64,000 nucleotides of DNA from Kiritimatiellia bacterium. GTDB taxonomy: Bacteria; Verrucomicrobiota; Kiritimatiellia; UBA8416; YA12-FULL-48-11. Both the position numbers and the translations under genes were made by a program. Positions 1 to 64,000 of this stretch are shown piece by piece. The notes under the pieces were generated by a model. It did not search any database, was not told the origin of the DNA, and was given only the letters and a program-made list of their open reading frames with translations. The number at the start of each line of letters is the position of its first letter. The stretch's first letter is position 1. Location: assembly GCA_028716365.1 (NCBI GenBank), contig JAQUPZ010000002.1, forward strand, positions 449,005 to 513,004, given 5' to 3'.

Positions 1-1253
1 GCCGGCTTCTCGGCATAGGGCGAAAAACCAACCGCTCCCCCAACCTGCTGCCACGACGAACCATTCCAGCGGGAAACTACTATCCTGGCCTGTTGAGGAT
101 CACCCCATGCAACGACAGGATAACCGTTGGCATCCATCTTTAAATCAGGGTCAAAAGCAAGCGTGGCTCCCGGAACGGCACCATTCGTTGAACCATCCAT
201 CCCCCACCATTGACCTGACCCTGTATTCACATCCCCGACAAATCTTCTGACACATATCGCCTGGACATAACTGACATTCTGACCGGACATGGTTATAATC
301 GGCTGTTGAAATGCCACAACGGGATTGCCATTTATGTCGAGTCCAAGGTGAGGATTAGAGGCATCTTTCTCGAACTGCTGGTTAGGAAGACCGACACCGG
401 AACCGGAAGCAGAACCTGCAAGTTCAATCCAGGAAGACCCGTTCCAACATTTGAGATATATCCGGCCTATCGCAGTTGGATCCGCCCGATGCATCCAGGC
501 AATATAAACCTTCGGCCCCTTTACAGCCACCGATGGACTTTCCGGTACTGCGGGAGCCTCGGTAAGGGCCGACCAGGCACTCATATCGGATCCATCAACA
601 CAACGCCATTGCCCTGAAGCAACAGTCAGCTCTGCCCATACGCCGTTTTTACCAAAAGCGTTGGTAATAGATCCAAACCATCGAAGAACGCCGAGTTGAT
701 TAGTAAAAGTAGTATAAGGTGAAGCCCTAACAGGCCATCCTTCCTCATCACAGTCAATAACTTCCTCTACTACTGTACCAGATGACGCTGTCGAAACCAC
801 ACCGAGGTCCGTCAGTGTGATCCTGTATGAACCGGTTGGTTGCGGACCACCCGCTCCAAAAAATTCTTTTACCTTTATATAATAAGTCCCTATGGCCGTC
901 GGTACGTACTCTATAGTGGAAAAATGGTAATTGTTGCCGTCATCATTTCTTGCCAGCAATGTCGTCGCGTCAGATGAATAAAGGTAGATTATTGTATCGA
1001 AAGTGCTTATTGCCCCTGAAGGATCACTCGTTTCTATTCTGTACCTGTGATTGGCCTGACCGGTAAATTTAATCCAGTCGACATCCCCGGCAACATGTAT
1101 TGTGTGGACCTGATTCGAACCCGGAGCAATTACACTAGCCTGCGTATTGGTATCATCCGGCTCATAGGCGTCAGGGGACTGTCCGAACACTGCCAATGGT
1201 CCAAGAGCCATTGCCATTACAATCAAACGCAACATTTTGATTGAATATCTCAT
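1..1253 (-). CDS. secreted repeat protein with signal peptide and pre-peptidase C-terminal (PPC)-like domain; C-terminal part truncated by window start
   Basis: The reverse-complement reading from the ATG at ~1253 gives MRYSIKMLRLIVMAMALGPLAVFGQSPDAYEPDDTNTQASVIAPG... This is a signal peptide followed by a DxDWY/GTYY PPC-like segment, then repeated NGSSW-containing blades. The ORF runs off the window edge and is therefore missing from the ORF track. Confidence 0.5.
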   Translation of the reverse strand, partial: MRYSIKMLRLIVMAMALGPLAVFGQSPDAYEPDDTNTQASVIAPGSNQVHTIHVAGDVDWIKFTGQANHRYRIETSDPSGAISTFDTIIYLYSSDATTLLARNDDGNNYHFSTIEYVPTAIGTYYIKVKEFFGAGGPQPTGSYRITLTDLGVVSTASSGTVVEEVIDCDEEGWPVRASPYTTFTNQLGVLRWFGSITNAFGKNGVWAELTVASGQWRCVDGSDMSAWSALTEAPAVPESPSVAVKGPKVYIAWMHRADPTAIGRIYLKCWNGSSWIELAGSASGSGVGLPNQQFEKDASNPHLGLDINGNPVVAFQQPIITMSGQNVSYVQAICVRRFVGDVNTGSGQWWGMDGSTNGAVPGATLAFDPDLKMDANGYPVVAWGDPQQARIVVSRWNGSSWQQVGGAVGFSPYAEKP

Positions 1254-1324
1254 CTCATCACTAAATCTTTCACAAACTTAACTGATATATTGATGAAAGC
1301 ATAGCAAAAAATCCATTTTTGCTC

Positions 1325-1783
1325 TCATCTTACATCCTTCTTTCCCATTTTTCGCAACAAATCCTGTTCCTGCTGTCTCAATTTGCCTAATTTTTTATAC
1401 GCAACTTGATAAGCATTGTTTTTTTCCATGGCTTCTGGCGCAGCAAACATCATATCATTTAGAGCCTGACGTTTTTTTGCCATTTCTTTTTCAAGTTTTT
1501 TCATATCCATGTATAAATGTGAAATCTCTTTATTGGTATACACAACGTCATGTTCATATTTACGAAGCGCCGCATTTGCGCGTTCCAAATCTTTACTCGC
1601 CAGGGCAATATCGTTACGTACCCTTGCCAGCGCGGAATCCCAATCTAGTGCCTGACCTGAAGAAGAAGTCGTAGTAACATTTGTTTCTGCAAATACTGGA
1701 ACAATGCATCCCGTAATCACGATCGCCATTACTGTCACAAGAACAATGTACCATCTTTTTTTCATCTGATTCCACGCACCCAT
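1325..1783 (-). CDS. hypothetical membrane-anchored/periplasmic coiled-coil protein (152 aa)
   Basis: ORF with an N-terminal hydrophobic segment (WYIVLVTVMAIVITGCIVPVFA) followed by charged coiled-coil-like sequence. No recognisable family. Confidence 0.45.
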   Translation of the reverse strand: MGAWNQMKKRWYIVLVTVMAIVITGCIVPVFAETNVTTTSSSGQALDWDSALARVRNDIALASKDLERANAALRKYEHDVVYTNKEISHLYMDMKKLEKEMAKKRQALNDMMFAAPEAMEKNNAYQVAYKKLGKLRQQEQDLLRKMGKKDVR

Positions 1784-1900
1784 CTCATCTTATTTCCTAA
1801 CTCACTTATCCGTAATTATAATATGAAAAACGGCATCTATTAGCAAGGGACAACATGTCAAGATTTTGTCAGATTATACGGTGGTTTTTCGAAAGAAATA

Positions 1901-1929
1901 TTGACCTTTCTGCGAATATCAGTACATTG
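1901..1929 (+). promoter_or_regulatory. putative sigma70-type promoter for the tRNA cluster (TTGACC, 16-17 nt spacer, TACATT)
   Basis: TTGACC at 1901-1906 and a weak -10 (TACATT/ACATTG) about 17 nt downstream, roughly 20 nt before the tRNA-Gly 5' end. Confidence 0.3.
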
Positions 1930-1946
1930 CCGACTGTTTTGATTGA

Positions 1947-2021
1947 GCGAGCGTAGCTCAGTGGTAGAGCTCCACCTTGCCAAGGTGGCTGTCGAGGGTT
2001 CAAATCCCTTCGCTCGCTCCA
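1947..2021 (+). tRNA. tRNA-Gly (anticodon GCC)
   Basis: Cloverleaf: acceptor GCGAGCG/CGCTCGC, D arm AGCTCAGTGGTAGAGC, anticodon stem CCACC/GGTGG with loop TTGCCAA, T arm GGGTTCAAATCCC, 3' CCA. Confidence 0.9.
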
Positions 2022-2055
2022 TTTTTCATCCGGTTTTCCGTATGCGCAGTTTTGT

Positions 2056-2131
<76 letters not shown>

Positions 2132-2273
2132 CCCTTCGCTCGCAATGTAGCGGAGAGTGAAGGCTGTCACGGGCTCAACACCAAGAAGGTCACGCCGTAT
2201 TTTTCCTCTTTTGTTATTTGAGGTTTGAATTTATTTTGAATTTCGGATTTAGTAGCTTGTATTTCGCATTAAC

Positions 2274-2358
2274 GGGCGAGTGGTGAAATTGGCAGACACG
2301 CAAGACTTAGGATCTTGTGCCGCAAGGCTTGCGGGTTCAAATCCCGCCTCGCCCACCA
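2274..2358 (+). tRNA. tRNA-Leu (anticodon TAG), long variable arm
   Basis: Acceptor GGGCGAG/CTCGCCC, anticodon stem CAAGA/TCTTG with loop CTTAGGA, long variable arm, T arm GGGTTCAAATCCC, 3' ACCA. It abuts the stop codon of the next gene. Confidence 0.9.
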
Positions 2359-3537
2359 TCACAACGACTTGACGAATTTTTCCAGCCTGTCCAAACCTTT
2401 CCTGATATTGTCCGTACTGCAGGCATACGACAGACGGACATTACGGTCTGCGCCGAAGGCCATACCCGGAACGACAGCAACACCCTCGCGTTCCAGAAGT
2501 TGTTCTGCAAACGAGACTGAATCCAGTCCAAACTGTGATATATTCGGGAGCATGTAGAATGCACCCATCGGCTTCACGCATGTTATTCCTTTTATTGCAG
2601 TCAGCCGCTGGTACATGTAAACGCGTCGTTCAGCAAAAGCCTTCACCATTTCCGCCACACAATCCTGCGGCCCCTTCAATGCTTCGATTCCGCCAAACTG
2701 GGCGAAAGTGTTGGGCCCTGAAGTGCTATGGCTCTGAAAGGCATTTACAGCCCTGACAATCTCCATGGGTCCGGCAAAATACCCGAGTCGCCAGCCGGTC
2801 ATCGCATATGCTTTACTGAAACCGTTAACAGTGATGGTTCTGTCAAAAATATTACTGGAAATACTGCCTACGCTGACATGAACAGTGTTGTCGTACATCA
2901 TCTTCTCGTATATTTCATCCGAAATTATGTACATACCGTGACTAACGGCTATTTCGGCAATCACTTTCAGTTCATAACCGGAATAAACAACACCTATTGG
3001 ATTGGATGGACTGTTTATGACAACCGCCTTCGTCCGTCTCGTTATGGCTTTCTCAAATTCAGCCGGCGTCATTTTGAAATCATTTTCCTCGCGACAGTGA
3101 ACAAAAACAGATTTGCCTCCGGCGACATTTACCATTTCCGGATAACTCAACCAGTACGGGGCGGGAATAATGACCTCGTCACCTTCCCTGCAAATTGCCA
3201 TGAAAATATTAAAAAGAGTATGCTTCGCCCCGTTGCTGACCACCACATGGCTGGGTTCATAACGGAGTTCGTTGTCCTTCTCAAATTTAGCGGCAATCAC
3301 CGTTCGCAAAGCCTGCAAACCCGCAACAGGCGTGTACTTGGTTTCACCCGCTTCAAGAGCTTTGGCAGCTGCCTTCTTGATGTGGCCTGGAGTATCAAAA
3401 TCCGGTTCCCCTGCGGCAAAGCTGTAAACCTTTTTCCCCTTGATCACCATTTCTTTGGCACGACTGTCGATACCAAGCGTAACAGACGGCGCTATTGCAG
3501 CCACTCTCTCATTAATTATCTTCGCCTTGGCCACCAT
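2359..3537 (-). CDS. pyridoxal-phosphate-dependent class I/II aminotransferase (aspartate/aromatic aminotransferase-like)
   Basis: Motifs NSPSNPIGVVYS and SFSKAYAMTGWRLGY (PLP-lysine region) typical of AspC-family enzymes. Start reassigned to the ATG of MVAKAKIINERV, which is preceded by GGGGAGATAAAGAA (SD). The ORF-track start at 3627 is probably an upstream extension. Confidence 0.85.
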   Translation of the reverse strand: MVAKAKIINERVAAIAPSVTLGIDSRAKEMVIKGKKVYSFAAGEPDFDTPGHIKKAAAKALEAGETKYTPVAGLQALRTVIAAKFEKDNELRYEPSHVVVSNGAKHTLFNIFMAICREGDEVIIPAPYWLSYPEMVNVAGGKSVFVHCREENDFKMTPAEFEKAITRRTKAVVINSPSNPIGVVYSGYELKVIAEIAVSHGMYIISDEIYEKMMYDNTVHVSVGSISSNIFDRTITVNGFSKAYAMTGWRLGYFAGPMEIVRAVNAFQSHSTSGPNTFAQFGGIEALKGPQDCVAEMVKAFAERRVYMYQRLTAIKGITCVKPMGAFYMLPNISQFGLDSVSFAEQLLEREGVAVVPGMAFGADRNVRLSYACSTDNIRKGLDRLEKFVKSL

Positions 3538-3580
3538 TTCTTTATCTCCCCGCCATTTTCCCGGTATCTCCCGTAATTCA

Positions 3581-4750
3581 TCACGATGCAGTGTAGTGTT
3601 TATTGACCCATTGACGGATTGTATCATCCTTCACTTTTATGATCCGTATTTCCCGATCCGCATTTTCAACAGAGTCAGAAGCATGTGCCGCATTCACCAT
3701 TATATTGCTTCCAAATTCACGCCTCACAGAACCGGGTTTCGCTTTATTTGGATCAGTCGGTCCGAGAATGGAACGGATTTTTTCCACCGCATTAAGTCCC
3801 TCATAAACCAGGGCCAGACAACTTTCAGTTCCCTTGGACGCCTTCTCATCCTCCGCACACTCTGAAGGTTTGAATCCTGTTATAAACTTCACAATACTTT
3901 CGAACTGCGAGGTTGCAAATGCCGACGCCAGATCAACACAGAGGGCATCAAGAGCGTCTGCCGGCATTTTGAAGCCAAATTCCTTTTCAAGCGCCGACTT
4001 GGCCCGATCTGCTCCTATATTCTTGAACTTCTTTTTCAATGCATCCCGCACAGGTCCATAAAATTCTTCTGCCTGCGCAACCGTCATACTGAATTTTTTT
4101 ATAGCCACAATCCTGAGTCCCGATGACGATAAAAGGTCAATTATGTTTCCGGGCCTGCTGCTCGGAAAACGGAAATTATCGGGTTTCAGCATGACCAGTG
4201 TTTTCTCAACCTGTTCACCGGCGGGAACATCTGTTGCCGATTCAATTATTCCGCCATCCGACTCCGAATATTTCGCCCAGAGATTCAAAGAGGCTGCTGC
4301 TCTCTTTTTTGTGGGAGCAACCAGCACAGCTGGTTCAAAATACTGGACCTTCCCATTCTCGTCCGTAATGAAGTCACCGTAAGTATCCCTTATGGTTTCG
4401 CCGCTTCCCCACTTTAATGTTGCGCTACCAGTGATATGCCAGATCTTACTGATTGCATCTTCACCTTCAAACAAAAGCATCATGACCCGTCGCGGCTTGC
4501 CGGTCACCGGATTCGGCGCGTAAGATTTGATAATGTAATCGGCTATCAGATCCGATGCATCAGAAGTGCCATGATCAGTACTCCTTACAACCTCGGCATA
4601 TTGCTCCACCAGTTCCCTGCTCGGACCAAACATCCGGGCGGCAACAAGATTAAGGTCTGTACGCCCGATGAAACGCGCAATCACACCGCCGGTCCTTGAT
4701 TTTGATATCGTATATGGATTAATCAATACGTATGCAAGTTCTTCTGCCAT
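3581..4750 (-). CDS. ndk: tandem-domain nucleoside diphosphate kinase-like protein (degenerate N-terminal NDK-like domain plus catalytic C-terminal NDK domain with insert)
   Basis: The C-terminal half has NDK signatures KTLVMLKPDNF, LVYEGLNAVEKIRSILGPTDP and NIMVNAAHASDSVENADREI (NxxH-x-SD catalytic His). The N-terminal half (LAYVLINPYTISKSRTGGVIARFIG...) has an NDK-like fold pattern but no HGSD histidine. SD GGAGAGG lies upstream of the ATG. Confidence 0.75.
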   Translation of the reverse strand: MAEELAYVLINPYTISKSRTGGVIARFIGRTDLNLVAARMFGPSRELVEQYAEVVRSTDHGTSDASDLIADYIIKSYAPNPVTGKPRRVMMLLFEGEDAISKIWHITGSATLKWGSGETIRDTYGDFITDENGKVQYFEPAVLVAPTKKRAAASLNLWAKYSESDGGIIESATDVPAGEQVEKTLVMLKPDNFRFPSSRPGNIIDLLSSSGLRIVAIKKFSMTVAQAEEFYGPVRDALKKKFKNIGADRAKSALEKEFGFKMPADALDALCVDLASAFATSQFESIVKFITGFKPSECAEDEKASKGTESCLALVYEGLNAVEKIRSILGPTDPNKAKPGSVRREFGSNIMVNAAHASDSVENADREIRIIKVKDDTIRQWVNKHYTAS

Positions 4751-4818
4751 GTTATCTTAACCTCTCCATAAATAGTTTCGAATTCTGTAATTCGAAATCG
4801 CCTGTGTCAACTATAAAG

Positions 4819-5592
4819 CTATGCACGAAGTTCCTGTAATTTTGCGGCCGGATCAGTACATTTCATCAGCGCTTCCCCCACAAGAAATCCTTTATACCCC
4901 AGCGCTCTGAGTTCATTGATTTCAAGTTTTGTTTTAATACTGCTTTCGGCAATCGACAGCCGGTCTGCCGGTATCAAGGATGCAAGTTTTTTCAACACCG
5001 ACAAATCCGTCTGCAAAGTTTTCAGGTTACGACTATTGACACCTACAATTGCATTATCCAGTTCCAACGCCGTCTTCACTTCTTCCCCGGTATGTGCCTC
5101 AACCAATACCTCCAGTCCCATTTTTCCCGCGGTTTCATACAGCTTTACCAACTGCGGCCGCTTCAAAGCCGCAATAATCAAAAGAATCACATCCGCACCC
5201 CATGCAGCAGACTCATATACCTGATAAACATCACATAAAAAATCCTTACGCAATACACTGATATCAACAGCCTTGCGAACATCCATGAAATCCTTCTCAC
5301 TTCCCAGGAAGTGAAGTGGTTCCGTCAGTACCGATATTCCAACTGCTCCCGCTTTCTGAAATCCAAGCGCAATATCCGCCGGCCTGTAATCCTTTCGTAT
5401 CAAACCCGCTGACGGGCTTGCCTTCTTGACCTCCGCTATTATGCAAGGTTCGGCGCAACAATTTATTTTCTCCTTGAGGCCATGGTGCTTCCTGGATTCC
5501 GCCTGTTCAATGAGAACCTTCTCAGGAACAAGTTTTCTGGCATCCGCCACGGCAGCCATCCGTTCACCCATGATTGTTTTAAGAATGTCCAT
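4819..5592 (-). CDS. trpC: indole-3-glycerol phosphate synthase
   Basis: IAEVKKASPSAG, LVEAHTGEE, IVGVNSRNLKTLQTDL and IAESSI motifs of the TrpC TIM barrel. Confidence 0.85.
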   Translation of the reverse strand: MDILKTIMGERMAAVADARKLVPEKVLIEQAESRKHHGLKEKINCCAEPCIIAEVKKASPSAGLIRKDYRPADIALGFQKAGAVGISVLTEPLHFLGSEKDFMDVRKAVDISVLRKDFLCDVYQVYESAAWGADVILLIIAALKRPQLVKLYETAGKMGLEVLVEAHTGEEVKTALELDNAIVGVNSRNLKTLQTDLSVLKKLASLIPADRLSIAESSIKTKLEINELRALGYKGFLVGEALMKCTDPAAKLQELRA

Positions 5593-5699
5593 ATTTAAAT
5601 TTAATCCTAACGGTACCAGTCAATCATTGCTATAACGAAAAGCGACGGGAACTGTTCCCGCCGCTTTTCGGCCATTAATCCATGTTCAACAACCCCGAC

Positions 5700-6854
5700 C
5701 TATTTTGTTGAAAACCTGTAAACTGTTGTCTGCCTGTAAACCTGTCCGGGTTTCAGAACAGTTGTCGGAAATTCCGGTTTATTCGGCGAGTCAGGAAAAT
5801 ACTGGGTTTCCATACAAAAACCGTATCTGTGCCTGTATACTTTGCCGCCCTTGCCAATGTTGGTTCCATTCAGAAAATTACCTGTATAGAACTGCAAACC
5901 AAGTTCAGTAGTAAAAACCTCCATAAATCTTCCGCTCGTCGGTTCATAGACTGTCGCAGCCAGCGCCAGTTTGCCGCTGCTATTGTTCAGCACCCAATTA
6001 TGATCATAACCGCCGCCAAATTTCAGTTGTTCATCTTCCTGATTAATTCTGGCTCCGATTTTTGTCGGCGTGGTAAAATCAAATGGCGTACCTTTAACAG
6101 GCTTTAATTCACCGGTCGGGATCAACCCTTTATCAACAGGTGTAAACCTGTCAGCAGCAATCATTACTTCATGGTCAAGGTTATCCCTCTCGCCTGCCCC
6201 GGCAAGGTTGTAATAATTATGCTGTGTAAGGTTCACTATTGTATCTTTATCCGTTGTGGCCTCATAATCGATCTTCAATTCGTTGTCGTCTGTCCAGGTA
6301 TAGGTCACCTTCGATGTCAGCGTACCAGGAAAGCCTTCTTCCATGTCCTTGCTTACGTAAACCAACTCAAGGGCAAGACCGTTATCCACTTTTTTTTCTT
6401 TTGCTTTCCAGACAACCTTATCAAAACCTTTCAATCCTCCGTGTAATGCATTTTCACCATTGTTGACAGCCAGGGTATATTCCCTGCCATTTAATGTAAA
6501 CTTGCCCTTGCAGATACGGTTCCCATACCGCCCGACCAACGCACCAAAAAACGGATTGGCCTTGATGTAATCTTCCAGCTTGTCATAACCAAGTGCCACA
6601 TCCCCCATTTTGCCAGTCTTGTCCGGAACCAGTATAATTGTGACAATCCCGCCATAGTTGGTGATCTTAACCACACAACCTTTCACATTTGTGAGCGTAT
6701 ACAGGGAGACTTTTCTACCATCCGATGTCTTTCCAAACGGTTCTTTCATTATACCTTTCACGCCTCCTTTACATTCAGCTCCATAACCAGCCAGGGATAC
6801 CGCGATGTACCCGGCAACTGTCAATCCAGCAACTTTTCTCAGACTGTTCTTCAT
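5700..6854 (-). CDS. galM: aldose 1-epimerase (galactose mutarotase) with signal peptide/lipobox
   Basis: YGNRICKGKFTLNGREYTLAVNNGENALHGG and FDKVVW mutarotase motifs. Start moved to MKNSLRKVAGLTVAGYIAVSLAGYGAEC, which is preceded by GAGG (SD). The longer ORF-track start lacks this support. Confidence 0.8.
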   Translation of the reverse strand: MKNSLRKVAGLTVAGYIAVSLAGYGAECKGGVKGIMKEPFGKTSDGRKVSLYTLTNVKGCVVKITNYGGIVTIILVPDKTGKMGDVALGYDKLEDYIKANPFFGALVGRYGNRICKGKFTLNGREYTLAVNNGENALHGGLKGFDKVVWKAKEKKVDNGLALELVYVSKDMEEGFPGTLTSKVTYTWTDDNELKIDYEATTDKDTIVNLTQHNYYNLAGAGERDNLDHEVMIAADRFTPVDKGLIPTGELKPVKGTPFDFTTPTKIGARINQEDEQLKFGGGYDHNWVLNNSSGKLALAATVYEPTSGRFMEVFTTELGLQFYTGNFLNGTNIGKGGKVYRHRYGFCMETQYFPDSPNKPEFPTTVLKPGQVYRQTTVYRFSTK

Positions 6855-6951
6855 ACGAACCTCATCTATTGTTAAAATCATCCGGAAGATGAACTTACAC
6901 AAATCCATCCCTTTTGATAACACTTTTTTTCCGGCATCCATCCCGGTATTT

Positions 6952-7758
6952 TCAGAAATGCACAGACAGTCCCGCATAAGGTCCGTCCATAGTTTGCGAA
7001 GGACCTGACAGCCATTTGTATCCGGCTTTTAACAGAACAAATTTACATCCGCCAAACACGCCAATATCATATTCACTGATATTACCCGCCCATGCCGGCC
7101 TGAATTCAAAACCAAGATGTTTGTTAGGGTGAATCAGGATGGGCATTGTAAAAGAAAAACGGTTGTCATCTTCATCGTCAATCGAGAATCCTCCTAATCC
7201 AAGATCAACTTCAAGCATGCGCCCCAAAGACATCCGGTACAACCCGTAAACCCGGGTTAAGTCCATGGTATCATCCGGATCTTTCTCGCGAAAATGAGTT
7301 CTATTGAAACGGACTCCTATTGGTCCATATCCGCCATCAATACTGTAATCAAAAGCGTCGACACTGGATGCAACCATCTGGTAACTGGCATCAACCCGCA
7401 GAAAAGGAATCAGTACTTCTCCTGTTTCCCTCTGATACATCTCCGAATATTTGTCGTTTAAACTTGCCCTGTTGATCCTCTCCCAACTTCTTACACCTCC
7501 ATAAGCCATGCCATAATAAAATATGTCTCCGAATCCATCAAAGTAGTGATCATGATAACTATCCCAGGACCTTTCCCTGTATATATATCCTGTTTCATGA
7601 TGATAAGAATGACTGGATGTGGAACTGCCTGTTGTCTTACCGCCCTTGCTTACATCTTTTTTAAAATCACTCAATTTCCCGGCACAGGCTGGTTTCACAA
7701 GAATCGCCATTTCAAAACAACAGGCAATTAACATCAAAACTTTCAAGCCGGTTTTCAT
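6952..7758 (-). CDS. putative outer-membrane beta-barrel protein
   Basis: N-terminal signal peptide (MKTGLKVLMLIACCFEMAILVKPACA), alternating hydrophobic pattern and aromatic-rich sequence, C-terminal ...GLSVHF ending in Phe as in OMPs. No named family. Confidence 0.5.
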   Translation of the reverse strand: MKTGLKVLMLIACCFEMAILVKPACAGKLSDFKKDVSKGGKTTGSSTSSHSYHHETGYIYRERSWDSYHDHYFDGFGDIFYYGMAYGGVRSWERINRASLNDKYSEMYQRETGEVLIPFLRVDASYQMVASSVDAFDYSIDGGYGPIGVRFNRTHFREKDPDDTMDLTRVYGLYRMSLGRMLEVDLGLGGFSIDDEDDNRFSFTMPILIHPNKHLGFEFRPAWAGNISEYDIGVFGGCKFVLLKAGYKWLSGPSQTMDGPYAGLSVHF

Positions 7759-7861
7759 TCTTGTCTACACCCCATTGACCTAATGTATGTATTACAATAA
7801 TGGGAACTTGATTTATTTCCGGATCATTAACAAACAACACCGTAAAAAAAGTTACCGGACT

Positions 7862-8872
7862 TCATCCTTCTTTGCTGACCTTAACCAGCATTTCCAATGC
7901 CTTCTGTGCATGACCACTGTCAATGGATTCCTGCGCAAGTTTCCAGCCCTGCCCGATGTCCTGTGCCTTACCACCGGCAACAATCGCCGCTGCGGCATTA
8001 ATACAGGCAATGTCACGGCGCGGCCCCTTTTCACCGGAAAGAATTTTCCGCGTAATATCGGCGTTGACAGCAGGATCACCCCCATTAAGGTCACGAGGCA
8101 AGGTATATTCACCTATAAATTGAATAGGATCCAGATCGTATGTCTTCACCCTTCCATCCGATAGTTCACTGACCCGAGTGACAGTAGTAGTGGTTATCTC
8201 GTCCATGCGGTCATGACCGTGAACAATGAACGCCCTGCGACTTCCCAGCAGTTTGAGAACGTTTGCGAAAGGTTCAGTTAATTCGGAAGAAAACACACCA
8301 ATGATCTGGCTTTTGGCACCGGCAGGATTAGTTAAAGGTCCAAGCATGTTGAAAATCGTTCGTACTCCAAGCTCCTTCCTCGGTCCCATTGCATGTTTCA
8401 TTGCAGGATGCAGTTTCGGTGCGAATAGGAAACCAATTCCAGCCTCTCTTACACAATTCTCTACCGTCTCGGGCAATGCTTCAATATTGACACCTAATTC
8501 TGCCAGAAGGTCAGCTGATCCGCATTTACTTGTGACTCCCCTGTTCCCATGTTTCGCCACAGGTACCCCTGCCCCGGCAACAATAAATGCCGCAGTTGTT
8601 GAAATATTAAATGTGTTACGACCATCACCACCGGTACCGCATGTATCTATTACAGGAAGTCCGCCGCAATCGATAAACACTGCATGTTTCCGCATGGAAG
8701 AAGCGCCCCCGGCGATTTCATCAACAGTTTCACCTTTCATTCTCAAACCAACCAGAAACGCCCCGATCTGAGCAGGGGTCGCCTGTCCGGACATAATCAA
8801 ATCGAATGCTTCAGATGTTTCTCCCTGTGTCAGATTATCTTTTGCCATTATCTTCTGGAGGTACTGTTTCAT
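7862..8872 (-). CDS. trpD: anthranilate phosphoribosyltransferase
   Basis: MKGETVDEIAGG, DTCGTGGDG and FNISTTAAFIVAGAGVPVAKHGNR signatures. Confidence 0.9.
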   Translation of the reverse strand: MKQYLQKIMAKDNLTQGETSEAFDLIMSGQATPAQIGAFLVGLRMKGETVDEIAGGASSMRKHAVFIDCGGLPVIDTCGTGGDGRNTFNISTTAAFIVAGAGVPVAKHGNRGVTSKCGSADLLAELGVNIEALPETVENCVREAGIGFLFAPKLHPAMKHAMGPRKELGVRTIFNMLGPLTNPAGAKSQIIGVFSSELTEPFANVLKLLGSRRAFIVHGHDRMDEITTTTVTRVSELSDGRVKTYDLDPIQFIGEYTLPRDLNGGDPAVNADITRKILSGEKGPRRDIACINAAAAIVAGGKAQDIGQGWKLAQESIDSGHAQKALEMLVKVSKEG

Positions 8873-8991
8873 GCGTCACCTCATGCGCAGAATTATTGGT
8901 AGCGCGGGGCCGCCGGACCCGCCGCATATCAAGCACGGCGCGCCCAGCGGTCGCGCCCTACCTTGGATTACGATAAAATATCCCATAAATT

Positions 8992-9573
8992 CTACTTTAT
9001 GTTTTCGTCTACAATCTGGAGAAAATTTCTTAACAGTCTTTTGCCGCCTGGCGTAAGCACTGATTCAGGATGGAATTGAACACCGTAGGACTTGTGTTCG
9101 CGATGATGCATTCCCATAATTTCCCCGTCTTCACTTGTGGCATCGACAATAAGCTGCGGAGGCAGAGACTCCTTCACTATGGCCAACGAATGATACCTGC
9201 CCGCCGGAAACGGATCCTTCATACCGCGATAAAGATCGGATTTATCATGTGTGATCATGGAAATCTTGCCATGCATGATTCGCTTCGCATTGGCAACAAC
9301 GGCACCAAACGCAACACCCATGCTCTGATGTCCGAGACAAACACCAAGGATCGGGACAATTCCTGACATCCTTTTGACCAATGTAACGGATATTCCTGCT
9401 TCCTTTGGAGTACATGGACCGGGCGACACGACGATACCAGCCGGCTTCAAAGCAATAACCTGTTCAACAGTTATTTCGTCATTCCTGAAAACCGTTATAT
9501 CAGCTCCCTGGCTGGACATAACCTGGACCAGATTGTACGTAAACGAATCATAGTTATCGATCAACACAATCAT
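8992..9573 (-). CDS. trpG: anthranilate synthase component II / glutamine amidotransferase (TrpG/PabA)
   Basis: MIVLIDNYDSFTYNLVQ and catalytic LGVCLGHQ of class I GATase. Confidence 0.85.
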   Translation of the reverse strand: MIVLIDNYDSFTYNLVQVMSSQGADITVFRNDEITVEQVIALKPAGIVVSPGPCTPKEAGISVTLVKRMSGIVPILGVCLGHQSMGVAFGAVVANAKRIMHGKISMITHDKSDLYRGMKDPFPAGRYHSLAIVKESLPPQLIVDATSEDGEIMGMHHREHKSYGVQFHPESVLTPGGKRLLRNFLQIVDENIK

Positions 9574-9574
9574 T

Positions 9575-9958
9575 TTAATTCCGAATTTCGAATGCCGAAT
9601 GCCGATTTTTCCCGGATTCTGCTGTTTTCCTCGACGTAGTCATAATCGCAACCAATTCATTCGCCTCACCAAGTAACTGTTGAAGAAGTGAAGAACTCAC
9701 AATCTCACGTTCTGATATCATTTCAAGCCAAAAAGCCGTTTCGTCAGCTTCTTCTATTACAACTCCTATTCTCGCCACAAACTCAGCCCTCGATCTTGCG
9801 CGACACGCTGCACGATAATTAGCACCAACAGATGTACCACTTCTTACAAGTTGATTACCAATAGCTCTTCCTGTAATAGTGTTCGGCAACTTATCAACCA
9901 AGCCCAAAACATCTAACCCAAATTTCTTAGTCCTATCCTTAAGATTTTCCCCCTTCAT
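9575..9958 (-). CDS. four-helix-bundle protein of the 23S rRNA intervening-sequence protein family
   Basis: The 127-aa product matches the family pattern (GLDVLGLVDKL...RSGTSVGANYRAACRARSRAEFVARIGVVIEEADETAFWLEMI). Its stop lies 1 nt before the trpG ATG. Confidence 0.8.
   Translation of the reverse strand: MKGENLKDRTKKFGLDVLGLVDKLPNTITGRAIGNQLVRSGTSVGANYRAACRARSRAEFVARIGVVIEEADETAFWLEMISEREIVSSSLLQQLLGEANELVAIMTTSRKTAESGKNRHSAFEIRN
9581..9605. repeat. left arm of imperfect inverted repeat flanking the four-helix-bundle gene (CCGAATTTCGAATGCCGAATGCCGA)
   Basis: The reverse complement TCGGCATTCGGCATTCGAAATTCGG matches 10006-10030 at about 21 of 25 positions. Tandem TCGGCA(T/A)T units sit on both sides. 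Confidence 0.5.
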
Positions 9959-9988
9959 TCGTATTCAGCATCTCTTTTCCCACTCCTA

Positions 9989-10048
9989 ATTCGGCATTTT
10001 GCATTCGGCACTCGGCATTCATTATTCGGCAATCATAAATCGGCAATT
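9989..10048. repeat. right arm region: multiple TTCGGCA/ATCGGCA units (AATTCGGCATTTTGCATTCGGCACTCGGCATTCATTATTCGGCAATCATAAATCGGCAATT)
   Basis: Direct inspection: five to six copies of TCGGCA within 60 nt. Pairs with 9581-9605 as an inverted repeat. Overlaps the last codons of trpE. Confidence 0.5.
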
Positions 10049-11493
10049 TCCAATCCTCTCGCCGCCATTTCAACTGCCTTCTGCATCCCGCGTGCCTTGT
10101 GACATGTTTCCTCAAATTCTTTTTGCGGGTCGGAATCAAAGACAATTCCCGCACCCGCCTGAATGGAAACAGTACCTCCGCCGATCTCCATTGTACGGAT
10201 GGTAATGGCCAGATCCATATTACCACCGTAGCTTAAATAGCCGATTGCACCGCCATAAGTTCCGCGGGGCCCCTTTTCAAGTTCGTGTATGATTTGCATC
10301 GCCCTTATCTTTGGCGCACCCGTCAACGTCCCTGCAGGGAAAGTTGCCTTCATAACATCATAGGCATCGACACCGCTTCGCAACACTCCTTCCACGTGCG
10401 AAACAAGATGCATCACATGACTGTAACGTTCAATTACCATATAATCCGTCACCTGGACACTGCCAGACTCCGAAACACGCCCGACATCGTTTCTTCCCAG
10501 ATCAACGAGCATGACATGCTCTGCCTTTTCCTTCTCGTCAGCCAGAAGCTCATCCGCCAACCTGCGGTCTTCCTGTTCAGTGGCGCCCCTTGGCCGCGTT
10601 CCGGCTATCGGCCGCACCTCCACGCGGTTTCCCGTCAGACGCACCATGAGCTCGGGTGACGATCCGACAAGGATCTGATCTCCAAACTTGAAGAAGAAAG
10701 TGTACGGTGATGGATTAAGCAGTCTCAACGCACGGTAAAGCTGAAGCGGCGGAACATCCGTCTTTGCGCTGAAACGCTGACTCGGAACAACCTGAATAAT
10801 ATCGCCATCATAAATATACCGTTTAGCCCGCATGACAATATCCATAAACTCTGCGCGAGTCATATTCGATTGAAATTCTACGGGAGGATAAGACTTGACC
10901 TTCAAAGAAGGAGGGGCCTTTCTCGTCATTTCGACGATTTTTTCAAGTTGCTCTAACGTTTTCCGATATGTTTTCAACAATATATCCGGACCAGCGCCTT
11001 TTTCCGGTCGTGTGCATACCACTATTTTCACCGTATGCCTGACATTATCGAAAACAATAATTCTGTCTGCTTTAAGGAAACGACTCCTCGGTACAATATG
11101 AAGATCAGTCTTCTTCGGTATTGGCATCCTTTCAAATTCGCCCATCGCCTCATATCCCACGAATCCAACAGCGCCACCAAAAAAACGCGGTAGTCCCGGC
11201 ACTTCCGCTACCCTCAGCCCCTGATAAACCTCGCGGATTTTCTCCAGGCCATGGGTTGCCCCTTTCGAATGATCAACATCAAGAAGCAATTCAGGATCAA
11301 TGCCTACAAAAGAATAACGGCCCCATGTTTCGCCGCCCTCCATACTTTCCAGGAGAAATGCATTCTTGTGGTCCGCAAATCTTTGAAACACTGAAACCGG
11401 TGTTTCCATGTCCGCCAGTATTTCCTTATATACCGGAACGAGATCGTATTCCTGCGCCAGCTTCAAATATTCCTGTTCATTTGGATAAATCAT
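10033..11493 (-). CDS. trpE: anthranilate synthase component I
   Basis: Chorismate-binding domain motifs (LESMEGG, GYLSYGGNMDLAITIRT, GAGIVFDSDP). The ORF-track start at 11529 is a TTG lying inside a TTGACC -35-like box, so the ATG at 11491-11493 (MIYPNEQEY) is preferred. Confidence 0.85.
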   Translation of the reverse strand: MIYPNEQEYLKLAQEYDLVPVYKEILADMETPVSVFQRFADHKNAFLLESMEGGETWGRYSFVGIDPELLLDVDHSKGATHGLEKIREVYQGLRVAEVPGLPRFFGGAVGFVGYEAMGEFERMPIPKKTDLHIVPRSRFLKADRIIVFDNVRHTVKIVVCTRPEKGAGPDILLKTYRKTLEQLEKIVEMTRKAPPSLKVKSYPPVEFQSNMTRAEFMDIVMRAKRYIYDGDIIQVVPSQRFSAKTDVPPLQLYRALRLLNPSPYTFFFKFGDQILVGSSPELMVRLTGNRVEVRPIAGTRPRGATEQEDRRLADELLADEKEKAEHVMLVDLGRNDVGRVSESGSVQVTDYMVIERYSHVMHLVSHVEGVLRSGVDAYDVMKATFPAGTLTGAPKIRAMQIIHELEKGPRGTYGGAIGYLSYGGNMDLAITIRTMEIGGGTVSIQAGAGIVFDSDPQKEFEETCHKARGMQKAVEMAARGLEIADL

Positions 11494-11500
11494 GTCCGGA

Positions 11501-11529
11501 GGTATAGAGGTTGATACTAAAAAGGTCAA
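11501..11529 (-). promoter_or_regulatory. putative promoter of trpE (TTGACC, 17 nt spacer, TATACC) positioned so that the transcript would be leaderless or nearly so
   Basis: On the minus strand TTGACC (11529-11524), 17-nt spacer, TATACC (11506-11501), then 7 nt to the ATG. No SD sequence before this ATG. Confidence 0.3.
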
Positions 11530-11590
11530 GTGTAATGGACTTTTACGCTGGCACTTCTTCGCTCATTTATATTTAATCGCCTCGGTAAAT

Positions 11591-11875
11591 ATGAAATGTA
11601 TCAGTCAGACAAAAGAAGGCGTTATAATCAAACTGCGAATTATTCCTCGCGCTTCTAAAAATGAGATTTGCGGAGAACTGGGTGATGCACTCAAGATCAA
11701 ACTTCAGGCACCGCCAGTGGAAGGCAAGGCCAATAAAGCACTTATAGAATTTCTTGCCGACACACTCGATATCTCCCGAAATCAAATATCAATCCTTTCC
11801 GGCGATACCGGCCGCAATAAACGCGTCCTGATTGCAGGAGTCGCCATAAAAGATATTGAAGTCTCTTTAACATAA
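11591..11875 (+). CDS. DUF167/YggU-family protein (UPF0235)
   Basis: IKLRIIPRASKNEI...LKIKLQAPPVEGKANKALIEFLA...RVLIAGV pattern of the YggU family. Start set at the internal ATG (MKCISQTKEG) because the upstream part of the ORF would overlap the trpE promoter/start. Confidence 0.65.
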   Translation: MKCISQTKEGVIIKLRIIPRASKNEICGELGDALKIKLQAPPVEGKANKALIEFLADTLDISRNQISILSGDTGRNKRVLIAGVAIKDIEVSLT

Positions 11876-12051
11876 GAGGCCTACGGTTCATCATGCAACC
11901 CCATTGATTATAGAGACATTTTACAGGATCGCACCCCCTATCACAAGGGATTTTGTTATGTGATATCTTCACGGCCAATTAGGCTAGAAGACGTCGGAAC
12001 GCAGGGCGGCATAACATTAAAATGTTGTAACCACCTGCAATTCGGCAAGAG

Positions 12052-12819
12052 CTATGAACAAAACAAGCGGTCCGCATTCGCCGTGGTTATGTCTGCAATC
12101 TTCTCAACTGAACAGTTCCTCTCTTTCGCAAGGGCTTCAGCGACATATTTTACATACGCCGGCTCATTCTTCTTTCCACGATACGGTTCAGGGGCAAGAT
12201 AGGGAGAGTCTGTTTCAATAAGCAGTCTGTCGTCCGGAACCATCTTTGCTGTTTCCCGCAATTGCACAGCTTTTGCGAAGGTGATTATCCCGCTGAAACT
12301 CAAATACAATCCAAGATCGAGAACTTTGTGCGCAAAAGCAGAATCACCGGTAAAGCAATGCAGAACGCCAATCTGATCTGGGTTACCTTTCCAAAGAGCA
12401 ACATGTTCTTTCAATAATTCGATAGTGTCATCGTCTGCATTTCTGCTATGAACTATCACCGGCAAAACAAAATTGCGCGCAATCTCAAGTATTTGCCCGA
12501 ATAAAATTTTCTGCGCTGCGGCAGTTTCCGGATGATAGTGATAATCCAGTCCTATTTCTCCTATTGCAGAAATACTTTTCTCATGGGCATACGTTTCAAG
12601 CCGTGTAAAATCAATCTGTTTTCCGGCATGTTCACGGTCAAAACCTGCAGCCGCGATAATTTTGTCTGGATATTTACCGGCGAGTTCGACAGCCATTTCA
12701 TTTCCCGACTGTGACCCGCCAACTGCAACAATCTTTTCAACTCCGGCTGCCATAGCCCTTTCAATAGCCCGATCCGGTTCGGTCAGTCCGTCAAAATGAA
12801 CATGTGTATCAATAAACAT
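12052..12819 (-). CDS. tatD: TatD-family metal-dependent hydrolase/DNase
   Basis: MFIDTHVHFD N-terminus, HSRNADDD, LHCFTG and IETDSPYL motifs. Confidence 0.85.
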   Translation of the reverse strand: MFIDTHVHFDGLTEPDRAIERAMAAGVEKIVAVGGSQSGNEMAVELAGKYPDKIIAAAGFDREHAGKQIDFTRLETYAHEKSISAIGEIGLDYHYHPETAAAQKILFGQILEIARNFVLPVIVHSRNADDDTIELLKEHVALWKGNPDQIGVLHCFTGDSAFAHKVLDLGLYLSFSGIITFAKAVQLRETAKMVPDDRLLIETDSPYLAPEPYRGKKNEPAYVKYVAEALAKERNCSVEKIADITTANADRLFCS

Positions 12820-12947
12820 GAAACAAAAGTACCAGCTCGCACCTCCGATTCAAACAAAAACAAAAAATTGATTGAGTTGATCCTGCCCGTTGTCTATTGT
12901 TGCTCCCCTGTTTAAGAACACCTTTTGAGCGTAGGAAAGGAGCAGGT

Positions 12948-14915
12948 ATGCTGAACGCGCAAATTCAACTGGGCATCATTGATTATACAATCATGGGTAT
13001 ATATGTCCTGTTTGTTCTGGGTATTGGATGGGCTCTCAAGCGGTACATGAAAACCAGCACGGATTTCTTCATGTCCGGCCGTTCCATTCCTGCCTGGATC
13101 ACCGGTCTTGCATTTCTTTCGGCTAATCTCGGTGCGCTGGAACTGGTGGGCATGGCCGCCAGCGGCGCCAAATATGGTATCGCAACCAGTCATTTCTATT
13201 GGGTCGGCGCCATTCCGGCAATGGTCTTCCTTGCGATATTCATGATGCCTTTCTATTATGGTTCCAAGGCCCGATCGGTACCGGAATACCTTAAGCTTCG
13301 TTTCGATGAACGCGTCCGTTGTCTTAATTCGATTTCCTTTGCAGTAATGACACTCTTCGCGTCAGGCATTTCCATGAATGCTCTGGCAAAACTTCTCAAT
13401 CAGCTCCTCGGTTGGCGCTATGATATCAGTCTATGGATCTGTTCAGCTGTTGTTCTGGTATATGTGCTAAAGGGTGGTCTTACGTCCGCGATTTACACCG
13501 AGGTATTGCAGTTTTTCATGATCGTACTCGGTTTTGCGCCGGTAGTGTACCTCGGCCTCAAAGACATTGGCGGATGGCATAATCTCAACAATATTCTCGG
13601 TAACGTTGCCCAGAATCCTTCCGCTATAGAACTTAACAGCAAAACATTCCAGCCGGACGCATGGACCAGCGCATGGAAACCGCTTCTGGAAGGTTCCGGC
13701 AATAACCCGATGGGTGTTGACTGGTTCGCAATGGTCTTTGGTCTAGGATTCGTGTTGTCATTCGGCTATTGGTGCACAAACTTTCTGGTTGTCCAGCGCG
13801 CCATGGCAGCAAAGAACATGTCCGCTGCCCGTCGGACACCTCTGATCGCCGCCGTGCCAAAAATGATTTTCCCGGTATTGGTAATTCTGCCGGGAATGAT
13901 TGCCGCAGCCCTCGCATTCACAGCGAAGGACAACTATCGCCTGCCGCCGGTCATCATCAAGAACATGCCGGCCATAGTCCAGATGGTAAAATCGACATCT
14001 ACGGAAAACCCAGCAGTCATTGTCGAAAATATCAGGAAGTCAACCGGTCTTAAAATGAGCGACGCAAAAATTTTTGCAGTACTGAGCGATAACGCAGCCA
14101 AACCCCTGACTGACGATCAAATTGCGATGCGTCTTCAGAATGCAGTACTGGAAAACGACTATGACGGCGTAATCCTGTCACTGGTCAAAAAATACTGCCC
14201 GACAGGATTACTTGGCTTGGCGCTTACTGCCCTGCTTGCTTCATTCATGTCCGGTATGGCCGGTAACGTTACGGCGTTCAACACTGTATGGACATACGAT
14301 CTTTATCAGGCCTACATTGCAAAGAACAGAAGCGATGAACATTATATGTGGATGGGCCGTGTTGTTACCGTTGTTGGCATTCTGCTGAGTATTATTTGCG
14401 CTTATCTTGTCAGCCGCTGGAGTAATGCAATGGACATCATTCAGCTTGTCTTCGGGTTCGTCAATGCACCTCTCTTCGCCACGTTCCTTCTGGGAATGTT
14501 CTGGAAGCGCACTACCGGCACAGGTGCTTTTCTCGGCCTGCTGGGCGGAACATTGACATCAGCGCTGTTCCATGCCTTGTCAACAACCACTGGTAATGTT
14601 TTGGGTATCAAGGGCGGCTATCTCTGGAGCTTGATGGGAAAAGGTATCGAAGCCATGCCGAAACACGTAATATTTCCCAGCGAAATGGCCCAGAACTTCT
14701 GGCTGGCCAGTTTTGCCTTCATTGGTTGCTTCGTACTAACAGCCGTAATATCGCTGGTGACAAAACAAGAAAAGACCGACACGGAACTCACGGGCCTTGT
14801 CTATTCGCTGACGCCCAAAATCAAGGACAGCGAGGAATCATGGATTCTTCGCCCTGCGGTTCTGGGAACAATATTGCTGGTTGGTTGTGTCATTTTAAAC
14901 GTTATATTCTTCTAA
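12948..14915 (+). CDS. sodium:solute symporter family (SSF) transporter with a ~100-aa soluble insertion
   Basis: Multiple TM helices and SSF-typical GRSIP and AMAAK segments. Start set at MLNAQIQ, which is preceded by AGGAGCAGGT (SD). The hydrophilic segment AKDNYRLPPVIIKNM...VKKYCPTGLLG lies between TM blocks. Confidence 0.85.
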   Translation: MLNAQIQLGIIDYTIMGIYVLFVLGIGWALKRYMKTSTDFFMSGRSIPAWITGLAFLSANLGALELVGMAASGAKYGIATSHFYWVGAIPAMVFLAIFMMPFYYGSKARSVPEYLKLRFDERVRCLNSISFAVMTLFASGISMNALAKLLNQLLGWRYDISLWICSAVVLVYVLKGGLTSAIYTEVLQFFMIVLGFAPVVYLGLKDIGGWHNLNNILGNVAQNPSAIELNSKTFQPDAWTSAWKPLLEGSGNNPMGVDWFAMVFGLGFVLSFGYWCTNFLVVQRAMAAKNMSAARRTPLIAAVPKMIFPVLVILPGMIAAALAFTAKDNYRLPPVIIKNMPAIVQMVKSTSTENPAVIVENIRKSTGLKMSDAKIFAVLSDNAAKPLTDDQIAMRLQNAVLENDYDGVILSLVKKYCPTGLLGLALTALLASFMSGMAGNVTAFNTVWTYDLYQAYIAKNRSDEHYMWMGRVVTVVGILLSIICAYLVSRWSNAMDIIQLVFGFVNAPLFATFLLGMFWKRTTGTGAFLGLLGGTLTSALFHALSTTTGNVLGIKGGYLWSLMGKGIEAMPKHVIFPSEMAQNFWLASFAFIGCFVLTAVISLVTKQEKTDTELTGLVYSLTPKIKDSEESWILRPAVLGTILLVGCVILNVIFF

Positions 14916-14942
14916 TTTGTTAACACCAAGGAGGATCAAATT

Positions 14943-15164
14943 ATGGGTCTCGATCTTCGTTTTCCAATAGGATTAATGTTTTCGCTGGTTGGTCTTATAC
15001 TCGCCGGTTATGGTCTCATAACTGGATCAAATGTTGAGCTTTATAAACGTTCGCTTGGCATAAATATCAACCTTGTCTGGGGTATTTTCCTGCTGGTTTT
15101 CGGAATTATCATGCTTGTGTTTGCCATGAAAGGCAACAAGTCATCTCCGCCAAAACAGGAATAA
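14943..15164 (+). CDS. small two-TM membrane protein co-transcribed with the symporter
   Basis: 73-aa ORF, AAGGAGG SD 7 nt upstream, two hydrophobic helices. Small partner subunits are typical of SSF transporters. Confidence 0.55.
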   Translation: MGLDLRFPIGLMFSLVGLILAGYGLITGSNVELYKRSLGININLVWGIFLLVFGIIMLVFAMKGNKSSPPKQE

Positions 15165-15222
15165 CAGGTAAATTTAATATCTGGATCAGCGCGCAGGATA
15201 GCAATCGAAGCTTTTTTGTAAA

Positions 15223-15717
15223 TTACCGGCCGGATGAAGGTTTTTTCCCAAGAATCTCTTCGAGAATGCGTATTCTCTCCATGCGGCGATCCTGCTCGTC
15301 AAGCGCATACTGGTCCGCAAGTGTGTCTTCATCGCCCAACCCACGATAACTTACACCTCCAGGGGTCGTTCCCGAATAGGCGCGTTCATTGGCCGTACCC
15401 CAAGCACCCACCCCTTTTCTACTCCGATAGATATTGATCGGACAGAAAGGACTTGTCAGACAGATTTCCTGATCTTTAAGCCATCCCGGCTTGAGATTTG
15501 CAACGGGCCCCCAGTCTTCCTGTGCTTTGCCCCACTCGGCATTCAATTCCGCAAGGGCCTTTTCGCACCGGAGAAGATTTTCGTTGGTATCTTCAACCCA
15601 GAAATCAATGTCATATGTTAGGATTGGTTTATGGCGCAGATGAAAGTTCATGCCGCCAATCAGCAGGTATGAAACTTTCTGTCTGTTGAATGATTCCAGA
15701 ATAGGATCAATATTCAT
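15223..15717 (-). CDS. hypothetical protein with minimal nucleotidyltransferase-fold motif (GG-x12-DIDF)
   Basis: LLIGGMNFHLRHKPILTYDIDFWVED fits the hG[GS]-x9-13-DhD polymerase-beta-like NTase signature. The rest has no assigned family. Confidence 0.45.
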   Translation of the reverse strand: MNIDPILESFNRQKVSYLLIGGMNFHLRHKPILTYDIDFWVEDTNENLLRCEKALAELNAEWGKAQEDWGPVANLKPGWLKDQEICLTSPFCPINIYRSRKGVGAWGTANERAYSGTTPGGVSYRGLGDEDTLADQYALDEQDRRMERIRILEEILGKKPSSGR

Positions 15718-15766
15718 TTATATTAGCTTTACAGGGTTATACTCCAATGTCAAGATCGACCAATAA

Positions 15767-15952
15767 TCAGTTCCTTGCCTCACGCCAAAGAAGTAAAGCG
15801 AGTAGTGCAGGCACAATACATCCGAAAAAACTAATCCATAACGGAACATGGAATCCGTTGACTATTACCTCAATTTTGAACAGCAACCGGAGGACGTGCC
15901 CGACCGAAATCAAAGCAAGAAGCAGAGATACTATCAGTGTCACAGGTTTCAT
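15767..15952 (-). CDS. hypothetical small two-TM membrane protein (61 aa)
   Basis: Short ORF with two hydrophobic helices. Evidence is weak and it could be spurious. Confidence 0.35.
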   Translation of the reverse strand: MKPVTLIVSLLLALISVGHVLRLLFKIEVIVNGFHVPLWISFFGCIVPALLALLLWREARN

Positions 15953-16089
15953 GTGGCCTCCCTTAATTAACGACGAATAACCGTTTCAATTACCTGCATA
16001 TCGAAAGGAACATCCCCGGGAACCAGTTTCAATTTAAGATCTCCTTTAACACTCTCTGGTATTCGCCCGGAATACGAAAGTGATCCGCC

Positions 16090-16821
16090 TCAGCCAAACA
16101 CGAACTTTCCACTCATCACCACCTTGTTCTCCCCGTCAACAAGCTGGAATTGAGGCGCTGTTCCTTTTCTATCGTCACTGCAAACCATGTATTCGCCACC
16201 GTTACCATCAACATAAACTGGATTCATTGATATTGAATCAGACAACGCGGAAAAAGTCACTTTGATCGAAGCCTTGAGAGGTGGTCCTATTTTTAACTCA
16301 TGGAGATTTCCCGAAGTAACATCTACAGTACCAACAGGATCTCCAACTCCATGATAGTTTCCCTTTGCAATCCATTTCCGGTTGCTTTTATCCTGGGCAA
16401 CAGTTTCAAAATTACGAATGGTCAGCTTACCCGCCGGAACAGTAAATATCCCGTTAGAACTTGAAAAATTCTTCTGCCCAAGTTTGCCGCATTCCGCAAT
16501 CAAATGCGAATCACCTACGAACGCAACCTTTATTTTCCCAGTCTCACCCTTGTAGGAAGCAGCAGAAAAATCAGAAACCTTGCCGACGCCGGACATGGAA
16601 AATCTTGAAGAAACAAGAAATAAGTATAACACGTAGTAGCCCACAGTTGCGGCAAGGACAAATACACCCCATACGGATGCGAAGACAAGCCAGGCTTTGT
16701 AACCAGGGTTATTCTGGCTACGTGCCTTCAGCCCGATAACTAATGGAACAATCCATCCCCCCAGAAAGAACGAAGCCACTATTAATCCAAATATTACTGC
16801 AAATATTCCTGCAATTCCCAT
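16090..16821 (-). CDS. hypothetical membrane protein (3 N-terminal TM helices plus extracytoplasmic domain)
   Basis: The N-terminal 70 aa is strongly hydrophobic (MGIAGIFAVIFGLIVASFFLGGWIVPLVIGL...). No family match recognised. Confidence 0.5.
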   Translation of the reverse strand: MGIAGIFAVIFGLIVASFFLGGWIVPLVIGLKARSQNNPGYKAWLVFASVWGVFVLAATVGYYVLYLFLVSSRFSMSGVGKVSDFSAASYKGETGKIKVAFVGDSHLIAECGKLGQKNFSSSNGIFTVPAGKLTIRNFETVAQDKSNRKWIAKGNYHGVGDPVGTVDVTSGNLHELKIGPPLKASIKVTFSALSDSISMNPVYVDGNGGEYMVCSDDRKGTAPQFQLVDGENKVVMSGKFVFG

Positions 16822-17007
16822 AAAGTATCTTCTTCCTGAATTTGCGTTATATCATCGTGCTTGATTTTTTTACCCGACAACTACAGATATCCCAGCGCTA
16901 TCACAGTCCAGAATGCAAACCTTGTCTCAACACGCCATCTCGATATCAGTCTACTTATACGATCAAGTCTAGATATCAATACACCTGGAGGCAGCGCTTC
17001 TCCTTCA

Positions 17008-17721
17008 TCACTTCTTATCTGGCGCAACTGATCTTCTATCGTCTTCTGTTATCTTCCCGCCCTTATAACCTTCGGAAAGTTTTTCCACCACAAGATCTTT
17101 AAGATACATCTCTCCCTTTGACGTAATACCAATACAATGTAGAGATATATACTTGACTGCCTTGATATTTTGCATTGCTACTTTTGACAGCTGGGGTGCC
17201 GGAAAATCGCGAATAATTCTATCCCAACCTTTGGAACTTACCTTCTTATCTCCTTCTCTATTGAAGTCGCCTTTATACCGTAAACGCATATCAAACAGGC
17301 TTGGATTTTCGTATGGTTTTACTCCGGGCTTGAATTGGTAACCCATTACGTAAATGTGATAAGTCGCTGAAGCCATAACACTGATTGAAAACCTGTAGCG
17401 GCACCCCTGTTCAAATGGAATGAGAGGACTGTCGACCTTAACGCCTATCCACCACATGGGCTGGTCTTTGTAACCCTTATCGTCATTTATGACCATTTTG
17501 ATGACATTTTTCTTACCGGCAAACTCCGGAAGCATCGATACATACTTGGTATTTTGGGCATAATTTTCATTCTGCATGGGGGTGTAGTCATAGGTCCAGT
17601 ACTTCCACGGGTTTTCAGGATTATCACAACTGCCATTTATCATAAGGTTACTGGTCGTTGCGGCCATTACAAAGGTGGTACAGACAAAAGAACAAATGAT
17701 CGAAACAACTAAGTGTTTCAT
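17008..17721 (-). CDS. hypothetical secreted protein (signal peptide)
   Basis: MKHLVVSIICSFVCTTFVMAATT signal peptide. Aromatic-rich sequence, possibly a carbohydrate-binding module. No named family. Confidence 0.5.
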   Translation of the reverse strand: MKHLVVSIICSFVCTTFVMAATTSNLMINGSCDNPENPWKYWTYDYTPMQNENYAQNTKYVSMLPEFAGKKNVIKMVINDDKGYKDQPMWWIGVKVDSPLIPFEQGCRYRFSISVMASATYHIYVMGYQFKPGVKPYENPSLFDMRLRYKGDFNREGDKKVSSKGWDRIIRDFPAPQLSKVAMQNIKAVKYISLHCIGITSKGEMYLKDLVVEKLSEGYKGGKITEDDRRSVAPDKK

Positions 17722-17800
17722 TATATACCTCCTCTAAACAAATCCAGTTCCCCCGGAAAAAACTATAAATTATACTTATTACTAAAAAAATGCTACATAC

Positions 17801-19570
17801 TTACTGAAGTTTTTCCAAGACTAATGATTCAAAATACATCAGGTAGTGACTGGTGGAGTTTTCAGGACGTAGTACCAAAACCCAGTCGCCACCTCGCTCG
17901 ATTTGAAATGTCCCTAAATCGAACATCTTATACTTGAACCAATCACCTGTTGGCTCCACGACAGCCGCAAGTGAATTCGAACCAAGCAACACCTGATATT
18001 TTGCCCCTTTCCATTCCGGCTGCGCAGAATAATTGATTTTTACGCGATAACATCCCGGAGTTTCCATCTTGAGATGCCAGCTGGCGGTATCTTCGGGCGC
18101 CGTCCACCTGGAGATATGGAAACCGCCAGTACGATTAAAACGTTTGGAGGCTTTACCCGCTGTTCTGGCGGTCAGATAATTCAACTGCAAAGGTTTTCCG
18201 TCCTTCTGAATCACAACCGGTGGTTCCACATTGAGTTTTCCTGTGATTTTAACCACGATTACCGTATCGGCAGGATGGGAGGGTCCAGCGGGAAGTTGGA
18301 TTGAAAGCGTGTCACCATCCTTTTTAAATGGAAGTCTACTGGACCGGTCGAGCAACGGATAAACCTCTGCGACTGCGTTTTTCAGTCCCGAAAGCTTCAA
18401 TGTTCGATCTTCAGGCCAGTCAAAAACATGAAGGTAGAGAATCTCACCTTTAACAGTACACCGGCCCCAGGAAATTTCAGGAAATGGACCGGCAGAAGCG
18501 CCGTAAATGCTCTCTGAATTTTTATTCATCCACGCACCAACCTGATCAAATACTTCGAGCGTGGGTTCCGGTATGCTCCCATCACCCATGGGCCCAATAT
18601 TCAGAAGATAGTTCCCCCCCTTGCTGACGATTTCCACCAAACGCCGGATAACCGTTTGGGAACTCTTCCAGTTATTGTCGAATTTATTGTAACCCCATGT
18701 TCCGTTGAGAGTCTGGGGCGTCTCCCAATATTCATCCAGTCCACCGGTCGGCATACCGTTATCACTCATGCTTTGGTAATCACCCATTAATTCCTGGCCA
18801 TAATTGCCGACACGACCGCTGATCAAACATCCTGGTTGTAATGAACGAGCCAATTCAACAAATTCCTGCGCCTGTTTCGGAGTGTACAGTCCCCGATCAA
18901 ACCAGATGAGCCCAACGGGACCATAGTTGGTTAAAAGTTCACGAACCTGCGGCTTTGACTTCTGTTCCAGATATTTCTCGAAGTTTTTCTTCGTCACATC
19001 GTAGTCCCAGTCATTGCCATAGGCATCGGGATCATTCCAATCCTCTCGATGCGAGTAATAAAAGCAAAACCGGATACCTTCCTGTTTACACGCCTGAGCC
19101 AGTTCCTTGAGTGGATCGCGCTTGAATGGCGTCCAGTCCACGATGTTGTATTTACTGACAGTGGATTGGTACATTGCAAAGCCGTCATGATGTTTGGCGG
19201 TGATCACAAGATACTTCATCCCTGCGCTTTTAGCCAGTCTGGCCCATTTGATGGCATCGAACTTCACAGGATTGAACTGATGTGCCAGTTCCCTGTATTC
19301 GGTCACCGGAATCTTGAATATCTGCATGATCCATTCGGCTACTTTTCCGTCGGGGACCTGATGGCCTTTCCATTCGCCAGCCAGGTTTGAATACGGACCC
19401 CAATGGATAAACATTCCGAATTTAGCTTCACGGAACCACTGCATACGATCACTGGAATCAGTCACTGCATCTTGAGGGAAAACATACGTGACAGGTAAAC
19501 CAAGCAAACAGTAACAAAAAATCAGAACAAATCTCAATGGACCAGTAATTCTCACTTTTCCCCTCCACAT
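17801..19570 (-). CDS. alpha-L-fucosidase (GH29) with signal peptide and C-terminal beta-sandwich domain
   Basis: KFGMFIHWGPYS and HHDGFAMYQS GH29 catalytic-domain motifs. N-terminal hydrophobic leader. Confidence 0.8.
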   Translation of the reverse strand: MWRGKVRITGPLRFVLIFCYCLLGLPVTYVFPQDAVTDSSDRMQWFREAKFGMFIHWGPYSNLAGEWKGHQVPDGKVAEWIMQIFKIPVTEYRELAHQFNPVKFDAIKWARLAKSAGMKYLVITAKHHDGFAMYQSTVSKYNIVDWTPFKRDPLKELAQACKQEGIRFCFYYSHREDWNDPDAYGNDWDYDVTKKNFEKYLEQKSKPQVRELLTNYGPVGLIWFDRGLYTPKQAQEFVELARSLQPGCLISGRVGNYGQELMGDYQSMSDNGMPTGGLDEYWETPQTLNGTWGYNKFDNNWKSSQTVIRRLVEIVSKGGNYLLNIGPMGDGSIPEPTLEVFDQVGAWMNKNSESIYGASAGPFPEISWGRCTVKGEILYLHVFDWPEDRTLKLSGLKNAVAEVYPLLDRSSRLPFKKDGDTLSIQLPAGPSHPADTVIVVKITGKLNVEPPVVIQKDGKPLQLNYLTARTAGKASKRFNRTGGFHISRWTAPEDTASWHLKMETPGCYRVKINYSAQPEWKGAKYQVLLGSNSLAAVVEPTGDWFKYKMFDLGTFQIERGGDWVLVLRPENSTSHYLMYFESLVLEKLQ

Positions 19571-19584
19571 AAGATTTTAAAAAC

Positions 19585-21654
19585 TTAATCTTTGGAATAC
19601 CGACTCCAATTTTCCTGTTTATCAATAACCCGTACTTTCGCACCCACGCCACAAGAATCATAACACTTCCTGGTCCATTCATATTCTTTCGGCATTTTGC
19701 CGATAAAAGTGATTGGCCTTGGGAATACCAGCGCGAGATTATGAGGGAGATCGCCGATCTTGAGAACATCAAGAAATTCCGGACCGCCATTCCAATGAGT
19801 AACAACCGGATCCTGTAATACGATTTCTTTAATTCCCGGATCAAGTACTGCCGCATAGATTGCCACTGCCGCTTCGGTACCCCGGCCATACACAACAATC
19901 TCTCCGACATTCGTCTCCTGCCGAAGCACTTGGATGGCGGTCAACAGGTCCAAGGTTTTCCGTTCGTAATACGTCTGACCTACAATTGGATAAGCACGCC
20001 GGGCTGTCCATTCGATACCTGGGCCAATTGAACTTCCTCCCGTTCCTCGAACCTCCACACAGGCATAACCCGCTGCATTTGTTCGAAATGATGAATTACC
20101 CGCCCCTTGGGCACAAAACGGACTTCGCACATCTGGTTGCATTGCCCCGACAACAAGCGGATATGGCCTTGGGCCTCCCATGGGAATCGCCAGTTGGGCA
20201 CGAATCAACATGCCGGGTTCCGAATGAAATTCGTAAGTGCGAAATTGACGACTGCCAGACTGTCCCTGACGCCTGCATGAATAGTCCGGAACATTAATAA
20301 CTTTCGGAATCTGCCGAAATGTCAATTCCCGCAATATTTTCAAGCACTGTTCCTGGTGTTTTTCCCACTCACCCCTGCCCTTCAGTTCCGGCAGACCAGG
20401 CAGAGGAATGAAGGACTTGTCCACCTCTTTTAACTTATCATCGGCAGGTGGTTTCATCTCCTTGTAAACGGCGAGGTCCTCGTCCTTTTCAGGATTTTCC
20501 GCAATATCATCTGTTACCAGTTTGTCCGATCCTTTCAGGTTTTTCTCGAACCAGTTGAAAACAGCAATACGCATTTTCGGCGAATAGCCATGCGGTGTGA
20601 CGGCCTCAACCAAATCGATCTTCTCTTCACAACCATAGAGAATATATAATTGCCGTGCCCGATGAACGAGATCGCGAAAAGCATATGGCCGGAAAAGAAC
20701 GTCTTCCGTTGCCGCACCAACGAGAAGTGCACGCGGCGCAATAAGACTGGCAAGGTCAGGAAAATCCCAGCCGTAGGTGTTTACCCAGTATGTGCAGTCA
20801 CAGTGTCCATCGATTGTTCTGTCACGAACATGCTGATACATGTTTCCAGTCTGGCAACACGGTACAACAACCTTGAAACGCGGGTCAGCCGCTCCCGTAA
20901 ACCATGACATTGTTCCACCGCCTGACAAGCCGGTGATACCGAGTTTTTCCGGATCAACTTCCGGACGCGCCTGGAGATAGTCCGCTGCGCGCATCGCCGC
21001 CCACACTTCGACACCAGCAGGTGAATATCCCTGGCTGTACCAATGCCACCAGTCCTTCGAATAAGTGCCATGATGGAAACCGCCGTTTTCGCCAACCTGG
21101 ATAGGGTCAAGAATCATCGCAACATACCCATGCTCGCCAAACCAGCGGGGATGAAACTGATAATGGAACTTACCTCTTTTGGAGTGTCCGCAAACATAAA
21201 CAACGGCAGGAAGTTTGCCCTTTACTTCTTTCGGACGGTACAGGTTTGCAGCAATCCTGCAACCGGGTACCGGTTGAAAATGCATTTTCTCTACCACGTA
21301 ACTGCCACGGTCAAGCGTACCGGTGATAGTGACCTTGAGATCGGTGCGTGGCGGCAAAGGATCGAGGCCAAGCATTTCCAGCCACTTCCGGCGCTTTTCC
21401 GGAAGCTGCTTCTCCCACGTTTCAAGGGGCGGAAATTCAAAGACTGATTGACTACTGACTTCCTGTGCACGCCTGACAAGACTGGAATATAACCCTGCCG
21501 GTTCTTCTTCAGCACAGGTCCATAAAGAAAAATCTCCGGGGAAAACAAGCATTACAACAACAGCAAAAAAAGATAAGCAGTTACTTCTTTGAGACGACCA
21601 GTACATAGTTCTCATAAACAGGCCTCCTTGATGTGAATTATAAGTAATTAGCAA
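19585..21654 (-). CDS. secreted two-domain alpha/beta-hydrolase (acetyl-xylan-esterase-like N-terminal domain; CocE/NonD-like VRGTGGS motif in C-terminal domain)
   Basis: GITGLSGGG (GxSxG nucleophile elbow), VYVCGHSKRG and VEVRGTGGS. A hydrophobic leader follows the internal Met (MRTMYW/MYWSSQ), so the true start may be ~21615. Confidence 0.6.
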   Translation of the reverse strand: MLITYNSHQGGLFMRTMYWSSQRSNCLSFFAVVVMLVFPGDFSLWTCAEEEPAGLYSSLVRRAQEVSSQSVFEFPPLETWEKQLPEKRRKWLEMLGLDPLPPRTDLKVTITGTLDRGSYVVEKMHFQPVPGCRIAANLYRPKEVKGKLPAVVYVCGHSKRGKFHYQFHPRWFGEHGYVAMILDPIQVGENGGFHHGTYSKDWWHWYSQGYSPAGVEVWAAMRAADYLQARPEVDPEKLGITGLSGGGTMSWFTGAADPRFKVVVPCCQTGNMYQHVRDRTIDGHCDCTYWVNTYGWDFPDLASLIAPRALLVGAATEDVLFRPYAFRDLVHRARQLYILYGCEEKIDLVEAVTPHGYSPKMRIAVFNWFEKNLKGSDKLVTDDIAENPEKDEDLAVYKEMKPPADDKLKEVDKSFIPLPGLPELKGRGEWEKHQEQCLKILRELTFRQIPKVINVPDYSCRRQGQSGSRQFRTYEFHSEPGMLIRAQLAIPMGGPRPYPLVVGAMQPDVRSPFCAQGAGNSSFRTNAAGYACVEVRGTGGSSIGPGIEWTARRAYPIVGQTYYERKTLDLLTAIQVLRQETNVGEIVVYGRGTEAAVAIYAAVLDPGIKEIVLQDPVVTHWNGGPEFLDVLKIGDLPHNLALVFPRPITFIGKMPKEYEWTRKCYDSCGVGAKVRVIDKQENWSRYSKD

Positions 21655-21707
21655 ATTAAGATGGATAATGTAAAGGCTGTCAAATAGATGAATTTACAGT
21701 TACCACG

Positions 21708-22712
21708 TTATGGGGCACGATCCAGGCGCAACACTGCCGCCAGCAGGGCCTGTGCGGTCATTCTCACGTTTACGATGTCTACACGCTCCGGTTTGTCGCC
21801 AGCCTCGTGATACGCGGCATCGGTGAAAGGATATGAACCAATGTTGACAACCGCGCATCCATACCCGGAATTGACAAACGAACCATCATCATCACCGGGC
21901 CTTTTCCGCTGTTGCGAGGATTGTACCAGTCCGATTTTGTAAGTCTCATTAACTTCCGCCATCAGATCAGCAAACCGTTTACCTTCGGGCATAGTATAGA
22001 GCGTAACGTTCGTTTTGCGGCCAGCCGCTATGTCCTCGTCTGATTTACCACCTATGGCGTCTGTATTAAAAATAGCGATAAGGTTGTCGCCACGTTGATG
22101 GCAATTGGTCGCAGCCGTGATACTGGTCCATGGCCTGTGTTCCTCGTTACACCACAAGAACCAGATGGACCGTTCACTCTGGTACTTTTCCAGTACACGC
22201 GCAATTTCAAGCAATGCGGCCGTACCAACGGCATTATCATAAGTACCCGGTGAATCAATCCAGCTTGGCGAATCCTTGTGCGCAATCAATAGAATGATTT
22301 CTTTCGGACAACGACGACCTGTCTTCTTCACGTAGAGGTTATGGACCTTGTAGAAAGGCGCGTTGGTAGGCGGCGGTGCGTAGGTGTGATGTCTCTTTTT
22401 TTTAAAATCACAACTGAACGCCTGTGCTTCACACGCCTCACGTTCTACTTTATAATTCCAATTCTGTAATTGACCCTCAAGCCAGGCGTCCGTTTCATCT
22501 AACGAATTCAGCGGGTGACCAGCTACAGCGTAGTTTGCCTTTCGGAATGGTAAAGGATCTTTGCTCAGATAAAAAACATCGTGACTCAAATTTGAATCGG
22601 TGATTTTCTCGAGAAAACCGGGAATAATGTCTTTTTCGGCAGCGGACGACGACACAAGCACCAAAGCCCAAATTACTGCCCCGTAAAAACTGCATATCTT
22701 TTTCCAGTTCAT
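21708..22712 (-). CDS. M28-family zinc aminopeptidase, secreted
   Basis: HKDSPSWIDSPGTYDNAVGTAALLE (HxD...DNxSG), NEEH and DDGSF metal-ligand motifs. Signal peptide. Confidence 0.75.
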   Translation of the reverse strand: MNWKKICSFYGAVIWALVLVSSSAAEKDIIPGFLEKITDSNLSHDVFYLSKDPLPFRKANYAVAGHPLNSLDETDAWLEGQLQNWNYKVEREACEAQAFSCDFKKKRHHTYAPPPTNAPFYKVHNLYVKKTGRRCPKEIILLIAHKDSPSWIDSPGTYDNAVGTAALLEIARVLEKYQSERSIWFLWCNEEHRPWTSITAATNCHQRGDNLIAIFNTDAIGGKSDEDIAAGRKTNVTLYTMPEGKRFADLMAEVNETYKIGLVQSSQQRKRPGDDDGSFVNSGYGCAVVNIGSYPFTDAAYHEAGDKPERVDIVNVRMTAQALLAAVLRLDRAP

Positions 22713-22825
22713 GCACTAAACCTGTTATTACTTCTACGCAAAAGAATTCCCGCCAAAGTCCCGGGCAAGTAGAGTATTTAACCACAATGGTGACCAACAG
22801 TCACCTGAAACATTGATAACTCATG

Positions 22826-23458
22826 TCAGTTAATATTTCTACTATCCAAGACATCAGCTATAATTGTCAGTTCCTGAAGCAACATACGCAGACGATCAGG
22901 CCGTGCAAGAACAGCTTTGAAACTTTTTGTTGACCTGAGCGTTCCTTTACCAACACCAAATCCTTCTAACCCCGATTCGAAAACAAGATAACGTACGGCT
23001 TCGGCAAGTCTGCGGTCCGAACGGACAAGCCTGACAAAGTTGTCCTGATCTTCACCAACAACATACGCCGTCCTGGACCGCAGATCAACTTCGATTGCCC
23101 TGGAAAAGAGACACGTTTTTGACAATTTATCCAACATGAATACGAATGTCTTTGGAGCAACAAGGAATTGCATCTGACAGTTGGTCAATGAGACCGTTAC
23201 ACCGAAGTCTGCGCTGGATCCATTGACAGAATGGCTGCTTTTTATTGAAAATGAAAAATCCCGTTCTTTGTGTTTACACTTCAGAAGAAGGTTCTTTCCC
23301 AAACCAAAGGTGGACTCGTCAGACAATATACCGTGCAATAATTGCGTAGCCTCACGAAAATCGGCGGCGGCCCTGGTGGTTCTTTCACGGATAGTGACAG
23401 TAATCACAAAAATACCTAGGCCGGCGATCAAAAAACAAATGATATAAACCGTAAGCAT
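22826..23458 (-). CDS. hypothetical N-terminally membrane-anchored protein, divergent from the giant coiled-coil gene
   Basis: One N-terminal TM (MLTVYIICFLIAGLGIFVITVTI), then a 180-aa soluble domain with no recognisable family. Confidence 0.5.
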   Translation of the reverse strand: MLTVYIICFLIAGLGIFVITVTIRERTTRAAADFREATQLLHGILSDESTFGLGKNLLLKCKHKERDFSFSIKSSHSVNGSSADFGVTVSLTNCQMQFLVAPKTFVFMLDKLSKTCLFSRAIEVDLRSRTAYVVGEDQDNFVRLVRSDRRLAEAVRYLVFESGLEGFGVGKGTLRSTKSFKAVLARPDRLRMLLQELTIIADVLDSRNIN

Positions 23459-23688
23459 GCGAAATCCTTTGTATTTACAGAAGTCTAGTCAGGTCACGTT
23501 TTTGTGTCAATGTGGCTAAGGAATTTACTGCATTTTTCGGAAAAATACTCTGTCTCAAATTTAAATTGTTCAGGTAAAGTACCCACGATCCCCTTCTACC
23601 TCTGGAATTTCGGCAAAGAACATTACATTTGCACTTTTTATTCAATGCTGTTTGAATATACCAAAGTAACTGTAATGAGGCATTATTT

Positions 23689-26600
23689 ATGTCCAGAGTT
23701 CATGAATTTCTGCGGGGTGACAAGAAGCAGTTTCTCCGTAAATGGCATCTGAAAATACACGACGGGACAATCTACGGCCCGGTTGATATTTCGACTCTTT
23801 GCGCATGGGCCGCTCAGAGCCGTATAGCACCGGGTAACCTCATTTCAGAAGACAGGACAGAATGGTTTCCGGTACAGAATCTACCTGAGTTAAAAATGGA
23901 ATGGCAGGCTCGCCTTCCGAATAGTGAGACATATGGTCCGTTCAACGTCCTTGCCGTGCCTCACCTCGTTAAAAATGGAATCTTACCAGCTGAATCAACG
24001 TTGACTAACAATGTTTCCGGCAAGACACTTCAAGTCAAAGAACTTCTCAAGTCGACAACAAGTTCATCGACGGAACAACTGTACAAGTTGTCAACAGGGC
24101 AAACTGCAAAAGCACCGGAAGAACAGAAGAAACTGGATACGGATTCCCCCATGTTTCGCGAAACGGAAAGCCATCGGACTATCGGTACGATAACGCACCG
24201 CCAACCGGAATCTGTGGAAATCAAATCACCGAACCAGCAGGAATCTGGAAAATTTTCAGGCAAATCGAAATCTGTTCCTGAAGATTCCACATCCGAAGTA
24301 AACAAACTCAACGACAAGTTATCCAAACTCCACGAGGACAGTGAACGGATCAAAGCCCAGCTCGAAGTCACCGAAAAAGAACTTGTTACAGCGAAAAAAG
24401 AAAAAGAACACCTCGACAAACAAGCCATCGGACGGGAAAAACAACTGAAGGACCAGCTTGACAAGACTGAAAAGGAACTGCGGCTGACACGCGAAGAACT
24501 CTCCTCCGTAAGACAGAAAGTCAGTGAAGATACAAAGAGCGTTGACAACGTCGTAAAACTGGCGGTCAAGAAGGAACAGGATCTGAACAGAGCTCTGGAA
24601 GAGACTCGCAGAAAAGCCGAAGCTGACGCTGCCCTCCTCTATAAAGTCAAAACACAGCTCGAAGAAGTAAAGAACCAGAAATCCGAGATACAAAACCGTA
24701 CATCGCAGGAAGAAACCAGGCTCAAGGTACGTGTGCAGGACCTGGAAAAACAGATCCACATACTGAACACAGAAACACAAACACACAAAACCCAATACCA
24801 GACTCTTGAGAAAGATGCACAGTCACGGCAGGAGAAAATTCAATTACAGCTTGGCCAATTCAAGGAAAAGGCTGACGCTGCTGTAATAGAAATCGGGAGG
24901 CTGAAGAAGGAACTCGATGCCCAGAGATCACTCAATGTCGATATGACCAAGGTTGGAAGCGAAAAGGAATCCGCCCTTATCCTTGAAACACGCACGGCAA
25001 AGTCAGCCATGGCCAAAGCTGAGAATGAACTTGCCGCCTTGAGAAAACAGTTTGAAAACCTCAGGAACCAGAGCAGCCACAAGGAAACAGAACTCCAGCA
25101 ACGTATTGACCAGCTTAATAATGAATCGCGCAATACGTCAGTCACCATCGACAACCTGAAGAAAGAACTGGCGGCCCAGAACGAAGAATGCCGTACGCTT
25201 GAAAAACGCGCTAAGAATTTCGAAACTGACGTCGAAAAAACACAGGGAATAATCAGACAATTACAGGAAGACCGTACAGCACTTGAAGCAAGGAACAAGA
25301 AGCAGATCGAAGAACTTTCAAAGTACAAAGCAGACCTCGAGACAGAAAAGAACAGCCATACTGATATCCATACACGATCCCTGGAAGAAAAAAAACAACT
25401 CATCGCCAAGCTTGAACAATTACAGGCAGATAACAACAACATAACGGCAAAACTTCAGGACAACGAGAAGCAACTTGCCTTACAGAAACAGGAAAACGAC
25501 AAGGTTCGGGTGCAGATAGTTACCAAGGATGAGCAATTTGCCTCCCGGATTGATCAACTTAAGAGTGAACTTCAAACCGCTGTGCTTGAACTTAATGCCG
25601 CCAAACAGAAACATCTTGAGGAACGCAGAAACCTGGAATCACTGGAGAAACAGGCCCGCGCGAAGGAACAGGAAGCCCGTCACCTGCTTGACAAAACATC
25701 TGCCATCTCTGAATCAAAATCCTCACAACTTGAAAAAACAAAGAAAGAACTGGCCGACGCACTGGACGCCTTCGCCAGAATACAGGAACAGCATTCAAAA
25801 ACCAAAACACAGCTCGAAGAAGTAAAGAACCAGAAAACCGAGATACAAAACCGCACATCGCAGGAAGAAACCAGGCTCAAGGTACGTGTGCAGGACCTGG
25901 AAAAACAGATCCACATACTGAACACAGAAACACAAACACACAAAACCCAATACCAGACTCTTGAGAAAGATGCACAGTCACGGCAGGAGAAAATTCAATT
26001 ACAGCTTGGCCAATTCAAGGAAAAAGCTGACGCTGCTATAATAGAAATCGGGAGGCTGAAGAAGGAACTCGATGCCCAGAGATCCCTCAATGTCGATATG
26101 GCGAAGGTCGGAAACGAAAAGGAATCAGCCCTTATCCTTGAAACACGCACGGCAAAGTCAGCCATGGCCAAAGCTGAGAATGAACTTGCCACCTTGAGAA
26201 AACAGTTTGAAAATCTCAGGAACCAGAGCAGCCACAAGGAAACAGAACTCCAGCAACGTATTGACCAGCTTAATAATGAATCACGTAATTCGTCAGTCAC
26301 CATCGACAACCTGAAGAAAGAACTGGCGGCCCAGAACGAAGAATGCCGTACGCTTGAAAAACGCGCTAAGAATTTCGAAACTGATGTCGAAAAAACGCAG
26401 GGGATAATCAGGCAATTACAGGAAGACCGTACAGCGCTTGAAGCAAAGAACAAGAAGCAGATCGAAGAACTTTCAAAGTACAAAGCAGACCTCGAGACAG
26501 AAAAGAACAGCCATGCCGATGTCCGTACGCGATCCCTGGAAGAAAAGAACCAACTCATCGCCAGGCTTGAACAGTTACGGGCAGACAACAACAACATAAC

Positions 26601-29600
26601 AGCAAAACTTCAGGACAACGAGAAGCAACTTGCCTCGCAGAAAGAAGAATGCCTCAAACTTGAGAAACGTGCCAAGAATTTCGAAACTGACGCCGAAAAT
26701 ATGCAGGGGACAATCAGGCAATTACAGGAAGACCGTACAGCGCTTGACGCAAAGAACAAGAAGCAGATCGAAGAACTTTCAAAGTACAAAGCAGACCTCG
26801 AGACAGAAAAGAACAGCCATGCCGATGTCCACACGCAATCCCTGGAAGAAAAGAACCAACTCATTGCCAAGCTCGAACAGTTACAGGCAGACAACAACGA
26901 CATAACAGCAAAACTTCAGGACAACGAGAAACAACTTGCCTTGCAGAAACAGGAAAACGACAAGGTTCAGACCCAGACAGTCGCCAAGGATGAACAATAT
27001 GCCAGGCAAATCGATCAACTTAACCATGAATTACAAACCGTTATTTTTGATCTCAATGCCGCCAAGCAGACACATCTTGAGGAACGCAGGCATCTGGAAT
27101 CACTCGAAAAAGAAGCCCGTGCAAAAGAACAGGAAACTCTCCGTCTGCTCAACGAAACATCAGCCGGTTTTGAAGCAAAACACACAGAGCTTGAAATAAC
27201 AAAGAAGGAACTTGCCGATGCACTGGACGCCTTTGCCAGAATGCAGGAACAACATGTAAAAGTTGAGGCCGACCTCAGGCAAAATCTCGAAGAGAAGGAA
27301 AGCAATATCTCAGAGGTTGAAAAATCATTAGATGATTTGAAGAAAGAACTTGCCAGGCAAAAAGAACACTACGAAGCCGTTCTCGAAGGTGAAATGCAAA
27401 GGGGAAAGAACTTTGCAAGCAATGCTTCAATGTTAGAAGAGAAACTCCAATCGGAATCCAGCATACTTGCGGAAACCAACAGAAAACTTGCCGAAATACA
27501 GGATATGCTCAACAGGGAACAGGACCGTTTCAAGAACGAGAAGGCGGGACTGGAACAAACCATCAGCCAGTTACAGGAGGATAAATCCAAAACCGAGAAA
27601 ACCGTTGAATCACTGGAGGAACAGATCCGTGAAGGGGAACAGGAAACTCTCCGTCTGCTCAACGAAACATCAGCCGGTTTTGAAGCAAAACACACAGAAC
27701 TTGAAATAACAAAGAAGGAACTTGCCGATGCCCTGGCTTCTATCATGCAAATGCAGGAACAACACGCAAAAGTTGAGGCCGGTCTCAGGCAAAATCTCGA
27801 AGAGAAGGAAAGCAATATCTCAGAGGTTGAAAAATCATTAGATGATTTGAAGAAAGAACTTGTCAGGCAAAAAGAACACTACGAAGCCGTACTCGAAGGC
27901 GAAATACAAAGGGAAAAGAACCTCGAAATCAGTACTTCTGCATTAGAAGGAAGGTTCCAATCCGAATCCAACATGCTTGCCGAAATCAGGGGAAAACTTG
28001 CAGAGACACAGAACCTGCTCGAAAAGGAACAGAACCGTTTTGAGGCAGAAAAGACGGAACTGAAACAAACCATCAACCAGTTACAGAAGGATAAATCCAA
28101 AACCGAGAGAACCGTTGAATCACTGGAGAAACAGGCACATACGAAGGAACAGGAAATCCGTCTAATATTCGAAGAAATGTCCAACCGTTATGAAGCAAAA
28201 CACACAGAGTTTGAAACAACAAAGAAAGAACTTACCGACGCCCTGGCTTCTATTGGACACATAAAGGAACAACATTCAAAAGTCGAGACCGACCTCAGAC
28301 AAAACCTCAAGGAACAAGGAAACAAAATCTCAGAGATTGAAAAATCATTAGACGATTCAACGAAAGCGCTCGCAAAACAAAAAGCACATTACGAACTCAT
28401 CATCGAGGACGAACGACAAAAAGGAAAGAACCTCGCAAGTAACGTTTCAATGCTCGAAGAAAAACTCCAATCGGAATCCAATAAACTTGCGGAAACCAAC
28501 AGAAAACTTGCCGAAATACAGGATATGTTCAACAAGGAACAGGACCGTTTCAAGAACGAGAAGGAGGAACTGGAACAATCCGTCGTCAGCTTCCTGCAGG
28601 ATAAATTGAAAGTTGCAGAAATTACGGAATCGCTGGAAAAGAAACTTGAAAAATTGGAAAGTGATTTCACGGCCAAGGAAACTCTGCTGTCAGAAACAAA
28701 GAAAGCACTCGAAAGAGAACGAACACAATGCCTGGATATTTCATTATCAAGCACAAGCAAGGAAGCCGAATTGCAGAAAAGGATCAACGAAATTCAGCAA
28801 AACCTTGATAGACAGAAACAACTCCTCGAACGTACTGAGCAGAAAGATTCTGTAAAAATCAATGAAATGAGCGGCAGAATAAAAGAACTCGAAGAAACAT
28901 CCGCCGCCAACACGAAACAATACGAGCATAACCTTAAAGAAGAGCAGAAACAGAACAAGTCTCTGCAAAAAGAATTGAGCAAACTCCAGGAACGACAAAA
29001 GGCGATCGAAGCAACTGCAACAGGTGAAAAAGCAAAGACTGGAGCTGGCTTACTATTGCCGCAGACAGGACTCTTCTCTCTAACTAACCGTTATTCGACG
29101 ACCACAAGGATTGCAGCAGTATTGTTAATCCTGGCAGTATGTTCAATCGGTATGTTCACTATAGGCATACATAGAGGACGTATCAAGGCTCAGGCACTGG
29201 TACAGGCTCAGTATGACCAACAGAACGATCGACAGGTTGCAGCGGATACCATTGTGCAAAGCAACCAGACAACTGTGGCCGTACAGCCAAAAATCGCGCC
29301 TCCCCGTATCAACGTGGAACGCACAATAACCACCTATACAGAAAAGTCATGTGTGATTGTTTTTGATTTCGGACTTTTCAACATGAGAACAAATCTTACG
29401 AACGATGCGGAAGATACTCTTGAGGCGGTGGCTTCACAAATCCGCAAGTCGATGAATGATTACATGCTTATCATAGAAGGACATTCAGACACAATGAAGG
29501 CGAGTTCAGACAAAACTGTTGCAGACAACCAGACTCTCGGCATGGCAAGAGCAAACAAGGTTCTCGATATACTGAAGAACAAGTTCGACCTGCCGGGAGA

Positions 29601-29709
29601 TTCAATGTTGGCGACATCCACCGGCGAAAAGGACCCTCCATTCTCCAATACAGATGATGCTTCAAGAAGAAAAAATCGAACGGTCATACTGAAGCTCGTC
29701 CCGAAATAA
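23689..29709 (+). CDS. giant (2006 aa) coiled-coil protein: two N-terminal DUF4339/GYF-like domains, ~1700 aa repetitive coiled coil, single TM helix, C-terminal OmpA-like peptidoglycan-binding domain
   Basis: GAGG SD 8-11 nt before the ATG. The N-terminus (WHLKIHDGTIYGPVDISTLCAWAAQSRIAPGNLISEDRTEWFPVQNLPEL plus a second copy) fits DUF4339. The long E/K/Q/L-rich heptad sequence is built from internal repeats. The hydrophobic stretch is IAAVLLILAVCSIGMFTIGI. The C-terminus (IIEGHSDT...NQTLGMARANKVLDIL...STGEKDPPFSN...RRKNRTVILKL) has the OmpA_C/MotB pattern (GHTD, N..LS..RA..V, NRRVEI). Confidence 0.85.
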   Translation: MSRVHEFLRGDKKQFLRKWHLKIHDGTIYGPVDISTLCAWAAQSRIAPGNLISEDRTEWFPVQNLPELKMEWQARLPNSETYGPFNVLAVPHLVKNGILPAESTLTNNVSGKTLQVKELLKSTTSSSTEQLYKLSTGQTAKAPEEQKKLDTDSPMFRETESHRTIGTITHRQPESVEIKSPNQQESGKFSGKSKSVPEDSTSEVNKLNDKLSKLHEDSERIKAQLEVTEKELVTAKKEKEHLDKQAIGREKQLKDQLDKTEKELRLTREELSSVRQKVSEDTKSVDNVVKLAVKKEQDLNRALEETRRKAEADAALLYKVKTQLEEVKNQKSEIQNRTSQEETRLKVRVQDLEKQIHILNTETQTHKTQYQTLEKDAQSRQEKIQLQLGQFKEKADAAVIEIGRLKKELDAQRSLNVDMTKVGSEKESALILETRTAKSAMAKAENELAALRKQFENLRNQSSHKETELQQRIDQLNNESRNTSVTIDNLKKELAAQNEECRTLEKRAKNFETDVEKTQGIIRQLQEDRTALEARNKKQIEELSKYKADLETEKNSHTDIHTRSLEEKKQLIAKLEQLQADNNNITAKLQDNEKQLALQKQENDKVRVQIVTKDEQFASRIDQLKSELQTAVLELNAAKQKHLEERRNLESLEKQARAKEQEARHLLDKTSAISESKSSQLEKTKKELADALDAFARIQEQHSKTKTQLEEVKNQKTEIQNRTSQEETRLKVRVQDLEKQIHILNTETQTHKTQYQTLEKDAQSRQEKIQLQLGQFKEKADAAIIEIGRLKKELDAQRSLNVDMAKVGNEKESALILETRTAKSAMAKAENELATLRKQFENLRNQSSHKETELQQRIDQLNNESRNSSVTIDNLKKELAAQNEECRTLEKRAKNFETDVEKTQGIIRQLQEDRTALEAKNKKQIEELSKYKADLETEKNSHADVRTRSLEEKNQLIARLEQLRADNNNITAKLQDNEKQLASQKEECLKLEKRAKNFETDAENMQGTIRQLQEDRTALDAKNKKQIEELSKYKADLETEKNSHADVHTQSLEEKNQLIAKLEQLQADNNDITAKLQDNEKQLALQKQENDKVQTQTVAKDEQYARQIDQLNHELQTVIFDLNAAKQTHLEERRHLESLEKEARAKEQETLRLLNETSAGFEAKHTELEITKKELADALDAFARMQEQHVKVEADLRQNLEEKESNISEVEKSLDDLKKELARQKEHYEAVLEGEMQRGKNFASNASMLEEKLQSESSILAETNRKLAEIQDMLNREQDRFKNEKAGLEQTISQLQEDKSKTEKTVESLEEQIREGEQETLRLLNETSAGFEAKHTELEITKKELADALASIMQMQEQHAKVEAGLRQNLEEKESNISEVEKSLDDLKKELVRQKEHYEAVLEGEIQREKNLEISTSALEGRFQSESNMLAEIRGKLAETQNLLEKEQNRFEAEKTELKQTINQLQKDKSKTERTVESLEKQAHTKEQEIRLIFEEMSNRYEAKHTEFETTKKELTDALASIGHIKEQHSKVETDLRQNLKEQGNKISEIEKSLDDSTKALAKQKAHYELIIEDERQKGKNLASNVSMLEEKLQSESNKLAETNRKLAEIQDMFNKEQDRFKNEKEELEQSVVSFLQDKLKVAEITESLEKKLEKLESDFTAKETLLSETKKALERERTQCLDISLSSTSKEAELQKRINEIQQNLDRQKQLLERTEQKDSVKINEMSGRIKELEETSAANTKQYEHNLKEEQKQNKSLQKELSKLQERQKAIEATATGEKAKTGAGLLLPQTGLFSLTNRYSTTTRIAAVLLILAVCSIGMFTIGIHRGRIKAQALVQAQYDQQNDRQVAADTIVQSNQTTVAVQPKIAPPRINVERTITTYTEKSCVIVFDFGLFNMRTNLTNDAEDTLEAVASQIRKSMNDYMLIIEGHSDTMKASSDKTVADNQTLGMARANKVLDILKNKFDLPGDSMLATSTGEKDPPFSNTDDASRRKNRTVILKLVPK
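24649..26958 (+). repeat. intragenic tandem duplication: ~1155-bp unit (385 aa) x2 at near-identical nucleotide level, containing a nested 306-bp (102 aa) subunit present 1x in copy 1 and 2x in copy 2
   Basis: AAAACACAGCTCGAAGAAGTAAAGAACCAGAAA... occurs at 24649 and again at 25804 with only scattered substitutions. GAAGAATGCC(G/T)... subunits start at ~25183, 26338 and 26644. Confidence 0.8.
27127..28656 (+). repeat. intragenic tandem repeat: 510-bp (170 aa) unit x3, third copy more diverged
   Basis: GAACAGGAAACTCTCCGTCTGCTCAACGAAACATCAGCCGG at 27127 and 27637, and GAACAGGAAATCCGTCTAATATTCGAAGAAATG at 28147. The protein-level repeat reads QETLRLLNETSAGFEAKHTELEITKKELADAL. Confidence 0.8.
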
Positions 29710-29715
29710 AGCTTT

Positions 29716-30834
29716 CTATCTGTTATTCCCGAAGTTCGGGTTTTCCTTGCGAAAACGATATTCCTTTTCGATATCTTCCATCATCATGTCGTACATGTCC
29801 GTACCGGGCATGACAACCCGTTCCTCAATGGGTTGGCCTGAAGCAATACGGAAAATATCTTCCAGATAGCTTTCGGCATCCAGCCCTTGACGCCGCGGAT
29901 CAAAATAATGACCGTACAGATGCAGAGAATCACTGATGTCCGTATAACTGCCTTTCTTGATGGGGACACCCAATGCTTCTTCGACCCCACGCCTGACTTC
30001 CTCATGAATGCCCTCTGTTACACCGAAAATATTTGATGGTACAGCCTTGAGATGATCCCTTGACCGCCAGTGACCGTTCACGTTAAGGACATAACCCTTC
30101 TGATCGTTCAGGGGCAGAAGCCTGAACCAGAACCTTTGAAGGCAGGGAGAATGATAACTATCCCACTTGAACGTACCCATCTGTTCGTCGTTATGATCCC
30201 AGCGAGGATCCCAGGTAATACATTGTGCAGACCTGCTCAGAGGTTCCCTTTTCAGATTGTTGATGACTGACTTCAGCTGGTTGATTGTTTTCAGATTGCC
30301 TTTAAAATCAAAATATGGATACGCGCGGAATCTCTGACTGTACGTGTAATTCCACCGCTCATCGCCTTTTACCTCATCGAATTTGCCTTCTTTCATTTTC
30401 TGGGCAACCATGACAGGAGAAATCATCCATCCATCCTTCACTCCTTCAATTTCAGCTTTGTAGTCACCAAACCCCATCCATCCGCCAAGATAATGTTTAT
30501 GAAACCGCGGTTCACCAAATGGTTCTTCTATGTGCATCATTACAGTGGCTTCGATGCTCGGAAAACTGTCATAAACGCCATCTTTCCGTTTTGGATCATA
30601 GTGGGTATGAATTTCGCGGCCGAAAGCCATCAATGCCATCGTGGTATCTTCCCAGACTTCAGGAAGCGTTCTTCGTGCAATAAACATACTCGAAGCACAA
30701 CCATCGGTCGATTCAGAAAAAGCAATTTTCCCATTGGCCCTGAGCTTCAGGACATATTCTTTTGCAACTTTTCGTGCTTCTTTGAAAGTTTCTGCAGGCC
30801 CTTTTTTTGCCAGCATATCCTTGACAATACTCAT
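29716..30834 (-). CDS. thymidylate synthase (ThyA)-superfamily protein, divergent long form (372 aa) with ~130-aa N-terminal extension
   Basis: [26 protein letters not shown] aligns to the ThyA segment [36 protein letters not shown] aligns to APCHAFFQFY (catalytic Cys), and [15 protein letters not shown] to YQRSCDVFLGLPFNI. A 4-nt overlap with dut indicates an operon. Confidence 0.7.
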
Positions 30835-31298
30835 TTCTTTTTTTCTCCCTTGTGATTATATCCGGTGGAACCAAATCCTCCACTACCCCTGTGACTGTCT
30901 GACAGATCTGTAACTTCATGTACCTCGGCGCGAAGGACCGGCTTGAGAACCATCTGGGCAATTTTGGAACCCTTTTCAACCACGAATTTCTCCTTTCCAT
31001 GATTAATCAGGATTACGCCTACTTCCCCCCTGTATCCTTCATCTATTGTGCCAGGAGTATTAAGTACTGATATACCATGTTTAAGCGCAAGGCCGCTCCG
31101 CGGTCTGACCTGCGCCTCGGTATTGGGAGGCAGTTCAATGGAGAGTCCTGTTTTAACAAGAACATGTTCATTGGGCCCGATATCAACACGTTGATTCGAA
31201 AAAAGATCCATACCGGCATCACCGGGATGTGCATACTGGGGCATTATCGCATCATCACTCAGTTTTTTTACTTTAAGAATCATGGAACTCATAACCAT
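30831..31298 (-). CDS. dut: dUTP diphosphatase
   Basis: [41 protein letters not shown] and GGFGSTG motifs. The true start may be the internal MILKVKK. Confidence 0.85.
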
Positions 31299-31400
31299 GT
31301 GACCATATCAAACGTGCAGGTACACTTGCAAGTATTAGCCTGTAAATTACATATTCGTTCTTCCATGTTCATACCACAATGTGTATACATAACATTCAGA

Positions 31401-32921
31401 ATGAATTCTTTTCCCATATCGATAATATTGTTACAAGCATGGCTGGATGAATTCTGGCTTCCTTTTGACTTGATTCTGCATTTGCTGGCATTCTTCCTGG
31501 TGACAATTCATTGTCTCAGAAGTCATCGCGAATCCACATCTGCATTACTCTGGATATTTGTTGCCTGGACACTTCCGCTTATTGGTCCATTACTGTACTT
31601 ATGGTTCGGGATAAACCGTGTCCCCGAAAAGGCATGGCATAAACACAGATCAGACCAGAAGTTCCTGTCGGAAAGAAAAGCGCGCGAAGATGAGGCCATG
31701 CCTCTGAATTACTGGCGTGCGGTTCACGATTCGCTTGTCACTGAGCCGTCCGGGACATTTGCACGGGAACTGAACAGCGCAATGAATGCAGTTCTTTCAG
31801 ATTATCCACTCCTCAGCGGAAACAATATTGAACCTCTGGTCACAGGGGACCAGACGTATCCTAAAATGCTCGAGGCCATACGCCAGGCAAAAAATCATGT
31901 ACATATCCAGACATTCATCATTGGAAATGACCGTATCGGTCGTCAATTTCTTGACCTGCTAAAACAAAAAGCCGAATCCGGAGTATCCATAAGGTTTATG
32001 TATGACCGCTTTGGTTCAACCCACGCTATTCTTGGCGGACTCATAAAAAAATACAAAAACATTCCAAATATGCAGATTGAAGGCTGGACCCAGGCCAATT
32101 TGATAAAAAGACGGTTTCAAATCAACCTGAGGAATCACCGTAAAATATTAATTGTAGACGGTAAAACGGCATTCCTGGGAGGAATTAATCTGCAACTTAA
32201 TAATATTACAACACCAGAATCCATGCCTATTCGTGATTACCATTTCAAACTTGAGGGACCCATCGTCCAGGAACTACAGTACACCTTCCTGCGTGACTGG
32301 TATTTCATGACAGATGAAGACCCCGAAATTCTACTGAATGAAGCTCACTTCCCGCACACGCCACCTGTTGGAAATGCACTTGTCAGAGTAATTAATGGCG
32401 GACCTACAGTAGAAGTAGAATCACTAACTGATATCTTCTTCACTGCCATCGTGTCGGCCCGAAAACAACTGCTGGCCGTAACACCATACTTTGCGCCTAC
32501 CCCGGACATACTACGGGCTTTTCGTTCCGCCGCATTGCGGGGTGTGGATGTGAAGTTGATAGTTCCTGAAAAAAATAATCACGTTTATGCAGGAATGGCA
32601 GGTCGTGCCCTCTACGATACCCTGCTTTCCGCCGGCGTTAGAATCTTCGAACGGCATCCTCCATTCCTCCACGCCAAAGCTCTTATTGTTGACGATACAC
32701 TGGCGATTATCGGCACAGCAAATCTGGATGCAAGGAGCATGAGGCTTAATTACGAAACCAATCTCGCGGTTTATAACGATGCATTTGCCGACGAATTAAA
32801 GGAGATTGTTCTCGAAGAAATATCCATGAGCGACGAGATTGAACTTGCATCCTGGCGTAACAGGCCAGTTTCACGGCGCCTGGTTGAGAATTTCTGCAAT
32901 TTGTTTACTCCAATCCTGTAA
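31401..32921 (+). CDS. cls: cardiolipin synthase (phospholipase D superfamily, two HKD motifs)
   Basis: N-terminal TM helices, HRKILIVDGKTAFLGGINL and HAKALIVDDTLAIIGTANLD HxK-x4-D motifs. Start chosen at MNSFPISIIL (an alternative is MFIPQ at 31365). The ORF-track 5' extension overlaps dut on the other strand. Confidence 0.8.
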   Translation: MNSFPISIILLQAWLDEFWLPFDLILHLLAFFLVTIHCLRSHRESTSALLWIFVAWTLPLIGPLLYLWFGINRVPEKAWHKHRSDQKFLSERKAREDEAMPLNYWRAVHDSLVTEPSGTFARELNSAMNAVLSDYPLLSGNNIEPLVTGDQTYPKMLEAIRQAKNHVHIQTFIIGNDRIGRQFLDLLKQKAESGVSIRFMYDRFGSTHAILGGLIKKYKNIPNMQIEGWTQANLIKRRFQINLRNHRKILIVDGKTAFLGGINLQLNNITTPESMPIRDYHFKLEGPIVQELQYTFLRDWYFMTDEDPEILLNEAHFPHTPPVGNALVRVINGGPTVEVESLTDIFFTAIVSARKQLLAVTPYFAPTPDILRAFRSAALRGVDVKLIVPEKNNHVYAGMAGRALYDTLLSAGVRIFERHPPFLHAKALIVDDTLAIIGTANLDARSMRLNYETNLAVYNDAFADELKEIVLEEISMSDEIELASWRNRPVSRRLVENFCNLFTPIL

Positions 32922-32997
32922 TTGTCCTGAAAAAATTATTGCTGGCTTTCTGTAATAAACGTTAGTATATTACTTCATTAAGGAGCATAAAAAAGCC

Positions 32998-33444
32998 ATG
33001 GATGTTCAGAAAATCCTTGATGCAAAAAAACAGTCAGGAATCATGTATTCTATTCCGAACACTACGACTCTCTCCGAGTTCGTTCGTCAGGCCTGTGAAA
33101 AAAATGTTGGCGCCCTGCTTATAACCGACAATAAAGGTAAATTGTCGGGAATACTCAGCGAACGGGACATCCTTCACCAATGTAATGCAGGTGTAGATTT
33201 CAAAACAACAACTGTCGCCGAAATTATGACCAAATCTTTGATCGTGGTAAAGCCAACGGATGACATCAATACCGTTATGGACCTCATGATAGCAAAAAAA
33301 ATACGCCACCTGCCCGTTGTCTCCGAAAACAAGATTTTGGGTATCATCACTATCCGTGACCTGATACATGCGATGCGAAAAGCTGACAAGGAAGAAATTA
33401 ACCGCCTTGTAGAATATCTTCAAAGTAATCTAATTACCGATTAA
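32998..33444 (+). CDS. CBS-domain pair protein
   Basis: Two CBS motifs (ILSERDILHQ; HLPVVSENKILGIITIRDLIHAM) in a 148-aa protein. Confidence 0.75.
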   Translation: MDVQKILDAKKQSGIMYSIPNTTTLSEFVRQACEKNVGALLITDNKGKLSGILSERDILHQCNAGVDFKTTTVAEIMTKSLIVVKPTDDINTVMDLMIAKKIRHLPVVSENKILGIITIRDLIHAMRKADKEEINRLVEYLQSNLITD

Positions 33445-33646
33445 CGGTATTGCCGGTAATCTAAGTATAACATCTGCAAGTTCTTACGGGTACCATATTG
33501 TAATTACTAATTCCCGACATTATATAATCGCCCGATTTTTGCTTGCGTTTCATTACCCTGAGTGTAAATTGCCCCGTTGCGATTACCAAAGTGCAGTAAA
33601 TCACGGGTGTATTGTGCCCACAAAAAACATATAAACAGGAGGAAAA

Positions 33647-33865
33647 ATGAAGGCCGCTACAAAAACAACAGCTAAGAAACCCCGCACACCAAAGCTCCCG
33701 GTAAAGGAACTAAAAGCATGGCTAAAGGGACGTAAATTCTGGAGTCACAACGACTGGCTTGCCTTGCTTGATGATCTTCGGAAGAAGGGCTATGGTACAT
33801 TGACAGATACACAGGAAGGCCGTGTGAGCATTGGCAATTTCCTGGAAGCCAACCGTAGTAAATAG
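33647..33865 (+). CDS. hypothetical small basic protein (72 aa, Lys-rich N-terminus)
   Basis: AGGAGGAAAAATG SD. The sequence MKAATKTTAKKPRTPKLPVKELKAWLKGRKFWSHNDWLALLDDLRKKGYGTL has no assigned family. A ~200-nt untranslated region lies upstream. Confidence 0.45.
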   Translation: MKAATKTTAKKPRTPKLPVKELKAWLKGRKFWSHNDWLALLDDLRKKGYGTLTDTQEGRVSIGNFLEANRSK

Positions 33866-33888
33866 TCTGCTCAGAACAGGGGTAGCAA

Positions 33889-35862
33889 GTGGGTATCAGG
33901 TTTACGCGCGATCAATGCCTTAACCTGGAAACATCGTTGCGTCAGGAGTGGATTGATACAAACGGGCTTGGCGGGTATGCGTCGTCAACGATCCTGGACT
34001 GTCACACAAGGAAGTACCATGGTTTGCTGGTGGCAAATCTAAAAAAGCCCGCGGGAAGATTTGCTCTTTTGAGCAAACTCGAAGTATCAATACGCGCCGG
34101 CGACAGTGAATTCCGGCTTTCTACCAACAAGTATCCGGGTGTCTTCGATCCGACCGGTCATAAGTACATCGAGAGTTTCGAATATAAAACTTTCCCTGTA
34201 ACAAACTACGTGATTGGCGATATATGCCTGTCAAAATCAGTAATGATTGTGTACAGCGAAGACACTGTACTTGTACGGCTTGATCTTCACAAAGCCCAAA
34301 AGCCCGTGATTGTCCGTGCCCTGCCCCTTCTCTCTTACCGTGATCTTCATGGACTTACACGTCAGAACATGTATCTGCGCGTAAAAACATTTCCGGAAGA
34401 TGATGGCCATAAAATCAACCCTTATGAGTTAATGCCGCCAATGTATCTTGACTGGGACGGAAAGATGACGTTCTATCCCGGTCCTCATTGGTACAGTAAC
34501 GTTGAGTATCTTAAAGAACTCAGTCGTGGTTATGACTACCAAGAAGATTTATTTTGCCCTGGTACGTACGAGGCCGAATTAAAACCGGGGGAATCCCTTA
34601 TTTTTCAGGCATCACTCAATAAGCATTCAATCCCGGTATCAAAAGTCTGGGCGGACGAACTTGTCCGACGAAAGAAAGCCGGGGAAACATTTGCCGGTCA
34701 ACCGGAAAATGTCGCCATGCTTAAGACCCACAGCGAGAAATTCCTCATAACAAACAACCGGAACTGTCAGGGTATTATTGCAGGTTATCACTGGTTTGGG
34801 GAATGGGGCCGCGACACAATGATTGCGCTTCCCGGCCTGACATTTCATTGCGGGCAAACAGCCGCCGGTTTTAATATTCTTAAAACATGGGCTGAGGAAG
34901 AGAAAAATGGTCTTCTTCCCAATATTCTCGGTACGGAATCAAGCGGAAACGCCTATAACTCCATCGACACATCGCTCTGGTTTTTCAGGGCTGTACAGGA
35001 ATATATTTACGTGACCAATGACTGGGGGGGTGTAAAAAGACATTTGGCAAGGGCGATGCAAAATATCATCGAAACCTGGCTTGAAGGAAAAACACCTCTG
35101 CTGAAAATCACCAAACACGGGCTCGTATGGGCGGGTACAGCTGACACACAACTGACATGGATGGATGCCAAATCCAAGGGCAAACCCGTAACCCCGCGAC
35201 ATGGCATGGCGGTTGAAATCAACGCTCTCTGGTATAATGCATTATGTTTTTATCTTGAATTTTGCAAGGTGGCAAAATTTAAGAAGCCCAAAGTGGTTAC
35301 CGGCTGTAAACAACTTTTTGAGAAAAACTTTTCACGGATTTTCTGGTTCAACGATGGTTATTATCTTTCGGATGTTGTAAATGAAGCAGGACAAGACACA
35401 TCAGTACGGCCAAACCAAATACTATCAGTCTCACTCCCCTATTCACCCTTGAGCCGCGCCCAGATGCAGGGAATTATCAATGTCGTTAAAGACCAGCTTG
35501 TAACGCCATATGGACTCCGGACACTTTCCCCAAAAAACAGTTTATATCACCCGTTTTATCACGGCAACCAGGACCAGCGAGACGCGGCCTATCACCAGGG
35601 AACCGTCTGGCCGTGGCTGGTTGGACATTTTGCAGAAGCCTGTCTCAGGATTGCGGTAAATAAAAGTGCAGAAAAGGAATACCTGAGAAGGACATTTGAA
35701 CCGCTCTGGTCGTCACACCTGCATGAATTCGGGCTTTATGGTATATCCGAGATTTTTGACGGTAATCCGCCTCACAAGGCCAAGGGATGCATCACCCAGG
35801 CATGGAGTGTTGCGGAAATAATCCGTACACTTGAAATGTTGAAGGGAAATTCACGTTTATGA
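33889..35862 (+). CDS. glycogen debranching enzyme, amylo-alpha-1,6-glucosidase (GDE_C) family
   Basis: GYHWFGEWGRDTMIALPGL and the (alpha/alpha)6-barrel region. GTG start. Confidence 0.8.
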   Translation: MGIRFTRDQCLNLETSLRQEWIDTNGLGGYASSTILDCHTRKYHGLLVANLKKPAGRFALLSKLEVSIRAGDSEFRLSTNKYPGVFDPTGHKYIESFEYKTFPVTNYVIGDICLSKSVMIVYSEDTVLVRLDLHKAQKPVIVRALPLLSYRDLHGLTRQNMYLRVKTFPEDDGHKINPYELMPPMYLDWDGKMTFYPGPHWYSNVEYLKELSRGYDYQEDLFCPGTYEAELKPGESLIFQASLNKHSIPVSKVWADELVRRKKAGETFAGQPENVAMLKTHSEKFLITNNRNCQGIIAGYHWFGEWGRDTMIALPGLTFHCGQTAAGFNILKTWAEEEKNGLLPNILGTESSGNAYNSIDTSLWFFRAVQEYIYVTNDWGGVKRHLARAMQNIIETWLEGKTPLLKITKHGLVWAGTADTQLTWMDAKSKGKPVTPRHGMAVEINALWYNALCFYLEFCKVAKFKKPKVVTGCKQLFEKNFSRIFWFNDGYYLSDVVNEAGQDTSVRPNQILSVSLPYSPLSRAQMQGIINVVKDQLVTPYGLRTLSPKNSLYHPFYHGNQDQRDAAYHQGTVWPWLVGHFAEACLRIAVNKSAEKEYLRRTFEPLWSSHLHEFGLYGISEIFDGNPPHKAKGCITQAWSVAEIIRTLEMLKGNSRL

Positions 35863-37160
35863 AAGTCCTCATGTTCGGCTGGGAGTTCCCTCCATATATA
35901 AGCGGTGGATTGGGAACGGCTTGTTTCGGACTGACCAGGCATATGTCGGATCAGGGAACAAATATCCTTTTTGTTCTGCCGCACATCAAGGATGAACCGG
36001 TAGAAGATTCCTTCCTGGAGCTTGTTGCCGCAAACAAAGTGGATATATCTGATGCAAAAATCAAGAAAATCGCACGTGGTGAACCATTAAAGTTCTTCAT
36101 GGTAAATTCCCCCCTCCGCCCCTACATGACCGACAACAGCTATCTTTCAAAACTGGATGCCATACGCAGTATAAACGAACGTATCTCAAAAATAACACAC
36201 AGGAAAATAACCCCGTATAGCGTTCTGGACACATCGGGAGAATACGGGCGCGACCTTCTTACTGAAGTCAGTCGTTACGCTTATATCGGAGGTTATCTGG
36301 GCGCAACTGAAGATTTTGACATTATACATGCCCATGACTGGATGACATTTCCGGCTGGCGTCGAAGCAAAAAAAGCCAGCGGTAAAAAACTCGTTATACA
36401 TGTTCATGCCACCGAATTTGACCGTTCCGGGGACAACGTAAACCAACAGGTATACGACATCGAACGTTACGGCATGGAAAATGCCGACAGGATTATTGCC
36501 GTCAGCCACCGCACCAAAAATATTATCGTTGAACATTACGACCAGGATCCGGAAAAGATTATTGTTATCCATAACGCAGTAATAAAAGAAGAAAAACTGG
36601 CACATGTCCGCAGCCGCAAAGGATTCAGCGAAAAAATTGTTCTTTTCCTCGGCCGTGTGACAATGCAAAAAGGACCCGATTACTTTATCGAGGCAGCAAA
36701 TCTGGTCCTTAATTCAATGCAGAATGTGCGATTTGTGATGGCAGGCACAGGTGACATGCTGCCCCGCATGATTGAACGTGTTGCCGAACTGCGCATGCAG
36801 GATCATTTTCATTTCACTGGCTTTCTCCGCGGGGTCGACCTGGAAACAATGTTTTCCATGAGTGATTTATACGTAATGCCTTCAGTTTCCGAACCATTCG
36901 GGATAACGCCATTTGAGGCAATGCTCTATGGCATTCCTGTAATAATTTCCAAACAGTCTGGAATTTCGGAAGTATTAACCCATGTGATGATGGTGGATTT
37001 CTGGGACATCGAAAAGCTGGCATCATGTATCATTAATGTACTCAGACATCCGGAACTGGCTGAAACTCTCGTAGAATCAGGACATAATGATCTTGAAAAA
37101 ATCAGCTGGCATCATGCAGCCAGGGACGTAATCAATCTTTACAAAGAAATGCTGGGCTGA
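35859..37160 (+). CDS. glycosyltransferase family 4 (alpha-glucan/glycogen synthase-like)
   Basis: GT-B fold GT4 C-terminal motif EPFGITPFEAMLYGIPVI, HAHDW. 4-nt overlap with the upstream gene. Confidence 0.8.
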   Translation: MKVLMFGWEFPPYISGGLGTACFGLTRHMSDQGTNILFVLPHIKDEPVEDSFLELVAANKVDISDAKIKKIARGEPLKFFMVNSPLRPYMTDNSYLSKLDAIRSINERISKITHRKITPYSVLDTSGEYGRDLLTEVSRYAYIGGYLGATEDFDIIHAHDWMTFPAGVEAKKASGKKLVIHVHATEFDRSGDNVNQQVYDIERYGMENADRIIAVSHRTKNIIVEHYDQDPEKIIVIHNAVIKEEKLAHVRSRKGFSEKIVLFLGRVTMQKGPDYFIEAANLVLNSMQNVRFVMAGTGDMLPRMIERVAELRMQDHFHFTGFLRGVDLETMFSMSDLYVMPSVSEPFGITPFEAMLYGIPVIISKQSGISEVLTHVMMVDFWDIEKLASCIINVLRHPELAETLVESGHNDLEKISWHHAARDVINLYKEMLG

Positions 37161-37162
37161 AT

Positions 37163-38362
37163 ATGGTTTCTGTTTGTTTTTATTTTCAAGTTCATCAGCC
37201 ATTCCGTCTTAGAACGGATTATAATTTCTTCTGTATCGGCAAAAATCATGTTTACGAGGATGATAAGGCAAACCGCGAAATCATCGGGAAAGTTGCTGAA
37301 AAATGCTATCTCCCTGCCAACAGAACCATGCTTAAACTCATTCGCAAACACAAGGGGCGTTTCCGTATCAGTTATTCCATATCCGGTGTCTGTCTTGAAC
37401 AATTTGAAAAATATGCTCCGGAAGTCATAGATTCTTTCAGGGAACTTGTATCAACGGGCTGTGTCGAACTTATCAACGAGACATACTACCACTCACTGGC
37501 TTTTAATTTCTCACGGCAGGAATTTCGCGAACAGGTACAGGCACACAAAGAGAAAATCCGCAAATTGTTCGCCGTAAAAACAACGACATTCCGTAACACC
37601 GAACTTATTTACAGTAATGACGTGGCGGTTGAAATCGAAAAAATGGGTTATAAAACCATTCTTGCCGAGGGAGCCAACCAGATTCTCGGGTGGCACTCAC
37701 CAAATTATGTTTACCAACCGGCACCTTGTTATAAGCTCAATCTTCTCCTCAAAAATTACCGTTTGTCGGATGATCTTGCGTTCCGGTTCTCCGATCGTAA
37801 CTGGGACCAGTGGCCCCTAAGCGCCGACAAGTACGCCGAATGGATCCACAAAGTCGCAGGCAACGGTGAAGTTATCAACCTGTTCATGGACTATGAAACA
37901 TTTGGCGAACACCAGTGGGCCGACACCGGCATATTTGATTTTCTTCTTCATCTGCCGGAAAAGATCCTTGCCCATCCCGATTTCCGCTTCCAGACGCCTT
38001 CGGAGGTGGCATCATCTTATCAACCAGTGGCAAAACTGGATGTGCCTTATTTTATTTCCTGGGCCGATGTCGAGCGGGATCTCACCGCGTGGATGGGTAA
38101 TTCACTTCAGGATTCGGCCCTGCAAATGGCCTATTCGCTCGAAACACTGGTAAAAAAATCCGGTAATGCCAACCTGATACATACCTGGAGAAAACTGCTC
38201 ACATCCGACCATTTCTACTACATGTGTACTAAATGGTTCAGTGATGGAGATGTTCATAAATACTTCAATCCCTATACTTCACCTTATGATGCCTACGTCG
38301 TATATGTGAATGTATTGAACGACATCAAGGAAACTCTCAAACAACTCGAAGTATTGAATTGA
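37163..38362 (+). CDS. glycoside hydrolase family 57 protein
   Basis: N-terminal FYFQVHQPFRLR GH57 signature, plus WMGN and EW...E residues. Confidence 0.75.
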   Translation: MVSVCFYFQVHQPFRLRTDYNFFCIGKNHVYEDDKANREIIGKVAEKCYLPANRTMLKLIRKHKGRFRISYSISGVCLEQFEKYAPEVIDSFRELVSTGCVELINETYYHSLAFNFSRQEFREQVQAHKEKIRKLFAVKTTTFRNTELIYSNDVAVEIEKMGYKTILAEGANQILGWHSPNYVYQPAPCYKLNLLLKNYRLSDDLAFRFSDRNWDQWPLSADKYAEWIHKVAGNGEVINLFMDYETFGEHQWADTGIFDFLLHLPEKILAHPDFRFQTPSEVASSYQPVAKLDVPYFISWADVERDLTAWMGNSLQDSALQMAYSLETLVKKSGNANLIHTWRKLLTSDHFYYMCTKWFSDGDVHKYFNPYTSPYDAYVVYVNVLNDIKETLKQLEVLN

Positions 38363-38521
38363 CAAGTAATCCCGTCTTTTCCTAGTGTTCCCGGATTTAC
38401 GAACTTTGAGAAGCGTTAATTGCGTCCGGGGACAAAGCAGATGTAATCAACTCGTATGTGTGGATGCGGTTATAGGGGTTCTCCTGATCTCTGATTCCCT
38501 TTTGAAAGGTTAAACGATTAA

Positions 38522-41080
38522 ATGTACGTCAAAACTTTTACAGTTCTTCCGGACACACCGGAAAAGTTAAAACATCTGAACGATCTTGCGTACAACCTGT
38601 GGTTTTCATGGAACCCCAATGCATTGAGACTCTTTGAAAAGCTCGACCCCGCAAGCTGGGAAGAATCTTTGCAGAACCCGGTACGCATGCTTTGTATCGT
38701 ACCACAGGAAAAACTTGAAGCCGCTGCAAAGAACCACCATTACCTGGCAGAACTTGCCTCGGTCTATGATTCTTTTAAACTTTATATGGACGAAAATACG
38801 TGGTTTGAAAGACAGTACGGGAAGAGGAACTCCCCTACAATCGCTTATTTCTCATGTGAGTTCGGGCTTCATGAATGCCTGCCGGTTTACTCAGGAGGTC
38901 TCGGAATTCTTGCCGGAGATTACATGAAATCGGCCAGTGATCTCGGATTACCTGTGGTTGGAGTCGGACTCCTTTACCAGCAAGGTTATGCCCGCCAGTA
39001 TCTCAACGCGGAAGGCGTCCAGCAGGGACTCTATCTCGAAAATGACTGGTATAGTATGCCAGTTGAACTGGTAAAAAATACTGAAGGCAAGCCGATAATA
39101 GAAACAATAAAACTGGGTAAAAATACCATTTATTTCCAGATATGGAAGGTCCATGTCGGTCGAATCAATATATACCTGCTCGATACAAATATTGAAGCCA
39201 ACGCTCCTGCATACCGGGCTACAACCACAAGACTCTATGACAGCGATCGTAATACCCGTATTCACCAGGAAATCCTCCTTGGCATTGGTGGCGTTAAAGC
39301 GCTCAAAGCCATCGGGTTAAATCCTATGGTATATCATGTTAACGAAGGTCATTCCGCCTTGCTGCTCCTCGAACGCATACGTTCGCTTATGCATGAAAAA
39401 CACCTGTCGTTTGACGAAGCGCGAGAACTGGTGTGGGCCACAACGGTATTCACGACCCATACTCCTGTTGACGCTGGAAATGAACGATTTGATTCAGACC
39501 TGATGCACAAACATTTTGATGAATACGCAAAGGAACTGGGAATAAAATGGGATGACTTTATGGCGCTTGGTCGCGAAAATCCAGCCAATGCCCACGAGGA
39601 ATTCTGCATGACAGTTCTTGCGCTCAAGTTGTGTGCTTTCGCTAATGGTGTTTCTAAACTACATGGCCAGGTTTCAAGAAAAATGTGGCAAAAACTTTAT
39701 CCCGATTTACCCAAGGCAGAAATACCAATCCTCTCGATTACCAATGGCATACACGTGCAGTCATGGCTCAACCCGGCACTTCACGAACTTTTATGCGAAG
39801 GTGCTGGTAAGGTTGGAAACAACGAACTTCCGGATTCGGCCATGTGGCACAAGATTGACCGGGTTCCAGATGAGCTTATCTGGGAAAGTCAAAATACAAG
39901 CAGGCTGGAACTGGTTGATTTCATAAGAGAACATGTTTCCTGGCAACTTTCACGTAGAAGTGTAGGTGTAACTGAAATGAACAGGGCAAAGGAACTTTTT
40001 GATCCGAATATCCTTACTATAGGTTTTGCACGCCGCTTTGCGGCTTATAAACGCGGTAATTTGTTCCTGCGAAATCCCGAAAGACTGAAAAAAATTCTGA
40101 CCGATCCGAAACGTCCGGTACAGATGGTTATAGCAGGAAAAGCCCACCCCGCAGATCATTACGGAAAAGAAATCATTAAACAGATATTTGAATACTCAAA
40201 ATTGCCGGAATTCATGGATCGTATTGTATTTCTTGAAGATTACGATATTAAGATCGCAAAACACCTGCTTCAAGGTGCCGACGTCTGGCTGAATACTCCG
40301 CGACGACTTCTCGAAGCTTCTGGAACTTCCGGCATGAAAGCGGCCATTAATGGCACTCTGAACCTTTCCATACTTGATGGATGGTGGGATGAAGCCTACA
40401 CACCTGAGGTTGGTTTTGCAATCGGACATGGGGAAGACTACGAAGATGCCGAAACTCAGGACGCCATTGAAAGTGATCTCCTTTACGGAGCGTTGGAGAA
40501 AGAAATTGTTCCAATGTTTTATGATCGTGACGAAAAGGGTATTCCGCGGGAATGGGTAAAAATGATAAAGAACAGTATCAAGATGCTGGGCCCGGAATAT
40601 AACACGCACAGGATGGCTCGTGATTATGTCACAAATTTTTATCTATCCGGTGAGAACCTCCACAACAAACTCTCTGCCGACAATTACGCCGATTCCAAAA
40701 AGTTTGCCGAATGGCACAGTAAAATGCTTGCCGAATGGCACAAGATCGATATCGTGAAGGTCGAATCATCGGCAAAAGAATATGTTTATAAAGGCATGAA
40801 ATTGGATGTAACCGCATGTATAAACCTCAACGGCATCAGCCCCGAAAACGTCACATGCGAGGTTTATCATGGTCCACTGGACACAAAGAATAACATATGT
40901 ATCAAGAAAGCTGAGTATGTGATAATGCAAATAGCAGGTCGCGAAGAAGGTTTGACAATTTTCCGGAACCAGATTTCCTGCACGCGCGGAGGCCGCTATG
41001 GGTTCACCATCAGAGTTCGTCCGAATTACCCGGACATTCCCGTGCGACTTCTGCCTGGTCTTATCAAATGGGCGATGTGA
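38522..41080 (+). CDS. glgP: alpha-glucan (glycogen/maltodextrin) phosphorylase, GT35, long N-terminal-domain type
   Basis: SGGLGILAGD, TNGIHVQSWL, AYKRGNLFL and the GT35 C-terminal domain. Confidence 0.85.
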   Translation: MYVKTFTVLPDTPEKLKHLNDLAYNLWFSWNPNALRLFEKLDPASWEESLQNPVRMLCIVPQEKLEAAAKNHHYLAELASVYDSFKLYMDENTWFERQYGKRNSPTIAYFSCEFGLHECLPVYSGGLGILAGDYMKSASDLGLPVVGVGLLYQQGYARQYLNAEGVQQGLYLENDWYSMPVELVKNTEGKPIIETIKLGKNTIYFQIWKVHVGRINIYLLDTNIEANAPAYRATTTRLYDSDRNTRIHQEILLGIGGVKALKAIGLNPMVYHVNEGHSALLLLERIRSLMHEKHLSFDEARELVWATTVFTTHTPVDAGNERFDSDLMHKHFDEYAKELGIKWDDFMALGRENPANAHEEFCMTVLALKLCAFANGVSKLHGQVSRKMWQKLYPDLPKAEIPILSITNGIHVQSWLNPALHELLCEGAGKVGNNELPDSAMWHKIDRVPDELIWESQNTSRLELVDFIREHVSWQLSRRSVGVTEMNRAKELFDPNILTIGFARRFAAYKRGNLFLRNPERLKKILTDPKRPVQMVIAGKAHPADHYGKEIIKQIFEYSKLPEFMDRIVFLEDYDIKIAKHLLQGADVWLNTPRRLLEASGTSGMKAAINGTLNLSILDGWWDEAYTPEVGFAIGHGEDYEDAETQDAIESDLLYGALEKEIVPMFYDRDEKGIPREWVKMIKNSIKMLGPEYNTHRMARDYVTNFYLSGENLHNKLSADNYADSKKFAEWHSKMLAEWHKIDIVKVESSAKEYVYKGMKLDVTACINLNGISPENVTCEVYHGPLDTKNNICIKKAEYVIMQIAGREEGLTIFRNQISCTRGGRYGFTIRVRPNYPDIPVRLLPGLIKWAM

Positions 41081-41270
41081 CGTGTCAGGTAAACCCATAA
41101 TTCCTGCTCTATCGGCCAGTTCCCTGGGAACTGGCACTCCGGATACTCTCTCCAGATCATTTCCCTGTGGTCGGGAGAATTTTTTCAGGATCAATCAAGG
41201 GGAACTCCTGCACCTTGAAATTATTTTCCAACACCCCCAGCCTAAACCCTCAGTATCACTTTTTACAAAC

Positions 41271-42767
41271 ATGAACAATCAATCCACCGGATGGTATGAA
41301 CTGCCATTCCGCTATATTGAGGGCCGTAAATTCCAACTGGACATAAAATGCTCTAAACCGGGGCGTTATTGTTTCAGGGTAAAGTATACACTTGACGGTC
41401 ACAAGTGGATGTGGGATTGCGTTCCCTTCTCATACGTAATGGTTGATCCGGCACTCCATTCAACCATAAAAACATATACCCTGATAACTTCATCGGCAGG
41501 TAATATCAGCGACTGGACAAGACTGCTTCCCCACATTAAAAAACTGAAATGCAATGTTTTACACCTCCTTCCAGTCACAAAAATGGGAAGTTCCGAAGCG
41601 CCATATGCCGCAAAAGATTTTTTCAGTGTTGATCCGGCAATCCTCGATCCCAAATCCAAAGATGATGGAATAACGCAATTCAGCAGATTTATTGATGAAG
41701 CAGTTAAACATAAAGTGCATATATGTATTGACCTTGTCTTTAACCATGTCAGTGACGATAGTAACATTGTAAAGATATGTCCTGAATGGGTTCAAGCCGA
41801 CGAAAAAGAAATTGATGGTTTTCGCCGAGCCGGCTGGAGGGCTGGCGAAATCTGGCATAAATGGAACAACCTTGTACTCCTCGATTATGATCATCCGAAT
41901 GAAAAAGTTAAAAAAGAAATATGGGACTATATGTGCCAATACGGTCTCTTTTGGGCTGAATTCGCAGCACGAACCAAGGGAATGATCCGCCTCGATAATT
42001 TACACAGTAGTAATCACAAGTTTATGCGGTATGTCCTTACCAAAATCCGGAGGACATATCCGGAAATCACGATTTTCGCCGAACTCTTTACGGATACGGC
42101 GACATCTTCAGAACTTGTGTGGGACTATGGATTGGACCTCATGCTTGCAACCCCATGGGAACATCATTTTGTTCCTCAACTGCGTGGATATCTCGAGGAA
42201 GTTCACAAACGCGACAAACAAACCCCCCATATCCTGCCAATCACATCACATGATAGCGGAACACCAGCACAGGAATTCGGAAGCCCTGAGTCAACCATTC
42301 CGCGCTATGTTATCTCTGCTTTGATGGGATGCGGAGCAACCGGACTTGTCCAAGGAGTAGAATATGGTCTACAGAAGAAGATCAGTCTAGTCGGGATCAA
42401 ACCTGCACCCGATTATAACACTGGTCACGATTTCACATCCTTTATTGCCAAGGTTAACCTCATAATGGAAGAATACAAAGTGTTCCAGACAGGCGGGAAT
42501 ATGCGGTTTATTGATGATGGTCATGATGCCATAATGGCCGTCCATCGCTTTGACGACAAAAAGAATGATCACGAATTCGTTGTGATCTGTAACCTCGATA
42601 TTTTAAAGCAGCAGAAAATTTCAATTGATCTGCGACGTTACATGCCTGATCATAAAATCCGGGCATTTAAAGAACTTTTGACAGACAAAACGATAACACC
42701 AATAAAAGACCATCTGGAAGTCACCATGGAACCGTGTAGTGCTCTTGTCCTCAAAATTCTACCTTAA
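41271..42767 (+). CDS. GH13 alpha-amylase-family protein (possibly maltosyltransferase GlgE-like)
   Basis: GH13 conserved regions DLVFNHVSDDS, GMIRLDNLH, FAELF and ITSHDS. Start set at MNNQSTGWYELPF (ATG 41271) because the ORF-track 5' extension overlaps glgP. Confidence 0.7.
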   Translation: MNNQSTGWYELPFRYIEGRKFQLDIKCSKPGRYCFRVKYTLDGHKWMWDCVPFSYVMVDPALHSTIKTYTLITSSAGNISDWTRLLPHIKKLKCNVLHLLPVTKMGSSEAPYAAKDFFSVDPAILDPKSKDDGITQFSRFIDEAVKHKVHICIDLVFNHVSDDSNIVKICPEWVQADEKEIDGFRRAGWRAGEIWHKWNNLVLLDYDHPNEKVKKEIWDYMCQYGLFWAEFAARTKGMIRLDNLHSSNHKFMRYVLTKIRRTYPEITIFAELFTDTATSSELVWDYGLDLMLATPWEHHFVPQLRGYLEEVHKRDKQTPHILPITSHDSGTPAQEFGSPESTIPRYVISALMGCGATGLVQGVEYGLQKKISLVGIKPAPDYNTGHDFTSFIAKVNLIMEEYKVFQTGGNMRFIDDGHDAIMAVHRFDDKKNDHEFVVICNLDILKQQKISIDLRRYMPDHKIRAFKELLTDKTITPIKDHLEVTMEPCSALVLKILP

Positions 42768-42808
42768 ACTGGTGCACGTGAAGATAATCAAGCGAACATC
42801 ATATCTAT

Positions 42809-44968
42809 ATGGGTTTGCAGCCTGCCCTGTCGTTCTGGCAATATGACAACACTGTGATAAAGACAAACAAGTCTATCCAAACCTGGTATTTCGCTCTTAC
42901 CATTTTTCTGTCTGCTTTTCTGCTTTTTGAAGTCCAACCAATTCTGGGGAAATATATTCTTCCCTGGTTCGGCGGAACATCCAGCGTCTGGACAACCTGT
43001 ATGTTGATTTATCAGTCACTGTTGTTACTCGGGTACTTGTATGTACATGTAATAAGTAAATTGTCGTTAAAACGACAGGCCTTTCTGCATGTCCTGTTCC
43101 TTGTAGGATCGATAATACTGATCCTGTCTCGAAATTTATCATGGGAAACACCTATCCTGCCCGGGGCAAACTGGAAACCGTCAACAGACTCAATACCTTT
43201 CTGGCACATTGTAATCCTATTAGGTTCCAGTATCGGGCTGCCGTTTATTATTCTTTCTTCGACAAGCACCCTTCTGCAGTTCTGGTTTTCGCAACTCCAT
43301 TCAGACAAAAACCCTTATACATTCTATATGGTATCCAATATCGGCTCACTGTTGGCCCTCCTCTCCTATCCATTTATCATCGAGCCATTTTTCCCGCTTA
43401 GGGCACAGGGTTTTTACTGGCCAGTCTGTTATTCTGTATTTGTGATGATGTGCGGCTACTGTGCAGTAAGGATGTTTTTCGTAAAATCTGAATCAGTTTG
43501 CCTGAATACTGGGAGACAATCATCCGTTAAATCGGATATACAGACTACCCCGAATCCAACGTTCAAATTGTATATTTCCTGGTTATTCTTCAGTACGTGT
43601 TCTTCGATAATACTGCTGGCAACAACCAGTCAGATCACCCAGAACGTTGCACCTGTACCGCTACTGTGGATACTTCCCTTGAGTGTTTATTTGTTTTCCT
43701 TTGCAATATGTTTTCGCCCCGGAGCTACCACATCCCGCGACGTTTGGATCCCGATCATGCTGGTTCTGCAGGGATTCAGCTTGTATTCCATGCATATCAA
43801 CACATTTATCCAGATAACCGCCCACACCTGTACTCTCTTTGCTTGCTGTATGATTTCTCACAATGAACTTTACCGGCTCAAACCACCCGCACATCAACTC
43901 ACTTTATTCTACCTCATGATTGCTATCGGCGGGGCAATCGGAGGTATTCTGACAGCCATTATTGCGCCTCTGATTTTTAAGAATCTATTTGAATTCGGGT
44001 TCATTCTCATAATCTATGGTCTTTTGGCAATATGCATCATGTCAACAAAACGTGAGAAATGGATGCGGTTCTGGTATGTACCATTGTCCGTCGTCTCGCT
44101 GATTATTATCGCACTATTATATTTCAATGCCAGAAATGAACGTCTGACATGCATCAGCAGATCACGCAACTTTTATGGATCCTTGTCCATACGTAAATGT
44201 ACGGGCAAACGAGGTAATTACACCGAACTTCTTAACGGCAGGATCAAGCACGGCATCCAGTTCGAATCAGGGCCTCTTCATAAATGGCCGACAGAATATT
44301 TCAGTGCAGGGAGTGGTGTCGGAATGGCTTTCCGTTATCATCCCAAACGATTATCAAAACAACCTATTAGAGTTGGCGCCATCGGACTCGGCATTGGTAC
44401 AATAGCTAGTTACGGACATACAAATGACTATTTTCGTTTTTATGAAATAAATCCGGAAGTTGTAAAGATAGCCAATGATCGACGATATTTCACATATTTG
44501 AGTGACTCATCCGCAAAAATAGACATCATTCCGGGTGATGCAAGAATATCAATGGAACGGGAAAAATTTCAAAAGCTCTTTCAAAATTTTGATATTCTTG
44601 TAGTAGATGCCTTTAACTCGGACGCCATTCCTGTTCATCTTCTCACAAAAGAAGCCTTTAACATTTACCTCTATCACCTGGCACCCGATGGCATAATTGC
44701 ATTTCATGTTTCCAATTCATATCTGGATCTGGTTCCCGTCGCACTATCTGCTGCAAAATATTTGAATCTTGATTATGCGGTAATAACTACATATGGCGAC
44801 AAGATAATTACTCAAACTTCAATATGGGTACTGATTACACAAAACAGAACTTTTACAGAATTGCCTGTCATAGCGACTGCAAAAATGAAAGAGGAAAAAA
44901 TATCGCGACGCATCTCCCTGTGGACAGACGATTTCAGTAATATACTTTCTGTAATGAAACGACGTTAA
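42809..44968 (+). CDS. fused polytopic membrane domain / spermidine-synthase-like (SAM-MTase fold) protein
   Basis: About 12 N-terminal TM helices. C-terminal VGAIGLGIGTIASYG...FDILVVDAFNSDAIPVHLLTKEAFNIYLYHLAPDGIIAFHV matches the spermidine synthase family. Confidence 0.7.
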   Translation: MGLQPALSFWQYDNTVIKTNKSIQTWYFALTIFLSAFLLFEVQPILGKYILPWFGGTSSVWTTCMLIYQSLLLLGYLYVHVISKLSLKRQAFLHVLFLVGSIILILSRNLSWETPILPGANWKPSTDSIPFWHIVILLGSSIGLPFIILSSTSTLLQFWFSQLHSDKNPYTFYMVSNIGSLLALLSYPFIIEPFFPLRAQGFYWPVCYSVFVMMCGYCAVRMFFVKSESVCLNTGRQSSVKSDIQTTPNPTFKLYISWLFFSTCSSIILLATTSQITQNVAPVPLLWILPLSVYLFSFAICFRPGATTSRDVWIPIMLVLQGFSLYSMHINTFIQITAHTCTLFACCMISHNELYRLKPPAHQLTLFYLMIAIGGAIGGILTAIIAPLIFKNLFEFGFILIIYGLLAICIMSTKREKWMRFWYVPLSVVSLIIIALLYFNARNERLTCISRSRNFYGSLSIRKCTGKRGNYTELLNGRIKHGIQFESGPLHKWPTEYFSAGSGVGMAFRYHPKRLSKQPIRVGAIGLGIGTIASYGHTNDYFRFYEINPEVVKIANDRRYFTYLSDSSAKIDIIPGDARISMEREKFQKLFQNFDILVVDAFNSDAIPVHLLTKEAFNIYLYHLAPDGIIAFHVSNSYLDLVPVALSAAKYLNLDYAVITTYGDKIITQTSIWVLITQNRTFTELPVIATAKMKEEKISRRISLWTDDFSNILSVMKRR

Positions 44969-44978
44969 AAAGTATACC

Positions 44979-46004
44979 TCACGGGCGCATGCCTGCATTC
45001 ATGAATTCATAAATCTGGCGGGAAACAGAACTGATGATCCTGTCAGATTCTTCCTTTGTGGTATTAGTACTCATGATGCAAAGTATATAAGGCCCTTTCA
45101 GAAGGAAAACTATACCGCAATCATGGAAATCCCCGGCGCCTGAATCGAATCCAACTTTATGCGCTACCAATACTTTTTTGGGCACACCCGCCCTGATCTG
45201 ATCATTATAAACAGTGTTTGATAAGAGTGAAAGAACCAGTTCGCTGGATGGTTTCTTCAGATAATTTGAAAAAAACAGAGATCGTAATAAATTGGCATAT
45301 TGCATCGGGGAAACACGAGGTAACTTGTTCGGTGGTGAGGCCGGCGGCATTTCCGTGGCCCTAAGCCCCTCTTGAAATTCATCAAATGAAACAAGAGGAC
45401 ACAAGACCATCGTTGCTGCATCATCAGAATCTTCAATCATTCTTTCTGCAAGCTTCTTGACCGACAACAAAGAACTTTCACCGGCGGCATGCTGAACAAG
45501 CGGAGATTCGCGCTTTTTCTCCTCCGATGTCAGGGTGATTCTGTTATCCAGTGATAATTGCTCTCTCTCTACCTTCTTCAGCAGGGCGACTAGAGTCGAA
45601 ACTTTCAAAAGACTCCACGCAACATAAGAATCTTGCTCGTTGATCCCCCACCATGTGCCCGTCCGCAGATCTTCAAGATAGACACTGAAACGGCCACGCA
45701 CATTCGTGGTTAATGTTTCTGCAACTGATGCGGGTAAAGATCCTCCGGAATGGCGGCGTATTTTCTCCTGCACCAGATGATCTTCCACATTCTTCCAGGC
45801 AACTTCAACCGAGATGGGAATTACCTCGAAATGTTCTTTCCTGGAACGGGCATCTTTCAATACATAAGTAACCAGAAAAAAAACAACCGCTCCTGCGGCA
45901 CACAGCGTTAAAAACAACAATGCCTTTTTCCCCAGGTTCAATCTCCCGGCCAGAACCTCTTTATCATCAGGTTTTTCCTGACGGTCTAAATATTGCTTTT
46001 GCAT
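44979..46004 (-). CDS. membrane-anchored serine hydrolase, class A beta-lactamase-like
   Basis: N-terminal TM. SLLK (SxxK), SDD (SDN-like) and HKVGF (KTG-like) triad positions. Confidence 0.55.
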   Translation of the reverse strand: MQKQYLDRQEKPDDKEVLAGRLNLGKKALLFLTLCAAGAVVFFLVTYVLKDARSRKEHFEVIPISVEVAWKNVEDHLVQEKIRRHSGGSLPASVAETLTTNVRGRFSVYLEDLRTGTWWGINEQDSYVAWSLLKVSTLVALLKKVEREQLSLDNRITLTSEEKKRESPLVQHAAGESSLLSVKKLAERMIEDSDDAATMVLCPLVSFDEFQEGLRATEMPPASPPNKLPRVSPMQYANLLRSLFFSNYLKKPSSELVLSLLSNTVYNDQIRAGVPKKVLVAHKVGFDSGAGDFHDCGIVFLLKGPYILCIMSTNTTKEESDRIISSVSRQIYEFMNAGMRP

Positions 46005-46258
46005 GTCGTTAAATTAACCCGGAAATATCAATATAAGTGACTTCTATTATTTTATTAGAGCAGGAAACATGCCATCAATTTGCTCAAACAAATAAACATA
46101 TGATACAACACCGCTGCGTTATTCTCCCCAGAATAAATTTACAGAAGAAGGTGTTTACGCGCTTTACGTATCGTTAAATAAATAACAATAACATTACAGT
46201 CATGGTAATCAAGAATTATTTCAGTGAGCGAAACACATATCAATGGCGGTTACGGATA

Positions 46259-47035
46259 TTATATCCTCTGCATTCTCGCCTCGTAGAAAAGAAGGGCAGC
46301 AGCAACAGACACGTTAAGAGAATTGATTTTGCCGAACATGGGAACAGAAACCAGAAAATCGCACTTCTCCTTTACCAATCTGCGAATGCCTATTCCCTCT
46401 GCGCCAAGGACCAGCCCAACAGGACCCTTGAAGTCGCCTTTTTTATACGACACCTCCGCATCTTCCACTGCACCGGTAATCCATAATCCTTTTGACTTAA
46501 GCTCCTCCAGCGCGCGAGAAATGTTGACCACCTGTGCCACCGGTACATGTGCTGCGGCTCCAGCTGATGCCTTGAACGACGCCGGCGTCAAACCTACCGC
46601 ACGATCCTTGGCAACAATTATGCCATGCACACCGGCACCATCTGCTGTACGAATAACAGCACCAAAATTCTGGGGATCCTGAATTCCATCCAGTATACAA
46701 ACCAATGGCGGTTCATTTTTCTTTTCTGCAACCTTGAGAATGTCATCAATAGAAACGTATGCCGGCATTTTAACTTCAGCTGCAACACCCTGATGCATGT
46801 TGTGACCCACTATCTTAATTAAAACTGTCCGTGTCATTCGAGTCACTGTAATCCCGCGTTTTACCGCTATCTCCTCTATCTCTCGCAATGTTTGCCCTTG
46901 CGTTTCCGTGGCAATAAGAATGCGTTTTACGGGCAATTCAGAATCCAGCCATACACGGACTGGGTGTCTGCCGTAAATCAATTCAGGGTTATTACTTCCA
47001 TGTGTCATTACGACAACTCTAACCCACTTCCCCAT
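46259..47035 (-). CDS. rlmB: 23S rRNA (guanosine-2'-O)-methyltransferase, SpoU/TrmH family
   Basis: ILDGIQDPQNFGAVIRTADGAG, LVLGAEGIG and NSLNVSVAAALLFYE SPOUT motifs. The start may be the internal MTHGS. Confidence 0.8.
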   Translation of the reverse strand: MGKWVRVVVMTHGSNNPELIYGRHPVRVWLDSELPVKRILIATETQGQTLREIEEIAVKRGITVTRMTRTVLIKIVGHNMHQGVAAEVKMPAYVSIDDILKVAEKKNEPPLVCILDGIQDPQNFGAVIRTADGAGVHGIIVAKDRAVGLTPASFKASAGAAAHVPVAQVVNISRALEELKSKGLWITGAVEDAEVSYKKGDFKGPVGLVLGAEGIGIRRLVKEKCDFLVSVPMFGKINSLNVSVAAALLFYEARMQRI

Positions 47036-47077
47036 CCTAATGCAATGGTAACAAAAGCATTGGATATTGAATCTTCG

Positions 47078-48469
47078 ATGTCCAATATTGTATCCTTTTA
47101 CATGCGTTACTATTCCGGATTACTGTTTATTCTGATTGCATGTCTCCCTTATGTTTCCATCCTCTGGCACTCAAAGCAGAACATCCAGACATCTGAATAT
47201 AATAAGGATAAAGAAATTATCTCCATCATTTCTCCCCACCGCAGGGAGGTTCGTTCGGAATACAGTCGCGGATTCCATGAGTGGATATTAAAAAAATATG
47301 GTCGAAACGTGGAAATCAGATGGCTCGACACAGGCGGAACTTCCAAAATTCTCAAGGAGATCGAATCACGTTATGCCACATCTCCAGATTCGCCGGGGGT
47401 GGATCTCATGTTTGGCGGCGGAATCGCTCCCTATTACACCGCCATCGAGAAAGGTTGGCTTGCCCGAATCGATCCGCCAAAAGAAATACTGGATACTATT
47501 CCCCTCCTTTGCGCCGGCGCAGCAGTTTATGACACCGGACATCGCTGGTTCGGTGTTGCACTCAGTGGTTTCGGTATCCTTTACAACAAACCTTTAATCG
47601 AACGGATGCATTTACCGGTTCCGGAAACATGGGAGGATCTGGCGCAACCGGTATTTCAGTCATGGATAGCCGCAAGCGATCCTCGCGCCAGCGGATCAGC
47701 CCACATGTGTTACGAAATAGTTTTTCAGGCATATGGTTTTGAAAAAGGATGGAGTTTGCTGACAAAGATTTGCGCCAATGTGCGCAATTTCAGTGAAGGC
47801 AGTGCCATGACTCCACTGGAAATTGCCTCCGGTCAAGTGGCAGCAGGAATGGTTGTCGATCAATATGCTGAGACCGCCATCAATAATGTCGGCCGCGATG
47901 CTCTCGTTTTTGTACTGCCAAAAGGACTGACCATTGTCGGCGCCGATTCCATAGCAATGTTGCGCGGTGCTCCATCACCTGCCCTCGCCCGGCTTTTTGT
48001 CACATATGTACTTTCCAGGGAAGGACAATTGCTGCTCTACCAATCCGCAGGTAAAGGAGGACAGTTACACTCCCTGCACCGTCTGCCCGTCAGGAAAGAC
48101 CTTTATGAAGTACCCGATGCTCCATCAACAAGACCTTATGACTTCCAGGGTGGTTTTGTTTACAACGACATGAAAGGCATGCGAAGATGGAAACTCGTAA
48201 ACGATCTTATCGGAATATGGCTCATTGATTCCCATGATGATCTTGTGAAAGCATGGAAAAAAGTTATCTATTATGGCATGAAACCGGAAATGGTTAACAA
48301 GCTTTGCGCACCGCCTGTTACAACCGATCAGGTAGATACATTCGCAGAACAAATGAATGATCCCCGTAAAGCCCGCGAAATAATAAAACAATGGGCTCTG
48401 GACGCAAAATCCCGCTATCGTGAACTTTCAGGCTTATCCTTTGCAGAAATCGATGTACATCAGCATTAA
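47078..48469 (+). CDS. ABC transporter periplasmic substrate-binding protein (family-1 SBP; ferric iron/thiamine type)
   Basis: Signal/anchor YYSGLLFILIACLPYVSILW, periplasmic-binding-protein fold. Start at the ATG of MSNIVSF; the ORF-track 5' extension overlaps rlmB. Confidence 0.7.
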   Translation: MSNIVSFYMRYYSGLLFILIACLPYVSILWHSKQNIQTSEYNKDKEIISIISPHRREVRSEYSRGFHEWILKKYGRNVEIRWLDTGGTSKILKEIESRYATSPDSPGVDLMFGGGIAPYYTAIEKGWLARIDPPKEILDTIPLLCAGAAVYDTGHRWFGVALSGFGILYNKPLIERMHLPVPETWEDLAQPVFQSWIAASDPRASGSAHMCYEIVFQAYGFEKGWSLLTKICANVRNFSEGSAMTPLEIASGQVAAGMVVDQYAETAINNVGRDALVFVLPKGLTIVGADSIAMLRGAPSPALARLFVTYVLSREGQLLLYQSAGKGGQLHSLHRLPVRKDLYEVPDAPSTRPYDFQGGFVYNDMKGMRRWKLVNDLIGIWLIDSHDDLVKAWKKVIYYGMKPEMVNKLCAPPVTTDQVDTFAEQMNDPRKAREIIKQWALDAKSRYRELSGLSFAEIDVHQH

Positions 48470-48490
48470 TCAACGGTTAAATACTCATTT

Positions 48491-49573
48491 ATGAAGGATT
48501 CATCATCCTCAATAGAAATCAGGGAAGTATCGAAGAAGTTCGGCCGGGTAACAGCACTGGACAAGGTGTCTTTTTCCGTAAAACCCGGTGAACTTTTCTT
48601 CGTTCTTGGTCCATCAGGCTGCGGTAAGACAACCATTCTCCGTATCCTTGCCGGACTGGAAACACCAGATTCGGGGGAAATCTTTTTTCATGGGAAAAAT
48701 ATCGCATCCTTGCCCCCATACCGGCGTGGTGCACCAATGGTATTCCAAAACTATGCACTTTGGCCGCATCTTTCAGTTTACGATAACATAGCTTTTGGCT
48801 TGGTCGAACGGAAAGTTCCGAAGAAAGAAATAAGAACAAGAACAGAAGAAACCCTTCGCCGTGTCGGTATGGAAAATCTGAGCACACGGATGCCTGGTCA
48901 ACTTTCAGGGGGACAGCAACAACGTGTTGTACTGGCACGTGCCCTCGTCCTGAACCCTGACATCATGCTGCTGGATGAACCTCTCTCCAACCTCGACGCC
49001 AAACTCCGCGGAGAAATGCGGGACGAAATTGAGAAACTTCACAGGGAAACCAGCATCACATTTATATACGTGACCCACGATCAAACCGAAGCTCTGTCCC
49101 TGGCTGATCGTCTTGTCGTCATGCAAAATGGAAAGATTTCGGCTATTGGAACGCCATTTGAACTATATCATCGCCCGGCAAACAAATTTTGTGCTGATTT
49201 CCTTGGCGAAGCTAACCTCCTGCCAGGTCGTATATCAGGGAAAAACGGAGAACTTCTTATCGTGGAAACCTCACTAGGTTCTTGGCTGGCTGTAAATTCA
49301 GTAAACAGTAAATTCGCAGAAGGTACCCTTGTCGAATGCCTCATTCGTCCGGAAAACATAAGGCCTTATCATCCGGGGAGAGATACAAATAAATTTGAGG
49401 CTGTTGTTCGTTCAATACGATTGAACGGTTCAACCGTAACCGCCGTCCTTCAAGCTGGAGGAATAACTTTAATGGCTACTCTATTAAACGAATATGCCGT
49501 CAACCTTAAGATCGGCAAGACAACACAGTGGTATGTAGCTCCGGAAAATATGGTAGCAATCGCAGAAGCCTAG
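48491..49573 (+). CDS. ABC transporter ATP-binding protein (FbpC/PotA-like with C-terminal TOBE domain)
   Basis: Walker A GPSGCGKTT, signature LSGGQQQRVVLARAL, Walker B LLDEP, H-loop. Confidence 0.9.
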   Translation: MKDSSSSIEIREVSKKFGRVTALDKVSFSVKPGELFFVLGPSGCGKTTILRILAGLETPDSGEIFFHGKNIASLPPYRRGAPMVFQNYALWPHLSVYDNIAFGLVERKVPKKEIRTRTEETLRRVGMENLSTRMPGQLSGGQQQRVVLARALVLNPDIMLLDEPLSNLDAKLRGEMRDEIEKLHRETSITFIYVTHDQTEALSLADRLVVMQNGKISAIGTPFELYHRPANKFCADFLGEANLLPGRISGKNGELLIVETSLGSWLAVNSVNSKFAEGTLVECLIRPENIRPYHPGRDTNKFEAVVRSIRLNGSTVTAVLQAGGITLMATLLNEYAVNLKIGKTTQWYVAPENMVAIAEA

Positions 49574-49579
49574 AAAATC

Positions 49580-51280
49580 ATGAGAACCCGGTCTAATAAC
49601 TATATCATGCTGATAATAATTCTCGTTTTTCTGGCAGTTTTCCTTGTCTGGCCAATGGCGTATGTTTTTAAGCGATCATTTATTGACAATAAAGGGTTTA
49701 CCCTTTTTTATTTTGGCAGTCTTCTTTCAGATCCACTCCAGCTTGAAGCAATCAGGACAAGTTTAATCATCGCTTTACTGGTCACCCTTGTTAGCCTGGT
49801 TATTGCATCACCTATCGCCTGGATCGTTGCACGCCGCTCCTTTCCCGCCAAGGCACTAATATCGGGACTGATTCTCCTGCCAATGATCCTGCCTCCATTT
49901 GTCGGTGCACTGGGCATGAAAATGATTTTTGCACGCTGTGGTGCCTTGAGCACTCTTCTCATGAATCTCAACCTGATCGACCATCCTGTCGACTGGCTGG
50001 GAACATATCCTTTATTCGGTGTCATCCTTCTCGAAGCACTGCATCTTTATCCTGTTTTATATCTCAACCTGGTTGCATCCTTTGCCAACATTGATCCTTC
50101 ACTCGAAGAATCCGCCGCCAATCTCGGCGCAACCCCATGGCATGTATTCCGCCGTATAGTTCTACCTCTCTCCATGCCCGGAATTTTCGCTGGTACCATT
50201 CTTGTTTTCATCTGGTCATTCACCGAACTGGGAACACCTCTTGTATTTGGACTACGCAGGGTTCTGCCGGTAATGATCTACGACAGCGTCAGCGAAGTTG
50301 GGACAAATCCGGCGGGTTATGCACAGGTTGTTCTGCTTTTACTCGTTGCCGCGGCAGGTTTCTGGATCAGCAAGCGCCTAACCCGCAGCGGTAACAACAT
50401 TTCCACTCTTGGCCGGCTTTCTGTTTCGAGGGAAGAGAAAAAAATGTCACCGGGAACTATTTTGGCCGTTTATCTCTTTATTGGATTCGTGATTTGTCTT
50501 TCTATTTTGCCTCATATAAGTGTTTTGATGGTGGCATCGAGCAAAAGATGGTTCCTCAGTGTCCTGCCTGAAAACTTCACTGTAGAATTTTTCAGACGGG
50601 CAGTCGGATCGGAAATGACTCAAACAGCTCTTTTTAACAGCTTGTCATTGTCACTGTGCGCCTCGATTATCGATCTTCTTGCTGGGTTTACGATTGCATG
50701 GCTTTGTGTCAGGCGTCGGATTGCAGGTTCTGCCTTGCTTGATACTTTGTCAATGCTTCCGCTCGCAGTTCCGGGTCTTATTATTGCGTTCGGTTATATG
50801 GGGTGCTTTAGCGGTTTGTTTCACGACCATCTCACGTTTCTGAATCCACGGGTCAACCCGATGGTACTGCTTGCTGTGAGTTATGCCATAAGGCGTTTAC
50901 CCTATATGGTACGTGCCGCGCATTCTGGCTTGGAGCAGACGAGTACGGTTTACGAAGAGGCTGCGGCAAATCTTGGTGCTTCACCATTCAGAGTTGTTTT
51001 GCGTGTCACATTCCCTCTGATAGCTGCAAATCTACTTGCCGGGGGTATACTCTGTTTTGCATTTTCGATGCTTGAAGTATCTGACAGCCTGATTCTTGCA
51101 CAATCGGATAAATTTTATCCAATAACCAAGGCTATTTATGCACTGATGGACAGCCTGGAAAATGGCGTCAATGTTGCATCAGCACTTGGTGCCTGGGGTA
51201 TGGCCCTTTTAGCCGCCGCACTTTTATGGGCGTCCTGCCTCCTTGGTAAGCGGCTTGGTCAGATGTTCCGCATATCGTAA
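49580..51280 (+). CDS. ABC transporter permease, duplicated (two fused MetI-like domains) as in ferric-iron FbpB-type permeases
   Basis: Two repeats of six TM helices, each with an EAA-like loop (EESAANLGATPWHVF; YEEAAANLGASPFRV). Confidence 0.85.
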   Translation: MRTRSNNYIMLIIILVFLAVFLVWPMAYVFKRSFIDNKGFTLFYFGSLLSDPLQLEAIRTSLIIALLVTLVSLVIASPIAWIVARRSFPAKALISGLILLPMILPPFVGALGMKMIFARCGALSTLLMNLNLIDHPVDWLGTYPLFGVILLEALHLYPVLYLNLVASFANIDPSLEESAANLGATPWHVFRRIVLPLSMPGIFAGTILVFIWSFTELGTPLVFGLRRVLPVMIYDSVSEVGTNPAGYAQVVLLLLVAAAGFWISKRLTRSGNNISTLGRLSVSREEKKMSPGTILAVYLFIGFVICLSILPHISVLMVASSKRWFLSVLPENFTVEFFRRAVGSEMTQTALFNSLSLSLCASIIDLLAGFTIAWLCVRRRIAGSALLDTLSMLPLAVPGLIIAFGYMGCFSGLFHDHLTFLNPRVNPMVLLAVSYAIRRLPYMVRAAHSGLEQTSTVYEEAAANLGASPFRVVLRVTFPLIAANLLAGGILCFAFSMLEVSDSLILAQSDKFYPITKAIYALMDSLENGVNVASALGAWGMALLAAALLWASCLLGKRLGQMFRIS

Positions 51281-51420
51281 AAGAATCATGAACAGGCCAT
51301 TCCGGAGCTAATGCTTTGGTTCCAAACCATCCTTTGTTGAATTTGACACTGAAACCGGAAAAGCGTATCAACTTAACGTAAAGCAGACCTCAAGAACCGT
51401 AAACAAAGGAGTAAACAGTT

Positions 51421-52245
51421 ATGACGTCAGTAGCATCAATAAAGGTTATTATCTTCTCGTTTTTTGCAGTTGGTTTGGCATTAACATCAGTAACCACAAG
51501 TATCGCCCAGGGAAAAGCCTCAAAACGTTGCGTCGTCGTGTGGTCCGAAGGTACGGCCCCTAAAAACGTTTACCCAAAGGACATCAATAGCGCCATCGCT
51601 GAAGGACTTGCCTGCCTGGAGGAATGGGAAGTTGTCATTGCCAACTTAAGTGACCCGGATCAGGGACTTCCTGATGCTCTGTTGAACCGTGCCGATGTAC
51701 TGATATGGTGGGGTCATAAAAAACACGGTGAAGTCAAAGATGAATTGGCTGCTAAAATCGAGAAACGTGTAAAAGAAGATGGAATGGGATTTATCTCTCT
51801 GCACTCAGCTCATTTTGCCAAGGCAAATATCAAGCTGATGAGTGTGTGTGAAACCAAGAAAGAAATACTTGACCAGGTCCACCCAAAGAATCGCGTGGCC
51901 GCCTGGGGTGCATACAAGGGCGATTCAACAATTCTCACGATCAAAGTAAAGGATGAGTCCCACCCAATTGCAAAGGGTATTCCGAAAGAATTCAGCCTGC
52001 CCCACAGCGAACGTTACAGTGATCCTTATGCTGTACCGGAAGCCAAATCTATAGTTTTTGAAGGCGTTCACGAACTTAAGGATGGCGGTAAAGATCCCTC
52101 CAAGCAGGGTTTTTGTTGGGATATCGGTAAAGGCAAAATGTTCTATTTCCAGCCAGGACACGAAACCAATCCAATATTCTTCGATGCAAACATCCGGAAG
52201 ATCATTGCCAACGCTGTCCTCTGGGCTGCACCCTGCAAGAAATAG
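51421..52245 (+). CDS. ThuA-like (trehalose utilisation / GATase1-like) secreted protein
   Basis: Signal peptide. DVLIWWGHKKHGEV and GMGFISLHSAHF match ThuA family conserved blocks. Confidence 0.7.
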   Translation: MTSVASIKVIIFSFFAVGLALTSVTTSIAQGKASKRCVVVWSEGTAPKNVYPKDINSAIAEGLACLEEWEVVIANLSDPDQGLPDALLNRADVLIWWGHKKHGEVKDELAAKIEKRVKEDGMGFISLHSAHFAKANIKLMSVCETKKEILDQVHPKNRVAAWGAYKGDSTILTIKVKDESHPIAKGIPKEFSLPHSERYSDPYAVPEAKSIVFEGVHELKDGGKDPSKQGFCWDIGKGKMFYFQPGHETNPIFFDANIRKIIANAVLWAAPCKK

Positions 52246-52271
52246 CATTTAAGGCAGAAATAACCTTAAAC

Positions 52272-52310
52272 AAAAAGCCGGCCTTTCCTCTCGGAATTGC
52301 CGGCTTTTAA
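52272..52310. terminator. bidirectional rho-independent terminator between convergent genes
   Basis: AAAAAGCCGGC-cctttcctctcggaatt-GCCGGCTTTTAAAA is a GC stem with A tracts on one side and T tracts on the other. Confidence 0.55.
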
Positions 52311-52329
52311 AATCCATTTAAACAGATAA

Positions 52330-53334
52330 CTATTCCTTTATAACAAGTGTACCGGGCTTCGGACTCTTTTCGCCGGAAACGATGTCACAATATGACATTT
52401 TCTCATCAACCCTTGAAACCTTCAATGACCCAAGAACCTTCCCTTTCTCTCTTCCAAGGATTGCACCGGAATTTGGATCGGTAAGCAGCTCACCTTCCTC
52501 AACCATACTCATGGTTTGACCAACTTCCACCCCGAATTCCGAACCGCGATTAATAATCACAGTGTTACCGGAAACTTTCACAACACAGCCGTCAAATTTG
52601 ATCTTTTCCATTTCTTTCGCCAGGAAAATTGCAGCCTGGTTGATACAGTCCTGCGCAGCTTCACCCATCGGGGTTTTCTTGAAGCCACCCAGTTCCGTAC
52701 TTATGCCCTTGACGCTCAAGCCGACATTCATATTCACCCTGCCAGCCTTGCCGACAATCGACTTTTTGGCGACAACTTCGCTTGTGGTTGTATCAACCAG
52801 CTTGGCAATAATTGTTATCTGGGCAGATGACTTGCCACCACCAAGACTGATATTTCTAAAAGAAATTCCACCCAGCCCACCAGATGTACCTTCTTCCGCG
52901 GTGGTCACAGCACCAGTTGCAATATAACGCGCTGGACGAACCAGCCCCGTCTGTGCAACTTTCTTGGCCTTTGCAGTCCTGCCGCTTGCCACAAGATCCT
53001 GCTCCAAGAGGACATCGCCAAGTTTCTCACGTTCTACGACAACAAATCGACCGGTATCATAAAGAGCCGACTCAAGCATTATGGAAAGATTGTGCCCAAG
53101 GTCCCATCTCCCGGACCAACCAGCCTGATTCTGAAAATCCTTGCACCCCACGGCATGCTTAAGCCCCTTGAACTCACCCAACTCCATTTTGGCATCACCA
53201 TCGGATGTCTTAGTTCCTACCATCTGGTCCAGAAGCGCACATCCGCTCGCAGCCATTACAAGAACAAAACCAACAGACGAAATCACTGCTTTTAAATATT
53301 TTACAGGCATTGTTACCTCCATTTTTGATGACAC
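52330..53334 (-). CDS. CsgG-family lipoprotein with ~90-aa C-terminal extension
   Basis: Lipobox MAASGC. LSIMLESALYDTGRFVVVEREKLGDVLLEQDL aligns with CsgG MLVTALKDSRWFIPLERQGLQNLLNERKI. TTAEEGTSGGLGGISF corresponds to GYESNVKSGGVGARYF. Confidence 0.6.
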   Translation of the reverse strand: MSSKMEVTMPVKYLKAVISSVGFVLVMAASGCALLDQMVGTKTSDGDAKMELGEFKGLKHAVGCKDFQNQAGWSGRWDLGHNLSIMLESALYDTGRFVVVEREKLGDVLLEQDLVASGRTAKAKKVAQTGLVRPARYIATGAVTTAEEGTSGGLGGISFRNISLGGGKSSAQITIIAKLVDTTTSEVVAKKSIVGKAGRVNMNVGLSVKGISTELGGFKKTPMGEAAQDCINQAAIFLAKEMEKIKFDGCVVKVSGNTVIINRGSEFGVEVGQTMSMVEEGELLTDPNSGAILGREKGKVLGSLKVSRVDEKMSYCDIVSGEKSPKPGTLVIKE

Positions 53335-53367
53335 CTTACGACGAATATCAGAACACTATAATAAAAG

Positions 53368-54603
53368 TTATTCAAACTTTTTCAGAAGCAAACATGCATT
53401 GTGCCCGCCGAAACCAAACGAATTATTAAGGCAGACATTGACTTTAGCCTGACGAGCCGTGTTCGGTACATAATCCAGATCGCACTCCGGATCAGGTGTT
53501 TCGTAGTTAATTGTGGGAGGTACCACCTGATCGCGTAACGCAAGCGCACAGATCGCTGTTTCAAGTCCACCTGCTGCGCCAAGGAGATGACCCGTCATCG
53601 ATTTTGTGGAGCTGATCATCACCTTCTTCGCGTAATCACCAAACGCTCCCTTGATCGCCCTTGTTTCAATCTTATCATTCAAAGGTGTGCTGGTGCCATG
53701 GGCATTGATATAATCGATATTTTCGACATTCATGCCCGCATCCCTGATTGCACCTTTCATTGCACGGGCGGCGCCGTCACCGTCATCAGCAGGAGCTGTC
53801 ATGTGAAACGCATCACAACTCAGCCCGAAACCGCCGATTTCACAGTAAATTTTTGCACCGCGCTTTTTTGCCCTCTCCAGTTCTTCAATTACAACAAGGC
53901 CGGCCCCATCGCCCATGACAAAACCATCACGATTAGCATCAAAAGGACGGCTTGCTTTTTCAGGTGAATCATTACGGGTGCTTAATGCCCGCAGCGCACA
54001 GAAACCGGCAATTCCAAGTTCACACACCGATGCTTCTGCACCACCTGAAAGCATAACATCAGCATCACCACGCTGAATCAGCCGCAAAGCATCTCCGATA
54101 CTGTGAGCAGCAGATGCACAGGCCGAAACCACGGAATAATTCGGCCCCTTCATATTAAACTCAATGGCTATCAACCCGCCGGCCATGTTGGCGATCATCT
54201 GCGGGATCATGAATGGAGAACAACGGTCAGGCCCTTTCTCTTTCAAAACTGTATGCTGAACTTCCAGAGTTTGCAGCCCGCCGATTCCGGAACCGATAAT
54301 GGCACCTACTCTTTCCGGATTCTCAGCCTTCATATCAATCCCTGAATCAATCATCGCCATTTTGGCGGCACTCATTGCAAAAAGGCTGAATTCATCCATG
54401 CGTCGCTGTTCTTTCTTTGGAACGAATGAATTAATATCGAATTCGACAACCTCTCCGGCAATCTGCGCCGTAAAGCGTGACGGATCAAACTTCTGAATAC
54501 GTCTTATACCGGAATGTCCCGCATTAAGACGTTCCCATACTGTTTTCAGTTCACACCCAAGAGGTGAGACTATTCCTATGCCTGTTATTACTACCCGTCT
54601 CAT
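53368..54603 (-). CDS. fabF: beta-ketoacyl-ACP synthase II
   Basis: Active-site Cys (SACASAAHSIG), HGTSTPLND and NSFGFGGHNA motifs. Confidence 0.9.
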   Translation of the reverse strand: MRRVVITGIGIVSPLGCELKTVWERLNAGHSGIRRIQKFDPSRFTAQIAGEVVEFDINSFVPKKEQRRMDEFSLFAMSAAKMAMIDSGIDMKAENPERVGAIIGSGIGGLQTLEVQHTVLKEKGPDRCSPFMIPQMIANMAGGLIAIEFNMKGPNYSVVSACASAAHSIGDALRLIQRGDADVMLSGGAEASVCELGIAGFCALRALSTRNDSPEKASRPFDANRDGFVMGDGAGLVVIEELERAKKRGAKIYCEIGGFGLSCDAFHMTAPADDGDGAARAMKGAIRDAGMNVENIDYINAHGTSTPLNDKIETRAIKGAFGDYAKKVMISSTKSMTGHLLGAAGGLETAICALALRDQVVPPTINYETPDPECDLDYVPNTARQAKVNVCLNNSFGFGGHNACLLLKKFE

Positions 54604-54637
54604 ATATTCAGATCTCGCTCCACAGCCCTACAGCCCC

Positions 54638-54675
54638 CAGAAAAACGCGGGGAGACGCTTACATCTCCCCGCGTT
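54638..54675 (-). terminator. intrinsic terminator/attenuator hairpin between acpP and fabF
   Basis: Perfect 12-bp inverted repeat AACGCGGGGAGA-cgcttaca-TCTCCCCGCGTT, followed on the minus strand by a TTTTTCT run. Confidence 0.55.
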
Positions 54676-54694
54676 TCTTAAACTGCCAAATTGT

Positions 54695-54934
54695 TCAACC
54701 GGAGAACCCCTTACTCTTTAAGTACTCAATAACCCCTCCGACTGTCTTCAATTTCTCCGCATCTTCATCCGGGATTTCGGCACCGAATTCCTCTTCGAAA
54801 GCCATAACGAGTTCAACCGTATCAAGCGAATCAGCGCCCAGATCCTCAATAAAAGAAGCCTGCGGTGTTACCTGTTCAGCATTAACACCCAACTGTTCTA
54901 CAATAATTTCCTTCACTTTGTCTTCAAGTGCCAT
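54695..54934 (-). CDS. acpP: acyl carrier protein
   Basis: [20 protein letters not shown] phosphopantetheine-site motif. Confidence 0.9.
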
Positions 54935-54951
54935 ATTCCTTTTCTCCTTTC

Positions 54952-55695
54952 CTACATTACCATTCCACCGCTAACCGTCAGCACCTGGCCAGTCATGTAC
55001 GACGAGGCATCGCTCGCCAGAAACAAAACCACCTTGGCTACATCTGCCGGAGTACCAAAACGTTTCATCGGAATTACCTGCAACATCTTATTCCGGATGT
55101 CCTCCGACAGAACTTCAGTCATCTTGGTCTCAATAAATCCAGGCGCAACGGCATTAACACGCACACCTCTCGACGCCAGCTCTTTTGCAGCCGATTTCGT
55201 CAGCGCTATCACGCCAGCCTTTGAGGCAGCATAATTACACTGTCCCGCATTCCCTATCAAGCCAATAATTGACGAAATATTAACGATTACACCGCTCTCC
55301 TGTTTCATCATGGGCCTGGCAACCGCTTTGGTGAAGAGAAATGTACCTTTTAAATTCACCGAAATTACAGCATCCCAATCTTCTTCCTTCATACGGATAA
55401 GTAATGTGTCCTTTGTAATTCCGGCATTGTTGATCATAATATCAATTCTTCCCATAGTCTTGATAATTTCAGATACAGTGCCATCCACACCGCTTGCATT
55501 ACTAACGTCAACGGCAAAACAAACAGCTTTTCGGCCATTTTTCTTAACAGCTTCAGCAGTTTCGCTTAACCATTCAACTTTCAGATCACATAATGCAATA
55601 TCAGCACCTGCTGCCGATAGTTCTTCCGCTATTACCCGTCCGATACCACGGGCTGCACCAGTAACAACCGCCACTTTCCCATCAAGTAATCCCAT
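54952..55695 (-). CDS. fabG: 3-oxoacyl-ACP reductase
   Basis: SDR Rossmann motif TGAARGIG, catalytic YAASKAG. Confidence 0.9.
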
Positions 55696-55735
55696 AGTCT
55701 ACCTGCATTCTTTTATTTTTGACATTTACTTTGAA

Positions 55736-56659
55736 TTACGAAGTTGTAACAGCCTTATTCAAAGTTACAATATCCTGAATATTAACGGCGACTGCACTAC
55801 TGTCAATGCGCTTTATCAGGCCAGTCAACACTCTGCCCGGTCCACATTCGACGTACTCAGTCACGCCATTATTCCTGAACCAATTAACGCACGAAACCCA
55901 CTGCACTGATGAAGTTACCTGCCTCACCATCTCCCGGCGTATATCATCAGGAGCACCGTGAGGCATGCCGGTGGCATTTGCCACAACTGGAATCTTCGGC
56001 TGACTTATCTCAACCTTAATCAGAAAATCTTTCAACTTACCGGCGGCTGAGACCATAAGCTTAGAATGAAACGCACCGGCCACATTCAGAATAACAGTTT
56101 TCTTGGCGCCTGCTTCCTTTGCTAGCCTCTCGGCAGCTTCAATTGCCTGACGTTCACCTGATAATACCGTCTGCTCTGGAGAATTTAAATTAGCAATCTC
56201 AACACCGGTCTTTGCGCAAACATCTCTTAGTTTATCAGTAACAAGACCGATAACACTGACCATTCCACCCTTTTTTTCCTCGCATGCCTCCTGCATGAAG
56301 CGGCCCCTGGCCTGCAGAACTCGAAGCGTATCTTCAAATGTAAGCGCACCGGCCATGTGCAACGCCGACCATTCACCGAGGCTTAATCCAGCCGTACCTT
56401 TAACAGGCACATTCCCAACTTTGCTGGAAAACATCTTCCAACAGGCAATACTGGAAACAAAAATCGCGGGCTGGCAATTACTGGACTTTGTCAATTCTTC
56501 GATAGGTCCTTCAAAACAGAGTTTAGAAAGCTTAAACCCGAGTACTTCGTCTGCCTTGTCAAAAAGCGCCTTACACTCCGGATATGTATCGGCAAGATCT
56601 TTCCCCATACCCACTGCCTGCGCTCCCTGTCCAGCAAACACTATAGCTTTTTCCTTCAT
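55736..56659 (-). CDS. fabD: malonyl-CoA:ACP transacylase
   Basis: GLSLGEWSAL active-site motif and FAGQGAQ N-terminus. Confidence 0.9.
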   Translation of the reverse strand: MKEKAIVFAGQGAQAVGMGKDLADTYPECKALFDKADEVLGFKLSKLCFEGPIEELTKSSNCQPAIFVSSIACWKMFSSKVGNVPVKGTAGLSLGEWSALHMAGALTFEDTLRVLQARGRFMQEACEEKKGGMVSVIGLVTDKLRDVCAKTGVEIANLNSPEQTVLSGERQAIEAAERLAKEAGAKKTVILNVAGAFHSKLMVSAAGKLKDFLIKVEISQPKIPVVANATGMPHGAPDDIRREMVRQVTSSVQWVSCVNWFRNNGVTEYVECGPGRVLTGLIKRIDSSAVAVNIQDIVTLNKAVTTS

Positions 56660-56680
56660 ATCAGCCTTTCGTCGATATTA

Positions 56681-57688
56681 CTAAATCTCAACTATCATGG
56701 CGCCCCAGGTAAAACCACCCCCGAAAACAACGAACATGACAAGATCACCTTTTTTTACCCTGCCACATTTAATGGCTTCATCCAATGCCACAGGTACAGA
56801 CGCACTTGACATATTCCCCACCTTATCCAGATTGATAAAGAACTTTTCTTCCATGGTAGTACCAAGTTTTTCGGCTATTGCATCGAGTATGCGGATATTA
56901 GCCTGGTGAGGAATCACACAGGCAATATCTTTGATTGTCAGTCCATTTCGATCCAAGAGTTCAACTCCGGTATCATACATGCAACGGACCGCATGCTTGA
57001 AGACCTGATTACCCGACATCTTCATGAAATGCATTCTCTGCTCTATAGTCTTCAAACTCGTCGGACACCTGCTTCCACCACCGGGAATACACAGAAGATC
57101 TGTCAGATTTCCGTCCGATTTCATAATTGTGTCAACTATGCCCCTGCCGGTTTCTTTCGACTGGAGCACAACTGCACCAGCCCCGTCGCCAAACAAAACG
57201 CATGTCCCCCTGTCTTCCCAGTCAGTTAAAGAACTGAGCTTCTCCGATCCGACAACAAGGGCTGTCTTTATTGTACCACTGACAATATACTGCCTTGCTG
57301 TTTCCACCGCAAAAACGAACCCGGAACATGCTGCTTCGAGGTCAAAGCAGGAAGCGTTCTTTGCACCTATTATTTTCTGAATAAAACATGCAGTATTTGG
57401 AAAAACCATATCCTTTGATATAGTGGCGACAATTATCATGTCAATCTGTTCGGGTGAAATACCTGCATTTGTAAGCGCACAAAGTGCCGCTTTGGCACCC
57501 ATATCTGATGCGGATTCATTCTCAGCGGCAATTCGTCTTTCTTTTATACCAGTTCGGGTCACAATCCATTCGTTGGTTGTATCCACCATTTTTTCCAAGT
57601 CGGCGTTTGTTAAAATGTGTTCCGGTAAATACGATCCGATTCCCACAATTGAAACATTCTTCATAACTTTCCCAGCCTGTCCCATCAA
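56681..57688 (-). CDS. fabH: 3-oxoacyl-ACP synthase III
   Basis: AACSGF active-site Cys, VIPHQANIRI and GGGFTWG motifs. The start may be the internal MKNVSIVGIG (57661). Confidence 0.85.
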   Translation of the reverse strand: MMGQAGKVMKNVSIVGIGSYLPEHILTNADLEKMVDTTNEWIVTRTGIKERRIAAENESASDMGAKAALCALTNAGISPEQIDMIIVATISKDMVFPNTACFIQKIIGAKNASCFDLEAACSGFVFAVETARQYIVSGTIKTALVVGSEKLSSLTDWEDRGTCVLFGDGAGAVVLQSKETGRGIVDTIMKSDGNLTDLLCIPGGGSRCPTSLKTIEQRMHFMKMSGNQVFKHAVRCMYDTGVELLDRNGLTIKDIACVIPHQANIRILDAIAEKLGTTMEEKFFINLDKVGNMSSASVPVALDEAIKCGRVKKGDLVMFVVFGGGFTWGAMIVEI

Positions 57689-58689
57689 TTGCCACCTTTC
57701 TTCGCCAACTCAGCAACGATTGTCTTATTCAGTTGTTGTTGTACAGCTTCGGATGCAACACGAATAGCATGAAAAATAGCCCGTGACGAAGATGCCCCAT
57801 GGGTAATAATACATATTCCATTGACGCCCAATAAAGGAGCTCCTCCATACATTTCCGGGTCCATTTTTTTCTTCATCGTCTTCAAGGCACCAAAAAGAAG
57901 ACACGAACCAAGAAACCGCCAGGGATAACGCTTGAATTCCTGTTTCATCCAATGTCCTATTGCAAGCGCCACGCTCTCGCTGGTTTTCAATACAACATTA
58001 CCGACAAATCCGTCACACACGACAACATCTGTTTCTCCCTTAAAAAGATCGTGCCCCTCTACATTCCCCCTGAAATTCAGTCCGGACTTGCTTAAAAGAC
58101 CAAAAGCTTCTTTTGTGATCTCATTCCCTTTCGTATCTTCTCCGCCAATACTCATCAAACCAACAAGAGGTCTGCTCCGGCCGAGTATGGCACTGGAATA
58201 CACGCTTCCCATGGCAGCAAACTGTACCAGTAGCTTTGCTTCGCAATCAGTGTTCGCACCTGCATCAATAAGGATAAAAGGTCGCCCCTGTGTGGGTAAA
58301 ACCGTCGCTATTGCGGGTCGTTCAACCCCGTCAAGTGTTCGAAGTTTCAAAGTCGCCGCGACAACCACTGCGCCTGTGTTTCCGGCGGAAACCATGGCAT
58401 CAGCTTCGCCATTTTTCACCAGATCAACGGCACGGCCGATCGACGAGTCCTTTTTACGCCTGATCGCCATGGCTGGCTCTTCATTCATGGCAATAGCTTC
58501 TGATGCATGCAGAACCTCTATCTTTTCCGAGATAGAGGGGAAGCGGCCGAGTTCAGACTTTACAGCGCCTGAATCGCCGACAAGAAATATCTTGGACACA
58601 GCAGGAAGACCGACTGCAGCTTCCACCACACCCTTGATGATTTCACGGGGAGCATAGTCACCTCCCATTGCATCAATAGCTATGCGCAT
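57685..58689 (-). CDS. plsX: phosphate acyltransferase
   Basis: MRIAIDAMGGDYAP N-terminus typical of PlsX. Confidence 0.9.
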   Translation of the reverse strand: MRIAIDAMGGDYAPREIIKGVVEAAVGLPAVSKIFLVGDSGAVKSELGRFPSISEKIEVLHASEAIAMNEEPAMAIRRKKDSSIGRAVDLVKNGEADAMVSAGNTGAVVVAATLKLRTLDGVERPAIATVLPTQGRPFILIDAGANTDCEAKLLVQFAAMGSVYSSAILGRSRPLVGLMSIGGEDTKGNEITKEAFGLLSKSGLNFRGNVEGHDLFKGETDVVVCDGFVGNVVLKTSESVALAIGHWMKQEFKRYPWRFLGSCLLFGALKTMKKKMDPEMYGGAPLLGVNGICIITHGASSSRAIFHAIRVASEAVQQQLNKTIVAELAKKGGN

Positions 58690-58695
58690 GGTTGA

Positions 58696-58878
58696 CTATT
58701 CCGTTTCAACAGTTCGGACCTGCCTGCCATGGTAATAACCGCAGGAACGACAAACCCTGTGCGGCTGTTGCGGAGCTCCACAATTGGGACAGGTCTTCAC
58801 AGGAACATAACTCTTCTTATGGGAAGCCTTCCGGGAACGAATCCTTCTTTTTGACGTTCGCCTTTTAGGTAAAGCCAT
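58696..58878 (-). CDS. rpmF: 50S ribosomal protein L32
   Basis: MALPKRRTSKRRIRSRKASHKK and the CxxC...CxxC zinc ribbon. Confidence 0.9.
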   Translation of the reverse strand: MALPKRRTSKRRIRSRKASHKKSYVPVKTCPNCGAPQQPHRVCRSCGYYHGRQVRTVETE

Positions 58879-58895
58879 CTTTTTCTCCTTTTATC

Positions 58896-59354
58896 TTATT
58901 TAAGTTTCAAGCCATCAAGTACGGTCCAAACATTTTCTTCTCTCTTCCGGCAGTTGCACTTCTCCCTGTTTAAACTGACGCCACACTGGACACACAATCC
59001 CTTGCAATCAACCTTGCATACCGGATAATTGGGAAAGGTAAGGATAATAGCTTCACGTATTTCCTCGGTCAAGTCCACAGATTCATCCATGCCAGCCTCA
59101 CGGACAGCGACAAAAGCCCCATCCTTGACCTTGGTTTGGAACACCTCCCCGCACCTCGAACAGCGAAACGACATTTCCACTCCGACAGAACCACGGACAA
59201 TCAATTCCCCGGGAGCCACCTGCGCATAAAGATCATAATATAACGGCCCATTTACAGAAATATCCTTTTCGTTTTCAAGATCAAGGATAGAAGACTGCTC
59301 TTCACCCAAAAACCTCATACCCTCCGGTGGAATCTCTGACATTCTGATAATCAT
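58896..59354 (-). CDS. yceD: YceD/DUF177 family protein (23S rRNA accumulation protein)
   Basis: Position immediately upstream of rpmF-plsX, and Cys-rich C-terminus (CxxC...CxxC). Confidence 0.7.
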   Translation of the reverse strand: MIIRMSEIPPEGMRFLGEEQSSILDLENEKDISVNGPLYYDLYAQVAPGELIVRGSVGVEMSFRCSRCGEVFQTKVKDGAFVAVREAGMDESVDLTEEIREAIILTFPNYPVCKVDCKGLCVQCGVSLNREKCNCRKREENVWTVLDGLKLK

Positions 59355-59435
59355 ACATCTCCTGAACCGATGTAATATATATAATCAAATTAAGTTATTG
59401 TTATATGACATGACTTTACTGGGAAAACGAGCCTG

Positions 59436-59951
59436 TCAATACTTTCGAAAAGTTTTCTTCCCATGAAACGATTTGCCGATTTTCTTTTCAACGGCAAACC
59501 TTACCGGTTCCGGGACAAAATCACTTATATCGCCGCCCAACCTGGCGACTTCCCGGACGGTACTGGAACTAACATAACTGTGAATTTCGTTGGGCATCAT
59601 GAAAAGAGTCTCTATCTCCGGTGCCAGTTTCCGGTTGGTGAGAGCCATTTGAAACTCATACTCAAAATCAGAATATGCCCTTAACCCCCTGATCAGCACC
59701 TTTATCCCTTTCCTGCGCGCATAATCAATTAAAAGGCCATCAAATGAATCAACCTCGACATTTGAGATTTTTTTGACCACAGCTTTGGCCATGGCTACAC
59801 GTTCCTTAACATTGAATAAATTATCCTTGGGCGGCTGTACAACAACGGCAAGAATCAGGCGCTGAAAGATCTCCGCACCTCTCTCGATAAGATCCATATG
59901 TCCAAAAGTCAGGGGATCAAATGTTCCTGCATAAATTGCTGTCTTTGTCAT
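59436..59951 (-). CDS. coaD: phosphopantetheine adenylyltransferase
   Basis: AIYAGTFDPLTFGHMDLIERGA nucleotidyltransferase (H/T)xGH motif. Confidence 0.9.
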   Translation of the reverse strand: MTKTAIYAGTFDPLTFGHMDLIERGAEIFQRLILAVVVQPPKDNLFNVKERVAMAKAVVKKISNVEVDSFDGLLIDYARRKGIKVLIRGLRAYSDFEYEFQMALTNRKLAPEIETLFMMPNEIHSYVSSSTVREVARLGGDISDFVPEPVRFAVEKKIGKSFHGKKTFRKY

Positions 59952-60540
59952 TTCCTACTCCAATTTCTTTTTTTACAAAAAACCTCAGCCTGGTACCACC
60001 GTATACCCTGTCCTTGATAAGAACCCATATATTGTCGTCTTTCATGACCTCATCCGCGGACTGTTCCATTATAAAAAGCCCCCTTGGAGCCAGCAAATTC
60101 CCCTTCCCTAAAACATTTAAAAGACTGAAAAGCCAGTCTTTACGCCCTTTCTTATCGTAAGGAGGATCGGCAAAGATAAGGTCAAATTGTTGATTTTCAA
60201 GTCCTTTTTGAAGAAATTTTAGTGCATCACAGGCAGAGAATCGCATCTTTAAGCCGAAAGTGCAACTTTTCTCCTTTCCGTATATGCGCTCAACATTCTC
60301 CTTCAGGGTGCCAAGAATTCTGCGATCAGACTCGACCCAACATACTGATTCGGCCCCTCTGCTTAATGCTTCAAGTCCAATGGCACCCGATCCAGCAAAT
60401 AGATCAAGGAATCTTGCACCAACCACTTTAGGTCCAATAATAGAAAAAAGGGCCTCTCGAACCATGTCCTGAGTTGGCCTGCATCCTCCCTTTGGCACTT
60501 TTATTTGATGTCTGCAGAAAATCCCACCAGTAATTCGCAT
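59917..60540 (-). CDS. rsmD: 16S rRNA (guanine966-N2)-methyltransferase
   Basis: RPTQDMVREALFSII, DLFAGSGAIGLEALSRGA and FDLIFADPPY. Start set at MRITGG. The longer ORF-track start adds 51 codons not seen in RsmD. Confidence 0.8.
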   Translation of the reverse strand: MRITGGIFCRHQIKVPKGGCRPTQDMVREALFSIIGPKVVGARFLDLFAGSGAIGLEALSRGAESVCWVESDRRILGTLKENVERIYGKEKSCTFGLKMRFSACDALKFLQKGLENQQFDLIFADPPYDKKGRKDWLFSLLNVLGKGNLLAPRGLFIMEQSADEVMKDDNIWVLIKDRVYGGTRLRFFVKKEIGVGNDKDSNLCRNI

Positions 60541-60727
60541 AATTCCTGCATAATACGGTATATATGAATTATACGCAATCATCGTCATTACAGATTTCAC
60601 AAGTCCTTTATTGACATAATCCTGAAATTCGGGCAGATTTCGCCGCCATTTGATTTTACTTGAAATGGCATCTATTTCTCTCTGATAATACACACCTTCA
60701 CGAAAAAAAGGATTTTGAGGTCATATC

Positions 60728-61564
60728 ATGGGATGGTTTAGGAAAAAAGAAAAACCGCCGGAAGTCGTTGTGGCAAAGGAGGACCTTTGGACCATTTGCC
60801 CATCCTGTAAGGCACACGTCTACAAGGATGAATGGGACAAGAACTTCTGTGTCTGCCCGCAGTGTAACTTCCATGATAAGATTACCTTCCAGGAACGATT
60901 GGATATTCTTATAGATCCGGGTACTTTCAGAGAAATCAACGAAGAAGTGACCACAGCCGATCCATTGGAATTCAAGGACGATAAGGGTAGTTACGCCGAA
61001 AAAGCCGAGTCAACGAAGGCCAAAACCAATATGAAAGAGGCCGTTGTTACAGGCCGCGGCAAGATTCATGGAATCAGGGTGGTAATTTCTGTCATGGATT
61101 TTCGCTTCCTTGGCGGTAGTCTGGCCAGCGGCACAGGCGAAAAAATACTTCTGGCTTCGGAATATGCACTGAGACATGCGTACCCATATATCGTCGTTTC
61201 TGCCTCCGGTGGCGCCAGGATGCATGAGGGTATCATATCTCTTATGCAAATGGCCAAAACATGCGCCGGAATTGCCCGGCTCAAGAAGGGGGGAATCCCT
61301 TATATCTCCATTCTAACAGATCCGACAACCGGCGGCGTTTCAGCCAGCTTTGCGACAATGGGTGATATCAACATCGCAGAACCCAAGGCTCTTATCGGGT
61401 TCGCCGGCCGCCGCGTCATTGAAGAAACCATTAAGCAGAAACTTCCCGATGATTTCCAAACCGCAGAATACGTCCTGGAGCATGGATTTATTGACCAGAT
61501 AGTTAACCGCAAGGAAATGAAGAATTTCCTGTATAAGGTACTCCGATACTGGAAGGCAAAATAA
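60728..61564 (+). CDS. accD: acetyl-CoA carboxylase carboxyltransferase subunit beta
   Basis: N-terminal CPSCKAHVYKDEWDKNFCVCPQCNFH zinc finger and the CT domain. Confidence 0.9.
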   Translation: MGWFRKKEKPPEVVVAKEDLWTICPSCKAHVYKDEWDKNFCVCPQCNFHDKITFQERLDILIDPGTFREINEEVTTADPLEFKDDKGSYAEKAESTKAKTNMKEAVVTGRGKIHGIRVVISVMDFRFLGGSLASGTGEKILLASEYALRHAYPYIVVSASGGARMHEGIISLMQMAKTCAGIARLKKGGIPYISILTDPTTGGVSASFATMGDINIAEPKALIGFAGRRVIEETIKQKLPDDFQTAEYVLEHGFIDQIVNRKEMKNFLYKVLRYWKAK

Positions 61565-61577
61565 GCCAGAAAAAAAT

Positions 61578-62531
61578 ATGAACCTTGATTTTGAAAAAAA
61601 TATGCCCGAGATCGAAGCAAAGATCGCGGAACTGACCAAACAAAAAACAACTGATCCCAACGCAAAGGTGGAAGATCAGCTGACCGATCTCCAGAAACAG
61701 CTCGAAAGTCTTAAGAAAGAGGTTTATTCCAGTCTTACACCGTGGCAAACAGTTCAGGTTGCACGCCATCCGAATCGTCCGCTTCTTCGGGATTATATTG
61801 CCGGTATATGCGGTGAGTTCATTGAACTGCACGGCGATCGTTACTTCGGAGATGATCAGGGAATCATTGGCGGATTTGCAACAATAGAAGACCGCCATGT
61901 CATGATTATCGGCCACCAGAAGGGTAAAACGCTTGAAGAAAACGTAAAGACCAATTTCGGGATGGCTACTCCCGATGGTTATAGAAAAGCCCTTCGCTTA
62001 ATGAAGCTGGCCGAAAAATTCAAGATTCCAATAGTTAGCTTCATAGACACGCCAGGAGCCTATCCGGGTGCCGATGCGGAAGCCCGCGGTCAGGCTGAAG
62101 CCATTGCCAGAAACCTGACCGAAATGTCGCAAATAGAAGTACCCATAATCGTAATAGTGACCGGTGAAGGCGGAAGCGGCGGGGCATTAGGTATCGGAGT
62201 CGGGGATGTTATTCTAATGCTTTCAAATTCAGTCTATTCCGTTATTTCACCCGAAGGTTGTGCATCAATCCTCTGGAGAGATGGATCCAAAGCGCCTGAA
62301 GCGGCGGAAGCGTTGAAAGTTACGGCTGACTCACTTTCGAAACTCGGAATCATCGATGAAATTATACCAGAACCACTTGGCGGAGCTCACCGTGACTACG
62401 AGGGTACTCTCCGTGTTGTAAAACAAGCTCTTCTCAAGCATCTCAACATCCTCAGACGTGTTTCGGAACGAAAACTGGTAGAAAGACGTTTTGAAAAGTA
62501 CTGCAGAATCGGGAGATTCAAACGCCGTTGA
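61578..62531 (+). CDS. accA: acetyl-CoA carboxylase carboxyltransferase subunit alpha
   Basis: Typical AccA CT-alpha domain (GGAYPG..., VVTGEGGSGGALG). Confidence 0.9.
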   Translation: MNLDFEKNMPEIEAKIAELTKQKTTDPNAKVEDQLTDLQKQLESLKKEVYSSLTPWQTVQVARHPNRPLLRDYIAGICGEFIELHGDRYFGDDQGIIGGFATIEDRHVMIIGHQKGKTLEENVKTNFGMATPDGYRKALRLMKLAEKFKIPIVSFIDTPGAYPGADAEARGQAEAIARNLTEMSQIEVPIIVIVTGEGGSGGALGIGVGDVILMLSNSVYSVISPEGCASILWRDGSKAPEAAEALKVTADSLSKLGIIDEIIPEPLGGAHRDYEGTLRVVKQALLKHLNILRRVSERKLVERRFEKYCRIGRFKRR

Positions 62532-62671
62532 TACAACGTCTTGACAATAATCCAAACTCCAACCCATAGTTGGAAGCTTCAATTGGCAATTTGGCATTAA
62601 GAGTTGTGACCCGGTTCTTGCAGAAGGGTACAGAAGATATCGATAGATTTAAATAAGGGAGAGAGAAAATC

Positions 62672-64000
62672 ATGATCAAGAAAACAACTCCATTCAGACA
62701 TGGTGATCCTTCATACCAGAAATGGGAAAGAAACAGAATACCATTACGTATAACAGATACGACTCTTCGTGATGCGCATCAGTCTCTTTGGGCAACCAGA
62801 ATGCGCACAAGCGATATTCTCCAGATTATTGATACAATTGATTCTGCAGGATACTATTCACTGGAAGTCTGGGGTGGCGCCACTTTTGACGTATGCCTCA
62901 GGTTCCTCCGCGAAAATCCGTGGGAACGTCTTCGCCTGATAAAAAAAGGCGCAAAAAAAACACCTCTACAGATGCTTCTGCGTGGTCAGAACATTCTAGG
63001 CTACAGGAACTATCCCGACGATGTACTCGACAGGTTCGTCGCCCTCGCCTGCGAAAACGGTATTGATATTTTCAGGATTTTTGATGCGCTGAATGATACA
63101 AGAAACCTGGAATATGCGATCAAGTGTGTTAAGCAGCACGGCGGACATGCCCAGGGAACAATCTGTTATACCATCAGTCCTGTTCACACTGTAAAACAAT
63201 ACGTCAAAGTCGCCAGGGAACAAGTCCAGATGGGAATAGACTCTCTGTGCATCAAGGACATGGCAGGAATACTGTCTCCTATCTCAGCCGAAAAATTGAT
63301 ATCCGCCCTCACAAGCGAAATCAAGGTGCCGATACAGTTACACTGTCATGCCACCAGCGGAATGGCTTCTTCAACCTACGTGGAAGGTGTGCGTGCAGGA
63401 GCCGGAGCTATTGACTGTGCAATTTCGATAATGGCTGGTTTCTCATCACAACCACCGGTGGAAACCATGCTGGCAATATTTGAAGAAACTCCTTATCATG
63501 CCAATCTTGATATTGAAGCACTGCGAAAGATCTGTAAATACTTTACCGAACTCGCACCATCACGTCGTTTGAGTCATCATCCCGACAACATCATCGATCC
63601 CGAAATCCTGATACACCATATTCCGGGTGGAATGATCTCCAATCTGCGAAACCAGCTGCAACAGCAGAACGCGCTGGACAAACTGGATGAAGTATTGACA
63701 GAACTCCCGCGGGTCTGTGCCGACATGGGTTATCCTCCCCTGGTAACACCTACCAGTCAAATAGTTGGCGTGCAAGCCGTTATGAACGTCATCGCCGGTG
63801 AACGTTACGCAATGATTCCTCAGGAAACAAAGGATTACGTTCGGGGACTGTATGGACGTTCCCCTGCCCCGATGGATTTTGAAATCAAGAGAAAAATTCT
63901 TGGGATGGATAGAACCATTACCTGCAGACCTGCAGACCTCATGGAACCCATGCTTCCAAAGGCAACAAAAGATATCGATCCAAAACTGATAAACAACGAG
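62672..64000 (+). CDS. biotin-dependent carboxyltransferase 5S-type subunit (pyruvate carboxylase subunit B / oxaloacetate decarboxylase alpha-like); 3' end beyond window
   Basis: AAGGGAGAGAG SD. The reading frame from the ATG at ~62672 stays open to the window end. DTTLRDAHQSL and HCH motifs of the PYC_OADA carboxyltransferase domain. Absent from the ORF track because no stop falls inside the window. Confidence 0.8.
   Translation, partial: MIKKTTPFRHGDPSYQKWERNRIPLRITDTTLRDAHQSLWATRMRTSDILQIIDTIDSAGYYSLEVWGGATFDVCLRFLRENPWERLRLIKKGAKKTPLQMLLRGQNILGYRNYPDDVLDRFVALACENGIDIFRIFDALNDTRNLEYAIKCVKQHGGHAQGTICYTISPVHTVKQYVKVAREQVQMGIDSLCIKDMAGILSPISAEKLISALTSEIKVPIQLHCHATSGMASSTYVEGVRAGAGAIDCAISIMAGFSSQPPVETMLAIFEETPYHANLDIEALRKICKYFTELAPSRRLSHHPDNIIDPEILIHHIPGGMISNLRNQLQQQNALDKLDEVLTELPRVCADMGYPPLVTPTSQIVGVQAVMNVIAGERYAMIPQETKDYVRGLYGRSPAPMDFEIKRKILGMDRTITCRPADLMEPMLPKATKDIDPKLINNE

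Follow-up and report, generated by a model that had tools for sequence, protein, structure and literature searches.

A putative peptidoglycan-anchored coiled-coil protein with tandem GYF modules as a candidate tether or landmark in a Kiritimatiellia bacterium

Introduction

Very long rods based on heptads occur in the IF-like proteins crescentin, FilP, and Scy, and in golgins and giantin. Golgins, which are eukaryotic, are held by a C-terminal transmembrane (TM) anchor and capture their clients at the N-terminus. The bitopic MapZ/LocZ protein of streptococci has a cytoplasmic N-terminal region that binds FtsZ and, beyond its one TM helix, a C-terminal peptidoglycan (PG)-binding domain outside the cell; it serves as a positional beacon fixed to the wall. 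HubP/FimV proteins of Vibrio and Pseudomonas are PG-anchored bitopic polar landmarks with a large, client-recruiting cytoplasmic scaffold, which diverges strongly between species (PMC12918733). The sole characterised bacterial GYF domain is that of GltJ from the Agl-Glt gliding system of Myxococcus xanthus; this cytoplasmic N-terminal domain recruits the coiled-coil protein AglZ via a proline-rich sequence (PMC11135422, PMC11761067). In Zorya, ZorA5B2 forms a PG-anchored inner-membrane assembly with a cytoplasmic coiled-coil tail of ~70 nm that recruits soluble partners (PMC11946911).

Here, we analyze a gene from a 64,000-nt stretch of Kiritimatiellia DNA (assembly GCA_028716365.1, contig JAQUPZ010000002.1, positions 449,005 to 513,004 of the forward strand), referred to as the window. 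Its 2006-aa product is predicted to resemble HubP/FimV as a bitopic inner-membrane protein, in which a single TM helix would separate a PG-binding domain in the periplasm from a very large cytoplasmic part. The arrangement is reversed, however, as the PG-binding domain is N-terminal and LysM-like in HubP/FimV but C-terminal and OmpA/MotB-like in the window protein. The cytoplasmic part of HubP/FimV consists of acidic repeats and a C-terminal TPR 'FimV' domain, whereas that of the window protein consists of a coiled coil and GYF modules; beyond generic features, the sequences are not homologous. Like GltJ, the window protein is predicted to pass once through the membrane, with its N-terminal GYF domain in the cytoplasm and its C-terminal domain in the periplasm. 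GltJ differs in possessing a ZnR domain and a switch linker, in having only one GYF domain, and in lacking a long coiled coil itself. Its periplasmic domain is TonB-C-like instead of OmpA-like, and it works in a 17-protein machine encoded by gene clusters, whereas no such cluster is present at the window gene. MapZ/LocZ has unrelated domains, no coiled-coil rod, and Gram-positive hosts; crescentin, FilP, and Scy have neither a TM helix nor a PG-binding domain. Golgins follow the same geometric logic but have no wall anchor, and what they share with the window protein is coiled-coil composition without further homology. We regard HubP/FimV, MapZ, and GltJ as probable functional analogues of the 2006-aa protein.

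Results

The gene consists of a complete ORF of 2006 aa plus stop codon (23689..29709, + strand), exactly as given in a preliminary description of this DNA. It starts with ATG, which is preceded by GAGG 8 nt upstream, and its homologs share the same MSxVH N-terminus. The gene is monocistronic, with a divergent gene upstream and a convergent gene 6 nt downstream. The frame is unbroken through all repeat junctions, and there is no record of an identical protein elsewhere. In related genomes, the chromosomal place of the family gene is stable, between lpxC and thyA-like/dut, which fits a core cellular gene. The divergent gene (22826..23458), previously suggested as a partner, lost this role in our comparison: it has no homolog at any related locus, and its position is occupied by lpxC in seven of them. 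The related loci contained no conserved co-transcribed partner gene, and a search of the window for a proline-rich GYF ligand yielded no candidate.

When the N-terminus was scanned by itself, aa 19-68 (23743..23892, +) scored 35.0 bits with Pfam GYF_2 (PF14237; cut-off 25.8). Foldseek related this first module, a putative cytoplasmic adaptor domain, to the GYF domains of GIGYF1, Smy2, and GltJ with probabilities of 0.96-0.99. The adjacent segment, aa 71-122 (23899..24054, +), gave no match in the Pfam scan. Despite this, it appears to be a homologous, diverged tandem copy of module 1, judging from a profile-profile comparison of the two modules with hhalign (probability 96.3%, E 1.6e-9). The N-terminal model (pLDDT 96.6) resembles solved GYF domains and displays the same beta-beta-alpha-beta-beta pattern in both modules. 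Fold and sequence comparisons of the modules both retrieved the GYF structure of GltJ (7z3c), although the sequence match of module 2 to it is weak (E 0.088). Within module 2, the stretch YGPFNVLAVP is invariant among close relatives. Thus, the two DUF4339/GYF-like modules proposed earlier are supported, the first by Pfam and the second by hhalign and the model. They are followed by a low-complexity linker of ~75 aa (aa 123-200; 24055..24288, +) containing 5 of the 21 prolines of the protein and a short motif, SPMFRETESHRTIG (aa 153-166, nt 24145-24186), that is conserved within a subclade.

At the opposite end, ~135 residues (aa 1872-2006; 29302..29706, +) form a MotB/OmpA-type PG-binding domain, which scored 51.8 bits with Pfam OmpA (PF00691; cut-off 27.2). 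Its model (pLDDT 90.5) retrieved OprF-C, H. pylori MotB-C, TssL, and MotS with Foldseek at E ~1e-9 and TMq values of up to 0.79, and MotS/MotB were the best matches in a profile search against PDB sequences. D1934 (nt 29488-29490) and R1954 (nt 29548-29550) are invariant in 35 family sequences and align with the GHTD...RA motif of MotS/MotB. Further key residues are N1947 and a family-specific NRT motif (aa 1996-1998), where OmpA-like domains have NRR. Profile score, model fold, and the retained Asp/Arg pair all confirm the OmpA-like domain of the preliminary description. Among the PADLOC models, the domain also matched those of ZorB, with a best E of 1.5e-9, as a generic PG-binding domain only, and it scored far under the cut-offs of the NCBIfam MotB-type models. 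In some pipelines, family members are annotated as 'flagellar motor protein MotB'.

The single TM helix, IAAVLLILAVCSIGMFTIGI (aa 1808-1827; 29110..29169, +), is the sole Kyte-Doolittle peak above 1.6 in the whole protein (2.53). The same profile revealed no N-terminal hydrophobic segment and thus no signal peptide, in agreement with the earlier assignment of one hydrophobic helix. D and E are absent from the helix here and in 56 of 57 relatives. A putative periplasmic linker (aa 1828-1871; 29170..29301, +) follows, which differs between family members in both length and sequence. An N-in/C-out topology is supported, because a PG-binding domain that lacks a signal peptide would reach the periplasm in this arrangement only. 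Among 58 family members, the K/R content of the TM flanks was 3.0 on the N-side versus 2.2 on the C-side, with N>C in 34 and N<C in 9. The flanks of the window protein itself are ambiguous (two K/R on the N-side, three on the C-side) and do not favour N-in. The segment behind the helix comprises 170-288 aa across the family, and the N-terminal part ~200 to ~1800 aa. With the topology thus supported by argument and by family flank charges, the proposal that the protein is anchored to PG and extends very far into the cytoplasm stands. MotB, PomB, and MotS likewise combine a single TM helix in N-in orientation with a linker in the periplasm and an OmpA-like, PG-binding domain that carries a GHTD...N..L...RA motif; their cytoplasmic N-terminus measures ~30 aa compared to ~1800 aa in the window protein. 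These stators possess, however, a proton-carrying TM Asp and a MotA partner, whereas the window protein has neither; no MotA/PomA/ExbB/TolQ-like gene was found among the scanned neighbouring ORFs of the window or the conserved neighbours of related loci. The term 'MotB-like', used previously for the anchor, therefore holds for the PG-binding domain only.

Linker and helix are connected by a proline-free, heptad-periodic coiled-coil rod (aa ~201-1790; 24289..29058, +), which would measure ~236 nm if fully extended. Prolines are completely absent from aa 197-1791. The hydrophobic residues gave a strong Fourier peak at 3.53 residues, and the a/d contrast was 0.464 versus 0.247 ± 0.010 in shuffled sequences. 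A crude register trace showed ~24 register shifts, mostly stutter-like, separating runs of 36-157 aa. Thus, the heptad rod described earlier is real, but it comprises ~1590 aa instead of ~1700 aa and is not strictly uninterrupted.

Recent internal duplications, overlooked in the preliminary description, make up most of the rod. A tandem duplication with a 385-aa period (24586..26706, +) relates aa 300-621 to aa 685-1006 with 84% protein identity and DNA segments that are 94-98% identical; the unit is single-copy in the closest relatives. A third, partial copy (26569..27009, +) is offset by 102 aa, with 67% identity between aa 961-1107 and 859-1005. Three tandem 170-aa (510-nt) repeats of ~62% protein identity occupy aa 1122-1654 (27052..28650, +) and have no detectable similarity to other family members. 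The syntenic ortholog at locus L013 has 1000 aa, though its neighbours are 75-91% identical to those in the window, and the ortholog at L011 has ~1350 aa. Because the syntenic ortholog is only 1000 aa long, the rod of the window protein appears to have been roughly doubled by recent tandem duplications. Other members carry independent, lineage-specific tandem repeats. Rod sequences are poorly conserved across the family and diverge much faster than the neighbouring genes. A length of ~250 nm is thus a lineage-specific outcome of recent duplications and not a defining property of the family.

Among the top 150 C-terminal matches in a library of 1.84 billion proteins, at least 57 cluster representatives of 413-1748 aa shared the architecture from end to end. 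Eleven loci from genomes or metagenomes carry an organism name, and each of these belongs to Lentisphaerota, Kiritimatiellia, or Verrucomicrobiota. The earlier view that the three parts do not normally occur together is contradicted by these representatives and by the PVC loci. Since they share its architecture, the ORF is neither a one-off nor a chimera of separate genes. Essentially all members conserve only aa 1-120 and 1840-2006, and conservation is strongest in the GYF pair, at the end remote from the membrane. Rod lengths span a roughly ten-fold range (~200 to ~1600 aa), in which the ~1590 aa found here are the longest seen. The family is covered by no dedicated Pfam or NCBIfam model, and our literature search found no paper describing a family with GYF, coiled-coil, and OmpA-like parts, consistent with the earlier statement that this is not a recognised family. 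Judged by sequence, the protein appears to be an unusually long member of an unstudied family of Lentisphaerae and related bacteria.

Discussion

Beyond the observed domain identities and folds, PG-contact residues, architecture, conservation pattern, and duplications, we infer, with middling confidence, a PVC-group family of bitopic tethers or landmarks that are anchored in PG, span the inner membrane, and present GYF adaptors in the cytoplasm. The C-terminal ~135 aa would bind PG non-covalently in the periplasm and fix the position in the envelope, and the single N-in/C-out helix would cross the inner membrane. The entire part preceding the helix would be cytoplasmic, forming an alpha-helical coiled-coil stalk, a flexible linker, and a compact GYF pair at the far end. 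As PG-binding domains of the MotB/ZorB type act in dimeric form, two stalks probably pair in parallel. The GYF pair may capture a cytoplasmic client and, in analogy to the GltJ-AglZ interaction, would most likely do so by binding a proline-rich segment. The TM flanks of the window protein and the lack of both a ligand candidate in the window and a conserved partner gene do not favour this reading, and a rod whose length varies ten-fold would suit a structural or filament role just as well.

Such a role could be that of a wall-anchored, IF-like cytoskeleton, with rods forming a lateral lamina or filaments under the inner membrane that are riveted to PG via the TM helix and the OmpA-like domain and mainly maintain the shape or mechanical strength of the cell, the GYF pair being accessory. 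The long proline-free heptad rod with its stutter-like discontinuities resembles IF-like proteins, the PG anchor would allow force transmission, and the gene context is of the housekeeping type. We consider this explanation rather unlikely, however: so variable a rod length combined with an essentially unconserved sequence is unusual for a lattice-forming protein, and conservation is strongest at the GYF tip, which suggests that selection acts on client binding.

The assembly could have mis-resolved how many 1155-nt and 510-nt repeats this real gene contains, so that its extreme length, and with it the exact figure of 2006 aa, would partly be an artefact; we consider this improbable. Near-identical repeat DNA across hundreds of bases, the far shorter orthologs, and the lack of an identical protein on record are in keeping with such an artefact. 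The copies have diverged, however, with many non-synonymous differences, and each is therefore distinguishable; moreover, the frame is intact across all junctions, and tandem repeats arose independently in other members.

Like Zorya, the window protein is predicted to combine a PG anchor with a very long cytoplasmic coiled coil that would act at a distance from the membrane. In ZorA5B2, a dimeric PG-binding domain is paired with an effector-recruiting tail (PMC11946911), and a similar signal transmitter or defence sensor, whose PG-bound module perceives envelope perturbation and whose coiled coil relays it to GYF-recruited effectors, would agree with the ZorB matches and with the rapid divergence of the rod. 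We nevertheless judge it very unlikely. The tail of Zorya resides in the pentameric, MotA-like ZorA and the anchor in ZorB, whereas the window protein unites both in one polypeptide. Zorya is a proton-driven motor with effector genes in defence islands, whereas neither a gene for a ZorA/MotA-like channel subunit nor one for a nuclease or another effector was found near 23689..29709 or beside the homologs at related loci, and the gene has a fixed place by lpxC, thyA-like, and dut in several genomes instead of lying in a variable island. The ZorB matches are limited to the generic domain, the TM helix has no protonatable residue, and we saw no sign of a defence-system role for the protein. A MotB-type stator or ion-driven motor subunit with an unusual N-terminal extension, suggested by the relationship of the C-terminal domain to MotS/MotB, its nearest sequence relatives of solved structure, by the topology, and by the pipeline label, is rejected as highly improbable in view of the TM helix without Asp or Glu, the low NCBIfam scores, and the lack of a MotA-like gene among the scanned neighbours.

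The tether or landmark reading agrees with the conservation of both ends only and with the independent origin of rod repeats in different members. The rod would set the client's reach from the membrane, or along it, and may be a spacer under weak sequence constraint whose length shifts by tandem duplication.

Integrity and setting of the giant gene

The giant gene (window 23689–29709, + strand) is one uninterrupted open reading frame (ORF) of 2006 codons with an ATG start, preceded at a distance of 8 nt by a GAGG motif. It stands alone, since the upstream gene (22826–23458, – strand) is divergent and the downstream gene (29716–30834, – strand), which lies 6 nt past the stop codon, is convergent. 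The GC content of the giant gene (0.41–0.46) is the same as that of its surroundings, and its very high AT skew (0.43–0.48) results from the abundance of Lys, Glu, and Gln codons on the coding strand. A promoter and terminator scan of the + strand in the region 5′ of the gene revealed nothing beyond chance, and an exact look-up did not retrieve the protein from the records. An origin of the ORF as a chimera of separate genes was ruled out because homologs are collinear with it over both ends.

Two antisense ORFs of 200 aa lie within the giant gene (24840–25442 and 25995–26597, both – strand) and were copied along with the repeat that contains them; a similar one occurs in the syntenic ortholog on metagenome contig L013 (7155–7673, – strand). 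They are most likely by-products of an A-rich coiled-coil gene with stop-poor antisense frames rather than genes. Elsewhere in the window, the sole Rfam matches at the gathering threshold were three clustered tRNA genes (1947–2355, + strand).

The C-terminal domain and the membrane helix

The C-terminus of the window protein matched Pfam OmpA (PF00691) over aa ~1901–1997 with 51.8 bits (gathering score 27.2; E 1e-13). A model of aa 1866–2006, built from 35 family sequences, reached a pLDDT of 90.5 and adopted the alpha/beta fold of solved OmpA-like domains. Foldseek aligned it at E ~1e-9 with OprF-C, PA0833, H. pylori MotB-C, TssL, MotS, and AbOmpA (TMq 0.62–0.79, with 0.74–0.79 for the first three). 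When the C-terminal family profile was compared with PDB sequences, MotS and MotB scored best (E 2e-13 to 7e-12), and the family motif EGHTD..P.SS.....DN..LG.ARA aligned with GHTD...I.....SNW.LS..RA of MotS/MotB. Residues G1931, D1934, N1947, L1950, R1954, P1984, N1996, and T1998 are invariant in the 35-sequence alignment, and the family carries NRT where OmpA-like domains carry NRR. Structures of AbOmpA and Pal have shown that OmpA-like domains grip the diaminopimelate of the peptide stem with the GHTD Asp and the ..RA Arg. The preliminary description had assigned an OmpA-like C-terminus on the premise that both the fold and the peptidoglycan (PG)-binding residues are present; the assignment stands, since the modeled fold and the D1934/R1954 pair are both there. 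We conclude from sequence and model that the C-terminus is an OmpA/MotB-like, predicted PG-binding domain. NCBIfam holds no specific model for the family, and its OmpA, MotB, TssL, and Pal models all scored far below their cut-offs.

The sole hydrophobic segment of the protein, IAAVLLILAVCSIGMFTIGI (aa 1808–1827), has a Kyte-Doolittle value of 2.53, and the N-terminus carries no signal-like segment, in agreement with the single helix and missing signal peptide described previously. All family proteins examined contain a single strong hydrophobic helix 170–288 aa (median 201) from the C-terminus. Averaged over 58 family members, there are 3.0 Lys/Arg in the 15 residues preceding the helix versus 2.2 after it; the N-side is richer in 34 members, both sides are equal in 15, and the C-side is richer in 9. 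The flanks of the window protein itself, with two Lys/Arg on the N-side versus three on the C-side, are uninformative. As the protein lacks a signal peptide and PG binding requires a periplasmic domain, an N-in/C-out topology, as in MotB, is the only sensible arrangement, although this is deduced rather than demonstrated. A cytoplasmic location of the N-terminal domains also agrees with GltJ, which carries the one characterized bacterial GYF domain.

About 17 of the 58 members have a Cys within ~6 residues after the helix (RGC, KGC, PGC, KSC, etc.). All of these are shorter proteins (413–700 aa, among representatives P0048–P0140), in which the Cys might link the two chains of a parallel dimer through a disulfide. 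No Cys occupies this position in the window protein, whose own cysteines are C1818, within the helix, and C1888, within the PG-binding domain.

The N-terminal GYF pair

Two GYF-like modules had been proposed at the N-terminus. The first (aa 19–68) is supported directly by Pfam: it matched GYF_2 (PF14237) with 35.0 bits when the N-terminus was scanned alone and with 26.7 bits in the full-length scan, in both cases above the curated cut-off of 25.8. The second (aa 71–122) had no Pfam match, even at E = 10, yet it is supported by profile comparison and modeling. Aligned with hhalign, the two halves of the 29-sequence family alignment are homologous with 96.3% probability (E 1.6e-9). An AlphaFold2 model of aa 18–122, based on the same alignment, has a mean pLDDT of 96.6 and a pTM of 0.85 and shows the beta-beta-alpha-beta-beta order twice. 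Among solved structures, Foldseek ranked GYF domains behind one multi-domain TIC-complex chain; these were GIGYF1/2, Smy2, Arabidopsis 1wh2, and Myxococcus GltJ (7z3c), with probabilities of 0.89–0.99 (0.96–0.99 for GIGYF1, Smy2, and GltJ) and TMt values of 0.43–0.55, the output not stating which module each match covers. The family profile aligned with GltJ-GYF through module 2 (E 0.088) and with GIGYF1/2 through module 1 (E 0.09–0.11), neither match being significant by itself. Taken together, sequence and model place tandem GYF_2-type modules, predicted to pack as one unit, at the N-terminus. A proline-rich candidate ligand was not found among the window ORFs, where only two spurious overlapping ORFs turned up.

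The linker that follows contains the motif S-P-[LM]-[LF]-x-E-[AT]-[EH]-x-[QH]-[RK]-[TS]-I (aa 153–166; window 24145–24186), which is kept in the subclade of the window protein (window, L011, L013, P0005, P0015). Another subclade carries W-x-x-[LR]-Y-x-[ED]-E-K at the same site. The two motifs may be docking motifs or mark the start of the coiled coil.

A clade-wide family

An exhaustive phmmer search with the last 202 aa against 1.84 billion cluster representatives gave 1063 matches at E ≤ 1e-3, of which 231 reached E ≤ 1e-10; many were long proteins matching at their extreme C-terminus. Among the best 150 representatives, 57 also have the ~100-aa N-terminal double module (local HMM, E 1e-32 to 1e-46), with total lengths of 413–1748 aa; most of the others look like fragments. 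We define the family by the N-terminal double module of ~100 aa, a single TM helix ~170–290 aa from the C-terminus, and a C-terminal EGHTD...DN..LG.ARA...NRTV signature, on the basis of the 57 representatives, three family alignments (A2–A4), the TM statistics, and loci L003–L013. The window protein, which combines tandem GYF, coiled coil, TM helix, and MotB-like domain in a PVC bacterium, belongs to it and is the longest member seen here. A pattern scan of one genome per species yielded 10 loci, from Lentisphaerae and Lentisphaerota bacteria, Victivallales, Victivallaceae, a Victivallis vadensis MAG, a Kiritimatiellia MAG, a Verrucomicrobiota single-cell genome, and one "uncultured bacterium"; its seeds were close patterns, so the family may extend to further taxa. 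The combination of domains had been regarded as one that does not normally occur. With the full architecture present in these 57 representatives and in genomic and metagenomic loci, that view no longer holds: the window protein is less singular than thought, a member of a clade-wide family whose extreme length reflects a recent local expansion.

Family members carry unspecific annotations in their sources ("OmpA family protein," "hypothetical protein," "flagellar motor protein MotB"). Word-index protein searches returned nothing with the C-terminus and three short metagenome fragments with the N-terminus; with the 29-sequence profile, they likewise returned three fragments only. Two metagenome fragments of the family end early, L001 909–1436 by a stop codon that follows 175 aa and is absent from the otherwise identical, longer L011 sequence, and L002 1151–1887 by a frame shift into a coiled-coil reading frame. 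Both ends are probably sequencing or assembly errors and help to explain the short "proteins" in word-based searches. In the full-text literature, the coverage of which was incomplete so that this counts as absence of evidence, we found no description of a GYF, coiled-coil, and OmpA-like architecture. The component domains are already known; the family, made up of predicted wall-anchored bitopic scaffolds, is conserved but unstudied.

The rod and its duplications

Between aa 197 and 1791 the window protein contains no proline, and 57% of the residues there are Glu, Lys, Leu, Gln, or Ala. The core hydrophobics of the rod give one dominant Fourier peak at 3.53 residues, and the contrast between a/d and other positions in 28-residue windows is 0.464 versus 0.247 ± 0.010 in shuffled sequence. 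A crude, home-made heptad-register trace, which over-calls coil in the globular ends and was used solely for runs inside the rod, gave runs of 36–157 residues with ~24 register shifts between them. These are mostly of the stutter type, in agreement with a period slightly above 3.50. If fully extended, aa 201–1790 would measure ~236 nm.

At the DNA level, the rod contains a duplication with a period of 1155 nt (segments 94–98% identical), a third, partial copy of this unit offset by 306 nt, and three tandem units of 510 nt. In the protein, a diagonal identity scan found the duplication as aa 300–621 versus 685–1006 (84% identity), the partial copy as aa 859–1005 versus 961–1107 (67%), and three 170-aa units in aa 1122–1654 (~62%); BLAST self-comparison gave no off-diagonal pairs. 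The rod thus consists largely of recent duplications. A technical explanation, in which the assembly inflated the repeat number, would touch the length only; we regard it as improbable. The copies are divergent enough to be told apart, and the reading frame is intact throughout. As given by the assembly, however, the precise number of copies is provisional.

When the 57 full-length relatives were aligned to the window protein by BLAST, conservation was found mainly in aa 1–120 and 1840–2006, with a weaker signal near the TM helix. Only ~10 of the 57 have a recognizable counterpart of the first ~400 rod residues, and none matches the region of the three 170-aa units. Other members have unrelated tandem repeats of their own, of 94 aa (P0011), 56 aa (P0012), 92 aa (P0052), and 78 aa (L003). 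The weak conservation of the rod and these independent repeats indicate that it acts as a spacer that was repeatedly lengthened by duplication.

Conserved synteny and the divergent neighbor

The closest genome, Lentisphaerae bacterium RIFOXYA12_FULL_48_11 (L011), shares the thyA-like (92% identity), dut (82%), and cardiolipin-synthase (79%) genes with the window. Its family protein, which lost the N-terminus at a contig end, has at least 1297 aa and is 53% identical to the window protein over the first ~570 aa and 31% over the remainder. On the 53.7-kb contig L013, a divergent lpxC gene is followed by a family member of 1000 aa, the convergent thyA-like gene, dut, cls, and a glycogen-debranching enzyme gene, the last four products being 91%, 79%, 75%, and 75% identical to those of the window. 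The ortholog in this close relative is therefore half the length of the window protein.

The lpxC gene (Pfam LpxC, E 1e-34 to 1e-37) is the divergent upstream neighbor of the family gene in L001, L003, L006, L009, L010, and L013, and lies nearby in L005. The 64-kb window yielded no lpxC homolog, and its synteny with these loci breaks directly 5′ of the giant gene (22826–23688); an orphan gene for a 210-aa protein is followed there by genes for an M28 peptidase and an alpha/beta hydrolase. The orphan product (22826–23458, – strand) has an N-terminal hydrophobic helix. It matched no family in Pfam, NCBIfam, or PADLOC, and the related loci contain no homolog of it. With lpxC at or near this position in seven other loci, the suggestion that the orphan is a partner of the giant protein was rejected. 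Of the preliminary description as a whole, the domain observation was borne out and the interpretation was supported in part, with neither the singularity nor the partner gene upheld.

The wider window encodes housekeeping functions and carbohydrate metabolism (trpE/G, TatD, a sodium:solute symporter, fucosidase, alpha/beta hydrolase, M28 peptidase, cls, glycogen genes, and an ABC transporter). The downstream thyA-like product (29716–30834, – strand; 372 aa) scored 23.9 bits with Pfam Thymidylat_synt, just under the cut-off of 24.3, and matched TIGR03283 "thy_syn_methano" with E 7e-20, far below the cut-off of that model. Being 74–92% identical in L010, L011, and L013, it is an atypical, well-conserved ThyA-like enzyme of the clade; its stop codon overlaps the start of dut (30831–31298, – strand). 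A co-directional glycogen/alpha-glucan cluster (33889–42767, + strand) encodes a debranching enzyme (GDE_N/GDE_C), a GT4/starch-synthase-like transferase, a GH57 protein, a DUF3417-type phosphorylase, and an amylase-like glucanotransferase, and is followed by a gene for a 719-aa polytopic membrane protein without a Pfam match (42809–44968). Two adjacent genes next to that for alpha-L-fucosidase (16090–16821 and 17008–17721, both – strand) encode proteins of ~240 aa that carry hydrophobic segments at the N-terminus and lack a Pfam match.

A proposed wall-anchored tether

The architecture is confirmed as real and conserved; its function we infer. The ends are constrained and the rod is free to vary in length, the gene is single and stably placed, and no enzymatic or channel feature is present. 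On these grounds, we give roughly even chances to the window protein being a wall-anchored tether or landmark. The MotB-type domain would fix the molecule to PG and the TM helix would cross the inner membrane. By analogy with the MotB and ZorB domains, the PG-binding domain is probably dimeric, which would favor a parallel two-stranded rod. In the cytoplasm, the rod would present either one or two GYF adaptor pairs, and these may bind a client, plausibly through a proline-rich segment, as GltJ-GYF binds AglZ (PMC11135422).

The main rival, a structural layer resembling intermediate filaments and riveted to the wall, seems unlikely, because the rod is unconserved and varies ten-fold in length while the distal GYF tip is strongly conserved. 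More speculatively, and with a rather small probability, the protein might be a prokaryotic counterpart of the eukaryotic tail-anchored coiled-coil tethers (golgin- or LINC-like), in which a wall-riveted rod with a GYF tip positions a large intracellular structure in PVC bacteria. Such a rod could reach up to a quarter of a micrometer into the cytoplasm, the client could be the nucleoid, storage granules, membrane invaginations, or the division apparatus, and tandem duplication would tune the length to cell geometry. A Zorya-like sensor is very improbable: the TM helix contains no Asp or Glu, as in 56 of 57 relatives, PADLOC gave just a generic ZorB PG-binding-domain match and a coiled-coil JetC match, and the locus, a conserved housekeeping position, holds no ZorA and ZorB pair with effectors (ZorC/D or equivalents). 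A defense system was rejected on genomic context and PADLOC. That the protein is a stator subunit is scarcely credible, and a MotB/PomB/ZorB-type stator B was rejected, as the Asp is missing from the helix and no adjacent MotA/PomA/ZorA/ExbB/TolQ-like channel gene was found; the neighbors in the window and related loci encode peptidases and the thyA-like, dut, cls, and lpxC products, and the scanned neighboring window ORFs gave no match to motility, secretion, or MotA/ExbB/TolQ families.

The proposed tether resembles several known proteins in its working, among them MapZ and GltJ, the latter likewise a bitopic envelope protein with a GYF adaptor in the cytoplasm. ZorAB, too, joins a PG anchor to a long coiled coil through which partners are recruited in the cytoplasm (PMC11946911). 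HubP/FimV is the most similar, with a PG-binding domain, a TM helix, and a large divergent cytoplasmic scaffold, but its orientation is reversed and its domains are unrelated (PMC12918733). HubP/FimV is marked by a periplasmic LysM domain, an acidic cytoplasmic region, and a C-terminal FimV TPR domain, whereas in the window protein Pfam finds GYF_2 and OmpA only; the resemblance is confined to function and topology. The window protein lacks the defining features of stator B subunits, Zorya, and HubP/FimV, and can be classed only with the OmpA/MotB-like domain superfamily and the GYF_2 domain family.

The organization of the cell interior and envelope in Lentisphaerota, Kiritimatiellia, and their relatives is very poorly understood. 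The family offers three separately testable parts, a PG-binding anchor, a spacer, and a GYF adaptor, and its rods form a natural length series from ~200 to ~1600 aa that is useful for the question of whether spacer length matters. It would give a second bacterial context for GYF domains, of which GltJ is, to our knowledge, the sole characterized example, and would add an architecture to the short list of wall-anchored landmark and scaffold proteins (HubP/FimV, MapZ, and GltJ-type adaptors). If the proposed topology is true, the family is a direct physical link between the PG layer and a point deep in the cytoplasm.
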